Shown here: in pieces, positions 1-37,775 of the stretch
Numbering within the stretch: the first letter of the stretch is position 1
Layout: the number at the start of each line of letters is the position of its first letter
Sequence record: NC_047809.1
Length of the DNA stretch: 37,775 bases
Origin: Escherichia phage vB_EcoP_K
Reading direction: 5' to 3' (one strand)
The notes under the pieces: generated by a model
Seen by the model: the letters and a program-made list of their open reading frames with translations, nothing else
Told to the model about the DNA's origin: nothing
The model's database searches: none
Translations under genes and position numbers: made by a program

Positions 1-217
1 TAAGCGTAACACATCTACTGGGAAGGCTGAGGTTACTAGTGGAGCACAGCACACTCAGGCTCTGAACCGTGCACAGCGTAAAGCTGTATACGTCAAGAAT
101 GCTGCCCCGGCAGGTGCTGCTGCCGCTGCTAGCTTGTCTGCTGAAGATTTGGTTGCTGCTGTTCGTGCAGTGATGGCTAATGACATTAAGCCGACTGCAA
201 TGAAACCTGCTGAGTAA
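1..217 (+). CDS. 3' end of an ORF (72 codons, codons phased from nt 2; stop 215-217); probable C-terminal segment of the major capsid gene whose 5' part lies at 36788-37775
   Basis: Open frame ...GKAEVTSGAQ...AAPAGAAAAASLSAEDLVAAVRAVMANDIKPTAMKPAE*; sits immediately upstream of the tail tubular A gene as the capsid gene does in T7-like genomes; summed length 329+72 codons is about the size of an SP6-type capsid. Confidence 0.5.
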   Translation, partial: KRNTSTGKAEVTSGAQHTQALNRAQRKAVYVKNAAPAGAAAAASLSAEDLVAAVRAVMANDIKPTAMKPAE

Positions 218-225
218 TACCTATG

Positions 226-258
226 CCCTATCTACCTTGCGTAGGTAGGGTTCTTTTT
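226..258 (+). terminator. Rho-independent terminator after the capsid gene (T7 T-phi equivalent)
   Basis: 9-bp stem CCCTATCTA / TAGGTAGGG (one G-U), 7-nt loop CCTTGCG, followed by TTCTTTTT; immediately after stop at 215-217. Confidence 0.7.
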
Positions 259-271
259 GTTAGGAGGGTTC

Positions 272-1009
272 ATGCCTGTAATTAGACAAACCAGTAAAGT
301 AGGTCATATGATGGAAGATGTGGCCTTCCAGATTATTGATAGTAAGCTGGAAGCGGTAAACTTGTGTATGCGAGCTATTGGTCGTGAGGGTGTGGATTCT
401 CTCGACTCAGGTGACTTGGACGCAGAAGATGCAAGCAAGATGATCGACATCGTATCCCAGCGATTCCAGTACAACAAAGGAGGTGGCTGGTGGTTCAATC
501 GTGAACCAAACTGGCAGATTGCACCTGATACCAATGGTGAAGTCAATCTACCTAACAACTGCCTAGCAGTATTGCAGTGTTATGCTTTGGGTGAGAAGAA
601 AGTACCCATGACTATGCGAGCAGGTAAGCTCTACTCTACATGGAGTCATACCTTTGATATGCGTAAGCATGTGAATGCTAATGGTATGATTCGTCTTACC
701 TTACTTACCTTACTTCCATATGAGCATCTACCTACTAGTGTAATGCAGGCTATTGCCTATCAAGCTGCTGTAGAGTTTATTGTGTCTAAGGATGCAGATC
801 AGACTAAGCTAGCCACTGCACAGCAGATTGCCACTCAGCTTCTAATGGATGTGCAATCAGAACAAATGTCACAAAAGCGATTGAATATGCTTGTGCATAA
901 TCCTACGCAGCGTCAGTTCGGTATTATGGCAGGTGGTTCTCAGAATGCACCTGCTTACTCTCATTCACCATATGACAGTTGGGCACTTCGTCCGTGGGAG
1001 GATCGTTAA
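272..1009 (+). CDS. Tail tubular protein A (T7 gp11-like)
   Basis: AGGAGGG upstream of ATG 272; product has ...IGREGVDSLDSGD...GGGWWFN... resembling the N-terminal region of T7 gp11; position between capsid and gp12 homologue. Start uncertain (272 or 308). Confidence 0.65.
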   Translation: MPVIRQTSKVGHMMEDVAFQIIDSKLEAVNLCMRAIGREGVDSLDSGDLDAEDASKMIDIVSQRFQYNKGGGWWFNREPNWQIAPDTNGEVNLPNNCLAVLQCYALGEKKVPMTMRAGKLYSTWSHTFDMRKHVNANGMIRLTLLTLLPYEHLPTSVMQAIAYQAAVEFIVSKDADQTKLATAQQIATQLLMDVQSEQMSQKRLNMLVHNPTQRQFGIMAGGSQNAPAYSHSPYDSWALRPWEDR

Positions 1010-3408
1010 TGGAAGTACAAGGTTCATTAGGGAGGCAAATCCAAGGGATTAGCCAGCAACCACCAGCGGTACGTCTTGATGGCCAATGTACGACTATGGT
1101 GAACATGGTCCCTGATGTAGTGAATGGGACTCAATCCCGCATGGGTACAACTCACATTGCTAAGCTCTTGGATGAAGGTACAGATAATATGGCAACGCAC
1201 CATTATCGCAGGGGTGAGGGGGATGAAGAGTATTTCTTCACCTTAAAGAAGGGGCAAGTGCCAGAGATATTTGATAAGCATGGACGCAAGTGCAATGTCA
1301 CCTCTCAAGATGCACCTATGACCTACCTTTCTGAAGTTGTTAACCCTAGGGAAGATGTGCAATTCATGACTATAGCTGATGTTACTTTTATGCTTAACCG
1401 TAGGAAAGTGGTTAAAGTTAGTAATAGGAAGTCACCTAAAGTTGGAGATAAAGCCATTGTGTTTTGTGCATATGGTCAATACGGTACATCTTATTCTATC
1501 ATAATTAATGGAACTACAGCTGCTAGTTTTAAAACACCAGATGGGGGAAGTGCAGAACATGTTGAACAAATACGAACGGAACGTATCACTTCTGAATTGT
1601 ACTCCAAGTTGCAGCAATGGAGTGGTGTGAATGACTATGAAATACAAAGAGATGGTACGAGCATATTTATAAAGAGACGCGATGGTAAAAGTTTCACAGT
1701 AACAACTACCGATGGTGCAAAAGGTAAGGACTTAGTGGCTATCAAGAATAAAGTTAGCTCTACTGACCTACTCCCTTCTCGTGCGCCTGCTGGTTATAAA
1801 GTACAAGTGTGGCCTGCTGGCAGCAAACCTGAGTCTCGTTACTGGCTGCAAGCTGAGCCTAAAGAGGGAAACCTTGTGTCTTGGAAAGAAACAATAGCTG
1901 CTGATGTATTACTTGGGTTTGATAAAGGCACAATGCCTTACATTATTGAACGTACAGGTATCATCGACGGCATAGTTCAATTCAAGATAAGACAAGGTGA
2001 TTGGGAAGATCGTAAAGTAGGGGATGACTTGACTAACCCTATGCCCTCTTTTATTGATGAGGAAGTACCCCAGACAATAGGTGGAATGTTCATGGTGCAG
2101 AACCGCCTATGCTTTACAGCAGGTGAAGCGGTTATTGCTTCTCGTACATCATACTTCTTCGATTTCTTTCGTTATACGGTTATCTCTGCATTGGCAACTG
2201 ACCCATTTGATATTTTCTCAGATGCTAGTGAGGTCTACCAGCTAAAACATGCAGTGACCTTAGATGGCGCTACCGTGTTGTTCTCTGATAAGTCACAATT
2301 TATACTGCCAGGCGATAAGCCTTTAGAGAAGTCAAATGCATTGCTTAAGCCTGTTACAACATTTGAAGTGAACAATAAAGTGAAGCCAGTAGTAACGGGT
2401 GAATCAGTAATGTTTGCCACTAATGATGGTTCTTACTCTGGTGTACGAGAGTTCTATACAGACTCTTATAGTGACACTAAGAAGGCACAAGCAATCACAA
2501 GTCATGTGAATAAACTCATCGAAGGTAACATTACCAACATGGCAGCAAGCACCCATGTTAACAGGTTACTTGTCACTACCGATAAGTATCGTAACATAAT
2601 CTACTGCTACGATTGGTTATGGCAAGGAACAGACCGTGTACAATCAGCATGGCATGTATGGAAGTGGCCTATAGGTACAAAGGTGCGAGGTATGTTTTAT
2701 TCTGGTGAATTACTTTACCTGCTCCTTGAGCGAGGAGATGGCGTATATCTGGAGAAGATGGACATGGGTGATGCACTAACCTACGGTTTGAATGACCGCA
2801 TCAGAATGGATAGGCAAGCAGAGTTAGTCTTCAAGCATTTTAAAGCAGAAGATGAATGGGTGTCTGAACAGCTTCCTTGGACTCCTACTAACCCAGAGCT
2901 TTTGGATTGCATCTTAATAGACGGATGGGATTCATATATTGGTGGTTCTTTCCTATTCAAATACAACCCCGGTGATAACACCTTGTCTACAACCTTTGAT
3001 ATGCATGATAGCCACGTAAAAGCGAAGGTTATTGTTGGTCAGATTTACCCTCAAGAGTTTGAACCAACACCTGTAGTTATCAGAGATAGGCAAGACCGTG
3101 TATCCTATATTGATGTACCTGTTGTGGGGTTGGTTCACCTTAATCTTGATATGTATCCTGATTTCTCCGTGGAGGTTAAGAATGTGAAGAGTGGTAAAGT
3201 ACGCAGGGTGCTAGCGTCAAACCGCATAGGTGGCGCTCTCAACAATACAGTAGGTTATGTTGAACCGAGAGAGGGTGTCTTCAGATTCCCACTGAGAGCT
3301 AAGAGCACTGATGTTGTTTATCGTATTATTGTAGAGTCACCTCACACATTCCAGCTTCGTGATATTGAGTGGGAAGGAAGCTACAATCCAACCAAAAGGA
3401 GGGTCTAA
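1009..3408 (+). CDS. Tail tubular protein B (T7 gp12-like), 799 aa
   Basis: Start ATG overlaps gp11 stop (TAATG) with GGGAGGA upstream; N-terminus MEVQGSLGRQIQGISQQP resembles T7 gp12 N-terminus (..GGISQQP..); size and synteny. Confidence 0.85.
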   Translation: MEVQGSLGRQIQGISQQPPAVRLDGQCTTMVNMVPDVVNGTQSRMGTTHIAKLLDEGTDNMATHHYRRGEGDEEYFFTLKKGQVPEIFDKHGRKCNVTSQDAPMTYLSEVVNPREDVQFMTIADVTFMLNRRKVVKVSNRKSPKVGDKAIVFCAYGQYGTSYSIIINGTTAASFKTPDGGSAEHVEQIRTERITSELYSKLQQWSGVNDYEIQRDGTSIFIKRRDGKSFTVTTTDGAKGKDLVAIKNKVSSTDLLPSRAPAGYKVQVWPAGSKPESRYWLQAEPKEGNLVSWKETIAADVLLGFDKGTMPYIIERTGIIDGIVQFKIRQGDWEDRKVGDDLTNPMPSFIDEEVPQTIGGMFMVQNRLCFTAGEAVIASRTSYFFDFFRYTVISALATDPFDIFSDASEVYQLKHAVTLDGATVLFSDKSQFILPGDKPLEKSNALLKPVTTFEVNNKVKPVVTGESVMFATNDGSYSGVREFYTDSYSDTKKAQAITSHVNKLIEGNITNMAASTHVNRLLVTTDKYRNIIYCYDWLWQGTDRVQSAWHVWKWPIGTKVRGMFYSGELLYLLLERGDGVYLEKMDMGDALTYGLNDRIRMDRQAELVFKHFKAEDEWVSEQLPWTPTNPELLDCILIDGWDSYIGGSFLFKYNPGDNTLSTTFDMHDSHVKAKVIVGQIYPQEFEPTPVVIRDRQDRVSYIDVPVVGLVHLNLDMYPDFSVEVKNVKSGKVRRVLASNRIGGALNNTVGYVEPREGVFRFPLRAKSTDVVYRIIVESPHTFQLRDIEWEGSYNPTKRRV

Positions 3409-4133
3409 TGGCTATAGGTTCAGCCGTTATGTCTGGTATGTCTTCTCTAGGTAGTATGTTTGCAGGTAGCGGTGCAGCAGCCGCTGCTGGAGGTACTGCC
3501 GCAGCAGGTGGTGGAGGTTTACTAGGTTCCGTGGGAGGTTTCCTAAGTGGTTCCACTGGTGGCTTCTCCAATGCAGGCTTGCTTAGTGCAGGTATGCAAG
3601 GACTAGGGCTTATAGGTAATCTTTTTGGTGGAAGGGATGAAGCCAAAGCTATGAAGAAGGCTCAGGAGGAGCAATGGCGGCAGCAGTTAATTGCTACGCA
3701 GGAGGCATACAAAACAGTAGCAGATGCAGAACGCTCTGCTGCTAAACAGTACCATGCAGACGCAATAAGCAATCAGGCTTCACTACTACAGCAGCGAGCA
3801 CAGGTTGCATTACTTGCAGGTGCAACTGGTACTGGTGGTAACTCTGTGTCTTCTATGCTGAATGATTTGGCAGCAGAGGGAGGGAGAAACCAGAGTACAA
3901 TTATTGATAACTATGAGAATCAGAAGATTAATTTCACCAACCAGCTTAAGTCCATTCAACGCGGTGGACAGATGCAGATGCGTGAGTTTAAGAAGCCTTC
4001 TGCCGTAAGTACCTTGGTTCAAGGTATTCCAAGTCTTGCATCTGCCTATGTAATGGGTAGCAAGTCTGGTATGGCTTTAGGTAAAGCTTTAACTGATTCT
4101 CGTACATATTCATCTGGAACAAGAGGTATTTAA
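3408..4133 (+). CDS. Internal virion protein, glycine-rich N-terminus (gp13/gp14-position)
   Basis: ATG overlapping preceding stop, AAGGAGGG upstream; Gly/Ala-rich hydrophobic N-terminal third; synteny between gp12 and the large internal virion proteins. Confidence 0.5.
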   Translation: MAIGSAVMSGMSSLGSMFAGSGAAAAAGGTAAAGGGGLLGSVGGFLSGSTGGFSNAGLLSAGMQGLGLIGNLFGGRDEAKAMKKAQEEQWRQQLIATQEAYKTVADAERSAAKQYHADAISNQASLLQQRAQVALLAGATGTGGNSVSSMLNDLAAEGGRNQSTIIDNYENQKINFTNQLKSIQRGGQMQMREFKKPSAVSTLVQGIPSLASAYVMGSKSGMALGKALTDSRTYSSGTRGI

Positions 4134-7081
4134 TGGCAATTGAGCGACAAGCAGTACAAGGTCTGCCACAAGTGCAGGCCACTTCTCCTAATGTCATGAC
4201 CTTTGCACCTCAGCAAGTTGGAGGTGTGGAGGCTGGCGTAGCTTCTACCTCCGGTAGTCGATTTATCGAAGACCTTATTCGAGCAGCCAGCAGTGTAGCT
4301 GATGTTACCACTGGTATCCTTAATCAGAAGATTGAGGAAGATAAGGTTGTTCAAATGGAACGGGCATATAATGGATTAATGCCCTCTGAGGATGCAACTC
4401 GTGGTGGCGCTCGTGCTAACATGCTTGTCAAAGCTCAACTGCTGGCTAATGATGAAGCAGCACGAATGAAAGACATGGCTACTCGTTTCCAAGGAACGGA
4501 TGACGAGTGGACACAACTCATGGTCGATTCTCGTAATGAGATGCAGAATAAGCTGTTCCAGCAATACCCAGAGTTGCAAGGTGACAAAGATACTATGCGT
4601 ATGGTCACTAATGTCTTCCAAGAACAGCAGCCTCAGATTTGGGCTACACGAACCAAGCATAAACTTGACCGTGAACAAGCAGACCGTGAGGATACCTTTG
4701 ACGGGCGAGTGGCTTCTACTTGGGATTCTAATATTGACCCTGAGGCCTCTGGCTATGCTTTACAGGAACGAATCCGCGAAGGTCTGACTCAAGGATTACT
4801 ACCTGAACAGATGTACAAGAAGTTAGTCCAGCGGGCAATTTCACTTGCACAAGGTGGGGATGTTAGCATGGCTGAAGCCCTGAAGTATGTGAAGGACGAT
4901 AAGGGCGTTTCTGTTTATGCTAAGAATCCACAGCTTATCACAGCCATCACTAGTGGTAATGCAGTTTGGGCTAGGAATAATGTAGCTGATGTAACTCGTA
5001 TGTCTTTCGAAGTTAAAGAATCATACCTTGCAGGCGATTTAACTGATGAAGAATTATTGGAACGAGCACAGCACATTAATAATCTGACAGGTAACTCTGT
5101 CTTCTCTAATCCAGAGCTAGAGGCACTGATGCGCCAACGGGCTAAGCAGAATGCAGAGCTAGGTGCAATGCAGGATATGCGACGTGAGCTTTACTCCGAC
5201 CGCCTGACTGGCTTCCAAGGTAAGACTGATAAAGAGAAGAAGGCTTACATTGATGTTATCAAACAGGATAGCCAACTTTATGCAGACCAGCAAATCAAAC
5301 AACGTGGCTTGGACCCTTACAGTCAAGAGGCTGAAGCTATTCGTGGTGCAGTGGAAGTGCAGCGCCTGCAATTCATGAACTCCAAAGGCTTAGTGGATGA
5401 TACCTTTGAGTCTCGTATCAAAGCCATGGAATCTATGCTATCTCCTGAGCACTTTGCCAAGGGCGAACCACAGGAGTTGATGACTATTCGTCAGTTGTGG
5501 GAACAGTTGCCAGAAGAGAGCCGAGGTGTCTTTGGTGACACGGTGAATGGCTACATGGATAACTACAACACTGCACTACAAATGGGAGAGACACCTTTGC
5601 AGGCTGCAAGGTTTGCGCGTGAAGCACAGCAGAAATTCTCTCGTACTGAGAAGGAAAACAAGAAGTTCAACTCAGCTATTGGAGATGCACTGGATGAGGT
5701 ATCTGGTGCTGGCTGGTTTGATGGTAAAACCGAAGTGTCAGACTTAGGTAAAGCTATTGCGGAAGAAGAGTTACGAGCTAAGGCCAATATGCTGTGGTCT
5801 AGCGGTATGCGTAACATGGATTCTATCAAGAAGGCTTTAATTACTTGGGGCAATAAACGCTACACTCAATCAGAGGATGCAAAGACTTCAGGTGGCTATT
5901 TCATTAAAGGTGATTACACTTCTGCATCTGATATGCTTATGTCAGTTGGGAAAGGTGTAAACCCTACCGATGTCCCTCTGGCGCTTGGTAGGTATGTAGA
6001 AACACAGATGCCAGAATTGAAGAAGGAGCTTCAAGAGTGGGAAACTAAGGATGATGTGTACATTGATTACAATGAACAGAAAGGAACTTTTGTGATTCGT
6101 GCTGGTGCAGCAGGTCGCCCTCTTTCTGGAGTAATCCCTGTAACTTCTTTGGATACCACTTCACTACTGGATTCTGCCTATCAGAAGAAAGTAGAAGAAC
6201 GAGACAAAGGCGAGTATGTTCATCCCTATCGTACAGGTATCGGTGCACAAGAACCAATGCCAGCTAAGCCAACTGCCAAAGATATTGGTAAATTTGGACT
6301 AGCTAACTTCCTCATGTCTTCTGCTTTTGCTTCTGGTGAGAATCTGCCTTCTAACTTCGAGATTAACTATCGAGGTAATATGCAACAATTCTATGACAAG
6401 CTAGCTATGGATGAGAATAAAGATAAAGTTGGCTTTAATAAGGCAACTGGAACCTTTACTCCATATAAAGACGCTCACGGTGAGTCTATCGGTTACGGTC
6501 ATTTCTTAACGGAAGAAGAGAAGCGAAACGGGTATATTAAGATTGGCGATGAACTAGTTCCCTATCGAGGGTCTATGTCTCAGCTTACAGAGAGTAAGGC
6601 TCGCGCTCTTATGGAGCAAGATGCTAAGAAGCATGTGCCTCCTACTCGTGACTGGAAGATTCCGTTTGACCAGATGCATCCTGCACAGCAACGTGGCTTG
6701 ATGGATTTAACCTACAATTTAGGTAAAGGTGGAATCCAGAACTCACCGCGTGCTCTTGCTGCATTCAAAGCTGGTAAACTTACGGAAGGCTTTATCGAAA
6801 TGCTGGGTACTGCATCTAGTGAAGGTAAACGTGTTTCTGGCTTACTGAAGCGACGTGCTGAGGCTTACAATATGGCATCTGCTGGTGGTGTGCCTAAGAT
6901 TACCGAAGTGGAGACTCGTGAAGATGGCTCCATGTGGGTTAGATTTGGTGGCCCTATGCCAGCAGGTTCTGTCTCGGCATGGACTCATAAACTTATTGGC
7001 GCGGATGGTTGGTATCAGGTTTATGATGCTGCACCTACCAAGTTAGCTAAAGATTCTAAGGTAGGTAAAGTTAAATTGTAG
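4133..7081 (+). CDS. Internal virion (ejection) protein with C-terminal lysozyme-like muralytic domain, 982 aa
   Basis: Residues ~778-900 (nt ~6464-6830) carry YKDAHGESIGYGH...LMDLTYNLGKGG...ALAAFKAG resembling T4/P22-type lysozyme motifs (YKDTEGYYTIGIGH; ..IFNIGKSAFAGS..); size and position typical of podovirus core proteins. Confidence 0.7.
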   Translation: MAIERQAVQGLPQVQATSPNVMTFAPQQVGGVEAGVASTSGSRFIEDLIRAASSVADVTTGILNQKIEEDKVVQMERAYNGLMPSEDATRGGARANMLVKAQLLANDEAARMKDMATRFQGTDDEWTQLMVDSRNEMQNKLFQQYPELQGDKDTMRMVTNVFQEQQPQIWATRTKHKLDREQADREDTFDGRVASTWDSNIDPEASGYALQERIREGLTQGLLPEQMYKKLVQRAISLAQGGDVSMAEALKYVKDDKGVSVYAKNPQLITAITSGNAVWARNNVADVTRMSFEVKESYLAGDLTDEELLERAQHINNLTGNSVFSNPELEALMRQRAKQNAELGAMQDMRRELYSDRLTGFQGKTDKEKKAYIDVIKQDSQLYADQQIKQRGLDPYSQEAEAIRGAVEVQRLQFMNSKGLVDDTFESRIKAMESMLSPEHFAKGEPQELMTIRQLWEQLPEESRGVFGDTVNGYMDNYNTALQMGETPLQAARFAREAQQKFSRTEKENKKFNSAIGDALDEVSGAGWFDGKTEVSDLGKAIAEEELRAKANMLWSSGMRNMDSIKKALITWGNKRYTQSEDAKTSGGYFIKGDYTSASDMLMSVGKGVNPTDVPLALGRYVETQMPELKKELQEWETKDDVYIDYNEQKGTFVIRAGAAGRPLSGVIPVTSLDTTSLLDSAYQKKVEERDKGEYVHPYRTGIGAQEPMPAKPTAKDIGKFGLANFLMSSAFASGENLPSNFEINYRGNMQQFYDKLAMDENKDKVGFNKATGTFTPYKDAHGESIGYGHFLTEEEKRNGYIKIGDELVPYRGSMSQLTESKARALMEQDAKKHVPPTRDWKIPFDQMHPAQQRGLMDLTYNLGKGGIQNSPRALAAFKAGKLTEGFIEMLGTASSEGKRVSGLLKRRAEAYNMASAGGVPKITEVETREDGSMWVRFGGPMPAGSVSAWTHKLIGADGWYQVYDAAPTKLAKDSKVGKVKL

Positions 7082-7095
7082 TACCTAACTCAAGG

Positions 7096-7117
7096 CTTGT
7101 CTCACATGTGAGACAGG
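7096..7117 (+). promoter_or_regulatory. Conserved palindromic stem-loop, copy 1 (CTTGTCTCACATGTGAGACAGG), possible terminator or RNA processing site
   Basis: Near-perfect inverted repeat 15 nt after stop at 7081, followed by TCTTTAT; same motif recurs at 21711, 22888 and 27950. Confidence 0.45.
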
Positions 7118-7145
7118 TCTTTATGATAGGCACTATGGAGGAACT

Positions 7146-10100
7146 ATGGAACAAGATATTAAGACTAATTGGGCTGGATATGTCCAGTCTACTCCTGAGC
7201 CGTTTTCTATTGAGGCGGCTCCGGTATCGGCTCCTACGATACGCCAGCGTAATGAGTTACAAGAGCAAGTTCTTGAAGCCAAAGCTGATGCGGACATCTT
7301 AGGTGCTGTAGGTGCTGCCTTCCAGAATGAATGGTTGGCATTTGGAGGTAAGCGATGGTATGACCGTGCCACTGCTGATTTCACACCTCAACCTGACTTT
7401 GAAATCCAACCGGAGCAACGTGAAGCTCTTCGCTTCAAATACGGCACGGATATGATGCAGACAATCATTGAGGGTGTTCGTTCTGAGGATGAATTGAACT
7501 TCCGTATTCAGAATGCTGATGAAGACCTTGAGCGTAATAAACGTATTGCGCAGGCTGGCTGGGTTGGCTCTGTGGCAACGATTGGTGCTGCTGTGCTCGA
7601 CCCTGTTGGCTGGGTTGCCTCTATTCCAACCGGTGGTGCAGCTAAAGTTGGGCTTGTAGGCCGTGCTGTGCGTGGTGCTATCGCCGCTGGCGTGAGTAAT
7701 GCCGCTATTGAATCCGTATTGGTCCAAGGTGACATGACTCGTGATTTAGATGACATTATGGTGGCACTAGGCTCGGGCATGGCGATGGGTGGCGTTATCG
7801 GCGCTGTAGCGCGTGGTAGGGCCACTAAGCTCAGTGAGCAAGGGGATGACAGAGCGGCAAGCATTGTGCGCAGTGCAGACGCAGGGGACCGCTATGTGCG
7901 TGCTGTTGCTGATGACAGTATCGGTGCGATGCGTGTTAAGGGTGAAGAGGTACTCACTGAGGGTGCATTCGATATCTCTAGCAAAGGTGAAGATTTGCTG
8001 AAAACCCTACAGCGGGAAGGTAATGCAATTGATATGACACCTCGCCGCTGGGCCGGAACTATGTCTGCCCTTGGTACTGTCGTGCACTCCTCTCAGGATG
8101 CAAGTGTACGTGGTCTTGGTGCTCGCCTGTTTGAGTCCCCGCAAGGCTTAGGTGCACAGAAGGCATCGGCTAGTCTCATGCAGAATACTAACTTGAATCG
8201 TCTGAAATCTGCTGATATGAACCGTTTCAATGATGGGTTCGATTTATGGCTCAAAGAGAATAATATCAATCCGGTTGCAGGTCATACTAACTCTCACTAT
8301 GTGCAGCAATATAATGAGAAGGTATGGGAAGCTGTACGCATCGGTATGGATGAGTCTACGCCTAAGTCTATCCGTATGGCAGCAGAGGGGCAGCAAGCTA
8401 TGTATCGAGAAGCCTTAGCTTTACGGAAGAGCTCTGGTGAAGCTGGGTTTGAAAAGGTTAAAGCAGATGATAAGTACATGCCTGATATTTTTGACAGTAT
8501 GAAGGCTCGTCGTCAATTTAGTATGCACGATAAGGAGGACATCATTGAGCTATTCTCTCGTGCATACCAGAATGGTTCTCGTAAGGTTCCAAAGGAAGTG
8601 GCTGATGAGATTGCACGTGCACAAGTAAACCGTGTTGTGGATGCCACTCTGACAGGACGTATGAGTTTCGAAAAGGCTATGTCTGGTCAGACTAAAGCAG
8701 AGTATGAAGCAATAATGCGCAAGGCAGGCTTCAGTGATGAAGAAATTGAAAAGATGGTAGAAGCTCTTGATAATAAAGAAACCAGAGATAATATCTCTAA
8801 CCGAGCTAAGATGAGTTTAGGCTTAGATGTTACTCAAGAGTACAATGGCATTCGTATGCGTGACTTTATGAATACTAACGTGGAAGAGTTGACAGATAAC
8901 TACATGAAGGAAGCGGCAGGTGGTGCTGCCTTGGCTCGTCAAGGTTTCTCTACCTATCAGGCTGCACTTAATGCAATTGACCTTGTAGAGCGAAATGCAC
9001 GAAATGCAGCTAAAGATACAAAAGCACACGCACAATTTGAAGCGGAGTCTGCTAAGATTCGTCAATCAGAGCCTGATTACAAGAAGGCACAAGAGAAGAT
9101 TGAAGAGTTAAAGAAGCGACTTAAATTGAAAGAGAAAGATGAAGCAGCGGGTCTGGCTATTGATGAAGAAATCCGTCAGATGCGAGAAGGGCTTCGCTTA
9201 ATTATGGGTAAATCTATCGATGCAGACCCACAGGCTTTATCTACTAAAATGCTGCGTCGTGGTCGTGATATTACAGGTGTACTTCGCTTAGGTCAGATGG
9301 GCTTCGCACAGCTAGGTGAACTTGCTAACTTCATGGGTGAGTTTGGTATTGCTGCAACCACTATAGCTTTAGGTAAGCAATTCCGCTTTACATCTAAGGC
9401 TTTGCGGAGCGGTGATGGCTTCTTCCGAGATAAGAACTTGGCAGAAGTAGAGAGGATGGTAGGTTACATTGGTGAGGATAACTGGCTAACAACCAAGGGT
9501 GCACGTCCAGATGAGTTTGGTGATGTAACCACAGTAAGAGGGATGATGGCTCACTTTGACCAATCCATGAACTCAATACGTCGTGCTCAAACCAACCTAT
9601 CACTCTTCCGCATGGCACAGGGTTCTCTGGAGCGAATGACCAATAGGCAAATAGCTTTGTCTTTCATTGACCACCTTGAAGGCAAGAAGATTATTCCTCA
9701 GAAGAAACTGGAGGAACTTGGTCTTACTCAGGAGTTCATGACTAACCTACAGAAGCACTATGATGCTAACTCTAAAGGTTCTGGCTTGCTTGGCTTTGAT
9801 ACAATGCCTTATGCCATGGGTGAAACTTTAGCTAATGCTATTCGTCGTAAGTCAGGTCTAATTATCCAACGTAACTTCATTGGTGATGAAGGTATCTGGA
9901 TGAACAAAGCACTAGGTAAGACATTTGCACAGCTTAAGTCATTCTCTCTTGTATCTGGTGAGAAGCAATTTGGTCGAGGGATTCGCCACGATAAAATTGG
10001 TCTTGCTAAGAAGACAGCTTACGGGTTTGCTTTGGGTTCAATAGTGTATGCGGCAAAAGCCTATGTGAACTCTATTGGGCGAGAAGACCAAGATGAATAT

Positions 10101-10454
10101 TTGGAAGAGAAGTTATCGCCTAAAGGGTTGGCCTTTGGTGCAATGGGTATGATGAGTACAACTGCTGTATTTAGTCTAGGTGGAGATTTCTTGGGTGGCC
10201 TAGGTGTTCTACCTTCTGAGTTAGTACAATCCCGTTATGAGGCTGGCTTTCAGACTAAGGGTTTGATAGACCAAATACCACTAGTAGGTGTTGGTCAAGA
10301 TGCATATCGTTTAGCAGATTCTATAACTAAATATGCAGAGGGTGATACAGAAGGTGTAGATGTGGCACGTAGGGCTTTACGCTTAGTGCCTCTAACTAAT
10401 GTAATAGGAATCCAGAACGCATTGCGTTATGGCTTAGATGAACTGGAGGATTGA
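7146..10454 (+). CDS. Large internal virion/core protein (T7 gp16-position), 1102 aa
   Basis: GGAGG 5 nt upstream of ATG; long mostly alpha-helical, charged protein directly downstream of the lysozyme-domain core protein; synteny with T7-like ejection proteins. Confidence 0.6.
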   Translation: MEQDIKTNWAGYVQSTPEPFSIEAAPVSAPTIRQRNELQEQVLEAKADADILGAVGAAFQNEWLAFGGKRWYDRATADFTPQPDFEIQPEQREALRFKYGTDMMQTIIEGVRSEDELNFRIQNADEDLERNKRIAQAGWVGSVATIGAAVLDPVGWVASIPTGGAAKVGLVGRAVRGAIAAGVSNAAIESVLVQGDMTRDLDDIMVALGSGMAMGGVIGAVARGRATKLSEQGDDRAASIVRSADAGDRYVRAVADDSIGAMRVKGEEVLTEGAFDISSKGEDLLKTLQREGNAIDMTPRRWAGTMSALGTVVHSSQDASVRGLGARLFESPQGLGAQKASASLMQNTNLNRLKSADMNRFNDGFDLWLKENNINPVAGHTNSHYVQQYNEKVWEAVRIGMDESTPKSIRMAAEGQQAMYREALALRKSSGEAGFEKVKADDKYMPDIFDSMKARRQFSMHDKEDIIELFSRAYQNGSRKVPKEVADEIARAQVNRVVDATLTGRMSFEKAMSGQTKAEYEAIMRKAGFSDEEIEKMVEALDNKETRDNISNRAKMSLGLDVTQEYNGIRMRDFMNTNVEELTDNYMKEAAGGAALARQGFSTYQAALNAIDLVERNARNAAKDTKAHAQFEAESAKIRQSEPDYKKAQEKIEELKKRLKLKEKDEAAGLAIDEEIRQMREGLRLIMGKSIDADPQALSTKMLRRGRDITGVLRLGQMGFAQLGELANFMGEFGIAATTIALGKQFRFTSKALRSGDGFFRDKNLAEVERMVGYIGEDNWLTTKGARPDEFGDVTTVRGMMAHFDQSMNSIRRAQTNLSLFRMAQGSLERMTNRQIALSFIDHLEGKKIIPQKKLEELGLTQEFMTNLQKHYDANSKGSGLLGFDTMPYAMGETLANAIRRKSGLIIQRNFIGDEGIWMNKALGKTFAQLKSFSLVSGEKQFGRGIRHDKIGLAKKTAYGFALGSIVYAAKAYVNSIGREDQDEYLEEKLSPKGLAFGAMGMMSTTAVFSLGGDFLGGLGVLPSELVQSRYEAGFQTKGLIDQIPLVGVGQDAYRLADSITKYAEGDTEGVDVARRALRLVPLTNVIGIQNALRYGLDELED

Positions 10455-11416
10455 TGAGTTATACTTTCACAGAACATATAGCCAACGGTACGCAAGTAAC
10501 CTATCCCTTTAGCTTTGCTGGCAGGGATAAAGGCTATCTTCGTGCCTCAGATGTGATAGTGGAATCTCTTCAAGGTAACACTTGGATTGAGATTACATCT
10601 GGCTGGCAATTAACTGGTACGCATCAAATCACTTTTGATGTAGCACCCGTTGCAGGTTTGAAGTTCCGTATTCGAAGGGAAGTACAAAAAGAATATCCAT
10701 ACGCTGAGTTTGACCGTGGTGTTACCTTGGATATGAAGTCTTTAAATGGTTCTTTCATTCATATACTGGAGATTACACAGGAGTTACTTGATGGGTTTTA
10801 TCCAGAAGGGTACTTCATTAAGCAGAATGTAAGCTGGGGCGGCAATAAGATTACTGACCTAGCTGATGGTGAGAATCCAAAAGATGCAGTAAATAAATCA
10901 CAGCTAGATGCTATCGACAAGAAGCATACTGATTGGAACTCTGCACAAGATATAGAGATTGCTGGTATTAAGAGAGGAATGGTGTCTGGTGTATCTCATC
11001 GCACTATTCCTTGGTATATGGTCGCCTCCGGTGGAGAGCAAATCATTCGACCACCTTACTCATTTGATGATGCTATGGTGTTTATAAACGGTGTATTCCA
11101 GCATGAGCTAGCAGGTGCAGTATCAGTGGGGTATGATGTTATAACCCTGTCCGAGCCATTACAGGCTGGAGATGAAGTTTATGTGCTTATCGGTAGTCGC
11201 TTAACCCCACCTACAAGTGCGGATACTATCCTCTTTACACAAGCAGTGATTGAAGGTACACAATCTATCGACATTGTAACGGCTTTCCAACGTCTTGATG
11301 TATATTTGGATGGACTGTATCAACCTAATAATACTTATGAAATCGTAGGCTCTACTATCACTTTCAGTGAGCCATTGCCTGAGTGTGTCGTAAGTATGAA
11401 GTTACAACTAGTGTAA
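10454..11416 (+). CDS. Tail-fibre adaptor protein with T7 gp17 N-terminal-like domain, 320 aa
   Basis: N-terminus MSYTFTEHIANGTQVTYPFSFAGRDKGYLRASDV resembles the tail-attachment N-terminal domain of T7 tail fibre; no long fibre shaft; same arrangement as the adaptor of K1E/K1-5/SP6-type phages whose tailspikes are encoded at the right end. Confidence 0.7.
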   Translation: MSYTFTEHIANGTQVTYPFSFAGRDKGYLRASDVIVESLQGNTWIEITSGWQLTGTHQITFDVAPVAGLKFRIRREVQKEYPYAEFDRGVTLDMKSLNGSFIHILEITQELLDGFYPEGYFIKQNVSWGGNKITDLADGENPKDAVNKSQLDAIDKKHTDWNSAQDIEIAGIKRGMVSGVSHRTIPWYMVASGGEQIIRPPYSFDDAMVFINGVFQHELAGAVSVGYDVITLSEPLQAGDEVYVLIGSRLTPPTSADTILFTQAVIEGTQSIDIVTAFQRLDVYLDGLYQPNNTYEIVGSTITFSEPLPECVVSMKLQLV

Positions 11417-11425
11417 GGAGGTGCA

Positions 11426-11620
11426 ATGATTAACTCCGAACTGGTAGATAGTGGTGTGAAGCTGGCGCCACCTGCATTAGTATCAGGTGGGTACTTCCTC
11501 GGTATCAGTTGGGATAATTGGGTGTTAATAGCAACATTCATTTATACCGTGTTGCAAATTGGAGACTGGTTTTATACCAAGATTAAACTATGGAGGAGGA
11601 GCCATGAGCGTACACAATAA
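11426..11620 (+). CDS. Holin, T7 gp17.5-like (class II)
   Basis: TAAGGAGGTG RBS; 64 aa; ..LAPPALVSGGYFLGISWDNWVLIATFIYTVLQIGDWFY.. aligns in pattern with T7 gp17.5 (..AAPIVGTGVADV..WFYVAAIAYTVVQIGAKV..); located between tail-fibre gene and small terminase as in T7. Confidence 0.7.
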   Translation: MINSELVDSGVKLAPPALVSGGYFLGISWDNWVLIATFIYTVLQIGDWFYTKIKLWRRSHERTQ

Positions 11621-11903
11621 ACATGCAGCTACGGAAGACGAGGTTGGCATTCTACATGGTGCTATTACCAAAATCTTTAATAAGAAAGCACAGGCAATAC
11701 TGGACACTATAGAAGAAGACCCAGATGCAGCACTGCATTTAGTCTCTGGTAAAGACATTGGAGCTATGTGTAAGTGGGTTCTTGATAATGGTATTACCGC
11801 TACACCCGCTGCACAGCAGGAGGAGTCCAAGCTATCTAAGCGCCTCAAGGCTATCCGAGAGGCATCAAGTGGCAAGATCATCCAATTCACTAAGGAGGAT
11901 TGA
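11604..11903 (+). CDS. Terminase small subunit (T7 gp18-like), 99 aa
   Basis: GGAGGAG RBS before ATG 11604; small acidic helical protein immediately upstream of and overlapping the large terminase gene. Confidence 0.6.
   Translation: MSVHNKHAATEDEVGILHGAITKIFNKKAQAILDTIEEDPDAALHLVSGKDIGAMCKWVLDNGITATPAAQQEESKLSKRLKAIREASSGKIIQFTKED
11695..11717 (+). promoter_or_regulatory. SP6-class phage RNAP promoter (inside the terminase small subunit gene)
   Basis: CAATACTGGACACTATAGAAGAA; core identical to other copies; predicted +1 G at 11712. Confidence 0.6.
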
Positions 11904-13801
11904 TGGCTAAGGCAAGAGAATCACAAGCGGAGGCTCTTGCCAGATGGGAGATGCTACAGGAGTTACAGCAGACTTTTCCGTATACGGCGGAAGGTTTGCT
12001 TCTCTTTGCAGATACAGTTATCCATAACTTGATTGCAGGCAACCCTCATCTGATTCGTATGCAGGCCGATATTTTAAAGTTTCTATTCTATGGACATAAA
12101 TATCGCCTCATCGAAGCGCCCCGTGGTATCGCTAAAACTACACTATCAGCAATCTATACTGTTTTCCGTATCATCCATGAACCCCATAAGCGTATCATGG
12201 TAGTATCCCAAAACGCCAAGCGAGCAGAGGAAATCGCAGGTTGGGTAGTTAAAATCTTCCGTGGCCTAGACTTTCTTGAGTTTATGCTACCGGACATCTA
12301 CGCAGGGGACCGTGCCTCAGTTAAGGCATTTGAGATTCATTACACCCTACGTGGCAGTGACAAGTCGCCTTCTGTGTCTTGTTACTCAATCGAAGCAGGT
12401 ATGCAGGGTGCGCGTGCAGATATCATCCTAGCAGATGACGTTGAGTCAATGCAGAATGCTCGTACAGCGGCAGGACGTGCCTTGCTTGAGGAACTGACCA
12501 AGGAGTTTGAATCTATTAACCAGTTTGGTGATATTATCTACCTTGGTACTCCTCAGAACGTAAACTCTATCTACAATAACCTACCTACTCGTGGTTACTC
12601 TGTTCGTATCTGGACTGCACGTTATCCCTCAGTGGAGCAGGAGCAATGCTATGGTGACTCCCTTGCACCTATGATTGTGCAGGATATGAAGGACAACCCA
12701 GCACTTCGCTCAGGGTATGGCTTGGATGGCAATAGTGGTGCACCTTGTGCACCTGAAATGTATGATGATGATGTGCTGATCGAGAAGGAAATCTCGCAGG
12801 GTGCGGCTAAGTTCCAGCTTCAGTTTATGCTTAACACTCGCATGATGGATGCTGACCGCTATCCACTACGCCTGAACAACCTCATCTTCACTTCATTCGG
12901 TACAGAGGAAGTCCCTGTGGTGCCTACATGGAGCAACGACTCTATTAACATCATTGGCGATGCACCGAAGTATGGCAATAAGCCTACAGACTTTATGTAT
13001 CGCCCTGTGGCCCGACCTTATGAGTGGGGTGCTGTTACCCGAAAGATTATGTATATTGACCCCGCAGGTGGCGGTAAGAACGGGGATGAAACGGGTGTGG
13101 CTATCGTCTTCCTGCACGGCACATTCATTTATGTGTATCAGTGCTTTGGTGTTCCGGGAGGATACCGCGAATCGTCCCTGAATCGCATTGTGCAGGCCGC
13201 AAAGCAGGCAGGTGTTAAAGAGGTATTCATTGAAAAGAACTTTGGTCATGGCGCGTTTGAGGCCGTTATAAAGCCATACTTTGAACGAGAGTGGCCTGTG
13301 ACTCTGGAGGAAGATTACGCCACCGGACAGAAAGAGTTGCGTATCATTGAAACACTAGAGCCACTAATGGCGGCCCACAGGCTCATCTTCAACGCAGAGA
13401 TGGTCAAGTCTGATTTTGAGTCGGTACAGCACTATCCGCTTGAACTACGCATGTCATACAGCCTTTTCAATCAAATGTCGAACATCACGATTGAGAAGAA
13501 CAGCCTACGACACGATGACCGCTTAGACGCTCTGTATGGCGCTATACGGCAATTAACTTCTCAGATAGACTATGACGAGGTTACACGGATTAATCGCCTC
13601 AGAGCGCAGGAGATGCGCGATTACATCCATGCTATGAACACACCTCACCTCCGTAGGGCAATGCTCTATGGAGATTATGGCACTGAGCGAAGAGTAACCA
13701 ACACTTCCGTGGCTATGCAGCAAAGAGTATACGGTCAGAATTACAGGAGTAAATCGGCAAGCAGAAATACACTTTCTGCAAGGATTTCAAGGACTTATTA
13801 A
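11903..13801 (+). CDS. Terminase large subunit (T7 gp19-like), 632 aa
   Basis: Start overlaps upstream stop (TGATG); ATPase region ..RLIEAPRGIAKTT.. and ..IILADDVES..; C-terminal nuclease-like region; size and synteny. Confidence 0.9.
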   Translation: MAKARESQAEALARWEMLQELQQTFPYTAEGLLLFADTVIHNLIAGNPHLIRMQADILKFLFYGHKYRLIEAPRGIAKTTLSAIYTVFRIIHEPHKRIMVVSQNAKRAEEIAGWVVKIFRGLDFLEFMLPDIYAGDRASVKAFEIHYTLRGSDKSPSVSCYSIEAGMQGARADIILADDVESMQNARTAAGRALLEELTKEFESINQFGDIIYLGTPQNVNSIYNNLPTRGYSVRIWTARYPSVEQEQCYGDSLAPMIVQDMKDNPALRSGYGLDGNSGAPCAPEMYDDDVLIEKEISQGAAKFQLQFMLNTRMMDADRYPLRLNNLIFTSFGTEEVPVVPTWSNDSINIIGDAPKYGNKPTDFMYRPVARPYEWGAVTRKIMYIDPAGGGKNGDETGVAIVFLHGTFIYVYQCFGVPGGYRESSLNRIVQAAKQAGVKEVFIEKNFGHGAFEAVIKPYFEREWPVTLEEDYATGQKELRIIETLEPLMAAHRLIFNAEMVKSDFESVQHYPLELRMSYSLFNQMSNITIEKNSLRHDDRLDALYGAIRQLTSQIDYDEVTRINRLRAQEMRDYIHAMNTPHLRRAMLYGDYGTERRVTNTSVAMQQRVYGQNYRSKSASRNTLSARISRTY

Positions 13802-13823
13802 TTACCGGACACTATAGAAGGAA
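13801..13823 (+). promoter_or_regulatory. SP6-class phage RNAP promoter
   Basis: AATTACCGGACACTATAGAAGGA; predicted +1 G at 13818; overlaps the end of the terminase gene. Confidence 0.7.
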
Positions 13824-13961
13824 GGCCCAGATAATAAGAGAAATAACAAGGATAATATAGGTTAACCTAGGTTATATAGGTATGCCTTAGTATGGGTGTA
13901 CTCCTGTACACCCTATTCCTTACTTCCTTACTATACTTACATAATAGGAGAGAGAGAGAGA

Positions 13962-14261
13962 ATGTCTAATAGTTATAGTACACAACCCCTTACAGGTAAG
14001 TCTGCTCGTAAGCAGATACAACCTGTGAGTGAAGCCCTGATACTTCCTGTAGTTTACGAGGACACTGTTGAGAAGAAAGGTGATGTTATTAATGATGCCA
14101 CCAAATCAGGTAAGCAGAAAGGGGCCATGGTGTGTCTTGATACACATGCTAACCTGGTTATTGCTATCGCAGTTGATGGCAAAGAAGATTCCAATTGGTT
14201 GACAGCTAATAAAGCGGTCACTACTATTACCCCCAGCTTAAGAGGAGAGTTACATGTCTGA
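13962..14261 (+). CDS. Hypothetical protein, paralogue 1 of a tandem pair (99 aa)
   Basis: ATG preceded by GGAGAGAGAGAGAGA; shares ..SGKQKGAMV..L.IAIA.. block with the next ORF. Confidence 0.5.
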   Translation: MSNSYSTQPLTGKSARKQIQPVSEALILPVVYEDTVEKKGDVINDATKSGKQKGAMVCLDTHANLVIAIAVDGKEDSNWLTANKAVTTITPSLRGELHV

Positions 14262-14547
14262 ATATGGAACCACAGGTACTGTTACTGGTCAGGCTTTTCG
14301 AGTAAAAACTGTACAAACCACTGCAACGGCAATCCCTTTGCCTATTGTTGCTGAAGCAGACCTTAAGAAGAAAGATCATCCTATCAACATTAAACACCTC
14401 TCTGGTAAACAGAAAGGCGCCATGGTTGCTGTAGAGAAAGCAGACCAATCCTTGTACATCGCTATTGCACGTGGGAGTGAACCCACCGACAAGTGGGATG
14501 CAACTACTATGAAGTCGGACCCTGTAACACCTGCGGCTGAATTGTAA
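14254..14547 (+). CDS. Hypothetical protein, paralogue 2 of a tandem pair (97 aa)
   Basis: RBS AGAGGAG; shares ..K.INIKHLSGKQKGAMVAVEKADQSLYIAIA.. with the preceding ORF; 8-nt overlap with it. Confidence 0.5.
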   Translation: MSEYGTTGTVTGQAFRVKTVQTTATAIPLPIVAEADLKKKDHPINIKHLSGKQKGAMVAVEKADQSLYIAIARGSEPTDKWDATTMKSDPVTPAAEL

Positions 14548-14561
14548 AGACGAGGTCAATA

Positions 14562-14906
14562 ATGCTTAACAAACACTTCAAGCGCCGTGAGTTCGCTTGC
14601 CGTTGTGGGTGCGGTACATCCACAGTAGATGCTGAGTTACTACAGGTAGTCACAGATGTACGTGAGCACTTTGGTGCTCCTGTAGTTATTACTTCTGGAC
14701 ACCGCTGTGCTAAGCACAATGCTAATGTGGGAGGTGCTAAGAACTCCATGCATCTTACTGGTAAGGCTGCTGACATTAAGGTACAAGGTATTACACCTTA
14801 CCGTGTGTGGTCCTATCTAACAGCACGCTACCCCAATAAATATGGCATTGGGTCTTATCCTAATTTCACCCACATTGATGTAAGAGAGGGATGTGCACGA
14901 TGGTAA
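14562..14906 (+). CDS. Endolysin, zinc metallopeptidase of the M15/LAS type (probable L-alanyl-D-glutamate or D-Ala-D-Ala peptidase)
   Basis: 114 aa with ..SGHRCAKHNANVGGAKNSMHLTGKAADIKV.. and ..FTHIDVRE.. (H-x6-D and distal H zinc ligands typical of LAS peptidases, as in T5 endolysin); followed by membrane protein and spanins. Confidence 0.75.
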   Translation: MLNKHFKRREFACRCGCGTSTVDAELLQVVTDVREHFGAPVVITSGHRCAKHNANVGGAKNSMHLTGKAADIKVQGITPYRVWSYLTARYPNKYGIGSYPNFTHIDVREGCARW

Positions 14907-15014
14907 GATGTATTGAATGGTGCGAGCGCATGGTTGCTCAAGCTGCCGAGGGTGGCAACTATGATGACTGGAAGGACTACTCGGACTTATTAGCTCAATG
15001 GAAAGGGAGATGTA

Positions 15015-15164
15015 ATGAAAAAGCTGTTTAAGTCTAAGAAAGTGGTAGGTGCACTGGTTGCACTGGTGATTGCTCTTGTTTCTGTAGGTCTTGGCGTAGA
15101 CCTAGGTGAAGGTACTGAAGGTTCCGTCACTGACGTGGTATGCCAAGTAATCACCTGTGAATAA
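15015..15164 (+). CDS. Small membrane protein (49 aa), possible second holin/antiholin or lysis accessory protein
   Basis: AAGGGAGA RBS; MKKLFKSKKVVGALVALVIALVSVGLGVDLG.. single predicted TM helix; position between endolysin and spanins. Confidence 0.4.
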   Translation: MKKLFKSKKVVGALVALVIALVSVGLGVDLGEGTEGSVTDVVCQVITCE

Positions 15165-15378
15165 GGTGCTAGAGGTGGTAGCAGGTCTTATTGGCCTGCT
15201 GCTTGCCGCTAAGAAGAAGAAGGAAGAGAAGGAGGCACAAAGTGAGGCGAATCATGCTAGCGACAATCCTGCTGATTGGTTCGCTGATCACTTCAGGGTG
15301 TCAGACGGCGTTACCAGAGAATCCAAAGGTGAAGCCTCTGAAGCCGACGCTTACGGCAGTCTACGAGGTGGACGATAA
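15157..15378 (+). CDS. Putative i-spanin-like protein (Rz-position), unusually short (67-73 aa); start codon uncertain (GTG)
   Basis: N-terminal hydrophobic segment VLEVVAGLIGLLLAA followed by charged region; contains the start of the o-spanin ORF in another frame. Confidence 0.3.
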   Translation: MNKVLEVVAGLIGLLLAAKKKKEEKEAQSEANHASDNPADWFADHFRVSDGVTRESKGEASEADAYGSLRGGR

Positions 15379-15451
15379 AGTCTGCTTCAGTAAGCCTGAC
15401 GCTACAAAATTAGGTATGTACATTCTCTCGCTAGAACGCGGGTATAATTAA
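15254..15451 (+). CDS. o-spanin (Rz1-like outer-membrane lipoprotein), 65 aa
   Basis: GAGG 6 nt upstream; signal peptide MLATILLIGSLITSGC with lipobox-like ITSG|C; short proline-rich mature part (LPENPKVKPLKPT); starts inside and extends beyond the i-spanin candidate (overlapped architecture). Confidence 0.5.
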   Translation: MLATILLIGSLITSGCQTALPENPKVKPLKPTLTAVYEVDDKVCFSKPDATKLGMYILSLERGYN

Positions 15452-15480
15452 TACATAGTTTATGTATCAGTGTCTTACGA

Positions 15481-15503
15481 TTTACTGGACACTATAGAAG
15501 AGA
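15481..15503 (+). promoter_or_regulatory. SP6-class phage RNAP promoter (tailspike operon)
   Basis: ATTTACTGGACACTATAGAAGAG; predicted +1 G at 15498. Confidence 0.75.
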
Positions 15504-15581
15504 TAAGATAGTGCCGTTCTTTTGAGCGGCCTATTACTAGCCAATCTTCATAGGGAGGGTTGGGAAGTAATAGGAGAGTAT

Positions 15582-15917
15582 ATGGCTAAGTTAACTAAAC
15601 CCAAGACAACTGGCTTACTACATAGAGATACTGTACTAGCTACATTATTGGATAATTTACTATCTAAAAGGCGTGTTACATTTGAAGGTGTAGTTCCAAG
15701 TGAAGATACTAAAATTGAGATAGAAGTACCTGCAACAGGAGATTTAGATTCTTCGTGGGCATCACTTGTATCATTAAGTACACCTACACTTTGTACAGCT
15801 TGGATTACTAAAGTGTCAGATACTAGATTAGAAGTACATGTATTCCATACAGCACAAGTTGAAATAGACATAGATGTAGATGTTTACATTCTAGGTAAAC
15901 ACATTGTCAGTGCGTAA
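15582..15917 (+). CDS. 111-aa ORF upstream of endosialidase; probable remnant/adaptor-binding N-terminal module of a second tailspike
   Basis: AGGAG RBS; from recollection, phage K1E carries a 111-aa ORF at this position similar to the N-terminus of the K1-5 K5-lyase tailspike; not verifiable here. Confidence 0.5.
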   Translation: MAKLTKPKTTGLLHRDTVLATLLDNLLSKRRVTFEGVVPSEDTKIEIEVPATGDLDSSWASLVSLSTPTLCTAWITKVSDTRLEVHVFHTAQVEIDIDVDVYILGKHIVSA

Positions 15918-15984
15918 GCACTGCTTTTCGCGCAACTTTTCTTAAAGGTTATCATGATGGTAGCCTTTCAGAAAAGGAGGTTAC

Positions 15985-18420
15985 ATGATTCAAAGACTAG
16001 GTTCTTCATTAGTTAAATTCAAGAGTAAAATAGCAGGTGCAATCTGGCGTAACTTGGATGACAAGCTCACCGAGGTTGTATCGCTTAAAGATTTTGGAGC
16101 CAAAGGTGATGGTAAGACAAACGACCAAGATGCAGTAAATGCAGCGATGGCTTCAGGTAAGAGAATTGACGGTGCTGGTGCTACTTACAAAGTATCATCT
16201 TTACCTGATATGGAGCGATTCTATAACACCCGCTTCGTATGGGAACGTTTAGCAGGTCAACCTCTTTACTATGTGAGTAAAGGTTTTATCAATGGTGAAC
16301 TCTATAAAATCACGGATAACCCTTATTACAATGCTTGGCCTCAAGACAAAGCGTTTGTATATGAGAACGTGATATATGCACCTTACATGGGTAGCGACCG
16401 TCATGGTGTTAGTCGTCTGCATGTATCATGGGTTAAGTCTGGTGACGATGGTCAAACATGGTCTACTCCAGAGTGGTTAACTGATCTGCATCCAGATTAC
16501 CCTACAGTGAACTATCATTGTATGAGTATGGGTGTATGTCGCAACCGTCTGTTTGCCATGATTGAAACACGTACTTTAGCCAAGAACGCACTAACCAATT
16601 GTGCATTGTGGGATCGCCCTATGTCTCGTAGTCTGCATCTTACTGGTGGTATCACTAAGGCTGCAAATCAGAGATATGCAACAATCCATGTACCTGATCA
16701 CGGACTCTTCGTTGGTGATTTTGTTAACTTCTCTAACTCTGCGGTAACAGGTGTATCTGGTGATATGAAGGTTGCAACAGTAATAGATAAGGACAACTTC
16801 ACGGTTCTTACACCTAACCAGCAGACTTCAGATTTGAATAACGCTGGAAAGAGTTGGCACATGGGTACTTCTTTCCATAAATCTCCTTGGCGTAAGACAG
16901 ATCTTGGTCTAATCCCTCGTGTCACAGAGGTGCATAGCTTTGCTACTATTGATAACAATGGCTTTGTTATGGGCTATCATCAAGGTGATGTAGCTCCACG
17001 AGAAGTTGGGCTTTTCTACTTCCCTGATGCTTTCAATAGCCCATCTAATTATGTTCGTCGTCAGATACCATCTGAGTATGAACCAGATGCGGCAGAGCCA
17101 TGCATCAAGTACTATGACGGTGTATTGTACCTTATCACTCGTGGTACTTGTGGCGATCGACTAGGAAGCTCTCTGCATCGTAGTAGAGATATAGGTCAAA
17201 CTTGGGAGTCACTAAGATTTCCACATAATGTTCATCATACTACCTTACCTTTTGCTAAAGTAGGAGATGACCTTATTATGTTTGGTTCAGAACGTGCAGA
17301 AAATGAATGGGAAGCAGGTGCACCAGATGATCGTTACAAGGCATCTTATCCTCGTACCTTCTATGCACGATTGAATGTAAACAAGTGGAATGCAGATGAC
17401 ATTGAATGGGTTAACATCACAGACCAAATCTATCAGGGTGACATTGTGAACTCTAGTGTAGGTGTAGGTTCGGTAGTAGTTAAAGACAGCTACATTTACT
17501 ATATCTTTGGTGGAGAAAACCATTTCAACCCAATGACTTATGGTGACAACAAAGATAAAGACCCATTTAAAGGTCATGGACACCCCACTGATATATACTG
17601 CTATAAGATGCAGATTGCAAATGACAATCGTGTATCTCGTAAGTTTACATATGGTGCAACTCCGGGTCAGGCTATACCTACCTTCATGGGTACTGATGGT
17701 ATTCGTACTATTCCTGCTCCACTTCACTTATCAGGAGAGGTAGTTGCCGCAGATATGACTGTCGAACACCTTACCCTGAAGGCAAGTACAAGTGCTAATA
17801 TTCGCTCAGAGATGCTGATGGAAGGTGAATATGGGTTCATTGGTAAGACTATACCAACGGATAACCCAACTGCCCAACGTGTCATCATCTCTGGTGGAGG
17901 GGGTACAGCAGCAGATACCGGTGCGCAAATTACCTTACATGGAGCAGGTTCTAGTACTTCTAGACGCGCAGTATATAATGCCAATGAGCACTTGTTCCAA
18001 AGCGGGGCTATCATGCCATACAATGATAACGTGTATCCTGCTGGCGGCCCTCGTAATAGATTCACTACTATCCATCTTACAAGTGACCCTATTATTACGT
18101 CTGATGCCACTCATAAGTATGGATCACAAGGTATTGATGAGGGTGTACTAAAGGCATGGGGCAAGGTTGCCTTCAAGCAGTACAAGTTGATTGGAGAGAT
18201 GTCTAGTGGTGTGCATCACACTCACTTTGGTGTATTGGCACAAGACATTGTAGCTGCTTTTGCATCCGAAGGGTTAGATGCAATCGACTTCGGCATTGTC
18301 TCCTTCGAAGAAGGTCAGTTTGGTGTTAGATATAGTGAAATCTTAATCTTGGAGGCTGCTTATACTCGTTATCGTTTAGACAAGTTAGAGGAGATGTATG
18401 CCACTAATAAAACCAGTTAA
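15985..18420 (+). CDS. Endosialidase (endo-N-acetylneuraminidase) tailspike with C-terminal intramolecular chaperone domain, 811 aa
   Basis: AAGGAGG RBS; sialidase Asp-boxes SGDDGQTWS and SRDIGQTWES; C-terminal ..GVHHTHFGVLAQDIV..FGVRYSEILILEAAYTRYRLDKLEE.. typical of the autocleaved chaperone domain of phage endosialidases; 811 aa is the size I recall for the K1E enzyme. Confidence 0.9.
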   Translation: MIQRLGSSLVKFKSKIAGAIWRNLDDKLTEVVSLKDFGAKGDGKTNDQDAVNAAMASGKRIDGAGATYKVSSLPDMERFYNTRFVWERLAGQPLYYVSKGFINGELYKITDNPYYNAWPQDKAFVYENVIYAPYMGSDRHGVSRLHVSWVKSGDDGQTWSTPEWLTDLHPDYPTVNYHCMSMGVCRNRLFAMIETRTLAKNALTNCALWDRPMSRSLHLTGGITKAANQRYATIHVPDHGLFVGDFVNFSNSAVTGVSGDMKVATVIDKDNFTVLTPNQQTSDLNNAGKSWHMGTSFHKSPWRKTDLGLIPRVTEVHSFATIDNNGFVMGYHQGDVAPREVGLFYFPDAFNSPSNYVRRQIPSEYEPDAAEPCIKYYDGVLYLITRGTCGDRLGSSLHRSRDIGQTWESLRFPHNVHHTTLPFAKVGDDLIMFGSERAENEWEAGAPDDRYKASYPRTFYARLNVNKWNADDIEWVNITDQIYQGDIVNSSVGVGSVVVKDSYIYYIFGGENHFNPMTYGDNKDKDPFKGHGHPTDIYCYKMQIANDNRVSRKFTYGATPGQAIPTFMGTDGIRTIPAPLHLSGEVVAADMTVEHLTLKASTSANIRSEMLMEGEYGFIGKTIPTDNPTAQRVIISGGGGTAADTGAQITLHGAGSSTSRRAVYNANEHLFQSGAIMPYNDNVYPAGGPRNRFTTIHLTSDPIITSDATHKYGSQGIDEGVLKAWGKVAFKQYKLIGEMSSGVHHTHFGVLAQDIVAAFASEGLDAIDFGIVSFEEGQFGVRYSEILILEAAYTRYRLDKLEEMYATNKTS

Positions 18421-18553
18421 GCAAGCTGCTGTACTCCAGAACACAGAAGAGCTTATTCAATCAGGACGTGACCCTAAGCAGGCATATGCCATTGCCAAGG
18501 ATGTTCAACGTAGAGTATTGAGTAAGACCTCTGCATCGTCTGCGAAGCAGTAA
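18398..18553 (+). CDS. Possible small ORF (51 aa) overlapping the 3' end of the endosialidase gene
   Basis: ATG with GAGGAG upstream; MPLIKPVKQAAVLQNTEELIQSGRDPKQAYAIAKDVQRRVLSKTSASSAKQ; no homology assessable. Confidence 0.25.
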   Translation: MPLIKPVKQAAVLQNTEELIQSGRDPKQAYAIAKDVQRRVLSKTSASSAKQ

Positions 18554-18613
18554 CACTTAGTCTGCACAAGGGCTGGCTTAGGTTGGCCCTTAGTGCAACC
18601 CAAAGGAGGTTTG

Positions 18614-18769
18614 ATGATTTGGATTCATACTTATGGAGTCGGCCCATTCAAACGTAAGGTACTCAGGAAGATACATGACACTGAAGAGTCTGCACTGGCT
18701 AGCCAGAAGGTTCTTGGTGGAACTGTACAGGCTTACCTGAAGCAACCCAATGGATTCGACTTAGTGTAA
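18614..18769 (+). CDS. Possible small ORF (51 aa)
   Basis: AAAGGAGG RBS 5 nt upstream of ATG; MIWIHTYGVGPFKRKVLRKIHDTEESALASQKVLGGTVQAYLKQPNGFDLV. Confidence 0.35.
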   Translation: MIWIHTYGVGPFKRKVLRKIHDTEESALASQKVLGGTVQAYLKQPNGFDLV

Positions 18770-18829
18770 TCAAATGAGGTAACATGAAAGACCTACTGTT
18801 AGCCCTCTTATGCACAGCATGTATCTATG

Positions 18830-18887
18830 GCCCACACCCTCATGCCCTGTCAAACGCTCAGGAATGGCCCTAAAACGGCCTGTGTAA
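18830..18887. repeat. 58-bp direct repeat, copy 1
   Basis: GCCCACACCCTCATGCCCTGTCAAACGCTCAGGAATGGCCCTAAAACGGCCTGTGTAA; identical copy at 19266-19323. Confidence 0.9.
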
Positions 18888-19025
18888 CAATAGATACAGA
18901 GCTAGGATAGGCTAGATTGGCTAGGTTTAGGGTGTTCCTCCTACTGCATCTTATCACTATTACCTACTCTCAGCGGTCTACCGACCGCGACCTAATTGCA
19001 TCTTATAGCTTTAGCTATGCAATCA

Positions 19026-19160
19026 CTAAGGTCTGGCACTAAGACTAACTAAGGTACACTACTAAGTTGATACTAAGCTAAGCACTAAGGCTTTAACTAA
19101 GGCAACCCACTAAGGCTAACCTAAGCCATCCATCAAGGAATAACCTAAGGTACACGTGAG
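19026..19160. repeat. Array of about 11 degenerate heptamers (A/C)CTAAG(G), genome-terminus-like
   Basis: CACTAAGG, AACTAAGG, TACTAAG.. recur at short irregular spacing; analogous to the CCTAAAG-type repeats of T7 genome ends; four more copies at 19325-19420. Confidence 0.7.
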
Positions 19161-19183
19161 CGAGTGAACGGAGCGCAAGCGGA

Positions 19184-19239
19184 GTGAGGAGCAGTGAGTG
19201 AGGAGCAGTGAGTGAGGAGCAGTGAGTGAGGAGCAGTGA
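19184..19239. repeat. Tandem repeat, 4 x 14 bp (GTGAGGAGCAGTGA) plus partial copies
   Basis: Exact tandem copies visible in GGAGTGAGGAGCAGTGAGTGAGGAGCAGTGAGTGAGGAGCAGTGAGTGAGGAGCAGTGAGTGAAGCG. Confidence 0.9.
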
Positions 19240-19265
19240 GTGAAGCGTAGCGAAACGAACAGATA

Positions 19266-19323
19266 GCCCACACCCTCATGCCCTGTCAAACGCTCAGGAA
19301 TGGCCCTAAAACGGCCTGTGTAA
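19266..19323. repeat. 58-bp direct repeat, copy 2
   Basis: Identical to 18830-18887; copies are 436 bp apart and bracket the heptamer and tandem-repeat region. Confidence 0.9.
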
Positions 19324-19583
19324 GCCCTAAGCGGTTGCACTAAGGCAATCACCTTGTCCAATACTAAGGCGCGCCCTAGCGCTTCCTAGGTGTTCTCCTT
19401 GTGCAGCCACTAAGAGCAGACCTCGGCAAGCCCTAGGCCACCCGTCGAGCTTCCTGCGGCAGCAGGTTGAAGACGGACCAGCCCAGCCCAATTCCCAAGC
19501 CAACCGCAGCGCGTTTAAATAGTCACGGGCAAGAGTGCTACATAGTGCAACGTAAAGTATTAGGCTCAATATGGGTCACGTGT

Positions 19584-19706
19584 ATGATGCCTATTGGCTA
19601 TACTGATACAGAGGCTATCTTCTGCACCGAAAGGGATGCAAAGAAGTTTATCTCTAAGCGTAGAAAAGCTGACTCTTACCAACCCAGAACTATTAAGGTG
19701 AACTAA
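19584..19706 (+). CDS. Short ORF reading into the primase start (open from 19467; start ambiguous), possible 5'-truncated gene remnant
   Basis: Frame open for 79 codons ending TAATG overlap with primase ATG; first in-frame ATG pair at 19584 lacks a clear RBS. Confidence 0.25.
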   Translation: MMPIGYTDTEAIFCTERDAKKFISKRRKADSYQPRTIKVN

Positions 19707-21694
19707 TGGCTATTATTAATAACATCCCGTGCCCTGCCTGCCAGAAGAATGGACACGATAAATCCGGCAATCATCTCATGATATTTGATGATGGTGCTGG
19801 CTATTGTAACCGTGGTCATTTCCACGATAACGGCAAGCCTTACTATCATAAGCCAGATGGTGGCATCGAGATCACCGAGTTGCCTATTACTGGCAATATC
19901 AAATATACACCTTCTCAATTCAAAGAGATGGAGAAGGAAGGGAAGATAAGCGACCCTAAGTTACGCGCCATCGCACTTGGTGGCATGCGTATGAAAGACC
20001 GATGGGAGGTCATGAATGAGCAAGAAAGGGCAGACCAAGAAGCAGAGTGGAAACTTGATGTTGAATGGTTCCTCACGCTTAAGCGTAAGAATCTTGTTTC
20101 CCGACACATTCGCGGCGACATTTGCGCATTGTATGATGTACGTGTCGGACACGATGAAGAGGGTAGAGTCTCACGGCATTACTATCCACGCTTCGAGAAA
20201 GGTGAACTAGTAGGCGCTAAGTGTCGCACATTACCTAAAGACTTTAAGTTTGGTCATTTAGGTAAACTCTTTGGTATGCAAGATCTTTTCGGGATGAATA
20301 CTTTGTCTCACGTGTTAGACAAGGGAAGACGAAAGGATCACTTGCTCATTGTCGGCGGCGAACTGGATGCACTAGCAGCACAGCAAATGCTCCTTGATTC
20401 TGCCAAGGGTACTAAGTGGGAAGGCCAGCCTTACCATGTATGGTCTGTCAATAAAGGTGAGTCTTGCCTTGAAGAGATAGTACAGAACCGTGAACACATC
20501 GCCCAATTTAAGAAGATTATATGGGGTTTTGATGGAGATGAGGTAGGGCAGAAGCAGAATCAGCAAGCGGCTCGCCTGTTTCCTGGCAAATCCTATATCC
20601 TTGAATACCCTTCTGGTTGCAAAGATGCTAACAAGGCATTGATGGCTGGCAAGGCTAAAGAGTTTGTTGATGCTTGGTTTAATGCCAAGTCATCTGATGA
20701 AGTCTTTGGTAGCCATATTAAATCTATCGCATCTCAAAGGGATAAGCTCAAGGCTGCACGTCCAGAGCAAGGGCTATCATGGCCTTGGCCTAAGCTGAAC
20801 AAGGTAACGCTAGGTATTCGTAAGAACCAGCTTATCATTGTAGGTGCAGGCTCTGGTGTAGGTAAGACTGAGTTCCTCCGCGAAGTGGTTAAACATCTTA
20901 TTGAAGAACATGGTGAATCTGTAGGCATCATTTCTACAGAAGACCCGATGGTCAAGGTGTCCCGTGCTTTTATCGGTAAGTGGATTGATAAGCGCATTGA
21001 GTTACCGCCAACCAATGACCCGAAAGAAGACGGATACCGTGAGGTGTTCGACTATACTGAGGAAGAGGCTAATGCCGCCATTGATTATGTAGCTGATACA
21101 GGGAAGCTGTTTGTAGCTGACCTAGAGGGTGACTATTCTATGGAGAAGGTAGAGCAAACTTGCCTAGAGTTTGAGGCTATGGGCATTTCTAATATCATCA
21201 TTGATAACTTAACGGGGATTAAATTAGATGAGCGTGCTTTTGGTGGGAAGGTTGGTGCACTTGATGAATGCGTCAAACGAATTGGTACTATCAAAGATCG
21301 ACATGCGGTTACGATTTTCCTTGTCTCTCACCTTACACGTCCTCCGGCAAACCGTACCCAACACGAAGAAGGTGGCGAAGTTATCCTTTCTGACTTCCGA
21401 GGCTCAGGCGCTATCGGATTCTGGGCATCTTACGCCTTGGGGATTGAGCGTAATACAAGAGCTGAAACGCTTGATGAAAGGACTACCACGTACATCTCAT
21501 GTGTCAAAGACCGCGACCAAGGTATCTACACTGGAACCAAGGTCATGCTTAAGGGTGACATTCAAACCGGACGTTTAATGGAACCACAAGCTCGTACTAA
21601 GTCATTTGATACAGGTGAAGCAAGGCAACAAGAAGTACCTGATTTACCAGACACTATAGAAGGGACTAACTTCGATGAAGAAAGTGAGTTCTGA
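19706..21694 (+). CDS. DNA primase-helicase (T7 gp4-like), 662 aa
   Basis: N-terminal zinc-binding CPACQKNGHD...CNRGHFH; helicase Walker A GAGSGVGKTEF; acidic C-terminus ending ..FDEESEF as in T7 gp4. Confidence 0.9.
   Translation: MAIINNIPCPACQKNGHDKSGNHLMIFDDGAGYCNRGHFHDNGKPYYHKPDGGIEITELPITGNIKYTPSQFKEMEKEGKISDPKLRAIALGGMRMKDRWEVMNEQERADQEAEWKLDVEWFLTLKRKNLVSRHIRGDICALYDVRVGHDEEGRVSRHYYPRFEKGELVGAKCRTLPKDFKFGHLGKLFGMQDLFGMNTLSHVLDKGRRKDHLLIVGGELDALAAQQMLLDSAKGTKWEGQPYHVWSVNKGESCLEEIVQNREHIAQFKKIIWGFDGDEVGQKQNQQAARLFPGKSYILEYPSGCKDANKALMAGKAKEFVDAWFNAKSSDEVFGSHIKSIASQRDKLKAARPEQGLSWPWPKLNKVTLGIRKNQLIIVGAGSGVGKTEFLREVVKHLIEEHGESVGIISTEDPMVKVSRAFIGKWIDKRIELPPTNDPKEDGYREVFDYTEEEANAAIDYVADTGKLFVADLEGDYSMEKVEQTCLEFEAMGISNIIIDNLTGIKLDERAFGGKVGALDECVKRIGTIKDRHAVTIFLVSHLTRPPANRTQHEEGGEVILSDFRGSGAIGFWASYALGIERNTRAETLDERTTTYISCVKDRDQGIYTGTKVMLKGDIQTGRLMEPQARTKSFDTGEARQQEVPDLPDTIEGTNFDEESEF
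21642..21664 (+). promoter_or_regulatory. SP6-class phage RNAP promoter (within 3' end of primase-helicase gene)
   Basis: ATTTACCAGACACTATAGAAGGG; two mismatches to the consensus upstream half; +1 G at 21659. Confidence 0.6.
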
Positions 21695-21710
21695 TTAGTG
21701 TATTTATCGG

Positions 21711-21734
21711 GCTTGTCTCACATGTGAGACAGGC
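21711..21734 (+). promoter_or_regulatory. Conserved palindromic stem-loop, copy 2 (GCTTGTCTCACATGTGAGACAGGC)
   Basis: 17 nt after stop at 21694; same core as 7096, 22888, 27950. Confidence 0.45.
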
Positions 21735-21771
21735 TCTTATTAAGTATATATTAAATAACTGGAGATTGATT

Positions 21772-22455
21772 ATGTATAAATTAGTATTGAATGCAGGTGA
21801 TTATGTTCGTAACATCAATGAAGCCTCACGTCGTTATCGTTGCCGTGGTGTAGTGGATCGTATAAGTGAGAACATGTATCATGTAGAATATGAGGATGGT
21901 ATTAAGGCTTCTTACCACAAGAAAACAGCACATAAATATCTTGAAAAGATTGTAGAGATAAACAATCAATGTAAGTGCATACATGATGAGGTTTGCGATA
22001 AATGTGCTCGCCAGATGCTTAAGAATTTCCTAGCTCCTCTTTATTATGGTGCTGGTCCTCAAACACTAGCAGAGTACATGGCAGAAAAGAAAACCACACT
22101 CAAGAAAGAGCGTCGCAATGTAATCACTGGTAAGACTCAAAGTGAAATGATTAAGCAATGTGGCACTGCATTAGGTGTTACACAGTTCAATACTCGTGCA
22201 TTGGGTAAATCCACAGGGCAAGCTATGGTGAAAATTGGTGAAGCTATGATGCACCCAAATGTGCCTGTGCGAATCTTGGATGTTGACCATGCAATCACAG
22301 AGCATGGCACACCACGGCGTGTAGCTAATAATCATTTCGCCGACACTATAGAAGGTATTATTCGTAAGCAAGGGTTGAAGGGTCTTCACATCTTAAATGG
22401 TGAAGAATTACTGTACCTACCTATCGTTACTGAAGAAACCTACGTGAATATCTAA
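21772..22455 (+). CDS. Hypothetical protein, 227 aa
   Basis: GGAG 7 nt upstream of ATG; coding-like composition; contains Cys/His cluster CKCIHDEVCDKCARQ; no recognisable family. Confidence 0.5.
   Translation: MYKLVLNAGDYVRNINEASRRYRCRGVVDRISENMYHVEYEDGIKASYHKKTAHKYLEKIVEINNQCKCIHDEVCDKCARQMLKNFLAPLYYGAGPQTLAEYMAEKKTTLKKERRNVITGKTQSEMIKQCGTALGVTQFNTRALGKSTGQAMVKIGEAMMHPNVPVRILDVDHAITEHGTPRRVANNHFADTIEGIIRKQGLKGLHILNGEELLYLPIVTEETYVNI
22334..22356 (+). promoter_or_regulatory. SP6-class phage RNAP promoter-like site (within gene 21772-22455)
   Basis: ATTTCGCCGACACTATAGAAGGT; conserved core GACACTATAGAAG, three mismatches upstream. Confidence 0.5.
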
Positions 22456-22485
22456 GGAGTTAATCATGACTAAGGTATTAATTAT

Positions 22486-22683
22486 ATGCGTGGACCTCAT
22501 AAATGCTATGCAGTTGTAGCACCAGATGGTGTCAAGACATATGGTACTTCAAAGGGGTTTGCATTAATAGGTGCCAGTCTTAGTGCAAGTTTTCAGATGG
22601 AACTTTTCGGTCATTGGACTGAAAAAGAGTTCCGTGAGGAGTTTAATGTAATCGGCAGCTTTATGGTGAAACATGCAAAATAA
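22486..22683 (+). CDS. Hypothetical small protein, 65 aa
   Basis: ORF with coding-like composition; weak RBS; a 17-codon ORF with a strong RBS (AAGGAG, ATG 22467) lies just upstream. Confidence 0.35.
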   Translation: MRGPHKCYAVVAPDGVKTYGTSKGFALIGASLSASFQMELFGHWTEKEFREEFNVIGSFMVKHAK

Positions 22684-22882
22684 ACACAGTCTTAAGATGT
22701 TTGATGGTCACGAAGACCTGCAAGCACAAATTACTAACCAAGCCTTCCTGTTTGCACAGTTAACTATGGCTGAAGCAAAGAAGAATAGCCTGACGCGCGA
22801 GCAAGTTATCAAAGAGGCAACTTGGGAGCCACACCAAGGCAAATACATGGGCCAGAAATTAACTGTAACACGCAGTCGATAA
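22673..22882 (+). CDS. Hypothetical small protein, 69 aa
   Basis: ORF overlapping the previous stop; followed directly by palindromic stem-loop copy 3. Confidence 0.35.
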   Translation: MQNKHSLKMFDGHEDLQAQITNQAFLFAQLTMAEAKKNSLTREQVIKEATWEPHQGKYMGQKLTVTRSR

Positions 22883-22887
22883 GTAAA

Positions 22888-22915
22888 GGGTTGTCTCACA
22901 CGTGAGACAGCCTTT
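22888..22915 (+). promoter_or_regulatory. Conserved palindromic stem-loop, copy 3 (GGGTTGTCTCACACGTGAGACAGCC) followed by TTT
   Basis: 6 nt after stop at 22882; stem extends to about 11 bp. Confidence 0.45.
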
Positions 22916-23033
22916 CATCATATTGATTGGAGGTGCATTATGCCACGTGATTATGATTCTGATTGGGATTTCCAAGATTCAATGAACTCAAAACCTGAAC
23001 GTTCAGATGACTACTACGAAACAGAGGCAATGT

Positions 23034-23252
23034 ATGAAAGCTATTAAAGTCAGTAAGGTTTGCTCTTGCGGTAAAGGTTATCGCAGTCGTATTGATGGTA
23101 AGTGTGGGCATTGCAGGTCTAAGAAAGAGGCTGCTTTGTTTGATAAGTACCACAATGAATTAGCATATAACTATCCTCATCTAACACCTAATTCTTTATT
23201 AGGACTTGGTTATAGGGTTAAATACTTTGGAGCAATCTATGAAATCAATTGA
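23034..23252 (+). CDS. Small zinc-ribbon-like protein, 72 aa
   Basis: CSCGKGY...CGHCRSKK (CxC..CxxC); GAGG upstream; overlaps DNAP start by 14 nt. Confidence 0.4.
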   Translation: MKAIKVSKVCSCGKGYRSRIDGKCGHCRSKKEAALFDKYHNELAYNYPHLTPNSLLGLGYRVKYFGAIYEIN

Positions 23253-25785
23253 TTGGAAGAAGGAAGCAGAAGGCCGCATCTTAGTGATGGATTCTGAGGC
23301 TAAAGGCCTGCTGGATGCTATCCGATATGGCCACCGCGAAGATGTGCACATCATTTGCTGCATGGATTTGCTTACTACAGAGGAGTTCCTCTTCTTTGAC
23401 CCATACGAGATGCGTGACCCTGAAGCAAGAGAACGCCTAAAAGAATGGGAAGGCCATCAAGATGGAACATTGGTTGACGGTGTTAACTTCCTTAAGCACT
23501 GCGAAGCCATCGTCTCACAGAACTTCCTAGGGTACGACGGCCTTCTATTTGAGAAAGCATTCCCTGATATCTGGAAAGGCTTTAACTATACCGAGAGACG
23601 CGGCAAGGGCAGACTCCGCGCTGACCTGTGTCCGGTACGCGTCATGGATACGCTGGTCATGAGTCGCCTGTTAAACCCCGATAGACGCCTCCCTCCGCAA
23701 GCATACGCCAAAGGCATGGGTAACGTAGCCCCTCACTCAATTGAGGCGCACGGCATTCGTATAGGCCGTTATAAGCCGGAGAACGAGGATTGGTCTAAAC
23801 TAACTGACCACATGGTACATCGTGTACGCGAGGACGTGGCGATAGGCCGTGACCTATTCCTCTGGCTATTTAACGGAGAATGGACGGAGCACAAACGCCG
23901 TGGCGTGAATAAACGCACTGGCCTAGGTATTGAGACAGCCTTCCACATGGAGTCCATTGTGGCGCTGGAGATGAGCCGTCAGGCCGAGCGTGGATTCCGT
24001 CTGGATATAGATAAAGCATTAGCACGATGCGAGGAATTGGACGCTAAGATTGATGAGACAGTCGCAGCGTTCCGTCCGCACATGCCTATGCGTATCAAGT
24101 CTAAACCTTTTAAACCGGAAGAAAAGAATGAAGTATGCCAACGCGCAAATGAGTATGGAGCTAGCAACAATATACCTACTGTCCTTGACCCCTCTCACTT
24201 TCTTCACGCAGAGAGACGAGGAGATCGCAAGACAGTATGGAGTGTCACTACTAAGTCTGGTGATTGGTCGGCTAGCGTCAAGAAAGACTTTCCTCACCTT
24301 AGAGGAAACCGTAATGACACGCCAAGCATCAAGTGGATTGGCGCTTACTCGCCTGTTACTTTCGAAGAGATTCCCTTGGGTAACAGGGATACAGTTAAGC
24401 AAGTGCTCTATGATTATGGATGGAAAGGTGTTGAATTTAACGATACCGAGCAAGCGCATCTCGATGAGCATGGCGTATTACCCAAGCCTTGGAGTGGGAA
24501 GATAAATGAAAAGTCCCTTACTTTATGGCAAGAGAGAGCCGCACGTGAAGGTAAAACAGTCCCTGATTGGTGCTTGGGTATCGCTGCATGGTACATACTC
24601 GTATCCCGTCGTGGTCAGATCCTCAACCGTGGTGACGTTGAAGCCTTCGACCAGAAGGGGGTGTGGCCTTCGCAAGCTGGTATACGAAAGTGTCGCGGCC
24701 TTGTACCTGTAGCATTTAACAAGGAGTTAGGAATCAATGCGCAGCAATACTACGAAAGGTACGGATGCTGGCCTACGTCAGACAAGGATGACGGAGAATG
24801 GCGTGTGCCAGCTATTGCTATTAGTATTGGAACTTCTACGTTCCGTATGCGTCATCGTAACGTGGTTAATATTCCTGCCCGTGGTTTGTATCCTTTACGT
24901 GATTTATTCATAGCCGGTAAAGGTAAGCTAATCCTTGGTTGTGATGGTGCTGGTCTTGAACTACGTGTACTGTCTCACTTCATGAATGACCCTGAATATC
25001 AAGATATTGTACTGCATGGTGACATTCACACCCATAATCAAATGAAGGCTGGTCTTCCTAAGCGTGACATGGCGAAGACATTTATATATGCCTTCCTATA
25101 TGGGTCTGGTATAGCTAACCTTGCAGCAGTATGTGGTGTTACTGAGGAAGAAATGGAGGAAGTTGTGGCAAGATTTGAGGTTGAACTACCATCTCTTGCA
25201 CGTCTTCGTGAGAATGTTATCGCACAAGGTAACAAGTTTGGCTACCTACAAGCACCTGATGGTCATTGGGGTCGCATCCGTATGTCTGGTGGTGAACTTA
25301 AAGAGCACACTATGCTTAACGTACTACTCCAGATGACTGGTTCTCTGTGTATGAAATACGCATTGGTCAGAGCGTTTGCAGTGATGCGCAAGGAAGGTGT
25401 GGCCTTAGATAGCATGGGAAACCCTTGCGGTATAGCTAACGTGCACGATGAAATCCAGATGGAAGTCCCTGAAGATGAGGTCTTGTATCTCAACTACGAC
25501 TTGCCTTTCACCTTAGAAGGGTTCGAAACAGAGAAGGCTGCTGTGAAAGCAGTGTTCGATGCAGAGGAGAAACGTGTTCATGTGGATTCTGAAGGACGTA
25601 TGTGGTCTGCTGCAAATCTCGTTAGTGTTGATGCTGATGCTGGTGTACTTCATTGCCAGCGTCGTTATCACCGTGCAGGGCATATCATTGCCGATGCAAT
25701 GACTTGGGCAGGTCAGTACCTGAAGATGCGTTGTCCGATGGCAGGTGAGTATAAGATTGGTGCAAGTTGGAAGGAAACACACTGA
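23239..25785 (+). CDS. DNA polymerase, family A (T7 gp5-like), 848 aa
   Basis: GGAG 6 nt upstream; 3'-5' exonuclease-type motif ILVMDSEAKGL; polymerase motif B ..RDMAKTFIYAFLYGSG.. and motif C ..VHDEIQMEV.. Confidence 0.9.
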   Translation: MKSIDWKKEAEGRILVMDSEAKGLLDAIRYGHREDVHIICCMDLLTTEEFLFFDPYEMRDPEARERLKEWEGHQDGTLVDGVNFLKHCEAIVSQNFLGYDGLLFEKAFPDIWKGFNYTERRGKGRLRADLCPVRVMDTLVMSRLLNPDRRLPPQAYAKGMGNVAPHSIEAHGIRIGRYKPENEDWSKLTDHMVHRVREDVAIGRDLFLWLFNGEWTEHKRRGVNKRTGLGIETAFHMESIVALEMSRQAERGFRLDIDKALARCEELDAKIDETVAAFRPHMPMRIKSKPFKPEEKNEVCQRANEYGASNNIPTVLDPSHFLHAERRGDRKTVWSVTTKSGDWSASVKKDFPHLRGNRNDTPSIKWIGAYSPVTFEEIPLGNRDTVKQVLYDYGWKGVEFNDTEQAHLDEHGVLPKPWSGKINEKSLTLWQERAAREGKTVPDWCLGIAAWYILVSRRGQILNRGDVEAFDQKGVWPSQAGIRKCRGLVPVAFNKELGINAQQYYERYGCWPTSDKDDGEWRVPAIAISIGTSTFRMRHRNVVNIPARGLYPLRDLFIAGKGKLILGCDGAGLELRVLSHFMNDPEYQDIVLHGDIHTHNQMKAGLPKRDMAKTFIYAFLYGSGIANLAAVCGVTEEEMEEVVARFEVELPSLARLRENVIAQGNKFGYLQAPDGHWGRIRMSGGELKEHTMLNVLLQMTGSLCMKYALVRAFAVMRKEGVALDSMGNPCGIANVHDEIQMEVPEDEVLYLNYDLPFTLEGFETEKAAVKAVFDAEEKRVHVDSEGRMWSAANLVSVDADAGVLHCQRRYHRAGHIIADAMTWAGQYLKMRCPMAGEYKIGASWKETH

Positions 25786-25901
25786 TGGACAGGTTTGATA
25801 TTGTTTGCCTATTCTCCACCTTCTTTCTTATATTCCTTATGCTTGCTTGCTATGGAAGTATGCGATTAGATATACCTGATGAAGAGGAGGGTTACGATTG
25901 A
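25785..25901 (+). CDS. Possible small membrane protein, 38 aa
   Basis: ATG overlapping DNAP stop (TGATG); hydrophobic core CLFSTFFLIFLMLACYG. Confidence 0.3.
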   Translation: MDRFDIVCLFSTFFLIFLMLACYGSMRLDIPDEEEGYD

Positions 25902-25999
25902 TGCAGGCATCTTTTATTATTCTTGGAGTCATATTATTTATGGTAGTATTCTGGGCTTTCTCTGGCATTGACCCAGATTGTGATGGTAACTACGACTGA
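25901..25999 (+). CDS. Possible small membrane protein, 32 aa
   Basis: ATG overlapping preceding stop; hydrophobic FIILGVILFMVVFWAF. Confidence 0.3.
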   Translation: MQASFIILGVILFMVVFWAFSGIDPDCDGNYD

Positions 26000-26008
26000 G
26001 TTATACTC

Positions 26009-26030
26009 AAGGTCACTTACGAGTGGCCTT
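26009..26030 (+). terminator. Stem-loop (8 bp, one G-U) after the small ORFs; weak terminator candidate
   Basis: AAGGTCAC TTACGA GTGGCCTT followed by T-poor tail (TATGAA); so low confidence. Confidence 0.3.
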
Positions 26031-26067
26031 TATGAATAACTTATTCCTACTTATTTAGTCTAACATG

Positions 26068-26090
26068 ATTTACTGGACACTATAGAAGGA
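26068..26090 (+). promoter_or_regulatory. SP6-class phage RNAP promoter
   Basis: ATTTACTGGACACTATAGAAGGA; +1 G at 26085. Confidence 0.75.
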
Positions 26091-26154
26091 AAGCCTAGGT
26101 AATCTAGGTTTATAAGGTAGTATAGGTAATTAAATAAATATAGGAGATATAAAT

Positions 26155-26532
26155 ATGTCTATGGTAACTACTCTGGTATTCGTGGCTCAATACTTTCGTG
26201 GTCTTGCTAATAAGTTCAAGTCCAAGGCTATCAAAGCTATTGAGGCTCGCATCGAAGCAGTACAGGCAGAGCAAGTTAAAGTTGAAGAACATCGTAGTTC
26301 TCAAATGATTGACTGTCATAACCGCTACTATGCATCTCGTGATGAACTAAATGCACGTCAAGTCAAAGAGGTAGAAGATATGCTGGCACGTCACCAGCAA
26401 GAGCGTGACAGCCTGAAAGCTGAATTTGAAGAGAACAAGGCATCAATTGCTCTTGTAAATCAAGCTGCATCTGACAGCCTGAAGAAAGAGATTGTTATGC
26501 TGGAAATAGAACTGGACAACTTGACTAAATAA
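26155..26532 (+). CDS. Hypothetical coiled-coil protein, 125 aa
   Basis: Strong AT-rich leader with GGAG; heptad-like charged sequence (..IEARIEAVQAEQVKVEE.., ..EIVMLEIELDNLTK). Confidence 0.5.
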   Translation: MSMVTTLVFVAQYFRGLANKFKSKAIKAIEARIEAVQAEQVKVEEHRSSQMIDCHNRYYASRDELNARQVKEVEDMLARHQQERDSLKAEFEENKASIALVNQAASDSLKKEIVMLEIELDNLTK

Positions 26533-26538
26533 GGAGTT

Positions 26539-26838
26539 ATGATGGAAGAAGTGATTCAAGCTAAACATTTAGGTATCATCTTTCGTGATCTAGAGCAGCG
26601 TAAAGTTGCAGGTCACACTCGTCTGGCTAAAGAAGACGATACAGCAATCACTACTGTGGAACAAGCAGATGCCTATCGTGGTCCAGAGTTTACTCAAGGT
26701 GAAACTTGTCATCAATTGAGCCTTTCACTTTGTGACACTATGGCTAGTGTAAATGTACAAGAGGTTGAAGATGGTGAATGTGTTAGTTATGTCTACCCTC
26801 TCGATACTATTGCACGTATTAAGGTAGTTCATAAGTAA
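26539..26838 (+). CDS. Hypothetical protein, about 98 aa
   Basis: AAGGAG upstream of ATG 26539/26542; coding-like composition. Confidence 0.5.
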   Translation: MMEEVIQAKHLGIIFRDLEQRKVAGHTRLAKEDDTAITTVEQADAYRGPEFTQGETCHQLSLSLCDTMASVNVQEVEDGECVSYVYPLDTIARIKVVHK

Positions 26839-26859
26839 TTACTGGACACTATAGAACAA
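26837..26859 (+). promoter_or_regulatory. SP6-class phage RNAP promoter (variant AGAACAA downstream)
   Basis: AATTACTGGACACTATAGAACAA; +1 G at 26854. Confidence 0.7.
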
Positions 26860-26915
26860 TAGGTCGGCTTAGTTCGGCCTATGATTGTGTAGTGTAACAA
26901 TAGGAGACTAAATAA

Positions 26916-27722
26916 ATGGCACGTGGTGATTTTGATTTTGGTGCTCAGGTTACTAAAGCTGAAGGTAAAGTATTTAAGAACCCTGAAGTTGGTGATCATG
27001 AAGCAGTAATCTCTGGCATCATTCATGTTGGTTCCTTCCAAGATATCTTTAAGAAAGGTAATACCACTGAAGTTAAGAAGCCAGCAAACTTTGTTCTTGT
27101 TAAGATTATCCTGATGGGTGACGACGATAAGAATGAAGATGATTCTCGCATGGAACAATGGATGGCTGTGCCTCTGAAGTCTGGTGATAAGGCAACACTG
27201 ACTAAGTTCCTGAATGCAGTTGACCCTAAAGAGTTGCTGGGTGGCTTCGATGATTTTATCGGTGAATGTCTGACTGCAACTATGTTTGGCTCTGGCGACA
27301 AGAATGATGATGGTACTTTCAAGTATGTTAACTGGAAAGGCTTTGGCGGTATGCCTGATAAGTTGAAGAAGCTTGTACTGGCTCAGGTAGAAGAGGAAGG
27401 TCTGTCTATGACAGGTCATATCACCTTCGACAAGCTGACCAAAGAAATCCTTGATGACATCCCAGCTAACTTGGTACGTCAATACTTCCTGAACGAGACA
27501 CCTCGTGGTAAGAACCTGTCTGTTGCTGGCTCTCACGTAGAAGCTATTATCAAAGCTGCTCGTGAAGAAGACCCTGAATGGAAGAAGGCTAAGAAGAAAG
27601 ACGAGGAAGATGCTACCCCAGCTAATCGTAAATCTCTGGATACTGGTGAGTCTGTTCCACAGGAAGTACCTGAAGCAGAAGATACTCCTGCACCGGAGAT
27701 GGATGAGGACGCGGAATATTAA
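26916..27722 (+). CDS. Probable ssDNA-binding protein (T7 gp2.5-like), 268 aa
   Basis: Position in replication module; highly acidic C-terminal tail ending in an aromatic residue (..PEMDEDAEY), the hallmark of T7 gp2.5; high-expression codon usage. Confidence 0.5.
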   Translation: MARGDFDFGAQVTKAEGKVFKNPEVGDHEAVISGIIHVGSFQDIFKKGNTTEVKKPANFVLVKIILMGDDDKNEDDSRMEQWMAVPLKSGDKATLTKFLNAVDPKELLGGFDDFIGECLTATMFGSGDKNDDGTFKYVNWKGFGGMPDKLKKLVLAQVEEEGLSMTGHITFDKLTKEILDDIPANLVRQYFLNETPRGKNLSVAGSHVEAIIKAAREEDPEWKKAKKKDEEDATPANRKSLDTGESVPQEVPEAEDTPAPEMDEDAEY

Positions 27723-27731
27723 GGAGAAAGG

Positions 27732-27950
27732 ATGAAAGTACAAATAGTAACCCTGCACTGCAAGAAAGGAATTACAACTCTTGGCGGCAACACTTTTCAC
27801 TCCTTCTCTGAAGGGGACACATATGCCGACCTGCACTACATCTGGCGCGACGGACAGCACGTGGTGAACTACAGCGACCCAGCTACGGGGAAACGCCACG
27901 GCGTATCGCTTCCGGCGCATGACATTGCTCAGGTGAACACAGTTTTATAA
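27732..27950 (+). CDS. Hypothetical protein, 72 aa
   Basis: AAGGAGAAAGG RBS; coding-like. Confidence 0.45.
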   Translation: MKVQIVTLHCKKGITTLGGNTFHSFSEGDTYADLHYIWRDGQHVVNYSDPATGKRHGVSLPAHDIAQVNTVL

Positions 27951-27970
27951 AGTCTCACGTGTGAGACAAA
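27950..27970 (+). promoter_or_regulatory. Conserved palindromic stem-loop, copy 4 (AGTCTCACGTGTGAGACAA)
   Basis: Begins 2 nt after stop at 27950; same core as other copies; a phage promoter follows 13 nt downstream. Confidence 0.45.
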
Positions 27971-27982
27971 TCGGTGTCCGGT

Positions 27983-28005
27983 ATTTACTGGACACTATAG
28001 AAGAG
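27983..28005 (+). promoter_or_regulatory. SP6-class phage RNAP promoter
   Basis: ATTTACTGGACACTATAGAAGAG; +1 G at 28000. Confidence 0.75.
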
Positions 28006-28055
28006 AAGAATTTTAATCGGCGATAATGCCATAACCAACAAAAGGAGAATTTAAT

Positions 28056-28427
28056 ATGTTCAAGATTGAAACTATCGTAAACCGTGTTGTTAAAGGTGCT
28101 GCTCTGGTATCCGTTGAGTCTTTCATTATCGTCGATGAAGCTGATCAACTGGTAGCTGGTACTAAGGCTTACGATACCCGTGAAGAAGCTCAGGCTAAGA
28201 TTGACAGCATGGGTAACTTCGCTGCTGGTCTGGAGTTCGCTCGTGCTTGCTTCCCTGAGCAGGCTGACAAAGCCCAGATCGGTAAGGCTAACATCGTAGC
28301 TGAATATCTGGATTGGATTGCTGCTGGTAAACCAGTGAAAGAAGTCAAAGCTGCTGAAGAAGCTGAAGCTCCGGCAGTAGAAGTGTCTGCACCGGAAGCT
28401 CCGGTTAGCGAAGAGGAAGAGTTTTGA
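28056..28427 (+). CDS. Highly expressed acidic protein of unknown function, 123 aa, acidic C-terminal tail ending in Phe
   Basis: Strong RBS AAAAGGAGAA; E. coli high-expression codon choice (CTG, CGT, GGT, GAA); C-terminus ..APEAPVSEEEEF; own promoter upstream and hairpin plus T-run downstream. Confidence 0.6.
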   Translation: MFKIETIVNRVVKGAALVSVESFIIVDEADQLVAGTKAYDTREEAQAKIDSMGNFAAGLEFARACFPEQADKAQIGKANIVAEYLDWIAAGKPVKEVKAAEEAEAPAVEVSAPEAPVSEEEEF

Positions 28428-28486
28428 TAATAGCAGGTGTAGCCTCTGTTAGTCCTAGTTGACTATCACGCTCACCTCATCTAATG

Positions 28487-28518
28487 CCCTGTCTGCCTTA
28501 GTGTAGGCAGGGTCTTTT
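28487..28518 (+). terminator. Rho-independent terminator candidate
   Basis: Imperfect stem CCCTGTCTGCC / GGCAGGG with loop, followed by TCTTTTG, 60 nt after stop of the 123-aa gene. Confidence 0.45.
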
Positions 28519-28544
28519 GCGTAATAGTTATTGGAGAATGAATT

Positions 28545-28817
28545 ATGCCGACTATTGAATCTCGAATTGAACTGGACATTAGCTACAATGCAATCACCAG
28601 ACAGTATATTGGGGTTGCCTATGATTACAAAACTGGTGAGAAGCTAGTGGAGGTGAGACAATGGGATGACTATTGGTTAAGACAGAACCTCCATGATGCG
28701 GTGTCCTCCTTCTTGAAGGAGTGGCCTACATGCGACCAAACTTCGACTTCGGAGCTACAGTATCGGAAGACAATAATCTCATCCTGTGGCCGACTGAAGG
28801 TAATCGAATCGCTTTAA
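28545..28817 (+). CDS. Hypothetical protein, up to 90 aa, overlapping the exonuclease gene start
   Basis: GGAGA RBS upstream of ATG 28545; 97-nt overlap with the next gene in another frame makes the 3' part or the exonuclease start uncertain. Confidence 0.35.
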   Translation: MPTIESRIELDISYNAITRQYIGVAYDYKTGEKLVEVRQWDDYWLRQNLHDAVSSFLKEWPTCDQTSTSELQYRKTIISSCGRLKVIESL

Positions 28818-29758
28818 TAGATGCCGATATGTTGCCTTACATCGTCGCGTATACAATCAGCGACATGACTTATGTACGAGCCACAACTCGTGTTAAGTCA
28901 GGACAAGTCCCATCAATCAAAGATACGCCTGAGTGTAAGCAAGCGTGTGACCGTGTGAACTCCTTGCTTAACTCTTGGGTGTATGCAGCAGAATGTGATG
29001 CAGCTAAGTTATTCATGACGAAATCAGAAGCTAACTTCCGTGTCCGCCTAGCATTCACCAAGCCTTATAAAGGTCAACGTAAGACCGAGAAGCCTCCATT
29101 CTTCTATGAATTGCGAGAGCATCTCTTAGAGGTTCACGGTGCAATCTTGGCAGATGGAGAGGAAGCAGACGACCTCATGAGTATCGCACAATGGGACAGC
29201 CACCGCCGCTTCCAGCAAGATACAGGTAACGAGTTCCCTATCGGTAGTCCAGAGCATAAAGCATTCTCTGATACTTGCATCGTTTCCTTGGATAAGGATT
29301 TGATGATTGTTCCCGGTTGGCATCTACAGCCGGGTCAAGAGAAGAAGTGGGTAGAGCCTATGGGCTGGCTTGAGCTACGCCGTAAGGCTAATGGGCAAGT
29401 CAAAGATCTAAAAGGTGCTGGCCTCATGTTCCACTATGCACAGATGATTATCGGTGATGATATTGATAACTATGCTGGCATACCAGGTCGTGGTGCTAAA
29501 TATGCCTATGATCTTCTCAAAGATTGTAAGACAGAGAAAGAGTTGTACATGGCAGTGCTGGGTGCTTACAAGGCTAAGTTCGGGCATGGACAAGTTAAGA
29601 TTAAGAATTACCGAGGTGGTTATCGTATCGGCAAAGCCTTTGACCTGATGCTTGAATGTGGTCGCCTAGCTCACATGGCTAGATTCAAAGGTGATATATG
29701 GCGAGCCGATAAGAACCCAATCTTGTGGGGAGATGATGCGGAATGGTTAGCAAATTAA
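28721..29758 (+). CDS. 5'-3' exonuclease (T7 gp6-like), 345 aa
   Basis: ..NRIALIDADMLPY.. and ..GDDIDNYAGIPGRGAKYAYDLL.. correspond in pattern to T7 gp6 (..GILVMDGDWLVF.., ..KGDITDGYSGIAGWG..). Confidence 0.8.
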   Translation: MAYMRPNFDFGATVSEDNNLILWPTEGNRIALIDADMLPYIVAYTISDMTYVRATTRVKSGQVPSIKDTPECKQACDRVNSLLNSWVYAAECDAAKLFMTKSEANFRVRLAFTKPYKGQRKTEKPPFFYELREHLLEVHGAILADGEEADDLMSIAQWDSHRRFQQDTGNEFPIGSPEHKAFSDTCIVSLDKDLMIVPGWHLQPGQEKKWVEPMGWLELRRKANGQVKDLKGAGLMFHYAQMIIGDDIDNYAGIPGRGAKYAYDLLKDCKTEKELYMAVLGAYKAKFGHGQVKIKNYRGGYRIGKAFDLMLECGRLAHMARFKGDIWRADKNPILWGDDAEWLAN

Positions 29759-30144
29759 AAGCATCGGAGGTGGCAGCTTATAAGAAGGAATTGCTGGATA
29801 AGCAAGGCTGGAAATGCCCTCTGTGTGGCGGCAGTCTCAAAGCTGTCACACCTGTAAACCGTGTACTTGACCATGACCATGAGACAGGATTCTGCCGCGC
29901 TGTTGTATGCCGAGGCTGCAATGGTGCGGAAGGGAAGATTAAGGGTGTTATCTCTGGTTATGGCAAGGCAGGTAATAACCGTTACTTCCAGCTTCAATGG
30001 TTAGAACGACTGTATGAATACTGGAAGTTACATAGTACGCCTCAGACAGATAAGTTATATCACAAACATCAAACGGAGGCAGAGAAGCGCGAGGCTAAGA
30101 ACCGTAAGGCACGCCTTGCTTATGCAAGAAAGAAAGGAGTATGA
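29743..30144 (+). CDS. Endonuclease VII-family Holliday-junction resolvase, 133 aa
   Basis: CPLCGG...DHDHETGFCRAVVCRGCN zinc-binding and H-N-H-like core typical of T4 endo VII family; position after exonuclease. Confidence 0.6.
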   Translation: MVSKLKASEVAAYKKELLDKQGWKCPLCGGSLKAVTPVNRVLDHDHETGFCRAVVCRGCNGAEGKIKGVISGYGKAGNNRYFQLQWLERLYEYWKLHSTPQTDKLYHKHQTEAEKREAKNRKARLAYARKKGV

Positions 30145-30145
30145 T

Positions 30146-30577
30146 ATGGACTGTATAGACCACGGGCATTATAAATGCTTAAATCAATTAGGTTACTACA
30201 GGTCGTGGCATAAACCTAGTAAGAGGTTACAATTACTTCATCGCGTGGTCTATGCAGAGCACCACGGCCTTTCTATAGAGGATATAAAGGATGTAGCGAT
30301 TAGACACACTTGTGATAATGCAAGGTGTATAAACCCTGCACACTTAATATCTGGTACACAGCAGGACAACATACAAGATATGATAGATCGAGGCAGACGT
30401 GCTAGCTTTGCAGGAGAAAATAATAATCGTGCTAAACTAACTTGGGATGTTGTACGTGCTATCAGGGCAACATATGTTGCTAATAAGAAAGGTGAGAGGT
30501 TACGACTAGCTAAGCTATATAATGTCTCACCTGCTACCATTAGTGATATTGTAAGCGGGAGGGTTTGGAAAGAATAA
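30146..30577 (+). CDS. HNH homing endonuclease (free-standing), 143 aa
   Basis: AAAGGAG RBS; ..LHRVVYAEHHGLSIEDIKDVAIRHTCDNARCINPAHL.. (HNH_3-type His-Me finger) plus C-terminal DNA-binding-like region ..NNRAKLTWDVVRAIRATY.. Confidence 0.8.
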   Translation: MDCIDHGHYKCLNQLGYYRSWHKPSKRLQLLHRVVYAEHHGLSIEDIKDVAIRHTCDNARCINPAHLISGTQQDNIQDMIDRGRRASFAGENNNRAKLTWDVVRAIRATYVANKKGERLRLAKLYNVSPATISDIVSGRVWKE

Positions 30578-31584
30578 TGGGTAAGATTAGAAACTTGTTT
30601 ACTAATAAGGAGGTAGAAGAAGCAGTTGAAAGTGCAAAGCAGGATGATGGCACTATCAACTATCGCCTGATGGCGTCTATTCTCTCAGATAACACACACG
30701 GGACTACAGTTACAAGGCAGCTTGCAAAGTATTGGGCCAAACAATTTGAAAAGCGGAAGAAGAATGGCGAGGCGTATGAAACCTTGGCTATTGCGAACCG
30801 TGCTATCAAAGAAGAACGTAAGCTCAGGACTCCTGACCGCTACGAGGATTTGGCTATTGTACCATTGCCTGACTCGCCTCATCGAAGTGTACTGGTAATA
30901 CCTGACACCCATGCACCTTATGAGCATCCAGATACATTAGAGTTTCTGGCAGCGGTGGCAGCACGTTACCGTCCAGACACTGTAGTTCATCTTGGTGATG
31001 AGGCGGACAAGCACGCACTTTCATTCCATACGTCAGATCCTAATCTGGATTCGGCTGGTATGGAGTTAGAGAAGGCTCGTATCTTCATGCGTAAATTACA
31101 TAAGATGTTCCCTGTAATGCGCATCTGCCACTCTAATCATGGCTCCTTACATTTCCGTAAGGCCAGTGCTCATGGCATCCCTGTGCAATACCTGCGCACA
31201 TACCGTGAAGTCTTCTTCCCGCAGGGAGGTGGCGACCAGTGGGACTGGCAGCATACGCATGTACTTGAGCTACCTAATGGTGAGCAGGTGGCGTTCAAGC
31301 ATCAACCTGCTGGCGCTGTCCTAGCAGATGCAGCACATGAGCGCATGAACTTAGTGTGTGGTCACTTGCATGGGAAGATGTCGGTGGAGTATGCACGTAA
31401 CACCCATGAACAGTATTGGGCTGTGCAGGGAGGCTGTTTGATTGATGAGTCATCTCGTGCATTTGCCTATGGTCGTGAGTCCAAATACAAGCCAGCATTA
31501 GGTTGTGTGGTTATTCTGGAGGGTGTGCCGCACATTGTCCCGATGCAGACCAATAATGACAATCGCTGGATTGGTAAGATTTAG
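30577..31584 (+). CDS. Calcineurin-like metallophosphoesterase, 335 aa
   Basis: Ordered motifs PDTHAP (DxH), HLGDEAD (GDxxD), SNHGS (GNH[DE]-like), GHLHG (GHxH); start could also be TTG 30565. Confidence 0.7.
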   Translation: MGKIRNLFTNKEVEEAVESAKQDDGTINYRLMASILSDNTHGTTVTRQLAKYWAKQFEKRKKNGEAYETLAIANRAIKEERKLRTPDRYEDLAIVPLPDSPHRSVLVIPDTHAPYEHPDTLEFLAAVAARYRPDTVVHLGDEADKHALSFHTSDPNLDSAGMELEKARIFMRKLHKMFPVMRICHSNHGSLHFRKASAHGIPVQYLRTYREVFFPQGGGDQWDWQHTHVLELPNGEQVAFKHQPAGAVLADAAHERMNLVCGHLHGKMSVEYARNTHEQYWAVQGGCLIDESSRAFAYGRESKYKPALGCVVILEGVPHIVPMQTNNDNRWIGKI

Positions 31585-31601
31585 TTGACACTATAGAACA
31601 A
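31579..31601 (+). promoter_or_regulatory. SP6-class phage RNAP promoter (variant)
   Basis: ATTTAGTTGACACTATAGAACAA; +1 G at 31596; overlaps stop of the phosphoesterase gene. Confidence 0.65.
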
Positions 31602-31652
31602 AGGGTAGGTATTAGCTTGCCCTTGATTGTATAGTGAATGGAGGAATTAATT

Positions 31653-32123
31653 ATGTCAAAGATTTATATTGGCGAATACGTCGTACGCCGTGCAGCTTAC
31701 CGAGATGCCTTCTGGAATAAACTGTGTGAAAGCCTAGACAAGAAACCAGATGGGGTATTCAAAGTATCCCGTGCAGAACCTAATTATAACTCTATCATGT
31801 TAGAAGGTGTTGAGAAGCGCGAATGGTATGCACCTTACTTCAAGGTTGTTGACTCATTGCAAGGTGAAGATCCTAGCACGTTGGACAACAATATGGTTAC
31901 TAAGCCTAAGCACTACGAGTTCTTCGATGGGGTAGAGGCAATCACTATCATTGCTCGTAGTATGACCGAGAAGCAATTTGCTGGATATTGCATGGGTAAT
32001 GCTTTGAAGTATCGTCTGCGTGCAGGGAAGAAATTCAACACGGAAGAAGATCTGAAGAAAGCAGACTACTACAAAGAGCTATTCCAGAAGCATCGTCACG
32101 AATGTATTGATGAGGATATTTAA
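31653..32123 (+). CDS. DUF3310-like phage protein, 156 aa
   Basis: GGAGG 6 nt upstream; ..KPKHYEFFDGVEAI..GNALKYRLRAGKK..EDLKKADYY.. matches my recollection of the DUF3310 signature common in T7-like phages. Confidence 0.45.
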   Translation: MSKIYIGEYVVRRAAYRDAFWNKLCESLDKKPDGVFKVSRAEPNYNSIMLEGVEKREWYAPYFKVVDSLQGEDPSTLDNNMVTKPKHYEFFDGVEAITIIARSMTEKQFAGYCMGNALKYRLRAGKKFNTEEDLKKADYYKELFQKHRHECIDEDI

Positions 32124-32124
32124 T

Positions 32125-32298
32125 ATGGAAGGTAAACTATATAGAGGGTACTTCGGTAACTTATATAGAGTAAGCCCTCTTGGTTTTGTATTGACCTCCA
32201 ATGATGAAGGTGCAATGTGGTTCCTAAGTGCCTATGGTTCTGACTTAGCATACTTTAAAGAGGCAATATTTAAAGGTGTGATGAAGGAGGTGAAATGA
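32125..32298 (+). CDS. Hypothetical small protein, 57 aa
   Basis: ATG 2 nt after previous stop, GAGGA upstream; overlaps ligase start by 4 nt. Confidence 0.4.
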   Translation: MEGKLYRGYFGNLYRVSPLGFVLTSNDEGAMWFLSAYGSDLAYFKEAIFKGVMKEVK

Positions 32299-33242
32299 AT
32301 ATCTTCCAATTCCTAGGTCTTCCAGAAGACCACCGCAATCACCCATTCATGCTGGTGAAACATCGCGGTGAAGTACCTGAGAAGAAATTAACTTTTCCAT
32401 GTTATGCACAGGTAAAACGAGATGGGATATTTAGTGCTGTGGTTGTTCGCAACGATGGTGTCGTTGGTGTCTTTGGACGCACTGGAAAGAAACTGGCTAA
32501 CACGGAAACCTTGGAAGAATCTTATTCAGCTTTCCCTACTGGCATTTATCTCGGCGAGTTGCAATCTATGGCTGTTGATGTCTACCTTGAAGCACTTTCT
32601 GGAGTAGTTAACCCTAATCGCACAGAGCCACTTGATTTCATAGGCCAGCAGATTAAAGACAACCTGTATATTGACTTCTTCGATATGTTAACTATTAAGG
32701 CATTCCATGATGGATTCACTGATGTTTCTTATCTCAAACGTTACGATGCTTTACATCGTCGCATCGGCGCTCATCTTAGCGGGTACAACGCTATCCTTCC
32801 TATTACTCCTTGCCATAATGAGCGAGAAGTTGAAGCGTTTGCGCAAGAGCAAATAGACGCAGGCCGAGAGGGTGCTGTGTTTAAACTGGACTGTGATTAT
32901 GAAGCAGGCCACAAAGGTTATCGTCAGACTAAAGAAGTCCGTAAGGTAACTTATGACCTTACTTGTATTGGCTTTGAAGAAGGCAAAGGTAAGTACAAAG
33001 GTAAGGTAGCTAACCTCATTTTCAAATGGAAAGGAGGCAAGACAATCAAAGCTATGTTAGGTAAAGGGTGGACTCATGCAGATGCAGAACAGATGTTCCA
33101 CGATATTAAACACGGTGGACGATTGAATGTCATTGGTAAAATCTTTGAAGTAAAAGGTCTTCAGGATTCAAGCAAGGGCAACATTCGTCTGCCCAAAGCT
33201 GGAGAATTAAGACATGACAAAGATGAACCAGATTTCTTTTGA
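32295..33242 (+). CDS. ATP-dependent DNA ligase (T7 gp1.3-like), 315 aa
   Basis: GGAGGTG RBS; adenylation motif I VKRDG (KxDG) near the N-terminus; size. Confidence 0.8.
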   Translation: MNIFQFLGLPEDHRNHPFMLVKHRGEVPEKKLTFPCYAQVKRDGIFSAVVVRNDGVVGVFGRTGKKLANTETLEESYSAFPTGIYLGELQSMAVDVYLEALSGVVNPNRTEPLDFIGQQIKDNLYIDFFDMLTIKAFHDGFTDVSYLKRYDALHRRIGAHLSGYNAILPITPCHNEREVEAFAQEQIDAGREGAVFKLDCDYEAGHKGYRQTKEVRKVTYDLTCIGFEEGKGKYKGKVANLIFKWKGGKTIKAMLGKGWTHADAEQMFHDIKHGGRLNVIGKIFEVKGLQDSSKGNIRLPKAGELRHDKDEPDFF

Positions 33243-33429
33243 TAGCATGAAGGCAACTCGTGCAGTTGAGGTAGCAGAAGCTATCTTTGAAACTTTATCC
33301 TGTGGCATGGAAGTGCCATATACCTTACTAGCTGATGCAGAAGAGCTTGGTCTTTCTGTAGAAGCTATCCAAGAGAAGGTTGAAGAACTCTATGGTACAG
33401 ACGAAGAAGAAACCGACGATTTCATTTGA
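33214..33429 (+). CDS. Hypothetical acidic protein, 71 aa
   Basis: ORF overlapping ligase 3' end; acidic C-terminus ..EELYGTDEEETDDFI. Confidence 0.4.
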   Translation: MTKMNQISFDSMKATRAVEVAEAIFETLSCGMEVPYTLLADAEELGLSVEAIQEKVEELYGTDEEETDDFI

Positions 33430-33558
33430 GGGTATGGAGATGCTTGAGATGATTCTCAAGCCTTCTTCTCCGAAGGTGACTAAGACTCACGAAGAATTAA
33501 TCGTAGATGAAGTGAAGCGTTACATTATGGATTGTGTTAGAGCACAACTGGTGGTCCA

Positions 33559-34020
33559 ATGATACGTCCAGCTTCATTCCTAGATATTCCTGAGATTATA
33601 AACCTTGGGAATAAATATGTGGAAGAGGAAGTCAAGGTTGTAGCCCACCACTCAGCCTCATGGAATGCAGAACAAAGCGCACATAACCTTTGTGCATCTC
33701 TTAGTAGAGAAGATTTATTCCTATGGGTTGCTGTAGATGAAGGGCAGATTGTAGGTTTTCTGTGGGCTGGCTATCACGAGTTAGCCCCTTGGACACCTGT
33801 AAGAGTTGCATCTGACATTCTCTTTTATATTGTACCAGAGAAGCGAGGGGCACTGCTCGGTATGCGCCTCATCAAAGCCTTGAAGCAATGGGCTAACGAT
33901 AGTGGGTGTTCCGAGGTTCGCCTGTCTATCGCTTCTGGTATTAATGAAGAACGTGTCGGACGTATGTATAAGCGACTTGGCTTTGAACAGTTTGGCACTG
34001 TGTATAACCTGAAGTTCTAA
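33559..34020 (+). CDS. Putative GNAT-family N-acetyltransferase, 153 aa
   Basis: ..GQIVGFLWAG.. beta-strand followed by ..IVPEKRGALLGMRLIKAL.. (acetyl-CoA-binding motif A-like) and ..RMYKRLGFEQFG.. Confidence 0.5.
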   Translation: MIRPASFLDIPEIINLGNKYVEEEVKVVAHHSASWNAEQSAHNLCASLSREDLFLWVAVDEGQIVGFLWAGYHELAPWTPVRVASDILFYIVPEKRGALLGMRLIKALKQWANDSGCSEVRLSIASGINEERVGRMYKRLGFEQFGTVYNLKF

Positions 34021-34029
34021 GGAGATCAC

Positions 34030-34239
34030 ATGGGTATTGTAAAGAAAGCATTTAAGGCTGTCGGTCTTGCTCAAGATGCACCGCGTATTGAAGCCAAGGT
34101 TCCTGCTCAGCAGCTTGAGCGTAAGCCTGAGACTGAAGCTGAAGATATACAGATTGGTGCAGGTGGTGATGATGCGACTGCATCTGCAAAAGGTAAGCGC
34201 GGGCTTGTCCGTCCGGTAGCTTCTAGCTTGAAGGTGTAA
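34030..34239 (+). CDS. Small virion-associated-type protein upstream of portal (T7 gp6.7/7.3-position), 69 aa
   Basis: GGAGA RBS; small charged protein immediately upstream of the portal gene. Confidence 0.4.
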   Translation: MGIVKKAFKAVGLAQDAPRIEAKVPAQQLERKPETEAEDIQIGAGGDDATASAKGKRGLVRPVASSLKV

Positions 34240-34240
34240 T

Positions 34241-35791
34241 ATGAAACAGAGCACAGATTTGGAGTATGGAGGTAAGCGGTCTAAGATACCTAAGCTATGG
34301 GAGAAGTTCTCCACTAAACGTAGCTCTTTCCTTGATAGGGCGAAGCATTACTCCAAATTAACCTTGCCCTATCTGATGAATGACAAAGGTGATAACGAGA
34401 CTTCGCAGAACGGATGGCAAGGTGTAGGTGCTCAGGCAACTAACCACCTAGCCAACAAGCTAGCGCAAGTGCTATTCCCTGCACAGCGCTCCTTCTTCCG
34501 TGTAGACCTAACTGCACAAGGTGAGAAGATTCTTAATCAGCGTGGCCTGAAGAAGACAGAGCTAGCTACTATCTTTGCTCAAGTGGAAACACGGGCAATG
34601 AAAGAGTTAGAGCAACGTCAATTCCGGCCTGCTGTAGTAGAAGCATTCAAGCATCTTATTGTTGCTGGCAGCTGTATGCTATACAAGCCGAGCAAAGGTG
34701 CAATCAGTGCAATACCAATGCATCACTACGTAGTTAACCGTGATACCAATGGCGACCTGTTAGACATTATCTTACTGCAAGAAAAGTCCTTGCGTACATT
34801 TGACCCCGCTACCCGTGCTGTGGTAGAGGTGGGCTTGAAAGGTAAGAAATGCAAGGAAGATGACAGCATTAAGCTGTACACACATGCTAAGTATCTTGGT
34901 GAGGGTTTTTGGGAACTCAAGCAATCTGCTGATGATATCCCTGTTGGTAAGGTAAGTAAAATCAAATCAGAAAAGCTACCATTTATCCCGCTAACTTGGA
35001 AGCGAAGCTATGGTGAGGATTGGGGTCGTCCTTTAGCAGAGGATTACTCCGGTGATTTATTCGTTATCCAATTCCTGTCTGAAGCAGTTGCCCGTGGTGC
35101 TGCACTGATGGCAGATATTAAGTACTTGATTCGTCCGGGTGCTCAGACTGATGTTGACCACTTTGTTAACTCTGGCACTGGTGAGGTTGTTACTGGTGTA
35201 GAAGAAGACATCCATATTGTACAGTTAGGTAAGTATGCAGACCTCACACCTATTAGTGCGGTTCTAGAGGTGTACACTCGCCGTATCGGTGTCGTATTCA
35301 TGATGGAGACGATGACACGCCGTGATGCCGAACGTGTTACTGCTGTAGAGATCCAGCGAGATGCGTTAGAGATTGAGCAGAACATGGGCGGTGTATATTC
35401 CCTCTTTGCTACTACTATGCAATCGCCAGTAGCGATGTGGGGTCTGCTGGAGGCAGGTGATTCATTCACTAGTGACCTAGTTGACCCTGTGATTATCACA
35501 GGCATTGAAGCATTAGGGCGCATGGCTGAACTGGATAAGCTGGCAAACTTCGCTCAGTACATGTCACTGCCTTTGCAATGGCCTGAGCCTGTCCTAGCTG
35601 CTGTGAAGTGGCCTGATTACATGGATTGGGTACGTGGTCAAATCTCTGCTGAACTGCCATTCCTTAAATCGACTGAAGAGATGGAGCAAGAACAGGAAGC
35701 GCAGATGCAAGCACAGCAAGCACAGATGCTTGAAGAGGGTGTGGCTAAGGCCATTCCGGGTGTAATTCAACAAGAACTTAAGGAGGCGTAA
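34241..35791 (+). CDS. Portal (head-tail connector) protein, T7 gp8-like, 516 aa
   Basis: N-terminal ..RSSFLDRAKHYSKLTLPYLM.. resembles T7 gp8; size; followed by scaffold and capsid genes. Confidence 0.85.
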   Translation: MKQSTDLEYGGKRSKIPKLWEKFSTKRSSFLDRAKHYSKLTLPYLMNDKGDNETSQNGWQGVGAQATNHLANKLAQVLFPAQRSFFRVDLTAQGEKILNQRGLKKTELATIFAQVETRAMKELEQRQFRPAVVEAFKHLIVAGSCMLYKPSKGAISAIPMHHYVVNRDTNGDLLDIILLQEKSLRTFDPATRAVVEVGLKGKKCKEDDSIKLYTHAKYLGEGFWELKQSADDIPVGKVSKIKSEKLPFIPLTWKRSYGEDWGRPLAEDYSGDLFVIQFLSEAVARGAALMADIKYLIRPGAQTDVDHFVNSGTGEVVTGVEEDIHIVQLGKYADLTPISAVLEVYTRRIGVVFMMETMTRRDAERVTAVEIQRDALEIEQNMGGVYSLFATTMQSPVAMWGLLEAGDSFTSDLVDPVIITGIEALGRMAELDKLANFAQYMSLPLQWPEPVLAAVKWPDYMDWVRGQISAELPFLKSTEEMEQEQEAQMQAQQAQMLEEGVAKAIPGVIQQELKEA

Positions 35792-36711
35792 TGTCTTTCT
35801 CATTTACTGAACCGTCAACCACTCATCCTATTGCTGAAGACAATCCGGTAGAAACCAAGGAGGTATCAACTGATGCTACTACTAATGATGTTCATGCTGA
35901 TACTAGCACTAATGTACAAGATGACAATGCTAGTACACAATCTGCTGAAGACACCAGAGGAGAAACTTCTGGACAACCTTCAGAAGCGAGAGACAATGAC
36001 GGAGAGAATGGTGAATCTAAGCCAGATGATACCACGACCGACACTGAGGAAGTGCAATACTTCTTCGGAGACTATGAAGTAACAGTAGATATACCACAGG
36101 ATGTTACTGATAGCCTTAAAGAGAAAGGTATTGATGCTAAGCAGGTTGCCAAGGAACTCTATGCCAAAGATGGCAAGTTTGAGCTGTCTGATGCAACCAA
36201 GCAGAAACTGTATGATGCTTTTGGCAAGTTTGCGGTAGATGCTTACCTGTCAGGCCTTAAGGCTCAAAATGAAGCCTTCTTCCTAAAAGAAGCCAACGCA
36301 GCTAAAGAGTTGGAAGCAGCTAATACCCAACGCTTCTCTGATGTTTCTAAGGAAATTGGTGGTGAAGAAGGGTGGTCCCGTCTTGAGGCGTGGGCACTTG
36401 AAGCGCTGTCTGATGACGAACTAATGGCATTCAATGCGGTGATGGGATCTGGCAACCAGTACCTTCAGCAATACGCTGTGCGTGAACTGGAGAGCCGCCG
36501 TAAGGCTGCACAAGGTGATGACAAGCCAAGCCTGATTGAACCATCTGCACCTGCTGCCGCATCAGAAGACAACGGCCCACTCTCGCGTGAGCAGTACCTG
36601 CGTGAGATGATGACCCTTAGCTCTCGCTTCGGCACAGACAAGAAAGCTGCTGCTGAGTATCAGGCTAGACTGGATGCTCGCCGCCGCGCTGGTATGGCTC
36701 GCGGACTTTAA
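35791..36711 (+). CDS. Scaffolding protein (T7 gp9-like), 306 aa
   Basis: Start overlaps portal stop (TAATG); very acidic, helical protein between portal and capsid genes. Confidence 0.65.
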   Translation: MSFSFTEPSTTHPIAEDNPVETKEVSTDATTNDVHADTSTNVQDDNASTQSAEDTRGETSGQPSEARDNDGENGESKPDDTTTDTEEVQYFFGDYEVTVDIPQDVTDSLKEKGIDAKQVAKELYAKDGKFELSDATKQKLYDAFGKFAVDAYLSGLKAQNEAFFLKEANAAKELEAANTQRFSDVSKEIGGEEGWSRLEAWALEALSDDELMAFNAVMGSGNQYLQQYAVRELESRRKAAQGDDKPSLIEPSAPAAASEDNGPLSREQYLREMMTLSSRFGTDKKAAAEYQARLDARRRAGMARGL

Positions 36712-36716
36712 TCAGT

Positions 36717-36739
36717 ATTTACTGGACACTATAGAAGGG
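36717..36739 (+). promoter_or_regulatory. SP6-class phage RNAP promoter (capsid promoter)
   Basis: ATTTACTGGACACTATAGAAGGG; +1 G at 36734; followed by 5' leader hairpin GGGAGAAATGTCTCCC (36737-36752) and strong RBS. Confidence 0.8.
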
Positions 36740-36787
36740 AGAAATGTCTCCCTAAATTATCAATTTGATTTATAAGGAGGTTTATTA

Positions 36788-37775
36788 ATGTCTACACCGA
36801 ATACTCTGACCAACGTTGCAGTCTCCGCTTCCGGTGAGGTAGACAGCCTGCTCATTGAGAAATTCAATGGTAAGGTAAATGAGCAGTACCTGAAAGGTGA
36901 GAACATCATGTCCTACTTCGATGTTCAGACTGTTACTGGTACTAACACGGTAAGCAACAAATACTTGGGTGAAACAGAGTTGCAGGTTCTGGCACCGGGT
37001 CAGTCTCCGGCTGCAACCTCTACTCAGGCCGATAAAAACCAGCTGGTAATTGATGCCACTGTTATTGCTCGTAACACCGTTGCACACCTGCATGATGTAC
37101 AGGGTGATATTGACAGCCTGAAACCTAAGCTGGCTACCAACCAAGCTAAGCAGCTTAAGAAGATGGAAGATGAAATGCTGATTCAGCAGATGCTGCTGGG
37201 TGGTATTGCTAACACTCAGGCTAAGCGTACTAACCCTCGTGTGAAAGGTCATGGCTTCTCTGTCAACGTGGAGGTCAATGAAAGCGAAGCACTGGTTAAC
37301 CCGCAGTATGTAATGGCGGCTGTAGAGTTTGCTCTGGAGCAGCAGCTTGAGCAGGAAGTAGACATCTCTGATGTAGCTATCCTGATGCCGTGGCGCTACT
37401 TCAACGTACTGCGTGATGCAGACCGTATCGTTGACAAGAGCTACACCATCAGCCAGTCCGGTGCAACCATTCATGGTTTTGTTCTGTCTTCTTACAACTG
37501 TCCTGTTATCCCGTCTAACCGCTTCCCTAAATTCTCTCAGGGTCAGAAACATCACCTGCTGTCCAATGAAGACAACGGTTATCGTTATGACCCGACCGCA
37601 GAGATGAATGGTGCTATCGCTGTACTGTTCACATCTGACGCTCTGCTTGTGGGTCGTTCTATTGATGTAACCGGTGATATCTTCTATGAGAAGAAAGAGA
37701 AGACCTACTACATTGATACTTTCATGTCTGAAGGTGCAATCCCTGATCGATGGGAAGCAGTGTCTGTTGTGACAA
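36788..37775 (+). CDS. Major capsid protein (T7 gp10-like), 5' portion; runs off the window end (329 codons)
   Basis: AAGGAGG RBS 7 nt upstream; high-expression codon usage; C-terminal part ..GAIPDRWEAVSVVT resembles the end of the T7 10A fold (..GLRPEAAGAVVFKV); not in the ORF track because no stop codon falls in the window. Confidence 0.85.
   Translation, partial: MSTPNTLTNVAVSASGEVDSLLIEKFNGKVNEQYLKGENIMSYFDVQTVTGTNTVSNKYLGETELQVLAPGQSPAATSTQADKNQLVIDATVIARNTVAHLHDVQGDIDSLKPKLATNQAKQLKKMEDEMLIQQMLLGGIANTQAKRTNPRVKGHGFSVNVEVNESEALVNPQYVMAAVEFALEQQLEQEVDISDVAILMPWRYFNVLRDADRIVDKSYTISQSGATIHGFVLSSYNCPVIPSNRFPKFSQGQKHHLLSNEDNGYRYDPTAEMNGAIAVLFTSDALLVGRSIDVTGDIFYEKKEKTYYIDTFMSEGAIPDRWEAVSVVT

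Follow-up and report, generated by a model that had tools for sequence, protein, structure and literature searches.

The stretch of DNA analysed here (the window, 37,775 nucleotides) represents a K1E-like Vectrevirus of the SP6 group (Molineuxvirinae). Its record is circularly permuted and is cut inside the major capsid gene, parts of which are found at both ends of the window together with the signals that flank them:

36788 to 37775, plus strand: 5' part of the major capsid gene, with codons 1-329 (the conserved HK97-type core) and the first base (A) of codon 330
1 to 217, plus strand: 3' part of the major capsid gene, with the third base (T) of codon 330, codons 331-401 (2-214) and the stop codon TAA (215-217)
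36717 to 36741, plus strand: SP6/K1E-type phage RNA polymerase promoter, ATTTACTGGACACTATAGAAGGGAG, upstream of the capsid gene
225 to 260, plus strand: intrinsic terminator hairpin with a T-run, formed by an 11-bp stem GCCCTATCTACC...GGTAGGGT and then TCTTTTTGTT, following the capsid gene

The capsid start codon, ATG at 36788, is preceded directly by an AAGGAGG ribosome-binding site. A promoter is annotated at the equivalent place in Proteus phage Pm5460, while the terminator occupies a position equivalent to that of T7 Tphi, and both Pm5460 and T7 are annotated with a terminator there. According to the layout of open reading frames and to the annotations, the gene context of the capsid (portal, scaffold, capsid, tail tubular A/B) is conserved with the relatives of this phage.

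The capsid reading frame that begins at 36788 is still open at 37775, as the first-pass annotation had described, and positions 1-217 hold the last 71 codons of the gene and its stop. When position 37775 is joined directly to position 1, the frames of the two parts are offset by one nucleotide. Across this join, frame 0 reads ISVTHLLGRLRLLVEHSTLRL and ends 21 codons beyond it, at the stop codon 63-65, while the -1 frame stays open for 72 codons. The latter is open from 37747 (a TGA occupies 37744-37746) to the TAA at 215-217, and its product is NKRNTSTGKAEVTSGAQHTQALNRAQRKAVYVKNAAPAGAAAAASLSAEDLVAAVRAVMANDIKPTAMKPAE, which includes ...NKRNTSTGKAEVTSGAQHTQALNRAQRKAVYVKN...KPAE. Both the short frame-0 tail and the extent of the open -1 frame had been noticed before and were reproduced. 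The -1 frame had also been regarded as a plausible C-terminal extension, and it is indeed real coding sequence, with 98.5% protein identity to the C-terminus of the phage B capsid and a match to PHROG 267.

The window starts with TAAGCGTAAC and ends with GTTGTGACAA, so that the direct join reads GACAATAAGCG. No terminal overlap between the window ends was found at any of the lengths tested (1-400 nt). A circular molecule of exactly 37,775 bases is thus an assumption that the sequence itself does not demonstrate. This assumption of the first-pass annotation did not survive the comparison with relatives, which have one more base at this place.

In the relatives examined, exactly one extra base, a C, is present between the last and the first bases of the window (...GTGACAA-C-TAAGCG...). 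The comparison covered phages B, C, D, mutPK1A2, ACG-C91 and K1E, as well as Salmonella, Klebsiella, Proteus and Erwinia phages and three environmental contigs. What is absent is the second position of codon 330 (ACT, Thr). Megablast coordinates indicate one skipped base between the two halves at 41612 in B, 22734 in C, 44004 in D, 24458 in mutPK1A2 and 24459 in ACG-C91. The sequence of phage C at the join is ...GTTGTGACAA-C-TAAGCGTAGC..., and the same arrangement (GACAA-C-TAAGCG) is found in mutPK1A2 and Sem2. When the joined window was aligned by MAFFT with eight annotated capsid genes, a single-column gap appeared exactly at 37775|1, with the C present in 8/8 of the genes (vB_EcoP_C, vB_EcoP_B, mutPK1A2, K1E, Salmonella Kenya-K30, Klebsiella K1-ULIP33, Proteus Pm5460 and Erwinia phiEa1H). 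Pattern scans which allowed 0-2 or 0-3 bases at the join retrieved only 1-base versions, two from IMG/VR and one from a metagenome collection. The three environmental contigs carry GACAACTAAGCG at the join within intact ORFs of 401-403 aa. With 0-3 bases allowed, ACG-C91 was the sole IMG/VR match, and the metagenomes gave none. The alternative that had been offered beside recoding, namely that one nucleotide is missing at the window junction, is therefore borne out by the single-base C of the relatives at 37775|1.

The Sem2 record (PV775413, vB_Eco_Sem2) deserves a separate remark, as its capsid gene (1495-2699) appears in the annotation as two separate CDSs. A recurrent frame break at the join was considered on this account and was rejected, since the break in Sem2 lies elsewhere, at codon 305, where an A-rich run, GAAGAAAGAGAAGA, has lost 1 nt. 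Within the stretch of Sem2 that was examined, the genes for scaffold and tail tubular B are likewise split. The presence of several split genes makes sequencing errors likely in that record, and these are unrelated to the join of the window.

The capsid gene of the relatives is a single uninterrupted reading frame. Each of their annotated capsid CDSs is one ORF, 364-403 aa long and free of internal stops, which was the very observation that the first-pass annotation had named as telling against its frameshift proposal. With one base allowed at the join, the restored capsid is colinear over residues 1-401 in one tblastn piece at 84-98.5% identity. Overall protein identity reaches 98.5% with phage B and 84-97% with other Escherichia, Salmonella, Klebsiella and Proteus phages. 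In a tblastn search, the restored protein of 401 aa matched 152 records at an identity of at least 60%. Among the matches listed at 65% identity or more (19 records within a 60-row spread sample), every one was a single in-frame piece that crossed residue 329/330 and reached at least residue 357. A solved capsid structure, PDB 7y3t, aligns continuously over residues 1-362 (E = 3.7e-177), reading ...AIPDRWEAVSVVTTARNATTG..., and PHROG 267 (major head protein) covers residues 1-400 (E = 6e-97). The 72-residue tail taken alone matches positions 330-395 of the PHROG 267 profile. In Pfam, no family was found for this capsid.

The restored protein resembles the capsid of K1E (gp31), SP6 and other Molineuxvirinae in its length of 401 aa, in the location of its gene between the scaffolding and tail tubular A genes, and in the shared arrangement of promoter and terminator; its core is identical to that of vB_EcoP_C. 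It differs in that the window as given lacks the middle base of codon 330.

The phages closest to the window are B, C, D and R, all from the Smith-Huggins collection. Positions 1-1200 are 99.3% identical to phage B and the remainder is colinear with B at 98.9-99.9%. Exact matches to the scaffold protein were found only in phages C and R, and none was found to the tail tubular A protein. At the nucleotide level, the 5' part of the capsid gene (36788-37775) matches its counterparts in vB_EcoP_C and vB_EcoP_R at 100% identity and that in B at 99.9%. The Smith-Huggins K1 phage collection was sequenced by Baig et al. 2017 (PMC5582158), whose pipeline "circularised" single SPAdes contigs by placing Ns between the ends and remapping the reads; the junction gaps are stated to have been filled by read mapping (PMC5582158). 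Phage K is listed there with 38,025 bp, 45% GC and terminal repeats of 250-289 bp (PMC5582158, Table 1). The length of the window equals 38,025 - 250, that is, the published size less one terminal repeat, and its GC content is 45.1%. Similarly, the published sizes of the sibling phages exceed their GenBank lengths by one terminal repeat (R 289, D 288, B 289 and C 289 bp). Together with the missing RNA polymerase region, these figures make it very probable that the window is the record deposited for vB_EcoP_K.

Each of these four sibling records also lacks bases where its own end and start meet (B 1 nt, R 2 nt, C 10 nt and D about 140 nt), as follows:

KY295891 (phage B), record ends: 1 nt missing in the portal gene; the B_55 annotation is truncated
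KY295899 (phage R), record ends: 2 nt missing in the tail tubular A gene; the R_60 annotation is truncated
KY295892 (phage C), record ends: 10 nt missing at the end/start join
KY295893 (phage D), record ends: about 140 nt missing, including the capsid start; the D_59 annotation is truncated

The sibling records share with the window the collection, the pipeline and the end-join defect; they differ only in where the cut lies and in how many bases were lost.

These observations make it highly probable that the frame break is a linearisation artefact, in which one C was lost where the ends of the record meet, and that the restored gene is an ordinary single capsid gene of 401 codons. The base is missing, the relatives have single ORFs and frameshift signals are absent from the gene; we infer that the base was lost in assembly or deposition rather than in the phage. 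The artefact is supported by the coincidence of the frame discrepancy with the exact record boundary, by the agreement of the relatives on the missing base, and by the gaps that other records of the same pipeline (B, R, C and D) have at their own end/start joins. Against it stands the gap filling by read mapping stated by the authors, which should have restored the C, yet the sibling deposits are still gapped.

In this scenario of an imperfectly closed record, the window would be the assembly of a K1E-like Vectrevirus, complete but cut open at an arbitrary point, with its start and end inside the major capsid gene. The contig ends would not have abutted perfectly, and the C of codon 330 would have been lost at the join. 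The restored gene would encode the conserved core of 329 residues and, continuing in the same frame, the C-terminal extension of 72 residues, with no ribosomal frameshift involved. By homology, the capsid would be expressed as a single 401-codon ORF preceded by the phage promoter and the ribosome-binding site and followed by the terminator.

As to the reason why the contig was cut at this position, a de Bruijn graph break at a strain-variable site was considered and rejected, since the two ends do not overlap by any k-mer and the first variant is reached as early as 9 nt into the record. The fall of the contig end on the boundary between core and extension, which aligns with the T7 shift codon, also speaks against the artefact, but it is treated as a coincidence, attributable only to chance.

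Among the competing explanations, the one closest to a linearisation artefact holds that the deposited vB_EcoP_K record is complete and that one terminal base was dropped when the window was cut from it. An identical picture would be expected in this case, with one base missing exactly at the boundary. The arithmetic speaks against it, since the window length is accounted for by subtracting one terminal repeat from the published size, and the lengths of B, C, D and R in GenBank follow from the same subtraction. As the sibling GenBank records have junction gaps of their own, the loss is most simply located in the record and not in the cutting of the window, and this explanation appears unlikely.

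More improbable still is a genuine 1-nt deletion in phage K, which would leave a truncated capsid composed of the 329-residue core and 21 out-of-frame residues, devoid of the extension. Such a frame-0 product of the directly joined sequence (350 residues) would end in ...VVTISVTHLL...LRL (...SVVTISVTHLLGRLRLLVEHSTLRL). This explanation draws some support from the fact that the record is odd in other respects, with its early region deleted and its left end inverted. Moreover, the extended capsid form of T7, 10B, is dispensable, so that a loss of the extension might be tolerated. On the other hand, the deletion would need to fall on precisely the nucleotide where the contig happens to end, for which the odds are about 1 in 37,775. 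The 71 codons downstream are intact, free of stops and 98.5% identical at the protein level to relatives, which gives no sign of decay, and the four sibling records have junction gaps of a like kind. If phage K truly lacked the C, its head would have to be built from the core-only capsid, with or without a little full-length protein made through an unconventional -1 shift at a place with no slippery site, and we consider this just as improbable. It would constitute a natural experiment, in which the constitutive capsid extension of an SP6-like phage proves dispensable in the manner of T7 10B, but the evidence is strongly against it.

The first-pass annotation had favoured a -1 programmed ribosomal frameshift like that of T7 10A/10B, which would yield a minor, longer capsid protein. 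The difference between the early frame-0 stop and the long open -1 frame agrees with this proposal, as does the alignment of the join with the T7 shift codon F342. The shift would have to occur within a zone of 94 nt, from 37747 to 65. In this zone, neither a slippery heptamer of the form X_XXY_YYZ nor a homopolymer of four or more bases was found, and no canonical slippery heptamer occurs anywhere in the capsid gene. Additionally, no stimulatory RNA structure was detected downstream, as the minimum free energy (-34.9 kcal/mol) is close to the mean of shuffled sequences (-34.2 kcal/mol; z = -0.19). The search for such signals near 37747-65 had been suggested earlier, and neither of the two was present. 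The T7 site, G GTT TTC, served as a positive control; it was located in the T7 record and reproduced the annotated 398-aa 10B. No publication on frameshifting in SP6/K1-5 capsids turned up in a literature search. The reading frame is broken at precisely the boundary of the record, and all relatives have the extension in frame, even those whose core is 100% identical. Given these relatives, a recoding signal would have needed to appear at the same time as the deletion, in a genome that has diverged by less than 1%. With single-ORF relatives and with both the slippery site and the stimulatory structure absent, programmed frameshifting can be dismissed as the least credible of the explanations.

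The likeness to T7 gene 10 (10A, 345 aa; 10B, 398 aa) nevertheless has a basis. In a MAFFT alignment with T7, residue 329 of the window stands opposite V341 of T7, and the split codon 330 stands opposite F342, the codon at which T7 shifts. Both systems have a roughly 55-70-residue C-terminal extension rich in Ala, Thr and Ser at the aligned position. They differ in that T7 has the slippery sequence G GTT TTC, with the 10A stop 3 codons later, whereas the window has no slippery site. The extension is reached by frameshifting in T7, in contrast to the relatives of the window in the Molineuxvirinae, where it lies in the zero frame and is thus carried by every capsid subunit. Between the extension of the window and that of T7 10B, BLASTP found no significant similarity, and the correspondence is one of position alone. 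The same boundary is visible in more distant phages. For instance, the capsid of Yersinia phage phiR8-01, a member of another subfamily, ends within two residues of it, and tblastn matches to distant Autographiviridae end at residues 320-330. The earlier analogy with 10A/10B is therefore retained in one part, since the 72-residue extension starts at the residue aligned with the T7 shift, and abandoned in the other, since Molineuxvirinae reach this extension with no frameshift. The alignment of the extension start with the shift codon means that the resemblance noticed earlier reflects a real domain boundary.

The extension consists of a hypervariable linker (residues 331-350), a conserved HTQxLNRAQRKAVYVKN motif and an Ala-rich stretch leading to a conserved C-terminal segment. 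Compared with phage C, the 329 core codons are identical at the nucleotide level, while the 72-codon extension contains six nucleotide differences, 6/6 of which are non-synonymous (codons 333, 338, 341, 343, 350 and 400). The capsids of vB_EcoP_C and of the window are thus separated by six amino-acid substitutions, every one of them in the C-terminal extension. In comparison with mutPK1A2, the capsid core shows 13 synonymous and 2 non-synonymous changes. This pattern of substitutions suggests that the linker of the extension is hypervariable, that it probably lies exposed at the surface and that it may be subject to diversifying selection.

Several other features of the window were observed outside the capsid region. 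Compared with K1E and phage B, the segment at 18836-19513 holds the non-coding left end (K1E 40-622, with most of the terminal repeat) in inverted orientation, and nothing is present of the early region (K1E 623-7212), whose genes gp1-gp8 include ocr and that of the phage RNA polymerase. Owing to the breakpoint at 19513, gp8.5 lacks its first 9 codons, and a search of IMG/VR for the breakpoint sequence gave no match. Phage K was described as devoid of the RNA polymerase, 1.1, ocr and homing-endonuclease genes (PMC5582158). The absence of the early region agrees with this published description of vB_EcoP_K, yet it looks like a misassembly or a defective genome. Six SP6/K1E-type promoters are present on the plus strand (13800, 15480, 21642, 26068, 27983 and 36717), with 0 expected by chance. 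Six phage-polymerase promoters with no gene for a phage RNA polymerase are hard to square with a self-sufficient phage, and this adds doubt about the completeness of the assembly.

Repeats are also found near the inverted segment. A 61-nt direct repeat, 98% identical, occupies 18827-18887 and 19263-19323 and corresponds to the inner end of the terminal repeat. At 19182-19243, the 14-nt unit GAGTGAGGAGCAGT is repeated in tandem 4.4 times, and overlapping BLAST segments indicate that its copy number appears different from that in phage B. The large terminase gene (11900-13801) is one uninterrupted ORF of 633 aa, as in phage B, unlike in K1E and phages C, D and R, where it is split by a homing endonuclease (40A / 40.5 / 40B).

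The case described here calls for caution, as circularly permuted phage records often close imperfectly, and a gene that spans their ends can mimic a recoding event. In these strains, amino-acid changes of the capsid accumulate in the extension only. SP6/K1E-like phages have their capsid extension fused in frame to the core, where T7 reaches its own by frameshifting.

Follow-up and report, generated by a model that had tools for sequence, protein, structure and literature searches.

Gene 35 of the Escherichia phage vB_EcoP_K encodes a 982-residue protein (gp35) that carries a T4-type (GH24) lysozyme domain near its C-terminus. The protein is very probably a gp15-type ejection protein whose linker-tethered GH24 muramidase opens the cell wall at entry, a reading built on domain identity, fold, conservation, residue equivalences, gp15 homology and gene context, all computed here. 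A virion lysozyme on a gp15-like ejection protein of a K1-5-like coliphage is already known and annotated in databases. The present analysis adds a corrected extent of the domain, a reasoned case for E761 as the proposed catalytic glutamate, and the recognition of a large "E-N" subfamily marked by an inserted loop, results that could be of use for mutagenesis or for engineering virion-associated lysins.

A GH24 lysozyme domain near the C-terminus of gp35

The window, that is the whole stretch of 37,775 nucleotides analysed (NC_047809.1), represents a Vectrevirus (K1-5/K1E-like) genome. Positions 6410-6835 translate to DENKDKVGFNKATGTFTPYKDAHGESIGYGH...NLGKGG...SSEGKRV, corresponding to aa 760-901 of the 982-aa ORF, and the first-pass annotation had placed here a lysozyme-like domain of T4/P22 type near the C-terminus of an internal core protein. 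Pfam, phmmer and hhalign confirmed the domain well beyond chance, and the fold was borne out as GH24, the two-lobed alpha/beta type of T4 lysozyme, with Pfam, hhalign, AF2 and Foldseek in agreement. The profile search that had been proposed as a check matched the GH24 family above the cutoff (PF00959 Phage_lysozyme, E=3.4e-10, 40.7 bits versus a curated gathering cutoff of 22.3, aa 776-910), phmmer matched T4 lysozyme (T4L) chains with E=7e-4, and hhalign aligned the profile of the gp35 domain family with that of the T4L family from aa 776 on (probability 99.9, E=1.6e-34). The AF2 model of the domain has a pLDDT of 95.9 and a pTM of 0.89, and its Foldseek matches include R21 (3hde), T4L, DLP12 (4zpu) and PHAb11 (9kbs), all with probability 1.00; the GH24 matches gave TM(target) values of 0.55-0.64 over about 180 aligned columns spanning the whole targets. 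A search of the domain profile against the PDB likewise matched 6et6, the 8b2s GH24 muramidase, T4L and T4 gp5.

PF00959 was the sole Pfam match in gp35 at E<=1, with neither GH19 (Glyco_hydro_19) nor any SLT family found at that threshold; GH19 and SLT assignments were rejected for want of profile matches. Among NCBIfam models only BgtA matched the domain, far below threshold (18 bits versus a cutoff of 315).

The location originally given (6410-6835, aa ~778-900) was correct, but its extent was too narrow, since the AF2 model places the domain at aa 746-916 (Table 1). The narrower interval cuts off most of helix 1 and the entire last helix with the invariant R907. It opens at D760-E761, so that the codon of the putative catalytic glutamate (6413-6415) falls inside.

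Table 1. Features of the gene 35 region and related genes in the window
Feature	Position	Strand	Basis
gp14-like internal virion protein, upstream	3369..4133	+	PF24072 T7_gp14 E=1.2e-32; phrog_805
Gene 35-like ORF for a gp15-like ejection (internal core) protein of 982 aa bearing a C-terminal lysozyme	4133..7081	+	ORF list, nucleotide identity, PHROG
N-terminal gp15-like region, aa 1-692	4133..6208	+	AF2 full-length model, Foldseek
Predicted flexible linker, aa 693-738	6209..6346	+	pLDDT <50 (AF2 full-length model)
GH24 (T4-type) lysozyme domain, aa 746-916	6368..6880	+	Pfam, AF2, Foldseek, hhalign
E761, proposed catalytic general acid and T4L Glu11 equivalent, followed by invariant N762	6413..6415	+	Conservation, AF2, hhalign
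Loop insertion N769-T776	6437..6460	+	8-column hhalign gap, alignment slice
D780...S785, candidate equivalents of T4L Asp20 and Thr26, motif YKDAHGESIGYGH	6470..6487	+	phmmer (T4L 17-133), hhalign
H790, equivalent to T4L His31, invariant 45/45	6500..6502	+	phmmer, hhalign
D830, equivalent to T4L Asp70 (His31 partner in T4L), invariant 45/45	6620..6622	+	QD aligned to QD (phmmer, hhalign)
R907, equivalent to T4L Arg145, invariant 45/45, outside 6410-6835	6851..6853	+	KRRAEAY aligned to NRAKRVI (hhalign)
Small C-terminal beta-rich domain, aa 923-982	6899..7078	+	AF2
gp16-like internal virion protein (gp36), 1102 aa, downstream, without N-terminal muralytic module	7146..10454	+	Pfam, phrog_342
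Dedicated lysis endolysin, peptidase M15	14562..14906	+	PF08291 E=5.5e-33

Carrier protein and gene context

At the nucleotide level, the ORF is 99.3% identical to its counterpart in vB_EcoP_B and 97.5% identical to K1-5 gene 35, which bears the RefSeq product name "lysozyme domain-containing protein", and phrog_4290 matches the ORF over its full length. The earlier description of the carrier as an internal core or ejection protein is upheld by the position of the gene between T7_gp14-family and gp16-like genes and by the match of the N-terminal ~690 aa to T7 gp15. In the full-length AF2 model, aa 1-61 are of low confidence and aa ~60-692 are nearly all alpha-helical. The top five Foldseek matches of this model are all T7 gp15 chains (9jyy_G, 7k5c_A, 6yt5_A, 7eyb_A and 6ysz_A; E values of 4e-7 to 2e-2, probability 1.00), and the alignments run over 708-732 columns for the four longest and over 304 for 6ysz_A. 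TM scores against T7 gp15 reach only 0.2-0.33 (rmsd ~24 A); such low values are consistent with a different conformation but do not amount to a tight match. Neither phmmer nor Pfam gave a sequence-level match of gp35 to gp15.

Beyond the lysozyme domain, the model predicts with high pLDDT a small beta-rich domain comprising strands 923-928, 934-938, 960-964 and 978-981 and a helix at 949-954. Its sole match is the tail of phrog_4290, and it is conserved in Molineuxvirinae homologues; it could be a regulatory or peptidoglycan-anchoring module.

The upstream gp14-like gene appears in the window as a mechanical ORF of 254 aa, compared with 240 aa for its annotated homologue. For the downstream gp36, the match to phrog_342 ("internal virion protein with endolysin domain") has E=1e-247 but is confined to positions 162-1227 of the 1235 in the profile, and no Pfam family, SLT included, was found in gp36 at E<=0.01. 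The homologue of the M15 endolysin gene in NC_047806.1 is annotated "endolysin, peptidase M15" and lies beside holin and spanin (Rz-like) genes. The window itself, a closed circular permutation, lacks ~6.2 kb, phage RNA polymerase included; this gap, at about 18,800-19,750, may be either a genuine loss or a product of assembly.

A displaced candidate for the catalytic glutamate

Homologues of the domain were gathered by tblastn against phage records and by an HMMER scan of representatives; a protein homologue search with the domain or with a 7-sequence profile returned only 3-4 fragmentary matches. Across 45 diverse sequences with identities down to 23-30%, six residues are invariant (E761, N762, G789, H790, D830 and R907), and E761 is also retained in all 23 full-length homologues. 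The first-pass annotation had found no obvious glutamate at the T4-lysozyme spacing. There is indeed none nine residues before D780, but the invariant E761 lies 19 residues upstream, in the last turn of a predicted helix (aa 746-762). In a two-step alignment, E761 pairs with the glutamate of the "EG" motif ("EGLPKNGK") of an intermediate subfamily (hhalign probability 99.9, E=1.2e-31), and the latter in turn aligns to T4L E11 (probability 100, E=7e-47). The catalytic mechanism, previously called uncertain, is thus not really so, given an invariant Glu that closes helix 1 and can be traced to T4L Glu11 by way of the intermediate subfamily. We therefore propose, from conservation, alignment and the predicted model, that E761 is a displaced catalytic glutamate and the counterpart of T4L Glu11.

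The displacement from the canonical spacing (19 versus 9 residues before the Asp) is due to the loop N769-T776, which makes this stretch 8 residues longer than in the intermediate subfamily and, as that subfamily already exceeds T4L by 2, 10 residues longer than in T4L. The assignment depends on the intermediate subfamily because direct hhalign of the gp35 family with T4L gives no confident alignment of helix 1. In global mode, hhalign sets T4L E11 opposite V766 with near-zero confidence at that point, and this candidate was rejected in favor of E761 on the grounds of invariance, helix-end position and the two-step alignment.

D780 and S785 may correspond to the water-positioning Asp20 and Thr26 of T4L. 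This assignment of the second carboxylate, made by sequence alignment, is less secure because Ser occupies the D780 column in 39 of the 45 EN-type family members and gp35 has S785 where Thr is usual (40 of the 45). Members of this family usually have Asp immediately before the Thr, a position held by E784 in gp35, making E784 an alternative second carboxylate.

The "E-N" form, defined by the invariant Glu-Asn pair and an 8-10-residue extra loop ahead of strand 1, occurs in 56 of the best 150 cluster representatives and, among those looked at, mostly on ejection or tail proteins. The distance from the Glu to the Thr26 equivalent is 24-31 residues in 50 of the 56 EN-type representatives, compared with 15 in T4L and the commonest canonical class. 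It is conceivable, though rather unlikely, that this GH24 form is a functionally distinct and undescribed subclass, for which refolding after tail passage, altered cleavage chemistry and capsid latency are candidate explanations.

Proposed role in entry and alternative readings

The enzymatic activity, virion location and entry role of gp35 are drawn from the literature or by inference, the activity coming from reviews. Going by the T7 and PhiM1 structures and by reviews, gp35 would be carried in the capsid's internal core and leave through the tail when the phage infects. The helical ~690 residues at its N-terminus would help form an oligomeric conduit for the DNA across the periplasm, as T7 gp15 does, with the ~45-residue predicted flexible linker tethering the C-terminal GH24 muramidase. 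The enzyme would locally cut the MurNAc-GlcNAc glycan of peptidoglycan, allowing the conduit to pass the cell wall. In such a reaction E761 would act as the general acid while D780 and S785 position the attacking water, and the putative pairs H790-D830 and E761-R907 would reproduce His31-Asp70 and Glu11-Arg145 of T4L.

The cleavage chemistry could differ. Lambda lysozyme is a GH24 transglycosylase, likewise with a long spacing between the Glu and the first strand. The long insertion at this place in gp35, together with the Ser that most family members have in the Asp20 column, would be compatible with a GH24-fold lytic transglycosylase that, like lambda R, yields 1,6-anhydroMurNAc and so performs the chemistry of T7 gp16 on another fold. 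However, gp35 itself keeps an Asp at the position of T4L D20 and a hydroxyl at that of T26, both of which hold the hydrolytic water in T4L, the enzymes it matches best by structure and by profile are GH24 hydrolases in type, and reviews give the K1-5 and SP6 activities as "lysozyme" (PMC5380687); a transglycosylase is accordingly improbable. Still less probable is a catalytically silent domain serving as a capsid-core packing or DNA-spooling element, or anchoring the conduit by binding peptidoglycan. The absence of the canonical Glu spacing would suit such a role, but the counterparts of the catalytic Glu of T4L and of the Arg that pairs with it do not vary across 45 divergent sequences, virion-associated lysozyme activity of K1-5 and SP6 is recorded in reviews (PMC8954989, PMC5380687), and a structural role is compatible with catalysis.

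It has once been suggested for SP6 that such a domain is the lysis enzyme, sole or second, acting from within late in infection. SP6 has been cited as a phage with one muralytic gene for two functions, entry and lysis, and in T7 a deleted lysozyme can be replaced through evolution of gp16 (PMC2680503). For gp35 this is highly doubtful: with a dedicated M15 endolysin present in the window, and a holin/spanin lysis cluster in the near-identical reference, its lysozyme is not needed for lysis. Moreover, gp35 would be sequestered into capsids, and no signal or SAR sequence is evident in its model, in which a disordered N-terminus is followed by helices. A muramidase carried by the ejection protein and acting at entry remains the preferred reading.

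Comparison with known systems

K1-5 gp35, K1E gp35 and SP6 gp36 (Moak & Molineux 2004; Scholl et al. 2004) are the same gene as the ORF described here, and a few percent of sequence divergence is all that separates them from it, nothing of substance. K1-5 gp35, sharing the above nucleotide identity over its full length, also has 982 aa and also lies between genes 34 and 36, and SP6 gp36 is 63% identical in amino acids over the C-terminal 269 aa. K1-5 YP_654136.1 and SP6 gp36 have been counted among the virion-associated lysozymes with reference to Moak & Molineux 2004 (PMC5380687), and the gp35 proteins of K1E and K1-5 have been described as gp15-like with lysozyme activity (PMC8954989). In the literature consulted on the K1-5, K1E and SP6 proteins, neither E761 as the displaced catalytic Glu nor the domain boundaries were found.

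The phiKMV gp36 protein (NP_877475.1; Lavigne 2004; Briers 2006) shows the same layout, with a C-terminal GH24 domain on a ~900-aa internal virion protein in the gp15 position next to a gp16-like neighbor. Its C-terminal lysozyme (gp36C) has an activity of 4800 U/mg and is still active after treatment at 95 C (PMC5380687). Both proteins share the YKDAxGxSxGxGH motif, but phiKMV gp36 has the canonical spacing, its E lying 9 residues ahead of the D in FEAYRGEAYKD, and lacks both the E-N motif and the loop insertion. BLASTP of the gp35 domain against gp36C matched only the 15-residue YKDA..GH motif; gp36C was therefore rejected as a close homologue and is regarded as an architectural analogue and distant GH24 relative. 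In addition, the annotation of phiKMV gp37 gives that protein an endolysin domain of its own, whereas gp36 of vB_EcoP_K has none.

PhiM1 belongs to a different subfamily of Autographiviridae, and the cryo-EM structure of its ejectosome places a lysozyme-like domain on an octameric gp15-type protein packaged in the capsid core (PMC11440229). This domain of PhiM1 gp49 (Gly718-Ser903) occupies nearly the same residue range as that of gp35 (PMC11440229), a likeness drawn from its description, and no PDB chain of the PhiM1 ejection protein appeared among the sequence-profile or fold matches.

T7 gp16 carries a GH23-type lytic transglycosylase on its N-terminus (residues 1-156, catalytic E37) (PMC8954989), and entry depends on it where the cross-linking of peptidoglycan is high (PMC8954989, PMC2680503). 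The proposed role of gp35 is the same, a muralytic module being taken into the periplasm by an ejection protein. As the first-pass annotation had recognized, enzyme family and position differ from T7, and so does the carrier: the module here is GH24 in place of a GH23-type SLT, and it sits on the gp15 homologue in place of gp16 and at the C-terminus in place of the N-terminus. The gp36 of vB_EcoP_K lacks the N-terminal transglycosylase part of T7 gp16, the first ~161 phrog_342 positions being missing. The SP6, K1-5 and phiKMV groups, with a lysozyme on the gp15-type ejection protein, represent the textbook alternative to the T7 transglycosylase on gp16, and the gp35 arrangement exemplifies how muralytic modules are exchanged in mosaic fashion between ejection proteins.

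The fold is shared with T4 lysozyme (gpe) and with the GH24 tail lysozyme T4 gp5, which is also virion-borne. T4L is ~18-20% identical to the gp35 domain, with the proposed correspondences E761/E11, D780/D20, S785/T26, H790/H31, D830/D70 and R907/R145. Relative to T4L, gp35 has 10 residues inserted behind the Glu and is one residue shorter from the Asp to the Ser/Thr, and it bears additional loops as well as the appended beta domain.

The lysozyme domain of gp35

The gene 35-like ORF (gp35) matches 63 phage records at the megablast level, all of them Vectrevirus (Autographiviridae, Molineuxvirinae), with Escherichia phage vB_EcoP_B as the top match (99.3%) and K1-5 and K1E at ~97.5%. Its K1-5 counterpart, gene 35 (YP_654136.1), is flanked by gene 34 (internal virion protein) and gene 36 and carries the RefSeq product name "lysozyme domain-containing protein", which is also the name of PHROG 4290, a full-length match to the 982-aa ORF. 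For K1-5/SP6-type phages, the lysozyme on this protein is already known and annotated, and the present finding re-describes it.

Features discussed, with positions in the window
Feature	Position (nt)	Strand	Basis or remark
Gene 35-like ORF, 982 aa	4133..7081	+	megablast, PHROG and RefSeq naming
Lysozyme domain, gp35 aa ~746-916	6368-6880	+	AlphaFold2 model
Small beta-rich domain, gp35 aa 923-982	6899-7078	+	confident AlphaFold2 prediction
gp16-like protein, 1102 aa	7146-10454		downstream of gene 35; PHROG 342
Peptidase M15 endolysin, 114 aa	14562-14906		PF08291, E=5.5e-33
Endosialidase tailspike	15985..18420
Primase/helicase	19706..21694		1.3 kb after endosialidase tailspike

The first-pass annotation had placed a lysozyme-like domain at 6410-6835, and translation recovers its quoted motifs at aa 760-901. 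The profile search for muralytic families that it proposed returns PF00959 (Phage_lysozyme) as the sole Pfam family in gp35 (E=3.4e-10, 40.7 bits vs a cutoff of 22.3, aa 776-910), and phmmer against PDB sequences returns T4 lysozyme (T4L; best E=7e-4), whose residues 17-133 align with aa 777-890 of gp35. A family profile of 45 homologous domains, compared by hhalign with a profile of canonical GH24 domains anchored on T4L, reaches a probability of 99.9 (E=1.6e-34), and also matches the PDB sequences of 6et6, the GH24 muramidase 8b2s, 9kbs, T4L, and the T4 gp5 tail lysozyme. Collectively, the Pfam, phmmer, hhalign, and PDB profile matches indicate that the domain is real, far beyond chance.

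Structure prediction, the other proposed check, likewise yields a GH24 lysozyme fold. The AlphaFold2 model of aa 735-982, built with the 45-sequence alignment, has a pLDDT of 95.9 and a pTM of 0.89, and its Foldseek matches in the PDB include the GH24 lysozymes of phage 21 (R21, 3hde), many T4L entries, DLP12 (4zpu), and PHAb11 (9kbs), with a probability of 1.00, alignments of ~180 columns that cover entire targets, and TM(target) of 0.55-0.64. In BFVD, the best match comes from Erwinia phage S2, whose 953-aa "Lysozyme" is homologous to gp35. The predicted fold runs from a helix at aa 746-762 through a helix at aa 902-915; the earlier range of 778-900 is therefore too narrow. The beta-rich domain beyond is kept in Molineuxvirinae homologues, matched neither a Pfam family nor a structural relative, and may serve in docking or in peptidoglycan binding.

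Catalytic residues and sequence forms

The PF00959 match covers profile positions 9-124 of 125, leaving the profile start, the site of the catalytic Glu, unaligned. The initial remark that a glutamate at the T4L spacing is not obvious holds in that the residue 9 positions ahead of D780 is not a Glu; there is one, E761, 19 positions ahead of it. Across the 45-sequence alignment, whose members reach down to 23-30% identity with the window's domain, E761, N762, G789, H790, D830, and R907 are invariant, and E761 is also invariant among 23 full-length homologues. By alignment, D780, S785, H790, D830, and R907 correspond to T4L Asp20, Thr26, His31, Asp70, and Arg145. The T4L pairs Glu11-Arg145 and His31-Asp70 make the invariant set of gp35 coherent. 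Both the domain and full-length models place E761 in the final turn of helix 1, where Glu11 is found in T4L.

Because direct hhalign comparison with T4L is unreliable around E761, a bridging subfamily with "EEGLPKNGKAYKDAHGYSIGYGH" was used. Its Glu falls opposite E761 in the alignment with the gp35 domain family (prob 99.9, E=1.2e-31), which has an 8-residue gap facing N769-T776 of gp35, and the same Glu falls opposite Glu11 in the alignment with the T4L family (prob 100, E=7e-47). From conservation, alignments, and predicted helix position, we conclude that E761 is the probable catalytic acid, shifted in sequence by a loop insertion. The second carboxylate, D780 as the putative Asp20 equivalent, is less certain, since its column is mostly Ser in the subfamily and E784 lies in a column that is usually Asp.

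GH24 domains related to that of gp35 (representatives P0005-P0154) take at least two sequence forms, the canonical "E-G" form, with Glu 15 residues ahead of the Thr26 equivalent, and an "E-N" form with the signature EN(S/G)x(K/R)xG(F/Y/W)(N/D)...W.P(H/Y). A HMMER scan of 1.84 billion proteins gave 292 matches at E<=1e-3, and 56 of the best 150 cluster representatives, which were classified, have the "E-N" form. The distance from Glu to the Thr26 equivalent is 24-31 residues in 50 of these 56, vs 15 in T4L. Eighteen of the 56 are proteins of at least 850 aa with the domain near the C-terminus, including P0021, which aligns with K1-5 gp35 across nearly its full length.

Arrangement of the window

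A blastn comparison shows the window to be a vB_EcoP_B-like Vectrevirus genome in closed, circularly permuted form, with window positions 1 and 37775 corresponding to 41611 and 41613 of the reference record. About 6.2 kb is missing relative to this reference (record 15856-~22046), or about 5.8 kb relative to K1-5 (positions 549-6383), comprising early genes, an ocr-like gene, a 294-aa gene, and the phage RNA polymerase. The junction (~18,827-19,513) holds ~0.6 kb of left-end non-coding sequence, in pieces and in inverted orientation, and is shared by none of the phage records searched. This rearranged region contains a 14-nt tandem repeat (GAGTGAGGAGCAGT, about 5 copies, 19182-19251) and a 61-nt direct repeat (18827-18887 and 19263-19323, 436 nt apart). 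The window is either a defective/deleted genome or an assembly artefact.

Entry versus lysis

By analogy with T7 and PhiM1, gp35 would be packaged in the capsid core, expelled via the tail, and help build a periplasmic conduit, where the lysozyme on its flexible tether would hydrolyse nearby peptidoglycan. A published table of virion-associated lysozymes includes the K1-5 protein YP_654136.1 and SP6 gp36 (PMC5380687), and gp35 of K1E and of K1-5 is described elsewhere as gp15-like and as having lysozyme activity (PMC8954989). In the cryo-EM ejectosome of PhiM1, an octameric ejection protein bears a lysozyme-like domain (G718-S903; PMC11440229). The C-terminal lysozyme of phiKMV gp36 is active and thermostable (PMC5380687); its Glu spacing is canonical, unlike that of the gp35 domain, to which it is only distantly similar. 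An older idea gives the gp35-type lysozyme domain a second role, that of lysis enzyme (PMC2680503; PMC4837284). The window argues against this, as lysis appears from gene content to be covered by a dedicated M15 endolysin, annotated beside holin and Rz-like spanin genes in a near-identical reference.

Carrier protein and comparison with T7

In the full-length gp35 model, built from 23 sequences (mean pLDDT 78.6), aa ~60-692 form a nearly all-helical body, followed by a linker modelled with low confidence (aa 693-738, pLDDT <50), the lysozyme, and the beta domain. In Foldseek, its highest-ranking matches are gp15 chains of T7, taken from mature-core and ejectosome structures (9jyy_G, 4e-7; 7k5c_A, 3e-6; 6yt5_A, 2e-5; then 7eyb_A and 6ysz_A), all with a probability of 1.00; alignment length is 708-732 columns for the four longest and 304 for 6ysz_A. 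Global TM-scores to T7 gp15 are low, which is expected of a protein with a known conformational change. The ORF upstream of gene 35 matches Pfam T7_gp14 (E=1.2e-32). For the downstream gp16-like ORF, the alignment to PHROG 342 ("internal virion protein with endolysin domain") does not begin until profile position 162 of 1235, and the Pfam scan gave no SLT match, indicating that this ORF lacks the transglycosylase region of T7 gp16. Other PHROG 342 members carry an N-terminal muralytic module, and SP6 gp37 (1270 aa) is 168 aa longer than the window's protein. The comparison suggests that, in this group, gain and loss of muralytic modules can affect either ejection protein.

The contrast with T7 drawn in the first-pass annotation is borne out by PF00959, the gp15 Foldseek matches, and the PHROG 342 start: the muralytic module belongs to another family, on another ejection protein, at the opposite end. 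In T7 it is a lytic transglycosylase at gp16 residues 1-156 (PMC8954989), whereas here it is a GH24 domain on the C-terminal side of a gp15-like protein.

Follow-up and report, generated by a model that had tools for sequence, protein, structure and literature searches.

The window analysed here is the whole 37,775-nucleotide sequence of Escherichia phage vB_EcoP_K (NC_047809.1), a K1E/K1-5-like coliphage genome of the SP6 group (Autographiviridae, Molineuxvirinae) that is present as a circularly permuted copy. A 2-kb sample of it matches Escherichia phage vB_EcoP_B at 99.8% identity and other Vectrevirus genomes, including K1E, at 95–98%. Five positions in the window carry a palindrome of the form TGTCTCAC-RY-GTGAGACA. 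Exact copies lie at 7098–7115, 21714–21731 and 22892–22909, and copies with one mismatch lie at 27951–27968 (AGTC...) and at 20304–20321. A search with TGTCTCACRYGTGAGACA that allowed up to three mismatches returned these five matches, against a mean of 0.06 and a maximum of 1 in 100 dinucleotide-preserving shuffles. The near-perfect palindrome that an earlier note had described in four intergenic copies is thus real; all four were recovered and their earlier coordinates bracket them correctly, but a fifth, at 20304 inside the primase/helicase gene (19706–21694), had been missed. This fifth copy is also the exception to the proposed placement just after stop codons, which holds for the remaining four. 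Intergenic copies are in clear excess, both in the window (4 of 5, P = 2e-4) and in the annotated relative K1-5, where intergenic sequence makes up 8.2% of the genome and holds 7 of the 8 copies (binomial P = 2e-7).

Compared with vB_EcoP_B, the window lacks approximately 6.2 kb comprising every early gene, gene 8 and the gene for the RNA polymerase (18420–19706 region), and three of the eight palindrome copies of this complete relative lie inside the missing stretch. An inverted piece of the genome left end was found at approximately 18827–19513, and it stops beside the position that the left-end palindrome occupies in relatives (558 in K1-5). The terminal-repeat sequence GCCCACACCCTCATGCCCTGTCAAACGC... 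occurs twice, at 18831 and 19268, and GAGCAGTGAGTGAG is repeated in tandem at approximately 19180–19245. The rearrangement at 18420–19706 reflects either a phage variant made defective by deletion or an error of assembly at the genome ends.

Three variants of the palindrome core occur across the subfamily Molineuxvirinae. The form TGTCTCAC..GTGAGACA is found in Vectrevirus and Era103, TGTCCAAC..GTTGGACA in phD2B, PP1, K1-ULIP33 and PM85, and TGTCTAAC..GTTGGACA in SP6, where it places a U.G pair in the sense RNA; the first two forms are related by a compensatory change at two base pairs. A degenerate scan of eight complete genomes detected 8–9 copies each in SP6, K1-5, vB_EcoP_B, Era103, phD2B, PP1 and K1-ULIP33 and one copy only in PM85, and exact matches to the three core forms also turned up in IMG/VR (58, 119 and 28 stretches). 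Counting the motif genome-wide and in relatives, as had been proposed, therefore extends it from the window to the subfamily, and the unusually strict sequence conservation remarked upon earlier is borne out by a core that is near-invariant across genera. The copies fall into syntenic classes located at the left end (class a), right after the RNA polymerase gene (one or two copies, abutting phage promoters), within the primase gene, 3′ of the primase gene (class d, window 21714), 3′ of gene 11 (class e, window 22892), ahead of the gene-18 promoter (class f, window 27951) and 3′ of gene 35 (class g, window 7098). Copies restricted to particular lineages also occur within the RNA polymerase gene, the ligase gene and gene 23.

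No regulatory feature is annotated at palindrome sites in the GenBank records of SP6, K1-5 and K1E. Rfam gave no match at the gathering score over the whole window, and a permissive Rfam search of 20200–28100 gave a single miRNA match at chance level. A literature search for the exact 18-mers found nothing, and in the open literature on SP6 or K1-5 together with RNase III or palindromes we found no description of the element, although the original SP6 and K1-5 genome papers may include these hairpins, whether as terminators (PMC11347151) or as RNase III sites.

Folding of the copy contexts had been suggested as a check, and with 35 nt of flank included it revealed two-part hairpins at 7098, 21714 and 22892. 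In each of these a lower stem is separated by a small asymmetric internal loop from a 12–13 bp upper stem that is topped by the palindrome. The three hairpins, all on the plus strand, span 7074–7139 (class g, between homologues of genes 35 and 36), 21691–21757 (class d, after the primase/helicase gene) and 22868–22933 (class e, after gene 11), with z scores of −4.6 to −6.1, and the same architecture was not found at 27951 or 20304. The lower stem of the class-g hairpin pairs GUAGU.ACCUA with UAGG.CACUA(U), its internal loop reads A-C-UC / UAU-G-A, and its upper stem of 13 bp holds the palindrome 7098–7115; the minimum free energy (MFE) is −26.1 kcal/mol (z −4.55). The class-d hairpin has a 9-bp lower stem, a 2x4 internal loop and a 12-bp upper stem with the palindrome 21714–21731, and folds at −24.0 kcal/mol (z −5.99) versus −11.1 on the opposite strand. 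The class-e hairpin shows the dot-bracket geometry of class g, with the palindrome at 22892–22909, and folds at −26.6 kcal/mol (z −6.05) versus −14.2 on the opposite strand. We refer to these three copies, and to their homologues in other genomes, as embedded, and to the copies that lack a lower stem as orphans.

Comparison of homologous sites supported the predicted pairing. In class g, 98.4% of cells were paired and 8 of 22 pairs had changed on both sides; the covariation score was 0.348 versus 0.160 in shuffled data, with 0 of 500 shuffles reaching the observed value, and in controls with slid partners pairing fell to 33–47%. Both stems also covary in class d (20 homologous sites) and in class e (24 homologous sites; e.g. 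pair 28–77 as CG/UA/AU and pair 42–63 as GC/CG).

The embedded copies also carry a strand signature. A covariance model built from 20 SP6-group class-g sites only (R1) scored the site at 7074–7139 with 82.7 bits in the sense orientation versus 34.8 bits antisense. Departures from perfect symmetry in embedded copies are of the U.G type on the sense strand, bar one A.C at K1-ULIP33 8914, and their flanks lengthen the stem by G.U pairs that exist in the sense RNA only (A.C on the other strand). The embedded copies of PM85 have a centre of 3 nt, which a hairpin would tolerate but which would be unexpected at a dimer site of fixed spacing. The suggestion that the element is the operator of a dimeric protein therefore sits poorly with the embedded copies, given the asymmetric TCTAAC/GTTGGA of SP6 with its sense-strand U.G, the PM85 centre and the sense-only flanking pairs, and it retains a possible application to the orphans at 27951 and 20304.

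On its 3′ side (21732–21744) the class-d hairpin reads GGCUCUUAUUAAG, which contains GCUCUUA, the core of the lambda and rrn boxA; the resemblance is probably a coincidence. We also considered whether the U.G asymmetry flips strand around the presumed replication origin, and rejected this as inconsistent, the class-a copies showing both orientations.

The hairpins of the SP6 group share the dot-bracket pattern of the RNase III sites of phage T7, which likewise are two-part hairpins in the sense mRNA between genes, often beside phage promoters. The likeness extends to individual nucleotides: the flanks ACUCAAGG...CUUUAU/G (a slash within a motif marks the cut) are common to T7 R0.3, R0.5, R1.1 and R18.5 and to window 7074–7139, T7 R4.7 carries the close variant CUCAAGG...CCUUCAU/GA, and the internal-loop letters together with the flanks (ACUCAAGG...CCUUUAU/GA) are identical between T7 sites and window 7074–7139 and 25991–26048. 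The T7 sequences were extracted at what we take to be the RNase III site coordinates of Dunn and Studier (1983). When T7 was searched with R1, exactly six matches were obtained (29–44 bits), all in the sense orientation and corresponding to R18.5, R0.3, R1.1, R0.5, R6.5 and R4.7, and nothing was found beyond these six of the ten RNase III sites. In the reverse direction, a model built from six T7 sites only (R2) gave just two matches in the window, at 25991–26048 (44.2 bits, E 2e-8) and at 7074–7139 (38.6 bits, E 7e-7). R2 also matched the class-g site in each of the six other SP6-group genomes searched that have the palindrome there, and gave no match in Era103, whose class-g site has a different upper stem. 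The copies at 21714 and 22892 were not retrieved by R2, and the high R1 scores of classes d (45 bits) and e (51.3 bits) arise partly because they share the core with class g, so that the assignment of these two classes rests on architecture and covariation.

The second window site retrieved by R2 lacks the palindrome. It spans 25991–26048 on the plus strand, is organized as ACUCAAGG-UCACUUACGAGUGG-CCUUUAU/GAA, and is identical in K1-5 and SP6. Its upper stem is T7-like (GGUCACU-UACG-AGUGGCC) and resembles that of T7 R1.1; R1 scored it at 33.9 bits and its MFE is −18.6 kcal/mol (z −4.33). By analogy with T7, cleavage is predicted between 26033 and 26034. The site lies approximately 40 nt upstream of a phage promoter, and a half-palindrome, TTAGTCTAACATG (approximately 26057–26069), stands right before that promoter.

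From these comparisons we consider it likely that SP6-group phages have in the palindrome a conserved stem-loop module whose embedded copies are T7-type RNase III sites. Homology to the T7 processing sites is assigned with high confidence at 7098, and the copies at 21714 and 22892 probably belong to the same kind of site. Of the activities offered earlier for the element, RNase III-type processing accordingly suits three copies, on the basis of architecture, covariation and strand asymmetry (and, at 7098, of the model searches in both directions), and does not suit 27951 and 20304, which have no lower stem. In this reading, the palindrome at 7098, 21714 and 22892 forms the upper stem and tetraloop of a hairpin in the sense mRNA, above a lower stem of 8–9 bp. 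Host RNase III, whose action here we infer by homology, would then make a single cut in the 3′ side of the internal loop. The cut is predicted by analogy with T7 at 7124/7125 (CUUUAU/GAU) and at 22918/22919 (CUUUCAU/CAU), and at the class-d site it would be expected in the 3′ loop UUAU at approximately 21737–21741. Such a cut would split the polycistronic phage transcript between genes and leave a stable hairpin on the 3′ end of the upstream message, which may protect it from exonucleases. T7 itself has ten RNase III sites, frequently paired with promoters, and grows without RNase III (PMC6938266), so the fitness role of such sites may be small; the sequence of T7 R1.1 has been employed elsewhere as an 'RNase III site' (PMC6615863). 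If the reading is correct, a T7-type RNase III site has been conserved down to the letters of its loop across two subfamilies of Autographiviridae.

Elements of this kind are known from T7; the SP6-group variant has a palindromic upper stem of fixed sequence, which can also occur alone. RNase III requires no fixed upper-stem sequence. The upper stem spans 12–13 bp in SP6-group sites versus 9–10 bp in T7, and it contains a palindrome of 16–18 nt that is near-invariant across sites and genera, whereas the upper stems of T7 vary; copies of the core without a scaffold are likewise a feature of the SP6 group that sets it apart from T7. Because T7 upper stems vary and the site at 25991 uses another stem, the invariance of the core goes beyond what RNase III would need, and the RNase III mechanism leaves both this invariance and the copies at 27951 and 20304 unaccounted for. 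The conservation of these two copies at the nucleotide level suggests a second, sequence-specific role of the core; the alternatives to an additional reader are homogenization by recombination or the reuse of a convenient hairpin.

The intergenic orphan AGTCTCACGTGTGAGACA (27951–27968, plus strand) begins at the final nucleotide of the stop codon that closes the 27732–27950 open reading frame. It has neither a lower stem nor a flank extension, forms a 6-bp hairpin only (z −1.05) and is matched by the covariance models only locally. A second hairpin follows at approximately 27973–27996 and includes part of the phage promoter at 27983–28003, in that upstream sequence pairs with promoter positions of approximately −12 to −4 (GGUGUCC...GGACAC). 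This hairpin covaries with promoter type in nine homologous sites, including SP6 and PP1, and the pairing implies that the promoter would be sequestered in a hairpin in read-through RNA. T7 R6.5 and R13 contain promoter sequences within the sites, much like the hairpin at the gene-18 promoter.

The in-gene orphan TGTCTCACGTGTTAGACA (20304–20321, plus strand) is read L-S-H-V-L-D within the primase/helicase gene. It showed no significant fold (z −0.66), and no larger conserved RNA structure was found around the primase copy, RNAalifold recovering only a short stem, made of five pairs in the core and two in the flanks, that closes an 8-nt loop. Its 3′ half departs from the consensus in CTCAC-type phages because GTGAGACA would create an in-frame TGA. 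Among 21 distinct contexts the primase copy displays zero synonymous variation in four codons, while all 31 of the 31 flanking codons vary. The in-gene copies share one reading frame (S-N/H-x-L-D), and the change from Asn to His follows the core type of the genome, in the primase of K1-5 and in the RNA polymerase and ligase of Era103. An origin of the in-gene copies by insertion of 18 bp was rejected, since protein alignments indicated substitution within variable loops.

Core and scaffold can occur independently. Of the palindromes in Era103 at least seven are orphans; three of these abut promoters and none has the two-part structure, and the class-g site of this phage uses another upper stem. 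In PM85 almost all orphans have been lost, and the remaining one keeps a 2-nt centre versus the 3 nt of the embedded copies. Orphans in general are symmetric, have a 2-nt centre and show departures of both kinds. In Era103 (L065) two palindromes 17 nt apart (7021–7073) flank a truncated promoter-like sequence, ATTAACCACCCAGGA, directly 3′ of a canonical terminator after the RNA polymerase gene. A resemblance between the 3′ half of the palindrome (TTGGACA) and the K1-5 promoter core (CTGGACA) was judged a coincidence, as it fails for phD2B and Era103.

The same palindrome was also encountered outside the SP6 group, in a cassette of lambdoid prophages located between the Rz/lysis and HNH/terminase genes and antisense to the late operon. 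Instances include an E. coli prophage contig (L019, 10440–10980), Shigella phage SfIV (L209, 505–750) and many IMG/VR loci (e.g. L072, L094, L098 and L108). The cassette comprises, in order, a T7/T3-like promoter (e.g. AATACGACTCACTAATGGGGAGG), the palindrome, an SP6- or K1-5-type promoter, a ribosome-binding site and a 40-codon open reading frame (M...DLFRFTLSLIHFYLTGSPLSF); the second promoter is of SP6 type in SfIV (ATTTAGGTGACACTTTAGAAG) and of K1-5 type in E. coli (ATTTACTGGACACTATAGAAG), and in L019 the cassette is tandemly duplicated. One cassette context recurs 42 times in IMG/VR; with a 601-nt query, coverage of at least 80% was obtained in 69 complete E. coli genomes. The cassette resembles a device that would be transcribed by the incoming RNA polymerase when a T7-like or SP6-like phage infects, perhaps as a defence; a literature search for it found no description.

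The invariance of the core could be explained if it were, additionally or instead, the binding site of a sequence-specific phage or host protein, acting either on double-stranded DNA (as an operator or roadblock by a subset of the phage promoters) or on the RNA hairpin, with the RNase III scaffolds having been built around a ready-made hairpin. We regard such a factor as a tentative possibility, plausible enough to be weighed in detail yet well short of even chances. The constancy of the core across genera while the flanks diverge is what a binding site would predict, and orphans lie 0–17 nt upstream of phage promoters in K1-5, SP6, Era103, PM85, phD2B and PP1. The frozen synonymous sites of the primase copy, the Asn-to-His changes that track core type, the retention of at least seven orphans by Era103 despite the other stem at its class-g site, and the 2-nt centre of the PM85 orphan point the same way, as does the invariance of the palindrome in the prophage cassettes despite widely differing flanking promoters. 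Against a binding factor, no Pfam DNA-binding domain was detected among 10 small proteins of the middle region, the spacing to promoters is variable within its 0 to 17 nt, SP6 copies are asymmetric in the DNA, and PM85 manages nearly without orphans. Two core types moreover coexist within one genome (at K1-5 9569 and at the class-g site of ACG-C91), which argues against a strictly co-evolving reader, and the RNA version is weak for the orphans, none of which folds significantly.

A more elaborate form of the binding-factor idea, to which we give a rather low probability, is that the palindrome is the recognition site of an SP6-group phage or enterobacterial host factor with a regulon of approximately eight sites per genome, and that, placed between the T7-type and SP6-type promoters of lambdoid prophages, it also serves in a prophage device that responds to infection by such phages. 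The regulon would then take in the promoters after the RNA polymerase gene, the left end, the primase, RNA polymerase and ligase genes and the RNase III sites, and the factor could couple transcription, RNA processing or replication in phages without the T7 lysozyme switch. The invariant core, the frozen in-gene copies and the promoter-abutting copies could in this way reveal a regulatory layer new to T7-like phages, and at present they are a curiosity.

Alternatively, the core may have no function of its own and may be a repeat that, in a highly recombinogenic phage, ectopic recombination or gene conversion keeps uniform from one RNase III site to another and that mosaic exchange spreads between phages, with the orphans and in-gene copies as by-products. 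Core types are indeed mixed in keeping with linkage, in that sites located between 6 and 15 kb share a type and the distant class-g site can differ; the element also occurs in unrelated prophages, and the RNase III sites of T7 likewise share much of the upper stem. However, the in-gene copies are substitutions and not insertions, conversion tracts shorter than 18 bp and flanked by 4–11 nt of identity would be needed, orphans are syntenic in distant genera, and the primase copy has been kept across genera with its synonymous sites frozen, all of which makes this explanation unlikely. Promoter/stem-loop (PeSL) cassettes of T4-type phages, which shuffle between phage genomes, offer a partial parallel. 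They too consist of a short conserved hairpin and a promoter at gene boundaries, and the palindrome is also found in unrelated genomes, the lambdoid prophages; they differ in promoter type, the in-gene palindromes are again substitutions, and mobility of the palindrome is putative.

The weakest explanation, which we consider improbable, is that the hairpins act in intrinsic (class I) termination, or as places where the phage or host RNA polymerase pauses: they follow stop codons and are followed by U-containing stretches (CUUUAU, CUCUUAUU), SP6 is said to have seven RNA polymerase terminators (PMC11347151), and terminators predicted in UAB_Phi78 and SP6 lie behind the RNA polymerase gene and behind genes without known function (PMC4837284), but the U residues pair with upstream A or sit in the internal loop and leave no free 3′ U-tract, the lower stem forms only once the 'tail' has been transcribed, which is a misfit with termination, and in-gene copies would truncate essential messages. 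None of the copies passed a terminator scan that did detect a terminator-like hairpin at 28486–28513, the SP6 terminator used in experiments, t5, is another hairpin, which has a true U-tract and is itself followed by UUCUUUUGUUU, and canonical terminators stand approximately 10 nt upstream of a palindrome in phD2B, PP1 and Era103, so that the earlier proposal of phage-polymerase terminators finds little support. Rho-independent terminators have been putatively assigned in SP6-like genomes (Dobbins et al, 2004, as cited in PMC11347151 and PMC4837284). In the citing accounts they sit after the RNA polymerase gene and after genes whose function is unknown, and from these positions they are probably in part the hairpins described here, which have the architecture of RNase III sites and no free U-tract. 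Should RNase III processing be correct, hairpins of SP6-like phages that have been described as putative terminators would be mRNA processing sites, and transcript maps, expression models and engineered therapeutic phages (K1E, K1-5, SP6 and relatives) would need to be reread in that light.

The 18-mer (TGTCTCACGCGTGAGACA or ...ACATGT...) was additionally found in clusters of three in two IMG/VR contigs of high G+C content that are not SP6-like (L035, 85 kb, at 2060–2160; L037, 129 kb, at 963–3020). In L037 the copies lie within longer G+C-rich palindromes, and the clusters probably represent an unrelated repeated element.

Follow-up and report, generated by a model that had tools for sequence, protein, structure and literature searches.

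Two tandem paralogs between the terminase and endolysin genes of Escherichia phage vB_EcoP_K: probable accessory virion proteins behind a conserved leader

Between the large terminase gene and the lysis genes of Escherichia phage vB_EcoP_K lie two short, adjoining open reading frames (ORFs) whose predicted products resemble each other and whose messenger RNA would begin with an elaborate leader. What are these two proteins, and why should a phage keep two such similar genes at this place? A preliminary description, made from the sequence alone, had read them as the two surviving copies of an old tandem duplication, had called their function unknown, and had found their position unexplained by the standard T7 gene set. 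We followed up these points by computational analysis of the whole stretch of DNA available (37,775 nt, hereafter the window), which belongs to a K1E-like Vectrevirus (Autographiviridae, Molineuxvirinae), that is, to an SP6-like and not a T7-like phage.

The gene pair, its neighbours and its history

The region 13780–14570 shares 97.6% DNA identity with Escherichia phage K1E and with the K1-specific phages vB_EcoP_B, C, D and R, and the two ORFs are K1E genes 41 and 42; we refer to their products as gp41 and gp42. The coding features of the locus are as follows.

11900–13801, + strand: large terminase subunit; conserved upstream neighbour of the paralog array
13962–14261, + strand: gp41 homolog, 99 aa; a single TG...SGKQKGA...W...TPA domain (family HMM E = 4e-30)
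14240–14249, + strand: Shine-Dalgarno (SD) sequence of gp42, AAGAGGAGAG; translated through by the frameshifted end of gp41 in the vB_EcoP_K record
14254–14547, + strand: gp42 homolog, 97 aa, as compared with 95 aa in K1E (family HMM E = 7e-36)
14562–14906, + strand: Peptidase_M15_3 endolysin, homolog of K1E gp43; conserved downstream neighbour of the paralog array

The large terminase is encoded here by a single intact ORF of 633 aa; that of K1E (L001 378–3022) consists of 40A and 40B, interrupted by the homing-endonuclease gene 40.5. The endolysin start codon (14562–14564) is ATG in vB_EcoP_K and GTG in K1E. Further downstream, a 131-aa ORF without a Pfam match (15522–15917), which has its own promoter at 15488, lies directly upstream of the endosialidase tailspike gene (15985–18420). 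By position it is the counterpart of K1E gene 46, whose product (gp46) has been described as a vestigial tailspike base.

The record itself is probably an incomplete, permuted assembly without about 7 kb of the early region, with a junction at about 18420–19706. ORFs of at least 250 aa in the window include a primase-helicase (19706–21694) and a DNA polymerase (23206–25785); no candidate ORF for a phage RNA polymerase was found in the whole 37,775-nt window, where proteins of ~875 aa are structural only. The published genome description gives 38 kb for phage K and about 45 kb for its relatives, and calls the RNA polymerase and other early genes 'divergent' in phage K. Since ten SP6-type promoters are present but no RNA polymerase ORF, and the genome is smaller, we regard incompleteness of the record as the probable explanation.

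Both ORFs are present as first described, and they share the SGKQKGAMV...IAIA block. BLASTP aligned gp41 and gp42 over 94 aa with 36% identity (E = 2e-13), a similarity far beyond chance; the two are true paralogs. Counted against five relatives, substitutions at codon positions 3, 1 and 2 number 160, 108 and 73 in gp41 and 125, 83 and 45 in gp42; both genes show a coding-type pattern (position 3 > 1 > 2). Neither of the two observations that had been named as speaking against the duplication, an alignment no better than chance or an ORF lacking coding signal in homologous genomes, was made. There are many full-length homologs, in 98 and 84 clusters of 90% identity for the two proteins, and the gp41 homologs have 91–94 aa in nearly all relatives listed. 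The two proteins match PHROG 2725 with E = 4e-41 and 1e-46, and the whole ~90-aa domain is homologous to this family (TG...K...PVV...IN...SGKxxGA...W...TPA).

The gp41-type and gp42-type copies form separate clades, each of which contains orthologs from SP6 and Kp7, indicating that the duplication is older than the split between Vectrevirus, Zindervirus and the Klebsiella SP6-like phages. The pair follows the terminase gene in all 20 IMG/VR loci and also in K1E, which agrees with an old duplication kept as two genes. vB_EcoP_K has the layout of the family, a tandem array between the large terminase gene and the Peptidase_M15_3 endolysin gene. With regard to position, the earlier remark is true for T7, but gp41 and gp42 belong to the standard SP6/K1E gene set (K1E genes 41 and 42), and the pair is present in every SP6-like genome examined. 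The orthologs in K1E (97.6% DNA identity) and in SP6 (gp42 and gp43, about 50% protein identity) are recorded as hypothetical proteins and belong to PHROG 2725.

Copy number varies within the family. Pectobacterium phage PP1 has three tandem copies and Klebsiella phage S16c has four, of 88, 88, 178 and 238 aa. A third copy in SP6, '42.3' (L021 3298–3543), has 81 aa and lacks the C-terminal third of the domain (family HMM E = 4e-12); it looks like a paralog in the course of loss. At the same position in a close SP6 relative (L020 3297–3497), the ORF is, by eye, no longer domain-like.

The 8-nt overlap of the two ORFs (ATGTCTGA) is present in the sequence and had been taken as a sign of the old duplication, a reading that the alignment with K1E contradicts. 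A run of C at 14230–14234 is CCCCC here and CCCC in K1E, and the extra C is unique to the vB_EcoP_K record. K1E gp41 has 92 aa and ends in ...TITPA-stop; the 12 nt between it and gp42 contain the ribosome-binding site for the latter. The vB_EcoP_K protein differs from its K1E and SP6 counterparts by a +1 shift in the last two codons, after which it ends in ...TITPSLRGELHV-stop and its frame crosses both the ribosome-binding site and the start codon of gp42; the conserved C-terminal Ala of gp41 is replaced and seven residues are added. A further difference from both phages concerns gp42, whose first stop is read through: TAA in K1E is GAA here, which adds two residues (Glu-Leu). All 15 other members listed in the 90%-identity cluster of gp41 have 92 aa, the 99-aa form occurring on one contig only, and a gap of 9–20 nt separates the two genes in 20 IMG/VR relatives, K1E, UAB_Phi78, PP1, S16c and Kp7. 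On this comparison, the overlap is not ancestral but a one-base accident of the vB_EcoP_K record. Translational coupling inherited from the duplication is rejected as an explanation of the overlap, in view of the gap in every relative examined and of the 92-aa length of the cluster members listed. The published vB_EcoP_K genome is an Illumina assembly, and the extra C may be either a real base or an assembly error. Because almost all family members end in Pro-Ala, the change at the end of gp41 is not obviously neutral.

The promoter and the mRNA leader

The stretch between the terminase gene and gp41 contains the following elements.

13808–13820, + strand: promoter core for a phage RNA polymerase of SP6/K1E type, GACACTATAGAAG (found 10 times in the window; 1.1 expected)
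13817–13961, + strand: gp41 mRNA leader, 145 nt if the start is G13817; modular layout conserved in SP6-like phages
13857–13882, + strand: three TAGGT(T/A) repeats starting at 13858, 13868 and 13877 (spacing 10 and 9 nt)
13894–13913, + strand: perfect 8-bp hairpin with a 4-nt loop, GGGTGTAC-TCCT-GTACACCC; same place in all relatives
13914–13931, + strand: pyrimidine-rich tract with TTCCTTAC twice at 13916–13931, a direct repeat that can pair with the SD
13947–13961, + strand: SD GGAG extended into a (GA)7 microsatellite, 13948–13961, which abuts the ATG

Hence the components first described, a leader of roughly 140 nt with TAGGT repeats, the 8-bp hairpin and the (GA)7 tract directly before the start codon, are all there. 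An SP6/K1E-type promoter precedes the gene pair in all relatives. We infer G13817 as the transcription start, placing +1 as in the SP6 promoter. The order of elements (promoter, repeats, GC-rich hairpin, pyrimidine tract, A/U-rich stretch, SD) is kept across the subfamily while the sequence drifts, and the relatives carry 3–7 (T/A)AGG(T/A)A repeats with a spacing of about 10 nt. Only two TAGG-dense clusters exist on the + strand of the window; the second (18903–18935, GCTAGGATAGGCTAGATTGGCTAGGTTTAGGG) is located downstream of the endosialidase gene, near where genome ends would join. AGGTA-type repeats (CTAGGTAATCTAGGTTTATAAGGTAGTATAGGTAA, 26076–26154) also follow a promoter at 26076 and precede a 125-aa ORF (26155–26532) that has no Pfam match. 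Thus, a leader with AGGTA repeats is not unique to the gp41 operon.

The hairpin was followed by folding each sequence separately and by RNAalifold on full leaders, as MAFFT lost the register of the hairpin variants. Stems in the relatives have at least five different sequences, and complementarity is kept in all of them: GGGUGUAC/GUACACCC, GGGAGGUA/UACCUCCC, GGGUACUC/GAGUACCC, GGGUAC/GUACCC and GGGAC/GUCCC. RNAalifold on 14 full leaders found eight pairs with changes on both sides. A perfect stem of at least 8 bp arose in 70 of 2000 dinucleotide shuffles of the leader (3.5%), the folding energy of the whole leader is close to that of shuffles (z = -0.37), and no Rfam 15 covariance model matched at E up to 1 in 13500–14700. 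The hairpin alone is therefore only mildly unusual; it gains significance solely from being conserved, with compensatory changes, in the relatives. Hairpins shortly after phage promoters are common in the vB_EcoP_K genome, so that the leader is better called elaborate than exceptional. What remains of the 'unusual structured leader' first proposed is a real and conserved hairpin, not an exceptional fold of the leader as a whole.

In the consensus fold, UUCCU of the pyrimidine tract is also paired with AGGAG of the SD, in 9–14 of the 14 leaders depending on the pair and with no compensatory changes; the alignment is consistent with this pairing. The minimum-free-energy fold additionally has the pyrimidine tract paired with the GA repeat. 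A scan for terminator patterns flags 13894–13913 (two sites, 1.0 expected), and the tail of this site, TATTCCTTAC, is a mixed pyrimidine sequence and not a run of U. The number of GA units in relatives ranges from 0 to 9 (nine in K1E, seven in vB_EcoP_K, two in the GGAGA form, none in SP6). (GA)7 is an expansion of a GGAGA ribosome-binding site, that is, a hypervariable microsatellite and not a conserved element, whose changes in length alter the distance between GGAG and the start codon. Hairpin and pyrimidine tract, lying by the ribosome-binding site, most likely serve mRNA stability or tune translation of the operon.

It is conceivable that the elements act on DNA instead, the phased TAGGTA repeats serving as a binding site for a protein or as something like a replication origin, and the inverted repeat forming a cruciform. 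Phasing of ~10 bp would put the repeats on one face of the helix, a similar repeat run follows the second promoter at 26076, and T7 origins, which consist of a phage promoter and an AT-rich region after it, offer a parallel. We nevertheless consider this improbable: one relative (L013) keeps the stem by means of a G-U pair, which is workable only in the sense-strand RNA and favours a structure at the RNA level, and the consistent pairing between pyrimidine tract and SD is a feature of mRNA. Late mRNA leaders of the T7 group carry 5' stem-loops and likewise combine a phage promoter, a stable stem-loop and a strong ribosome-binding site. The hairpin of vB_EcoP_K differs from these in lying about 78 nt into the leader and not at its 5' end, and in being flanked by AGGTA repeats and a pyrimidine tract. 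Taken as an RNA structure, the conserved leader is a testable case of post-transcriptional control in a late operon of the T7 supergroup.

The domain family and its link to the virion

To which family do gp41 and gp42 belong? We searched 1.84 billion cluster representatives exhaustively with a profile (cut-off E up to 0.001); 201 of them are relatives, most being single domains of ~90 aa. About 40 of the best 150 of these 201 relatives are proteins of 250–300 aa in which the domain is matched two or three times; one of them (P0184) consists of three fused repeats, each with E about 1e-19 to 1e-23. A further protein search, run with a mixed alignment, was dominated by long proteins and contributed no more than three additional proteins with triple domains; nothing usable came out of IMG/VR scans that started from the diverse alignment or from P0183 and P0247, two distant members.

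Other relatives have the domain at the N-terminus and a C-terminal extension that starts right after the TPA motif, and these extensions are exposed, appendage-type modules. An Ig_3 domain is fused in P0260, and this layout, in 178 aa, is shared by the proteins Kp7_47 and S16c_3. A knob domain is fused in P0247 and S16c_4. The same domain also forms the end of a collagen-like protein whose gene follows the tail-fibre genes in Aeromonas phage ZPAH14, and occurs in orf14 of phage Bp4, which adjoins tailspike genes. A metagenomic contig (L028, 1050–2680) encodes terminase, then the P0184 triple fusion, then a protein in which one domain is followed by long collagen Gly-X-Y repeats. Pseudomonas phage BUCT553 has a 558-aa fusion of the domain, named SGNH hydrolase-type esterase in BFVD, whose gene lies downstream of the terminase gene and of a bare 89-aa copy.

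With a diverse alignment, AlphaFold2 predicted gp42 at a mean pLDDT of 82, the 10-residue blocks over residues 31–80 averaging 90–92; this model supersedes an earlier run with close relatives only (pLDDT 68). It has a confident compact core and an N-terminal arm which is of low confidence yet conserved in sequence. PDB sequence and fold searches found no significant match between solved structures and the ~90-aa domain, and no deposited structure containing a family member was found. Nor does the domain show significant structural similarity to the trimeric cement or decoration folds known from the PDB, among them the lambda gpD type. A GroES/Cpn10 co-chaperonin, raised by a PDB sequence match with E = 0.93, was dismissed, as neither a Cpn10 profile nor the fold supported it.

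The sole annotated family matched, PHROG 2725, is labelled 'acetyl-CoA acetyltransferase', a name that also stands in dozens of RefSeq records and in a 'putative' note on K1E gp42, which we suspect to be its origin. Thiolases are proteins of about 390 aa with a two-domain fold (Pfam Thiolase_N and Thiolase_C), and their catalysis depends on cysteines. With 95–99 aa, gp41 and gp42 have a quarter of the required size. Neither protein has a Pfam match at E up to 1 or an NCBIfam match, and no thiolase was among the PDB sequence or fold matches; gp42 contains no cysteine, and the one cysteine of gp41 is not conserved across the family. The label is all that speaks for such an enzyme, to which we assign a negligible probability; on size, on the missing profile and fold matches and on the absence of cysteine in gp42, thiolase identity is rejected. 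When therapeutic K1 and Klebsiella phages are screened for safety, the wrong label could mislead.

A more informative annotation comes from Klebsiella phage Kp7. Its proteins Kp7_45 and Kp7_46 (88 aa each) and Kp7_47 (178 aa) are encoded in the same slot between terminase and endolysin genes, in a tandem array with the same leader layout as in vB_EcoP_K. They are homologous to gp41 and gp42 (family HMM E = 7e-26, 1e-30 and 7e-22, respectively; 50% tblastn identity to gp42). A difference is that the third copy in Kp7 carries an Ig-like domain, whereas vB_EcoP_K has two bare domains only. The Kp7 record calls these proteins 'minor capsid protein', and Kp7_47 'minor capsid protein with Ig-domain'. 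In purified Kp7 virions, SDS-PAGE and mass spectrometry detected gp32, gp45, gp46 and gp47, named there as minor capsid proteins (bioRxiv 10.1101/2024.05.19.594906, section 3.4), and the T7-like phages Kp9 and Kp11 are without the Kp7 minor capsid proteins (bioRxiv 10.1101/2024.05.19.594906). The Kp7 homologs are virion components; their capsid location is the authors' label. Incorporation has been seen for Kp7 only. A literature search turned up no virion proteomics or cryo-EM study of K1E, K1-5 or SP6 that includes these genes, and only the Kp7 preprint bears on the matter. The 'unknown function' of the preliminary description is thereby narrowed, through virion components detected by mass spectrometry.

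We consider it probable that gp41 and gp42 are small accessory proteins of the virion surface, each a bare anchor domain that sits probably on the capsid. Each would be a late-expressed protein of about 10 kDa with one copy of a ~90-residue virion-attachment domain, which stands alone here and which elsewhere, in the same slot, bears a C-terminal Ig-like, fibre-knob, collagen-like or SGNH-esterase module or is tripled. From the dedicated phage promoter, an mRNA with the conserved leader would be made; such a promoter, together with a strong ribosome-binding site, is what one would expect of an abundant late protein. The products may then assemble into three-domain units, as homotrimers or mixed trimers. 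Since collagen forms obligately trimeric helices and the single-chain fusions hold three copies, we infer a working unit of three domains. Such units might bind the exterior of the particle, probably the capsid, and act there as accessory 'minor capsid' or decoration proteins, possibly with a stabilising or adhesive role.

The main rival to a capsid location is the tail. The domain could dock on the tail or on a tailspike adaptor, the stand-alone copies filling docking sites that elsewhere hold real fibres or enzymes, in the manner of K1E gp46. Esterase, knob and collagen modules are typical of tail appendages as well; we hold a tail location to be unlikely, though it deserves to be taken seriously. 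An intracellular role, for example as a chaperone of tailspike assembly or a modifier of host functions, would make the detection in Kp7 particles adventitious. The small size of the proteins, their lack of a known fold and the location of their genes beside the lysis genes, outside the head and tail modules, would all suit such a role. However, three separate paralogs were all found in purified Kp7 virions, and a protein working inside the cell would hardly be fused time and again to display domains of extracellular type (Ig, collagen, knob, esterase), which makes this reading less probable still than a tail location. Neither gp41 nor gp42 matched the defence or anti-defence models of PADLOC, which also argues against an intracellular function, and a defence or anti-defence role was rejected on this ground.

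Accessory proteins of the virion surface, as we propose here, have parallels in other phages. T4 Hoc and T5 pb10 combine a capsid-binding domain with Ig-like display domains. The likeness is at the level of the family, where Kp7_47, S16c_3 and P0260 likewise join a small anchor to exposed Ig-like domains; no relationship of sequence or fold to Hoc or pb10 was detected, and gp41 and gp42 are without a display domain. Gp45 of Shigella phage B2 is a homotrimeric decoration protein of 99 aa at the centres of capsid hexamers (PMC11654681). It has the same size as gp41, and its gene stands beside lysis genes and is followed by one for a protein with the knob domain of S16c_4 and P0247. With an hhalign probability of 0.1% it is an analogy only and not a homolog; homology to B2 gp45 or to the N-terminus of B2 gp46 was rejected at hhalign probabilities of 0.1–0.2%.

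The gp41/gp42 family is already known, if poorly characterised, and the picture drawn here is no surprise to specialists; what may be new is the view at the level of the family, of an anchor domain that is modular, occurs in triple fusions and carries swappable display domains, together with a leader that is conserved. A broader proposal, which we find possible but put forward only tentatively, is that the domain is an undescribed, structurally new virion-anchor module present in several subfamilies of Autographiviridae, working in units of three and bearing interchangeable exposed domains, and, separately, that the leader is a new cis-regulatory RNA element. If this were true, phages of the T7 supergroup would possess a second, possibly capsid-borne, system for host adhesion or enzyme display, of which gp41 and gp42 would be the bare form. 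The domain, modular and without a solved structure, is a concrete target for cryo-EM and for the engineering of display sites on SP6-like therapeutic phages.

What the first reader, a model, noticed from the sequence alone, without database searches (positions are those of the whole stretch)
14562..15451. Split lysis system with an unusually short i-spanin candidate overlapping an o-spanin lipoprotein
The holin is T7 gp17.5-like and sits about 3 kb upstream (11426-11620). The late lysis cassette has an M15-type zinc peptidase endolysin rather than a T7-type amidase, a 49-aa single-TM protein, and an overlapped spanin pair. The i-spanin candidate (67-73 aa, GTG start) is far shorter than typical Rz proteins, so either it is mis-called, the complex is atypical, or the 49-aa TM protein is part of the system.
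Basis: partly seen in the sequence, partly recalled or inferred. Interest (0 to 1): 0.4.

Follow-up and report, generated by a model that had tools for sequence, protein, structure and literature searches.

The report
Mini spanin-like gene pair, K1E-type phage
Behind the cell-wall-cutting enzyme of this K1E-like coliphage lie three tiny genes: a 49-residue membrane protein, a 73-residue helical protein that many public records (K1E RefSeq among them) leave unannotated but that is clearly real, and a small outer-membrane lipoprotein whose gene overlaps it. The last two always travel together, and which protein partners the lipoprotein in breaking the outer membrane is still unsettled in the databases.

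Summary
The window is a K1E-like Vectrevirus. It carries an M15 endolysin (14562-14906), a 49-aa one-TMD protein (gp44, 15015-15164), a GTG-start 73-aa ORF (ORF73, 15157-15378) and an overlapping lipoprotein (gp45, 15242/15254-15451). A T7-type holin lies 3 kb upstream.

ORF73 is a real gene. Its non-overlapped part shows codon-periodic variation, with pN/pS 0.31 against 1.6-3.2 in the other frames. It belongs to a family of 49-95-aa proteins (phrog_9219, function unknown). All 48 sequences examined that carry a gp45-type lipoprotein also carry an ORF73-like gene. They span several phage lineages, at least six endolysin types and three unrelated upstream membrane proteins. The two genes overlap in 46 sequences and are separate in 2.

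That is how Rz/Rz1 spanin pairs behave, so ORF73+gp45 is the likeliest outer-membrane disruption pair. However, ORF73 has no canonical transmembrane segment, and its flanking charges predict the wrong orientation. gp44 has i-spanin topology and is the protein SpaninDB and GenBank call the i-spanin. Both assignments are already published for different phages, and neither has been tested. I rate this an atypical variant of a known system, of moderate interest.

The parts
11426..11620 (+). T7 gp17.5-type holin (K1E gp38 homologue), encoded apart from the rest of the lysis genes
   Evidence: Pfam PF10746 Phage_holin_2_2, E=5.5e-27; phrog_920 'holin'. RefSeq K1E gene 38 is labelled 'holin'.
14562..14906 (+). 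Endolysin, a zinc peptidase of the M15_3 family (K1E gp43). It has no signal or SAR (signal-arrest-release) sequence, so it should depend on a holin.
   Evidence: Pfam PF08291, E=5.5e-33, covering the full model; phrog_894 'endolysin', 3e-45. The N-terminus MLNKHFKRREF... is not hydrophobic.
14900..15031 (+). 43-aa soluble Cys-rich ORF ('gp43.5') of unknown function. It overlaps the endolysin stop and the gp44 start.
   Evidence: phrog_1312, E=1.2e-17. Annotated in vB_EcoP_B as HOR57_gp40. tblastn finds it in 30 of 32 sequences.
15015..15164 (+). gp44: a 49-aa bitopic inner-membrane protein. Layout: MKKLFKSKK, a 19-aa TMD, then a 21-aa acidic tail ending in a conserved CxxxxC. Predicted N-in/C-out. 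RefSeq calls it 'holin'; SpaninDB, GenBank SP6 and the CPT annotation of Premi call it 'i-spanin'.
   Evidence: KD19 is 2.76, with 5 K/R before the TMD and 0 after. phrog_4712, E=3.2e-27. pN/pS is 0.25 in its own frame. See also SpaninDB and the SP6 and Premi records.
15157..15378 (+). ORF73 (phrog_9219): a 73-aa protein, unannotated in K1E RefSeq. Its GTG start lies inside gp44's last codons (GTGAATAA), which suggests translational coupling. Predicted structure: one long helix (aa 2-36, hydrophobic for the first ~18 residues and then K/E-rich), a short helix carrying DNPADWFADHF (aa 38-46), and a disordered tail.
   Evidence: Codon-position diversity is 0.20/0.05/0.34 and pN/pS is 0.31 in its own frame over 15166-15240. 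The frame is open in 48 of 48 sequences. 67 representative clusters match, all short. The AF2 model has pLDDT 81.
15242..15451 (+). gp45: a 69-aa prolipoprotein (o-spanin-like, phrog_8971). Signal peptide and lipobox ITSG|C with Gln at +2. The mature 50 aa comprise a Pro-rich tether and a beta-beta-alpha mini-domain ending in LGMYILSLERGYN.
   Evidence: AGGAGG followed by 6 nt and then GTG at 15242. phrog_8971 'Rz-like spanin', E=9e-40. pN/pS is 0.12 in the non-overlapped part. The AF2 model has pLDDT 82, with E40-43, E46-49 and H51-65. It is the only lipoprotein-like ORF found in the window.
15242..15301 (+). Dual-coding core, the most conserved DNA of the region. It encodes ORF73's EANHASDNPADWFADHF in one frame and the gp45 signal peptide in the other.
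   Evidence: Mean diversity is 0.087, against 0.23 in the next segment. The periodicity follows the ORF73 frame (0.084/0.043/0.135), not the gp45 frame.

Best explanation
The region is the envelope-disruption half of a K1E/SP6-type lysis system.

**Proposed sequence of events.** The T7-type holin (11426-11620) opens the inner membrane. gp44 may assist, since it belongs to a holin-like family of small membrane proteins. The M15 endolysin then degrades the wall. Outer-membrane disruption is carried out by a two-gene module with Rz/Rz1-like gene architecture.
- gp45 is lipidated and sorted to the inner leaflet of the outer membrane.
- ORF73, made by translational coupling to gp44, is its specific partner.

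I propose that ORF73 sits in or on the inner membrane through its short N-terminal hydrophobic helix. I also propose that it contacts the beta-beta-alpha domain of gp45 (LGxYIxxLERGY) through its conserved DPxDWFxxHF motif. The pair would then act as a miniature, atypical spanin once the wall is gone.

**Shown here**
- ORF73 is a real gene.
- It is intrinsically short.
- It is invariably linked to gp45-type lipoproteins while the endolysin and the upstream membrane protein vary.
- gp45 has lipoprotein features.

**Inferred only**
- The location and orientation of ORF73.
- Any physical ORF73-gp45 contact.
- The lysis role of either protein.
- The role of gp44.
For: **1. ORF73 codes for protein.**
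- In 15166-15240, where nothing else is encoded, diversity by codon position is 0.20/0.05/0.34 (position 3 greater than position 2, p=1.7e-5).
- pN/pS is 0.31 in its own frame, against 3.2 and 1.6 in the other two frames. For comparison, gp44 gives 0.25 and gp45 gives 0.12 in their own frames.

**2. The pairing with gp45 is constant.**
- HMMs for both families hit all 48 held sequences.
- Five loci recruited from distant gp45 homologues alone all carry an ORF73-like gene.
- Eight loci recruited from distant ORF73 homologues alone all carry a gp45-like lipoprotein.

**3. The pair behaves as a mobile module.**
- It occurs beside M15_3, lytic transglycosylase, PF00959 lysozyme, Amidase_3, M23 and DUF5675 endolysins.
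- It occurs in Autographiviridae, in a lambdoid-like contig, in temperate Vibrio phage X29 and in a Halomonas prophage.

**4. Gene architecture varies as it does in spanin families.**
- The genes overlap in the +1 frame in 46 sequences.
- They are separate in 2. L046 has a 24-nt gap. X29 has a gene inserted between them, and its ORF73-like protein is only 58 aa.

**5. The upstream membrane protein is not constant.**
- Three unrelated families fill that slot: phrog_4712, phrog_34682 and phrog_9685. Two of them have topologies that cannot be an i-spanin.

**6. gp44's tail does not track the lipoprotein.**
- Its C-terminal CxxxxC tail is conserved even in ICP3, where the neighbouring lipoprotein is unrelated. 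The ORF73 and gp45 motifs, by contrast, are always conserved together.

**7. Others have made the same call.**
- SpaninDB for UAB_Phi78 and the Pantoea phage Nufs112 record, which labels the pair 'Rz-like' and 'Rz1-like'.
Against: - **No canonical TMD in ORF73.** KD19 is 1.46 in the window and below 1.6 in 50 of 66 family members. The longest uncharged run is 12 aa here, with a family median of 8 and none reaching 18. Fifty of 66 members have 3 or more charged residues within aa 2-21.
- **Predicted orientation is wrong.** All 65 members have more K/R after the hydrophobic core than before it (median 4 against 1). That predicts a cytoplasmic C-terminus, the opposite of an i-spanin.
- **No signal peptide** is evident.
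- **The pair looks too short.** About 55 plus 50 periplasmic residues, partly disordered, seems too little to bridge the periplasm.
- **The C-terminal tail of ORF73 is poorly conserved** and is absent in X29. In lambda, from my own knowledge, the Rz C-terminus binds Rz1.
- **ORF73 is also tied to the upstream gene.** It is translationally coupled to the upstream membrane protein, and in X29 it stays next to that gene rather than next to the lipoprotein.
- **gp44 has textbook i-spanin topology.** In ICP3 a gp44 homologue and a small lipoprotein occupy the T7 18.5/18.7 slot, with no ORF73 or gp45 homologue anywhere in that genome.
- **No experimental data** were found for any of these proteins.
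Confidence: 0.45

Rival explanations
1. This is the published assignment: gp44 (49 aa) is the i-spanin and gp45 the o-spanin, in a 'separated' architecture. ORF73 would be an accessory or unrelated small protein that happens to fill the 77-nt gap between them.
For: - gp44 has the defining i-spanin topology: K-rich N-terminus, 19-aa TMD, acidic periplasmic tail.
- It carries two conserved periplasmic Cys. SpaninDB argues that disulfides are general in spanins.
- In ICP3 and the VP4 family a gp44 homologue directly precedes a small lipoprotein between terminase genes 18 and 19. From my own knowledge, that is where T7 has Rz/Rz1. ICP3 has no ORF73 or gp45 homologue.
- GenBank SP6 (gene 56) and the CPT (Center for Phage Technology) annotation of Proteus phage Premi use this assignment.
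Against: - The periplasmic tail is only 18-21 residues. The SpaninDB curators themselves flagged it 'Too small?' and 'Too short'.
- gp44 is replaced by unrelated membrane proteins of other topologies in loci that keep ORF73+gp45.
- A two-TMD holin-like protein in the same slot weakly matches the gp44 profile (phrog_4712, E=4.9e-4). This suggests holin-like ancestry.
- The gp44 tail is conserved regardless of which lipoprotein follows it.
- This model leaves the strictly conserved ORF73 unexplained.
Confidence: 0.25
2. ORF73 stays in the cytoplasm or on the cytoplasmic face of the inner membrane. There it acts as a lysis regulator or membrane-active accessory, for example a partner or antagonist of the small membrane protein it is coupled to. 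gp45 would act without it.
For: - Flanking charges predict a C-terminus on the cytoplasmic side in all 65 members, and no member has a TMD-length uncharged run.
- The N-terminal helix is amphipathic (median hydrophobic moment 0.48).
- ORF73 is always directly downstream of a small membrane protein, with overlapping stop and start codons. In X29 it remains adjacent to that gene while the lipoprotein gene has been separated from it.
Against: - The upstream partners belong to three unrelated families with different topologies. A specific protein-protein role with all of them is therefore unlikely.
- ORF73 was never found without a gp45-type lipoprotein (48 of 48).
- It was not found in ICP3, which has a gp44-type protein but a different lipoprotein.
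Confidence: 0.15
3. All three proteins form one tripartite envelope-spanning device: gp44 as the inner-membrane anchor, ORF73 as the bridging piece and gp45 as the outer-membrane anchor.
For: - The three genes are contiguous and coupled in every Molineuxvirinae and Gajwadongvirus locus examined, and in Ralstonia phage Reminis.
- Summed non-membrane residues (about 21 + 55 + 50) approach the length of classical spanin pairs, whereas each two-protein combination looks too short.
Against: - gp44 is dispensable for the ORF73/gp45 pair in many lineages.
- ICP3 has a gp44-type protein without ORF73.
- No export route for ORF73 is evident.
Confidence: 0.1
4. ORF73 is not a gene. It would be an open frame kept open only by constraints on the overlapping lipoprotein gene.
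For: - K1E RefSeq and several other records do not annotate it.
- It has a GTG start with no Shine-Dalgarno sequence.
Against: - A coding signature is present in the part that overlaps nothing.
- Distant homologues have ATG starts.
- It persists as a free-standing gene in X29 and L046.
- Sixty-seven representative clusters match its profile.
Confidence: 0.02

Closest known systems
Lambda Rz/Rz1 and other two-component spanins (overlapped class)
   Same: - A small gene with an N-terminal hydrophobic helix followed by a charged helix, with an outer-membrane lipoprotein gene starting inside it in the +1 frame.
- The pair lies in a lysis cassette next to the endolysin.
- The pair moves as a unit, and the architecture switches between overlapped and separated among relatives. 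SpaninDB describes this behaviour for spanin families.
   Different: - The ORF73 hydrophobic segment is 6-16 residues without charge, not about 20.
- The charge bias predicts the opposite orientation.
- The helical part is about 18-28 residues rather than about 100, and no coiled-coil pair is predicted.
- There is no sequence or fold similarity to any described spanin.
SpaninDB entries for K1-5/K1E/SP6 ('separated' gp44+gp45) and for UAB_Phi78 ('overlapped', 69-aa i-spanin + 61-aa o-spanin); Kongari et al. 2018, PMC6139136
   Same: These are the same genes. The window's gp44 and gp45 are 98% and 98.6% identical to the K1E proteins. The UAB_Phi78 'overlapped i-spanin' is the ORF73 homologue.
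   Different: The database gives two incompatible assignments for orthologous loci, with curator doubts recorded ('Too small?', 'Too short'). Here the ORF73 family is shown to be under selection and to be the constant partner of the lipoprotein.
VP4/ICP3 family of 'too short' spanins in T7-like Vibrio phages
   Same: The ICP3 47-aa protein matches phrog_4712, the gp44 family (E=7.1e-23). It has the same K-rich N-terminus, TMD and CxxxxC tail, and it is followed by a roughly 65-aa lipoprotein.
   Different: The lipoprotein is unrelated to gp45. There is no ORF73-like gene. The location is between the terminase genes rather than after the endolysin.
Unimolecular spanin (T1 gp11 type)
   Same: An outer-membrane lipoprotein signal on a small lysis-cassette protein.
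   Different: gp45 has no C-terminal transmembrane domain. It ends in a short amphipathic helix...LGMYILSLERGYN.
phiKT gp28 'disruptin', an amphipathic peptide that breaks the outer membrane in spanin-less phages (bioRxiv 10.1101/515445, abstract seen)
   Same: A small helical lysis protein without a true TMD, from a coliphage lysis region. ORF73 has an amphipathic N-terminal helix.
   Different: ORF73 is net acidic (-2; family median -2), not cationic. It is always paired with a lipoprotein. No homology was tested or found.

Membership tests
Two-component spanin: o-spanin (gp45, 15242-15451) | N-terminal signal peptide ending in a lipobox Cys | tested here: met
   MRRIMLATILLIGSLITSG|C. Homologues carry LTGC, LTAC, LAGC, LSGC or IQGC, and the Cys is invariant in 33 aligned sequences. 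Lipidation itself was not tested.
Two-component spanin: o-spanin (gp45) | Sorted to the outer membrane (no Asp at +2) | tested here: met
   Position +2 is Gln in the window. None of the 33 family members has Asp at +2. The sorting rule comes from established knowledge of the E. coli Lol pathway.
Two-component spanin: i-spanin, candidate ORF73 (15157-15378) | Single N-terminal transmembrane domain with N-in/C-out (type II) topology | tested here: not met
   - KD19 maximum is 1.46 (threshold 1.6), and the longest uncharged run is 12 aa.
- No family member has a run of 18 aa or more, and 50 of 66 are below the KD threshold.
- The K/R bias points to C-in in all 65 members.
- Caveat: these are crude scales, and no TMHMM-class predictor was available. 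A 15-residue hydrophobic stretch could still insert marginally.
Two-component spanin: i-spanin, candidate ORF73 | Gene immediately upstream of, overlapping or embedding the o-spanin gene | tested here: met
   The overlap is 137 nt in the +1 frame in the window. The genes overlap in 46 of 48 sequences and are adjacent but separate in 2.
Two-component spanin: i-spanin, candidate ORF73 | Long, mostly helical (coiled-coil) periplasmic domain able to reach the o-spanin | tested here: inconclusive
   AF2 predicts helix 2-36 and helix 38-46 followed by a disordered tail. The soluble helical part is only about 28 residues. SpaninDB lists other predicted i-spanins with periplasmic domains of 45-55 aa.
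Two-component spanin: i-spanin, candidate gp44 (15015-15164) | Single N-terminal TMD with N-in/C-out topology | tested here: met
   A 19-aa uncharged segment, KD19 of 2.76, 5 K/R before and 0 after. All 9 homologues examined show the same pattern.
Two-component spanin: i-spanin, candidate gp44 | Periplasmic domain long enough to bridge to the o-spanin | tested here: not met
   The tail is 21 residues. [quoted passage not shown]
Two-component spanin (either pairing) | Periplasmic Cys available for intermolecular disulfides (proposed as general in PMC6139136) | tested here: inconclusive
   gp45 has one extra Cys in the window, as do 29 of 33 relatives; 3 have none. gp44 has CxxxxC. ORF73 has no Cys.
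Two-component spanin (either pairing) | Physical complex spanning the periplasm, required for outer-membrane disruption | not testable with these tools
   This needs genetics and biochemistry. No experimental paper was found.
Holin (candidate gp44, as labelled by RefSeq and PHROGs) | Small membrane protein of a lysis cassette whose accumulation permeabilises the inner membrane | tested here: inconclusive
   - It matches phrog_4712 'holin' at E=3.2e-27, but that label is untested.
- The same slot is filled elsewhere by phrog_34682 'holin' (2 TMD) or by phrog_9685.
- A Pfam holin is present in addition in this window, in L038 and in L045.
T7-family holin (11426-11620) | Match to Pfam PF10746 above its gathering score | tested here: met
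   93.7 bits against a cut-off of 25.4, E=5.5e-27.
Peptidase M15_3 endolysin (14562-14906) | Match to Pfam PF08291 above its gathering score, over the full length | tested here: met
   113.8 bits against a cut-off of 23.2, covering model positions 1-108 of 108.

The most novel reading that the evidence does not exclude
The phrog_9219/phrog_8971 pair (ORF73 + gp45) is a distinct, widespread class of outer-membrane disruption device. Its inner partner would not be an integral type II membrane protein. It would be either a TMD-less helical protein that reaches the lipoprotein only once the holin has opened the inner membrane, or the middle piece of a three-part bridge anchored by a small membrane protein such as gp44. 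Under this reading the definition used to find spanins (a TMD protein plus a lipoprotein) mis-assigns these phages and some phages currently listed as odd or 'too short'.
Probability: 0.2. Interest if true: 0.7.

Novelty: new variant of a known kind. Interest (0 to 1): 0.42.

Why it matters
- **Relevance of the phages.** K1E, K1-5 and SP6-type phages are used as therapy candidates and as sources of capsule depolymerases, yet their outer-membrane lysis step rests on annotations that contradict each other. The same 49-aa gene is called 'holin' or 'i-spanin'. The ORF73 frame is unannotated in some records, labelled 'Rz-like' in one, and mislabelled 'o-spanin' in GenBank SP6.
- **What changes.** ORF73 is a selected gene and the invariant partner of the lipoprotein in at least four phage lineages. 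That gives a concrete three-gene target for genetics.
- **Possible wider consequence.** If ORF73 proves to work without a true membrane anchor, the rule-based definition of spanins would need widening. The set of phages regarded as having 'too short' spanins or none would need re-examination.

Tried and rejected
- **A longer i-spanin made by frameshifting or fusion of gp44 and ORF73.** Rejected. Distant homologues have their own ATG starts in TAATG or TAAATG coupling arrangements, and ORF73-like genes also follow unrelated upstream genes.
- **ORF73 as a truncated relative of a long i-spanin.** Rejected. A profile search of 1.84 billion representatives found 67 clusters, 65 of them 49-95 aa and nearly all matching from at or near their own N-terminus. 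The 132-aa and 103-aa exceptions match only the C-terminal part and look like different ORF calls.
- **Pfam and fold searches for ORF73 and gp45.** No informative hit beyond their own families.
- **Single-sequence searches with ORF73 and gp44** returned only close relatives without names.
- **The search for related loci with the diverse ORF73 alignment** failed because it had no sufficiently conserved stretch.
- **Literature searches** found no functional study of these three genes. The KBNP1315 paper tested only the T7-type holin homologue and the endolysin.
They are not used as evidence.
- **Hydrophobicity tests** used Kyte-Doolittle, Hessa-2005 and Eisenberg scales only. No TMHMM, Phobius or SignalP/LipoP was available.
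Full report
**What the window is**

The 14200-15600 stretch is 99.3% identical to Escherichia phage vB_EcoP_B and 98.5% identical to K1E (Autographiviridae, Molineuxvirinae, Vectrevirus). RefSeq annotates the K1E region as follows:
- gp43, endolysin;
- gp44, 'holin';
- gp45, 'Rz-like spanin';
- gene 38, a second 'holin', upstream of the terminase genes.

**Check of the observation**

Every element is present where stated.
- The endolysin (14562-14906) is a full-length Peptidase_M15_3 (E=5.5e-33).
- The ORF at 11426-11620 is a T7-family holin (PF10746, E=5.5e-27).
- gp44 (15015-15164) has a 19-residue uncharged segment, five K/R before it and none after it.
- ORF73 runs 15157-15378.
- The lipoprotein frame is best started at GTG 15242. 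AGGAGG lies at 15230-15235, followed by a 6-nt spacer. This gives MRRIMLATILLIGSLITSG|C. SpaninDB uses the same start for K1E.
- ORF73 and gp45 overlap by 137 nt, with gp45 in the +1 frame.
- A heuristic scan found no other lipoprotein-like ORF in the 37.8-kb window.

**Is ORF73 a gene?**

I collected 47 related loci from phage records, IMG/VR and metagenome contigs and compared them with the window.

*Coding signature.* I used the 22 distinct sequences of the K1E/K1-5/SP6 group and the 75 nt of ORF73 that overlap nothing (15166-15240).

| Segment and frame | Diversity by codon position (1/2/3) | pN/pS |
|---|---|---|
| ORF73-only segment, ORF73 frame | 0.20 / 0.05 / 0.34 | 0.31 |
| ORF73-only segment, other two frames | – | 3.2 and 1.6 |
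| gp44-only segment, gp44 frame | 0.16 / 0.12 / 0.48 | 0.25 |
| gp45-only segment, gp45 frame | 0.11 / 0.00 / 0.27 | 0.12 |

In the ORF73 frame, position 3 exceeds position 2 with Mann-Whitney p=1.7e-5.

*Dual-coding core.* The stretch encoding the gp45 signal peptide (15242-15301) is the most conserved DNA of the region, with mean diversity 0.087. Its periodicity follows the ORF73 frame. Signal peptides are normally free to vary, so this points to constraint from ORF73's EANHASDNPADWFADHF. Downstream (15302-15378) the periodicity switches to the gp45 frame. The ORF73 tail is therefore weakly constrained.

*Start codons.* Distant homologues have ATG starts in coupling arrangements with the upstream stop codon: TAATG in Ralstonia phage Reminis and Pectobacterium PP99, and TAAATG in Pantoea Nufs112.

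*Free-standing copies.* In Vibrio phage X29 and in contig L046 the ORF73-like gene does not overlap the lipoprotein gene at all and is 58 aa long.

The 'chance open frame' reading is excluded.

**What kind of protein is ORF73?**

- A profile search of 1.84 billion representative proteins found 67 clusters. Sixty-five are 49-95 aa, and nearly all match from at or near their own N-terminus. The protein is intrinsically short, not a truncated long i-spanin.
- All 65 members scanned match phrog_9219, 'unknown function'. None has a significant Pfam match (best E=0.0017, two members, DUF5569).
- Family consensus: an L-rich N-terminal helix, then a K/R/E/Q-rich stretch with AQxExD, then [DN]PxxWFxxHFxG, then a variable acidic or polar tail.
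- AlphaFold2 with a 65-sequence alignment gives one long helix (aa 2-36, pLDDT above 90), a short helix (aa 38-46) and a disordered tail.
- Hydrophobicity falls short of a transmembrane segment.
  - The Kyte-Doolittle 19-residue maximum is 1.46 in the window and below 1.6 in 50 of 66 members.
  - The longest run free of charged or strongly polar residues is 12 aa here. The family median is 8 and the maximum 16.
  - Fifty of 66 members have three or more charged residues within aa 2-21.
  - The median helical hydrophobic moment is 0.48.
  - All 65 members have more K/R after the hydrophobic core than before it, median 4 against 1.
- By these crude measures the N-terminus is a hydrophobic-to-amphipathic helix, not a conserved TMD. 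The charge bias predicts that the C-terminus stays on the cytoplasmic side.
- In the K1E clade the 15-residue stretch VLEVVAGLIGLLLAA might still insert marginally. I could not run a dedicated predictor.

**Who is paired with whom?**

- HMMs for the ORF73 family and the gp45 family each hit all 48 sequences held.
- Recruitment was done from both sides. Five loci found only through distant gp45-like lipoproteins all contain an ORF73-like gene. Eight loci found only through distant ORF73-like proteins all contain a gp45-like lipoprotein with the conserved PxKP...LGxYIxxLERGY pattern.
- The pair occurs next to M15_3 peptidases, lytic transglycosylases, a PF00959 lysozyme, Amidase_3, Peptidase_M23 and DUF5675 proteins.
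- It occurs in Molineuxvirinae, Gajwadongvirus, Ralstonia and Salicola podophages, a lambdoid-like contig with a Q antiterminator, temperate Vibrio phage X29 and a Halomonas prophage.
- The gene just upstream of ORF73 is always a small membrane protein, but it comes from three unrelated families:

| Family | Features |
|---|---|
| phrog_4712 (gp44) | One TMD, N-in/C-out, CxxxxC tail |
| phrog_34682 ('holin') | Two TMDs |
| phrog_9685 | One TMD, acidic N-terminus and basic C-terminus, so N-out/C-in |

.
- In this window, in L038 and in L045 a Pfam-recognised holin is present in addition to that small protein.
- ORF73 and gp45 are therefore the constant pair and gp44 is the replaceable element. 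This is how Rz/Rz1-type pairs evolve, including the switch between overlapped and separated layouts that SpaninDB describes.

**The case for gp44**

- SpaninDB (Kongari et al. 2018, PMC6139136) lists K1E, K1-5 and SP6 as 'separated' spanins, with gp44 as i-spanin and gp45 as o-spanin. [quoted passage not shown]
- The updated GenBank SP6 record and the CPT (Center for Phage Technology) annotation of Proteus phage Premi follow that assignment.
- gp44 has the right topology and two conserved periplasmic cysteines.
- Vibrio phage ICP3 (Studiervirinae) has a 47-aa protein of the gp44 family (phrog_4712, E=7.1e-23) directly before an unrelated 65-aa lipoprotein, between terminase genes 18 and 19. 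From my own knowledge, T7 has 18.5/18.7 at that position. ICP3 has no ORF73 or gp45 homologue anywhere in its genome.
- This is real evidence that gp44-type proteins work with outer-membrane lipoproteins, and it is why I keep this rival at 0.25.
- Against it:
  - The periplasmic tail is only 21 residues.
  - The tail motif stays the same whichever lipoprotein follows.
  - gp44 is absent from many loci that keep ORF73+gp45.
  - A two-TMD holin-like protein occupying the same slot weakly matches the gp44 profile.

For UAB_Phi78, an SP6 relative, SpaninDB records an 'overlapped' pair: a 69-aa i-spanin at 39883-40090 and a 61-aa o-spanin at 39980-40166. That 69-aa protein is the ORF73 homologue. 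The Pantoea phage Nufs112 record labels the two genes 'Rz-like' and 'Rz1-like'. The finding is therefore not new as an annotation. What is new here is the evidence that resolves ORF73's coding status and shows the strict pairing.

**gp45**

- It is a 69-aa prolipoprotein with Gln at +2. No member of the family has Asp there, so it is predicted to go to the outer membrane (the Lol sorting rule is established knowledge).
- AlphaFold2 gives a flexible Pro-rich tether followed by a confident beta-beta-alpha mini-domain (E40-43, E46-49, H51-65; pLDDT 93-96).
- It has no C-terminal TMD, so it is not a unimolecular spanin.
- Fold searches returned only family members.

**Most likely mechanism and its weak points**

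I commit to ORF73+gp45 as the outer-membrane disruption pair. It would be a miniature, atypical spanin, with the T7-type holin as the trigger and gp44 as a holin-like or accessory membrane protein. My confidence is 0.45.

Weak points:
- ORF73 lacks a canonical anchor and has the wrong charge bias.
- No export route is visible.
- Neither ORF73+gp45 (about 55 + 50 residues) nor gp44+gp45 (21 + 50) looks long enough to bridge the periplasm when folded.

These points keep alive three alternatives: a cytoplasmic regulatory role for ORF73 (0.15), a tripartite gp44-ORF73-gp45 bridge (0.10), and a partner released through holin lesions (part of the novel case). All localisation, interaction and function statements are inference. 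No experiment on these proteins was found.

**Verdict**

The gene is real and is the lipoprotein's constant partner, but it fails a defining i-spanin feature.
- It is an atypical variant of a known kind of system. Both candidate assignments are already in public databases, so interest is moderate (0.42).

Noticed in passing
L022 (GenBank AY288927.2, SP6) 1437-1634 and 1501-1710: SP6 gene 48 is labelled 'o-spanin' (record 39607-39804), but it translates to the ORF73 homologue VAGLLGLLLAYKKKQ..., which has no lipobox and no Cys. The true lipoprotein ORF (MKQIWLAMTLLIGSLTISGC..., record 39671-39880) is not annotated in that record. The label sits on the wrong reading frame.
   Followed up: yes
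L032 (RefSeq NC_015159, Vibrio phage ICP3) 1265-1408: The annotated orf51 (30 aa, GTG start, locus 1267-1359) is in a different frame from the 47-aa gp44-like membrane protein (1265-1408), which is unannotated. With the next gene, a 65-aa lipoprotein, it fills the position between terminase genes 18 and 19.
   Followed up: partly
window 14900-15031: A 43-aa soluble, Cys-rich ORF (MVRCIEWCERM...KGRCNEKAV) overlaps the endolysin stop and the gp44 start. It matches phrog_1312 (unknown function) and is recognisable in 30 of 32 sequences compared, including Proteus, Ralstonia and Pectobacterium phages. Its role in the cassette is unknown.
   Followed up: partly
window 11900-13801: The large terminase subunit is a single intact 633-aa ORF here, as in vB_EcoP_B. 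The K1E reference has it split into 40A and 40B by a putative homing endonuclease gene, 40.5.
   Followed up: no
window 15480-15502: ATTTACTGGACACTATAGAAGAG lies 29 nt after the gp45 stop. From memory, it resembles the SP6/K1E-type phage RNA polymerase promoter. The Proteus phage Pm5460 record annotates a phage promoter and a terminator at the equivalent place. It would mark the end of the lysis transcription unit.
   Followed up: no
window 13896-14261 and 14254-14547: Two adjacent small proteins of about 90-120 aa (K1E gp41 and gp42), apparently paralogous, are labelled 'acetyl-CoA acetyltransferase' in RefSeq and PHROGs (phrog_2725). gp42, the one scanned, has no Pfam match. The label looks implausible for proteins of this size.
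   Followed up: no
L027 950-1264 (Pectobacterium phage PP99), L028, L041, L043: Gajwadongvirus-type cassettes carry an extra 104-aa ORF (phrog_38226, unknown function) between the small Cys-rich ORF and the gp44 homologue. They use a lytic transglycosylase instead of the M15 peptidase.
   Followed up: no

Follow-up and report, generated by a model that had tools for sequence, protein, structure and literature searches.

The K1E-type endosialidase tailspike module is already known and ordinary, the papers on it by Clarke, Scholl, Stummeyer and Leiman reportedly dating from 1995 to 2007; it represents a textbook case of podophage host range being changed by the swapping of depolymerase spikes on a common adaptor. 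The K1 endosialidase itself is a known therapeutic enzyme. In phage K1E (NC_007637; X78310, with a '12kDa ORF' and gp90), the two genes of the module are annotated as gp46 and gp47, the latter (endoNE) encoding a protein of 811 amino acids, whilst gp46 has been described as 'small and probably truncated' (PMC5380687, PMC6966330). The dual-spike module of phages K1-5 and AAPEc6 instead carries a K5 lyase of 632 aa at position 46. A gp37-type protein serves as the adaptor, as given in PMC6872550 and PMC6966330, which cite Leiman 2007, and two peptides have been assigned docking roles, the heptapeptide MAKLTKP on the adaptor and the undecapeptide MIQRLGSSLVK on its second site (PMC6872550).

Structures exist for two comparable systems, namely the adaptor (7Y22) and tail fibre (7Y5S) of Klebsiella phage Kp7, and the endosialidase endoNF of phage K1F (1V0E, 3GVL, 3GW6). 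The latter was reportedly described by Stummeyer in 2006 as carrying its own T7 gp17-like N-terminal domain, with no adaptor needed.

Layout of the module and its flanks

The window analysed here was the whole 37,775-nucleotide stretch of DNA from Escherichia phage vB_EcoP_K (NC_047809.1). The module and its adaptor are very probably the means by which a K1E-like Vectrevirus (SP6-like podophage) recognizes its receptor; their features are listed below together with those of the flanks.

10454 to 11416, plus strand: tail adaptor of the K1E gp37 type, 320 aa (Pfam, PDB, PHROG)
15484 to 15500, plus strand: phage-RNA-polymerase promoter core, ACTGGACACTATAGAAG, upstream of the two-gene module (exact match)
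15582 to 15917, plus strand: gp46-type protein of 111 aa, a putative docking peptide followed by an 87-residue orphan body, predicted beta-rich (K1E gp46, PHROG 15083)
15582 to 15653, plus strand: codons 1 to 24 of the above, common to full-length second tailspikes, the first seven being MAKLTKP (alignments, tblastx)
15908 to 15984, plus strand: conserved 77-nt linker between the spike genes, comprising a hairpin with the gp46 stop codon in its loop and the endosialidase ribosome-binding site
15985 to 18420, plus strand: endosialidase tailspike, 811 aa, of the K1E gp47 / endoNE type (Pfam, PDB, identities)
15985 to 16017, plus strand: N-terminal undecapeptide MIQRLGSSLVK, putatively docking on the adaptor's second site (sequence; role from PMC6872550)
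16438 to 16461, plus strand: Asp-box 1, SGDDGQTW, aa 152-159 (regex match)
17182 to 17205, plus strand: Asp-box 2, SRDIGQTW, aa 400-407 (regex match)
18100 to 18420, plus strand: C-terminal intramolecular chaperone domain, aa 706-811 (Pfam and PDB boundaries)
19264 to 19513, minus strand: partial direct terminal repeat (K1E repeat positions about 40-288), 250 nt, inverted (K1E ends mapped)

Both open reading frames of the module were found where a preliminary description of this DNA had placed them (15582-15917 and 15985-18420), and correspond to gp46 and gp47 of K1E, with which the locus shares gene order, promoter, ribosome-binding sites, linker and adaptor type. The DNA of the module was 99.8% identical to that of the Smith-Huggins phage vB_EcoP_B (phage B) and 91.5% identical to that of K1E; E. 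coli O18:K1:H7 is the host on which its closest relatives are grown (PMC5582158). The K1-5 and AAPEc6 modules have in common with it the adaptor system, promoter, leader, 77-nt linker, first-gene heptapeptide and an endosialidase of 89.8% identity, but where they encode the K5 lyase the present locus encodes the 111-aa protein.

The perfect K1E-type promoter core, ACTGGACACTATAGAAG, occurs nine times in the window, relative to 0.13 matches expected by chance. The copy at 15484-15500 coincides with the promoter that X78310 assigns to its '12kDa ORF', its sequence is invariant in K1E, AAPEc6 and Mt1B1_P10, and it would drive transcription of both genes. A scan for sigma-70 promoters and terminators revealed no enrichment over shuffled sequences, and an Rfam scan of 15300-19700 returned nothing.

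The linker had matches in 105 phage records, approximately 80 of which were essentially matches to the linker only (79-99% identity), including those of K1-5, K5, SP6 and of Citrobacter, Proteus and Pectobacterium phages, whereas the gp46 body matched only 25 K1E-like records. The hairpin within it is only weakly stable (-10 kcal/mol, z -1.4). The linker is likely to be a recombination joint, and spikes would be swapped between it and a conserved 5' flank consisting of the promoter, leader and first codons. Modular host-range exchange, as the preliminary description had proposed, agrees with the conserved flanks around variable spikes that were evident in both the alignments and the record matches.

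The endosialidase tailspike and the tail adaptor

The 811-aa reading frame is preceded by the ribosome-binding signal AAGGAGG. Pfam searches with its product identified End_N_terminal (aa 39-102), End_beta_propel (PF12217; aa 103-545, E 1e-222, over the full length of the profile), End_beta_barrel (PF12195; aa 214-296), End_tail_spike (PF12219; aa 546-705) and Peptidase_S74, the 'chaperone of endosialidase' (PF13884; aa 706-763). With all four endosialidase domains present the protein is, as judged from its sequence, a complete endosialidase tailspike. A six-bladed beta-propeller with an inserted beta-barrel was recognized through PF12217, PF12195 and PDB entry 1V0E, and in PDB searches endoNF (1V0E/3GVL) matched aa 38-705 with an E value of 0. 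A triple-beta-helix stalk was also identified, together with a chaperone containing a Ser-Lys dyad, Ser706 and Lys711, both of which were confirmed within the motif SDATHK. The PDB constructs are divided at this same point, in that crystals of mature endoNF extend up to 705 and the chaperone structures (3GW6/3GUD) begin at 706.

The Asp-box pattern S-x-D-x-G-x-T-W was matched twice. The residues E371, R386 and R437 are spaced by 15 and 51 positions, as in endoNF, the active site of which we take to be E581, R596 and R647 (numbering after Stummeyer 2005), and a stretch of 134 residues around them is almost identical to the endoNF chains. An endosialidase with two Asp-boxes and a C-terminal intramolecular chaperone, as previously claimed for this gene, is hence borne out by the Pfam, regex and PDB matches and by the cleavage residues. 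Release of the chaperone by autocleavage before Ser706, and cleavage of alpha-2,8-polysialic acid by the enzyme, are both predicted.

The amino acid identities of the protein, relative to its nearest counterparts, were close to 90% for K1E gp47 (89.9%), 97.9% for mutPK1A2 and 99.6% for phage B; the comparison with K1E, K1-5 and K1F enzymes that had been suggested as a check came out in favour of the endosialidase. An exact look-up showed the 811-aa sequence itself to be absent from the assembly collection. K1E gp47 has the same length and the same Ser706 boundary, yet 76 of its 82 amino acid differences lie within residues 501-800 (stalk and chaperone) and the propeller is almost identical, which places the C-terminal third of the present protein with that of PK1A and phage B.

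Propeller, beta-barrel, stalk, chaperone and E/R/R active site are all shared with endoNF, but instead of a T7 gp17-like N-terminal domain the protein begins with an 11-residue putative docking peptide, MIQRLGSSLVK, which is unchanged in the K1E, AAPEc6, ULINTec and UTI89 phages. No Phage_T7_tail domain was found by Pfam in the 811-aa protein; as the preliminary description had stated, this domain (PF03906) is carried instead by the 320-aa protein encoded at 10454-11416 (27.6 bits over residues 3-153, the cut-off being 25.2). The latter is of the size of the SP6/K1E-type adaptors (approximately 320 aa), lacks a receptor-binding domain of its own, belongs to PHROG 2710 (E 2e-148) and is 99.7% identical to its phage B counterpart. 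It matched the 'tail adaptor protein' of Kp7 (7Y22) over residues 1-319 (E 1e-83), making the two full-length homologues, and its residues 190-311 also resemble domains that serve for docking in branched tail-fibre systems (9k4a, 9d83, 7rfo). Since the first approximately 47 residues of the Kp7 fibre (7Y5S) are likewise common to the endosialidase (E 3e-6), the docking arrangement appears to be the same, although the depolymerase body and the host of Kp7 differ. No evidence contradicting the identity of either the endosialidase or the adaptor was found.

From these parts a working apparatus can be proposed. The adaptor would bind the tail through its T7 gp17-like domain and offer two spike-docking sites, predicted to lie in the region after that domain; the endosialidase would dock on one of them via its undecapeptide, its trimer having folded with the help of the C-terminal chaperone, which would then be cut off before Ser706. 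The virion enzyme would degrade the alpha-2,8-polysialic acid of the K1 capsule, allowing the phage to reach the outer membrane. The MAKLTKP peptide, which in K1-5-like phages would hold a depolymerase, be it the K5 lyase or a different one, at the other site, is borne here by the 111-aa protein, where a small orphan body, probably beta-rich, replaces the depolymerase; by its position gp46 would be virion-associated and would most likely occupy or cap the empty site, with no enzymatic activity.

The 111-residue protein at position 46

The reading frame at 15582-15917 runs from ATG to TAA, with the ribosome-binding site GGAGAG upstream, and encodes a protein 97% identical to K1E gp46. Like that protein it comprises 111 aa, starts with MAKLTKP and is encoded with the spanin gene on one side and the position-47 spike on the other; it belongs to PHROG 15083 (function unknown), with an E value of 2e-73 over residues 1-111 of 111. 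Codons 1-24 aligned with the second spikes of AAPEc6 (K5-lyase type), Mt1B1_P10, VEc3, NTNC80A, phD2B and SP6; the position-46 tailspikes of Vectrevirus and Zindervirus include the K5 lyase and the SP6 endorhamnosidase. The heptapeptide is the same as in the K5-lyase type, and its M1, T5 and P7 are invariant in eight diverse proteins.

Beyond the shared N-terminus the protein stood alone in the searches. An exhaustive HMMER search of 1.84 billion representatives returned only its own cluster, with no match to residues 25-111 elsewhere, and a word-indexed search of 5.8 billion clusters retrieved three clusters, all of 111 aa. Pfam yielded only an ASH-domain hit that fell short of the cut-off (13.7 bits, with 27 required), and the PDB sequence search only the N-terminus of the K5 lyase (2X3H), with 18 of 45 residues identical over residues 1-45 (39%, E 0.023). 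A beta-helix spike would not fit into 111 aa, and no Pfam, PDB or HMMER match to a beta-helix depolymerase body was found past residue 45. AlphaFold2 models were of low confidence (pLDDT 49.8 from the single sequence, 58.4 with four orthologues), the body in the better of them being predicted as all-beta with six strands over residues 26-104. Foldseek searches of the model against PDB and BFVD gave no significant match except to its own orthologue; at this confidence, the structure prediction that had been suggested for this gene gave no significant match to a tailspike N-terminal domain.

The orphan body is nevertheless maintained. The gene has 111 codons in each of seven isolate orthologues, with no indels at dS values of up to 0.44, and also in three IMG/VR contigs; of the 63 columns that vary, 35 are at the third position of a codon, and each of the other two frames of the reading frame contains 10-14 stops. 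The dN/dS of the body, at 0.16-0.32 across the seven orthologues, indicates purifying selection, and hence the body is not eroding in the manner of a remnant. The earlier claim of a retained attachment module from a lost second tailspike consequently holds for residues 1-24, MAKLTKP included, but not for residues 25-111, which had no detectable relative among 1.84 billion proteins and are under selection.

The proposal that gp46 is a non-functional leftover of a deleted spike gene, its frame open from the retained start to a chance stop in the intergenic hairpin loop, is therefore rather unlikely, since the low dN/dS and third-position excess, the constant length and the stop-rich alternative frames all argue against it. 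It would account for a stop codon that sits within the conserved linker hairpin, for a body with neither relatives nor a Pfam domain, and for the wording of reviews in which gp46 is termed truncated and enzymatically inactive. It also fits the different single-base frameshifts that two laboratory-propagated PK1A-lineage records carry in this gene, one of them annotated in the deposited phage genome as causing premature termination; because of these frameshifts, gp46 may be dispensable for laboratory growth. Clarke et al. (2000) reportedly proposed a truncated K5 lyase for K1E, in which case the entire gp46 sequence would derive from the lyase gene (kflA). The shared locus, promoter and ribosome-binding site and the 45-residue match to 2X3H are in keeping with such an origin, yet the N-terminal peptide is equally common to unrelated second spikes, and so is no specific sign of a lyase. 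Past codon 24 no similarity in any frame was detected to the spike loci of AAPEc6 (lyase), Mt1B1_P10 (second spike) or SP6 (blastn with 7-nt words, tblastx), which led us to reject a frameshift or internal deletion of these genes as the source of the body and makes derivation from the lyase improbable.

Purifying selection on a six-stranded all-beta body could also reflect a small receptor-binding or lectin-like domain conferring a second, non-enzymatic specificity, and the best of the weak Foldseek resemblances (7eea, 6cxb, 4ru4 and 4q56, E 0.08-0.8) involve beta-sandwich domains from tailspikes, R-pyocin fibres and H-type lectins. None of these fold matches is significant at a model pLDDT of 58, however, and with K1E-type phages described as infecting K1 strains only, and the frameshifted PK1A lines evidently propagated as phages, we regard a second specificity as quite doubtful. 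Our own, tentative suggestion is that gp46 is not a dead stub but a selected, portable 'site-filler' cassette, in which an orphan beta-domain is carried on the universal docking peptide and which may fill the vacant adaptor site in single-spike phages and may be combinable with spikes other than the endosialidase. The latter part draws on metagenomic contig L020, where the same 111-aa gene is paired with a pectate-lyase-like spike that is not an endosialidase. As a filler, gp46 might lend stability to the complex of adaptor and spike, hold the working spike in a set orientation or recognize a secondary ligand. The additions to the known module are modest, namely that the gp46 body is a selected orphan, in all probability not a truncated lyase, and that it can accompany a different spike; they are relevant only to those engineering host range through adaptors, for whom it would be useful to learn if a docking site can be left unoccupied.

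Terminal repeat and early region

The only DNA in the window resembling the K1E terminal repeat is that at 19264-19513, which is inverted relative to all of the 30 listed relatives compared. Comparison with phage B revealed that the window lacks an early-gene stretch of approximately 6.9 kb in which the RNA polymerase gene lies, as a result of which the truncated inverted repeat abuts the primase region. Junctions are located at 18835/6, 18887/8 and 19513/4. Two rearrangement junctions were searched in IMG/VR and had no match there, and the missing RNA polymerase region bears on the trustworthiness of the deposited phage K genome. The placement of the module next to the terminal repeats, noted in the preliminary description, is accurate for the family, but in the present record the repeat is partial and inverted; in K1E, 307 nt separate the end of the endosialidase gene from the terminal repeat on the right.

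The endosialidase module and its adaptor

Two open reading frames (ORFs), located as in the preliminary description, run in the same direction, each preceded by a Shine-Dalgarno sequence:

15484-15500, upstream of the module, exact match to the core of the phage-polymerase promoter, ACTGGACACTATAGAAG
15582-15917, 111-aa ORF (gp46)
15985-18420, 811-aa ORF (gp47, the endosialidase tailspike)

Nine copies of the promoter core are present in the window, where 0.13 would be expected. Megablast searches with 15400-18600 matched 135 phage records, the best being Escherichia phage vB_EcoP_B (phage B; 99.8% identity), and K1E matched at 91.5%. The K1E counterparts of the two genes are annotated as gp46 ('hypothetical') and gp47 ('tail spike'), and the same promoter, ribosome-binding sites, '12kDa ORF' and endosialidase were already annotated in X78310 (1994).

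Pfam searches with the 811-aa protein revealed a complete endosialidase architecture, and two Asp-boxes are present.

Domains and motifs of the 811-aa protein (residues)
End_N_terminal (Pfam): 39-102
End_beta_propel (Pfam, E 1e-222): 103-545
End_beta_barrel (Pfam): 214-296
End_tail_spike (Pfam): 546-705
Peptidase_S74 (Pfam): 706-763
Asp-boxes (two): 152-159 and 400-407

Crystal chains of the coliphage K1F endosialidase (endoNF) in the PDB align with residues 38-705 (E 0), and chaperone-domain structures from residue 706 onwards, with the cleavage motif SDATHK (Ser706 and Lys711) at this Pfam/PDB domain boundary. The region of E371, R386 and R437 is near-identical to endoNF, and these residues match the spacing of its catalytic Glu/Arg/Arg. 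The earlier reading of this protein as an endosialidase with two Asp-boxes and a C-terminal chaperone is borne out by these results, as is its lack of a T7-like N-terminal domain: no T7 tail-fibre N-domain was detected in it by Pfam, and it begins with MIQRLGSSLVK, an undecapeptide to which a role in docking on the adaptor has been ascribed (PMC6872550). The tail-binding domain had been assigned to a separate adaptor at 10454-11416. This 320-aa protein indeed contains Phage_T7_tail above the Pfam threshold, and its full length aligns with the solved 'tail adaptor protein' 7Y22 (E 1e-83). The source of 7Y5S, the fibre partner of 7Y22, is given as Klebsiella phage Kp7.

The 811-aa protein is 99.6% identical to that of phage B, 97.9% to that of mutPK1A2 and 89.9% to that of K1E. 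As 76 of the 82 amino acid differences from K1E gp47 cluster in residues 501-800 (window 17485-18384), with the propeller near-identical, sequence comparison identifies the endosialidase as an intragenic mosaic, of PK1A/phage B type in its stalk and chaperone part.

The published picture (Leiman 2007, as relayed in PMC6872550, PMC6966330 and PMC5380687) is the best-supported account of how the module operates. The adaptor would bridge the tail to two spike sites, with the endosialidase on one of these degrading the K1 capsule, and gp46 would provide a peptide for the other without a depolymerase; we infer that gp46 fills this second site. Clarke et al. (2000) had reportedly already proposed that K1E arose by acquiring the endosialidase and losing the lyase. 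Each element of the module belongs to a described family and the finding is already known; the refinements added here are minor, namely the orphan, selected body of gp46, the exact homology boundaries and an alternative spike pairing.

Homology boundaries and constraint of gp46

The 111-aa protein shares 97% identity with K1E gp46 and falls within PHROG 15083, a family of unknown function. Comparison with proteins encoded in the same slot, comprising the K5-lyase type (AAPEc6, VEc3, K1-5), the 479-aa Mt1B1_P10 spike and the NTNC80A, phD2B and SP6 spikes, demonstrated that the N-terminus alone is held in common (MAKLTKPxTxGxLH....L...LD, ~24 residues), with a weak likeness to K5 lyase continuing to residue 45 (18/45 identical, E 0.023, PDB). 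In the DNA of K1E, AAPEc6 and Mt1B1_P10, the stretch from the promoter through the leader to the first codons is near-invariant, after which similarity collapses, resuming at 15908, 10 bases ahead of the gp46 stop codon, with a 77-nt linker that is kept in K1-5, K5 and SP6 and also in Proteus and Pectobacterium phages. A small hairpin in this linker holds the stop codon in its loop.

DNA of the gp46 body (residues 25-111) found matches in 25 K1E-like records only. These residues had zero relatives among 5.8 billion protein clusters and, with HMMER, among 1.84 billion representatives, and neither blastn nor tblastx found similarity to the lyase and other spike genes. The proposal that gp46 is the retained N-terminal attachment module of a lost second tailspike is therefore valid for the docking peptide only, and does not extend to residues 25-111. 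A truncated lyase, as an account of gp46, was rejected 'in any detectable sense', given that these residues lack lyase similarity.

All seven isolate orthologues of gp46 have 111 codons without indels, and so do the ORFs of three IMG/VR contigs, although one of these contigs duplicates the ACG-C91 genome. The dN/dS of the orphan body was 0.16-0.32 (dS up to 0.44), compared with 0.07-0.23 for the endosialidase, and third codon positions made up 35 of the 63 variable columns in the alignment. The low dN/dS, third-position excess and fixed length indicate, at the level of codon patterns, that gp46 is a translated, constrained protein. Frameshifts in the PK1A lineage nonetheless count against its essentiality: mutPK1A2 (L011 2701-2841) carries a 1-base deletion, annotated as premature termination, and the older K1A record EF507428 (L017 297-640) a 1-base insertion at another position. 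Both indels lie within A-runs, and thus represent either sequencing errors in homopolymers or a loss that laboratory lines tolerate.

Structure prediction for gp46 was of low confidence (pLDDT 49.8 and 58.4); it points to a six-stranded beta domain, together with a short helix and a peptide at the N-terminus that is disordered. Foldseek returned no significant match for the model; the weak matches were beta-sandwich domains of tailspikes, pyocin fibres and lectins.

In the metagenomic contig L020 (IMGVR_UViG_3300013837_000006, 3001-5587), the gene next to the same 111-aa gene encodes, in place of an endosialidase, a 727-aa pectate-lyase-like spike, which has an S74 chaperone and a docking peptide beginning MLQRLG; the position-47 (second spike gene) spike of KMB14 and LF31P3 is 97-98% identical to this spike. 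This pairing, from a single metagenomic contig, would make gp46 a separate cassette, independent of K1 specificity.

A 107-aa antisense ORF (15548-15871, minus strand), wholly within the gp46 gene and also open in L020, is probably a by-product of gp46 codon composition. In SP6 (AY288927.2; L016 ~2250-2275), the conserved linker and ribosome-binding site are followed by ATG ATA CAA AGA TTA GGT TCT TCC TTA GTG, encoding MIQRLGSSLV, whilst the second spike is annotated from a downstream ATG at 2275; judged from this reading frame, the annotated start probably lies too far downstream, leaving out the docking peptide.

The rearranged region downstream of the spike

The module had been described as lying next to the terminus repeats. 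This is true of K1E, where 44657 is the last position of the endosialidase gene and 44964 the first of the 288-bp right terminal repeat, but in the window the repeat is partial and inverted and ~6.9 kb is absent. Collinearity with phage B extends beyond the small ORFs that follow the spike and ends at 18835, in the region of two inverted segments:

18827-18887, inverted, additional copy of the terminal repeat's final 61 nt
18888-19513, inverted block, left-end sequence (334 nt) and repeat positions ~40-288

Past 19513, the window jumps to DNA just upstream of the primase/helicase gene. The segment absent relative to phage B, K1E and the other relatives listed (NC_047806 15856-22781) covers the initial ~40 nt of the repeat, early genes, an ocr-like gene and the gene for RNA polymerase; no RNA-polymerase-sized ORF was found anywhere in the window. 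The inverted block has the opposite orientation in all relatives listed, the junctions (18835/6, 18887/8 and 19513/4) show microhomology of just 1-7 nt, and neither of the two searched for in IMG/VR occurs there.

The rearrangement either arose as an artefact of assembly or reflects a genome that is defective or helper-dependent. In a genome of the T7 supergroup, nine polymerase-specific promoters without a polymerase make autonomous growth difficult to account for. The genome of Smith-Huggins phage K was reported as 38,025 bp with repeats of 250-289 bp, and as lacking RNA polymerase, 1.1, Ocr and other genes (Baig et al. 2017, PMC5582158).

A small gp48-like ORF (18398-18553, PHROG 2423) overlaps the end of the endosialidase gene, and directly 3' of it lies a stable hairpin (18563-18597; -22.9 kcal/mol, z -2.1), possibly a late transcription terminator without a U-run. 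Within the inverted left-end block, ~4-5 copies of a 14-nt unit, GAGTGAGGAGCAGT, stand in tandem (19182-19251), with apparently fewer at the same place in the phage B record. That record also contains two poly(T)20 tracts in a duplicated ~70-nt segment (L006 reverse complement 21973-22080), directly adjoining the end point of the window's inverted block, and this hard-to-sequence region may have caused an assembly break.

Follow-up and report, generated by a model that had tools for sequence, protein, structure and literature searches.

Between the endosialidase tailspike gene and the primase/helicase gene of Escherichia phage vB_EcoP_K, the deposited genome carries two small open reading frames, a segment of terminal DNA that is inverted and partly duplicated, and a gene 8.5 that lacks its 5' end. 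The stretch analysed here, referred to as the window, is the entire deposited vB_EcoP_K genome of 37,775 bp. The anatomy of the locus was derived from pairwise BLAST against vB_EcoP_B and against both ends of K1E, and its parts are joined at three junctions, J1 to J3:

15985-18420, + strand: endosialidase tailspike (K1E gp47 homologue; AQN31909.1), the last large gene before the right end, with Pfam endosialidase domains
18398-18553, + strand: small open reading frame of 51 aa (AQN31910.1), homologue of vB_EcoP_B gp35 (annotated '48')
18615-18769, + strand: small open reading frame, homologue of vB_EcoP_B gp34, in normal right-end context
18828-18887, - strand: incomplete second copy of the terminal repeat, inverted and limited to its final ~60 nt (K1E 45251 to 45192, repeat positions 288 to 229)
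18830-18835: J1, right-end unique region joined to the inverted extreme right end, with the 6-nt microhomology GCCCAC
18887-18888: J2, repeat position 229 joined to K1E 622, without clear microhomology
18888-19263, - strand: inverted left unique region adjoining the terminal repeat (K1E 622 to 289, 334 bp)
19264-19513, - strand: inverted terminal repeat, positions 288 to 40 (BLAST against K1E)
19513-19514: J3, inverted repeat position 40 joined to K1E 7213, with 1-nt microhomology
19515-19706, + strand: 5'-truncated gene 8.5 (residues 10-72 of K1E gp8.5, by tblastn)
19706-21694, + strand: primase/helicase (K1E gp9), intact (full-length tblastn match)

Phage K, isolated from sewage, belongs to the 1982 therapy collection of Smith and Huggins and was sequenced by Baig et al. 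(2017; PMC5582158). The genome record is KY295897 (Table S1 of that paper, PMC5582158), and the length of 38,025 bp given in Table 1 corresponds to 37,775 bp plus a 250-bp terminal repeat (PMC5582158). NCBI taxonomy places the phage in the species Vectrevirus kay, and in the literature library searched no paper other than Baig et al. (2017) was found to name vB_EcoP_K. Megablast against phage records gave 98.9% identity to vB_EcoP_B for positions 1-18800 and 98.5% to vB_EcoP_C and R for positions 19706-37775, and both halves were 95.7-95.9% identical to K1E; more than 95% of each half was covered in these comparisons. The sequence flanking the rearranged segment is 99.7-99.9% identical to vB_EcoP_B. 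Identity and synteny with K1E extend over the replication, structural and lysis modules, and on this comparison the window can be assigned to a K1E-like Vectrevirus of the SP6 group. The first-pass annotation had described a rotated replicon some 7 kb shorter than the SP6 group. Both descriptions hold: the end and the start of the window are contiguous in the relatives, inside the capsid gene, and the window is 7,476 bp shorter than K1E. Of ten window proteins looked up by exact sequence, six were found, each as an entry of vB_EcoP_K; the K-specific proteins occurred in the NCBI record only and were absent from the Logan and ENA assemblies.

Positions 18301-18835 are normal right-end sequence, 99.8% identical to vB_EcoP_B (L001 9817-9283), which in vB_EcoP_B coordinates ends 112 nt before the right terminal repeat. 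The 686 bp at 18828-19513 are the reverse complement of K1E left-end material. The terminal repeat, 288 nt long in K1E, is not present here as a complete direct repeat: there is a single inverted copy that lacks positions 1-39, plus the 60-nt partial copy at 18828-18887, which duplicates 19264-19323. Lying between these copies, the left unique region (18888-19263) carries clustered short repeats of CTAAGG, and at 19182-19243 it has 4.4 tandem copies of the 14-nt unit GAGTGAGGAGCAGT. The window lacks the right-end spacer as well as repeat positions 1-39, which include the mature left end and the palindrome CCCCATATGGGG. The boundary between right spacer and repeat is absent from the record and that between repeat and left unique region is present; repeat positions 40-288 and the adjacent left region are retained but inverted, and the left-end cleavage context is missing. 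The orientation of the terminal segment relative to the genes is canonical in K1E, vB_EcoP_B, C, D, R and mutPK1A2, and opposite in vB_EcoP_K. At the downstream edge of the inverted segment, 16 codons of the inverted repeat are fused in frame to the truncated gene 8.5 (open reading frame 19467-19706). The region that had been annotated as a terminus-like repeat is thus turned around compared with its usual orientation.

All of 18421-19705 can be aligned to DNA of K1E-like phages, with no filler and no foreign DNA. The inverted segment is 92.8% identical to vB_EcoP_B and about 84% identical to C, D and R. We considered that it might be carry-over from a sibling library, and rejected this because it is just 84-93% identical to these phages; on the same grounds the segment is K's own sequence.

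At J1 the breakpoint is 2 nt away from the mature right end of the genome (K1E base 45251). Within the final 1 kb of the right-end region its GCCCAC motif occurs just once, and the + strand of the whole window has no more than five copies. At the J2 site the closest relative, vB_EcoP_B, has a C-T20 tract and an 87-bp tandem duplication, where the other relatives have just CTTTCC. J3 cuts the conserved gene 8.5 open reading frame at codon 9, with codon 10 onward retained, and falls 1-2 nt from a 12-nt palindrome, of which K1E has only 17 perfect examples. The three junctions are illegitimate and their sites are not random; they look like products of template switching, or of illegitimate end joining, at places where the DNA has a special structure. 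A restriction or recombineering scar at J3 (GCGCG joined to TTTAAATAG) was considered and rejected, as the TTTAAA is native to K1E and nothing foreign is present. Searches with 26-30-nt k-mers found J3 absent from IMG/VR, JGI metagenomes and GTDB genomes, J1 absent from IMG/VR and JGI metagenomes, and J2 absent from IMG/VR, the sole collection scanned for it. Neither the complete genomes of E. coli nor the plasmids of PLSDB contained a match to the junction region.

Between the two K1E positions brought into this arrangement at J2 and J3, K1E 623-7212 (6,590 bp) is missing from the window. This DNA contains genes 1-6, including ocr, the RNA polymerase (RNAP) gene 7, gene 8 and the 5' end of gene 8.5. 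When the K1E RNAP (875 aa) was compared with the whole window by tblastn, only noise was returned (E > 3), and K1E genes 1 to 8 gave zero matches; the gene 8.5 match begins at residue 10, and the primase is matched over its full length. In Pfam scans, the large open reading frames of the window gave nozzle, lysozyme, terminase, endosialidase, DnaB/Toprim, DNA_pol_A and portal domains; none of them gave an RNA_pol domain. The claim that no RNAP is encoded in the window is thereby confirmed, and the vB_EcoP_K record lacks the hallmark of the Autographivirales, an own single-subunit RNA polymerase. The first-pass annotation had also raised a genuine deletion, and suggested aligning the region to K1E to find its breakpoint. 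That alignment places the breakpoint at 19513/19514 (J3), where repeat position 40 meets K1E 7213. The loss of K1E 623-7212 is real in the record, but it is not a simple deletion, since a segment is inverted and part-duplicated and three junctions are involved.

The absence of a DNA-dependent RNA polymerase from phage K, together with that of the 1.1 protein, Ocr and a homing endonuclease, was already stated in 2017 (PMC5582158), and Table S2 of that paper lists the RNAP and early genes without a K counterpart (PMC5582158). The missing RNAP has thus been known since 2017, and it is the junction anatomy that is new here.

The promoters served by this polymerase type were searched for with the core GACACTATAGAA, allowing at most one mismatch, and the chance level was taken from shuffled sequence. 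The window contains 10 sites, all on the + strand, against a mean of 0.28 and a maximum of 3 in the shuffles. The first-pass annotation had reported at least ten phage promoters, and each was recovered where it had been placed. Their flanks agree with the K1E/SP6 consensus ATTTACTGGACACTATAGAAG, and they lie upstream of middle and late genes, paired one to one with promoters of K1E:

11695-11717, + strand: phage promoter (SP6/K1E-type), equivalent to K1E 37190
13800-13822, + strand: phage promoter (SP6/K1E-type), equivalent to K1E 40041
15480-15502, + strand: phage promoter (SP6/K1E-type), equivalent to K1E 41725
21642-21664, + strand: phage promoter (SP6/K1E-type), equivalent to K1E 9350
22334-22356, + strand: phage promoter (SP6/K1E-type), equivalent to K1E 10198
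26068-26090, + strand: phage promoter (SP6/K1E-type), equivalent to K1E 13933
26837-26859, + strand: phage promoter (SP6/K1E-type), equivalent to K1E 14702
27983-28005, + strand: phage promoter (SP6/K1E-type), equivalent to K1E 15940
31579-31601, + strand: phage promoter (SP6/K1E-type), equivalent to K1E 19105
36717-36739, + strand: phage promoter (SP6/K1E-type) upstream of the capsid gene, equivalent to K1E 24439

K1E has 11 such sites. All ten that lie downstream of 7213 are kept in the window, nine of them identical to K1E over 30 nt, and the eleventh, at K1E 6832, falls in the missing DNA. Sigma-70-like early promoter candidates at K1E 671-743 fall in the deleted part as well, and no sigma-70-like promoter was found on either strand of window positions 18300-19800. 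For this reason we rejected the idea that the inverted segment holds a cryptic host-type promoter directed towards the primase gene. Since the candidates at K1E 671-743 are deleted and the junction region offers no substitute, the genome in the record would have no means of starting transcription by itself.

Could the arrangement have been introduced when the genome was finished? The record ends fall inside the major capsid gene, and there exactly one base (C) is missing in comparison with both vB_EcoP_B and C, so that the capsid reading frame is frameshifted if the record is circularised. This fits the published observation that the K capsid CDS aligns over just 87% of its length (PMC5582158). 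Phage K was sequenced on the MiSeq from a Nextera XT library, as ENA sample ERS1810218, with 2x250 reads at ~260x coverage, and assembled with SPAdes, and a single contig was reported (PMC5582158); in finishing, the ends were joined with Ns, which were then filled from mapped reads (PMC5582158). As the record ends, with their one-base loss, lie in the capsid gene, the SPAdes contig was opened and closed there, and J1 to J3 are therefore internal to the assembled contig. They are presumably supported by the 2x250 reads at about 260x. For the same reason we rejected the idea that J2 (18887/18888) is a butt-join made by the authors with a k-mer-sized overlap of 58 nt. An artificial join at the terminus had been among the explanations offered by the first-pass annotation: a finishing join does exist, but it is located in the capsid gene at the record ends and not at the terminus. 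Given its location, a mis-assembly at 18.8-19.5 kb, though possible, becomes less easy to explain.

We give about half of our belief to the reading that the vB_EcoP_K record is a recent defective genome which needs RNAP in trans and was dominant in the sequenced stock. A trans-acting RNAP is gone while ten cis-acting promoters are intact, which is the pattern of a defective, helper-dependent genome. The helper-dependent phage proposed in the first-pass annotation is in this respect the reading we favour, except that the terminus is not intact, being inverted. Because the promoters are undecayed and identity to RNAP-encoding relatives is 96-99.9%, the loss of the RNAP region appears to be very recent. 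The structure of the junctions, which suggests template switching or illegitimate joining, argues that the loss was an accident and not an evolved RNAP-independent lifestyle.

The ancestor of vB_EcoP_K would have been laid out like K1E. The right-end spacer, repeat positions 1-39 and K1E 623-7212 would then have been lost in a single complex rearrangement of recent date, or in a small number of them close together. With K1E 623-7212 went the host-type early promoters, one phage promoter and codons 1-9 of gene 8.5, and the lost DNA would have been replaced by 686 bp of the phage's own left end in inverted orientation. J1 is the kind of junction expected if a 3' end primed on a short complementary stretch some 400 nt upstream, and J2 and J3 may have arisen at a homopolymer-tract site and at a palindrome, respectively. 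The resulting genome would keep all replication, structural and lysis genes and the ten downstream promoters, and yet be unable to start its own transcription, so that expression would occur only with a K1E-type RNA polymerase supplied in trans. The most plausible supplier would be a sibling phage of full length, propagated together with it in the one historic, unpurified stock. The deposited contig would then be an interfering-type genome dominating the virion DNA, and the plaque-forming units would be those of a minority helper. What the sequence itself shows is the identity of the record, the missing genes, the inverted segment, the sequences at the junctions and the conserved promoters. 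An origin in vivo, the dominance in the stock, the existence of the helper and the mode of packaging are what we infer in this scenario.

The published procedure has features on both sides. Phage K lysates were grown in broth overnight from stock at an MOI of 0.1, no plaque purification is described, and DNA was taken from ultracentrifuged particles (PMC5582158). Broth amplification without described plaque purification counts in favour of a real defective genome, as does the consideration that an early region present at full depth should not be lost by SPAdes. Against it count the single contig and the normal plaque and one-step growth data for K (PMC5582158), with a latent period of 6-8 min and a burst of 30 (PMC5582158); no helper sequence was reported (PMC5582158). 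Packaging is a further difficulty. A genome with an inverted repeat that lacks positions 1-39 and the spacer has no intact left-end cleavage context. Judged by maturation in the T7 group, its cutting and packaging by a T7-type terminase would be hard to account for, which also counts against a defective genome.

The growth data can be read in another way, namely that phage K in reality possesses the usual early region, RNAP included, and that the deposited contig lost it and gained the inverted terminal piece in SPAdes or while being finished by hand. Chimeric reads from the physical ends, breakage at a homopolymer or the discarding of a second contig are conceivable causes. We regard this assembly or finishing artefact, the main rival reading, as possible, though on the doubtful side. 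Plaque formation and the short cycle reported (PMC5582158) are beyond what an RNAP-less SP6-type genome should manage, and the record has no intact terminal-repeat boundary for left-end formation. Finishing was crude enough to leave a demonstrable error, the base lost at the record ends with its capsid frameshift; the sibling record vB_EcoP_B has odd T20 tracts and a 70-nt near-duplicate exactly at the J2 position, and J1 falls at a physical end of the DNA, a place where library preparation could generate artefacts. However, the three junctions are inside the contig and not at its ends, and with 2x250 reads at ~260x the canonical paths through the 6.6-kb early region should beat rare chimeras. 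Four other K1E-like phages went through the same pipeline and were assembled canonically. The microhomology at J1 and the lack of filler or foreign sequence point to a molecular event and not to a cut-and-paste error, and snap-back Nextera end fragments, which would carry the same adaptor at both ends, should sequence inefficiently.

Implicit in the 2017 paper is an autonomous K1E-like phage that lacks RNAP and is transcribed wholly by the host RNA polymerase, and the plaque, adsorption and one-step growth data published there are attributed to the vB_EcoP_K genome (PMC5582158). The latent period and cycle of K are the longest among the K1E-like phages, which the authors link to the missing RNAP (PMC5582158). 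We nevertheless hold this reading to be very improbable. Ten promoters are intact, nine of them unchanged from K1E over 30 nt, and elsewhere the genome shares 96-99% identity with relatives that encode RNAP; for both reasons we see no adaptation to host transcription. The junction region has no sigma-70-like promoter on either strand, the ancestral early promoters are deleted, and the junctions truncate gene 8.5 and the terminal repeat, as is typical of an accident and not of an evolved module boundary. T7-like phages without RNAP do exist in nature, such as roseophage SIO1 and vibriophage VpV262. Gene 1 deletion mutants of T7 depend on host-supplied RNAP. That the deposited phage K itself forms plaques on wild-type K1 E. 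coli, with host transcription bypassing the promoters and packaging proceeding without the canonical repeat orientation, is what the published growth data say if taken at face value; it strikes us as still harder to believe. A deliberately engineered RNAP-deleted phage, for instance one made for an RNAP-expressing host, would account for a deletion that takes RNAP and the early genes and spares all downstream genes. It is barely conceivable for a sewage isolate of the 1982 Smith and Huggins collection that has no markers, restriction scars or foreign sequence, all of 18421-19705 being K1E-like phage DNA, and whose junctions run through gene 8.5 and through the terminal repeat, with an inverted segment that no design would include. 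The engineered genome suggested in the first-pass annotation is accordingly unsupported. What is left of our belief goes to mixtures of these readings, for example unpackaged intermediates.

Set beside known systems, vB_EcoP_K resembles K1E and the other Vectrevirus phages (K1-5, vB_EcoP_B/C/D/R, mutPK1A2) in its 96-99% identity and its full synteny from gene 8.5/primase to the endosialidase gene, and it shares with them the same ten promoters, the terminal repeat sequence and the adjoining short-repeat region. Unlike them, it lacks K1E 623-7212, repeat positions 1-39 and the right-end spacer, and its terminal segment is inverted and part-duplicated. T7 gene 1 (RNAP) deletion mutants are propagated on RNAP-supplying hosts. 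Like these mutants, vB_EcoP_K has a complete promoter network, keeps its late genes and has no polymerase, so that expression needs RNAP in trans; the mutants, however, were constructed in the laboratory or selected as simple deletions, and their terminal repeats are intact, whereas vB_EcoP_K comes from a natural or historic stock, was grown on a wild-type K1 strain and has a rearranged terminus. SIO1 and VpV262 likewise combine T7-like replication and structural modules with the absence of a phage RNAP. They are ancient lineages and have no phage-RNAP promoter network, in contrast to vB_EcoP_K, which keeps undecayed K1E promoters and is only 1-4% from RNAP-encoding relatives. With defective interfering and helper-dependent variants, vB_EcoP_K has in common the loss of essential trans-acting genes, the retention of most cis elements, a shorter genome and an apparent dominance in a stock passaged without plaque purification; it differs from defective interfering genomes in that only 15% is deleted, the packaging signals look damaged and the helper is a presumed one. 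To our knowledge, defective interfering genomes are not well documented in the T7/SP6 group, a further point against the defective-genome reading.

To the published absence of RNAP we add the anatomy of the junctions, the finishing error in the capsid gene and a warning on the RefSeq exemplar. The vB_EcoP_K record is the reference genome of the ICTV/NCBI species Vectrevirus kay, and it stands without the hallmark gene in a group that is defined by self-transcription. The record is most likely defective or mis-assembled rather than the genome of a phage living without a polymerase, and a phage living without its own polymerase is very unlikely here; the RefSeq species exemplar is thus probably a defective or mis-assembled genome. 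Baig et al. (2017) used the absence of RNAP from K to argue that the presence of RNAP predicts therapeutic performance (PMC5582158). If the genome is defective or mis-assembled, this argument is undermined, the RefSeq entry needs flagging, and comparative studies should not count vB_EcoP_K as a natural loss of RNAP. If the rearranged genome did dominate the therapeutic stock, the T7/SP6 group would gain one of the few documented interfering genomes that depend on a helper, and quality control in phage therapy would have reason for caution.

Several features of the window and of the corresponding stretch of its closest relative, vB_EcoP_B, lie at or near the junctions of the rearrangement, or bear on how the phage K genome has been described:

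Window 11900-13801: large terminase, a single unbroken ORF of 633 aa
Window 18784-18873: 29-aa ORF (MKDLLLALLCTACIYGP...), spanning J1, the junction of right-end unique DNA with the inverted extreme right end
Window 19026-19369: cluster of CTAAGG motifs (eight in 344 nt), adjoining the terminal repeat
Window 19182-19243: perfect 14-nt tandem repeat (GAGTGAGGAGCAGT x4.4), adjoining the terminal repeat
Window about 36790-37775 and 1-217: major capsid gene, split by the record ends
vB_EcoP_B record 21929-22085 (L001 8430-8586): homopolymer runs and a near-duplicate

The small ORF across J1 shares its start with a hydrophobic 30-aa peptide of vB_EcoP_B (…GPLLVYLYLAGIILV), which is unannotated in that record. 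J1 therefore also exchanges the C-terminus of a candidate small membrane peptide. The terminal short-repeat array is inverted in the window. It is similar to the short repeats bordering the terminal repeat of T7.

J2 is the junction where terminal repeat position 229 meets K1E 622. The vB_EcoP_B record contains two homopolymer runs of 20 nt (A20 on the L001 strand) and a 70-nt near-duplicate with a spacing of 87 nt. These coincide exactly with the position equivalent to J2 (K1E 622/623); other relatives have CTTTCC alone at this site. Either slippage has a real hot spot here, or the runs and the near-duplicate are a scar of the assembly.

The large terminase is interrupted by a homing endonuclease in K1E (genes 40A/40.5/40B) and in vB_EcoP_C, D and R, but not in phage K, which accounts for the endonuclease described as "missing" from this phage (Baig et al., 2017; PMC5582158). 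Its absence has no connection with the early-region loss. The window ends (37775|1) fall within the major capsid gene, and exactly one base, a C, is absent there compared to vB_EcoP_B and vB_EcoP_C, so that circularising the sequence would shift the capsid reading frame. The lost base almost certainly reflects an error in finishing and accounts for the capsid alignment length of 87% given for phage K in Table S2 (PMC5582158).

Judged by its sequence, the "UNVERIFIED" record OR594181.1 (L006, vB_EcoM_SHAK7704) is a Vectrevirus, sharing 95.7% identity with 18 kb of the window. It carries the label Kayfunavirus/Studiervirinae and a myovirus name, and its feature table is out of register with the genes.

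Identity is highest to vB_EcoP_B (98.9-99.9%) in the structural half (window 1-18800), at the right end and over the first 1.5 kb onward from 19513, while the replication half as a whole (window 19706-37775) is nearest to vB_EcoP_C, R and D (98.5%). This mosaic relatedness suggests recombination among phages of this collection's lineage.
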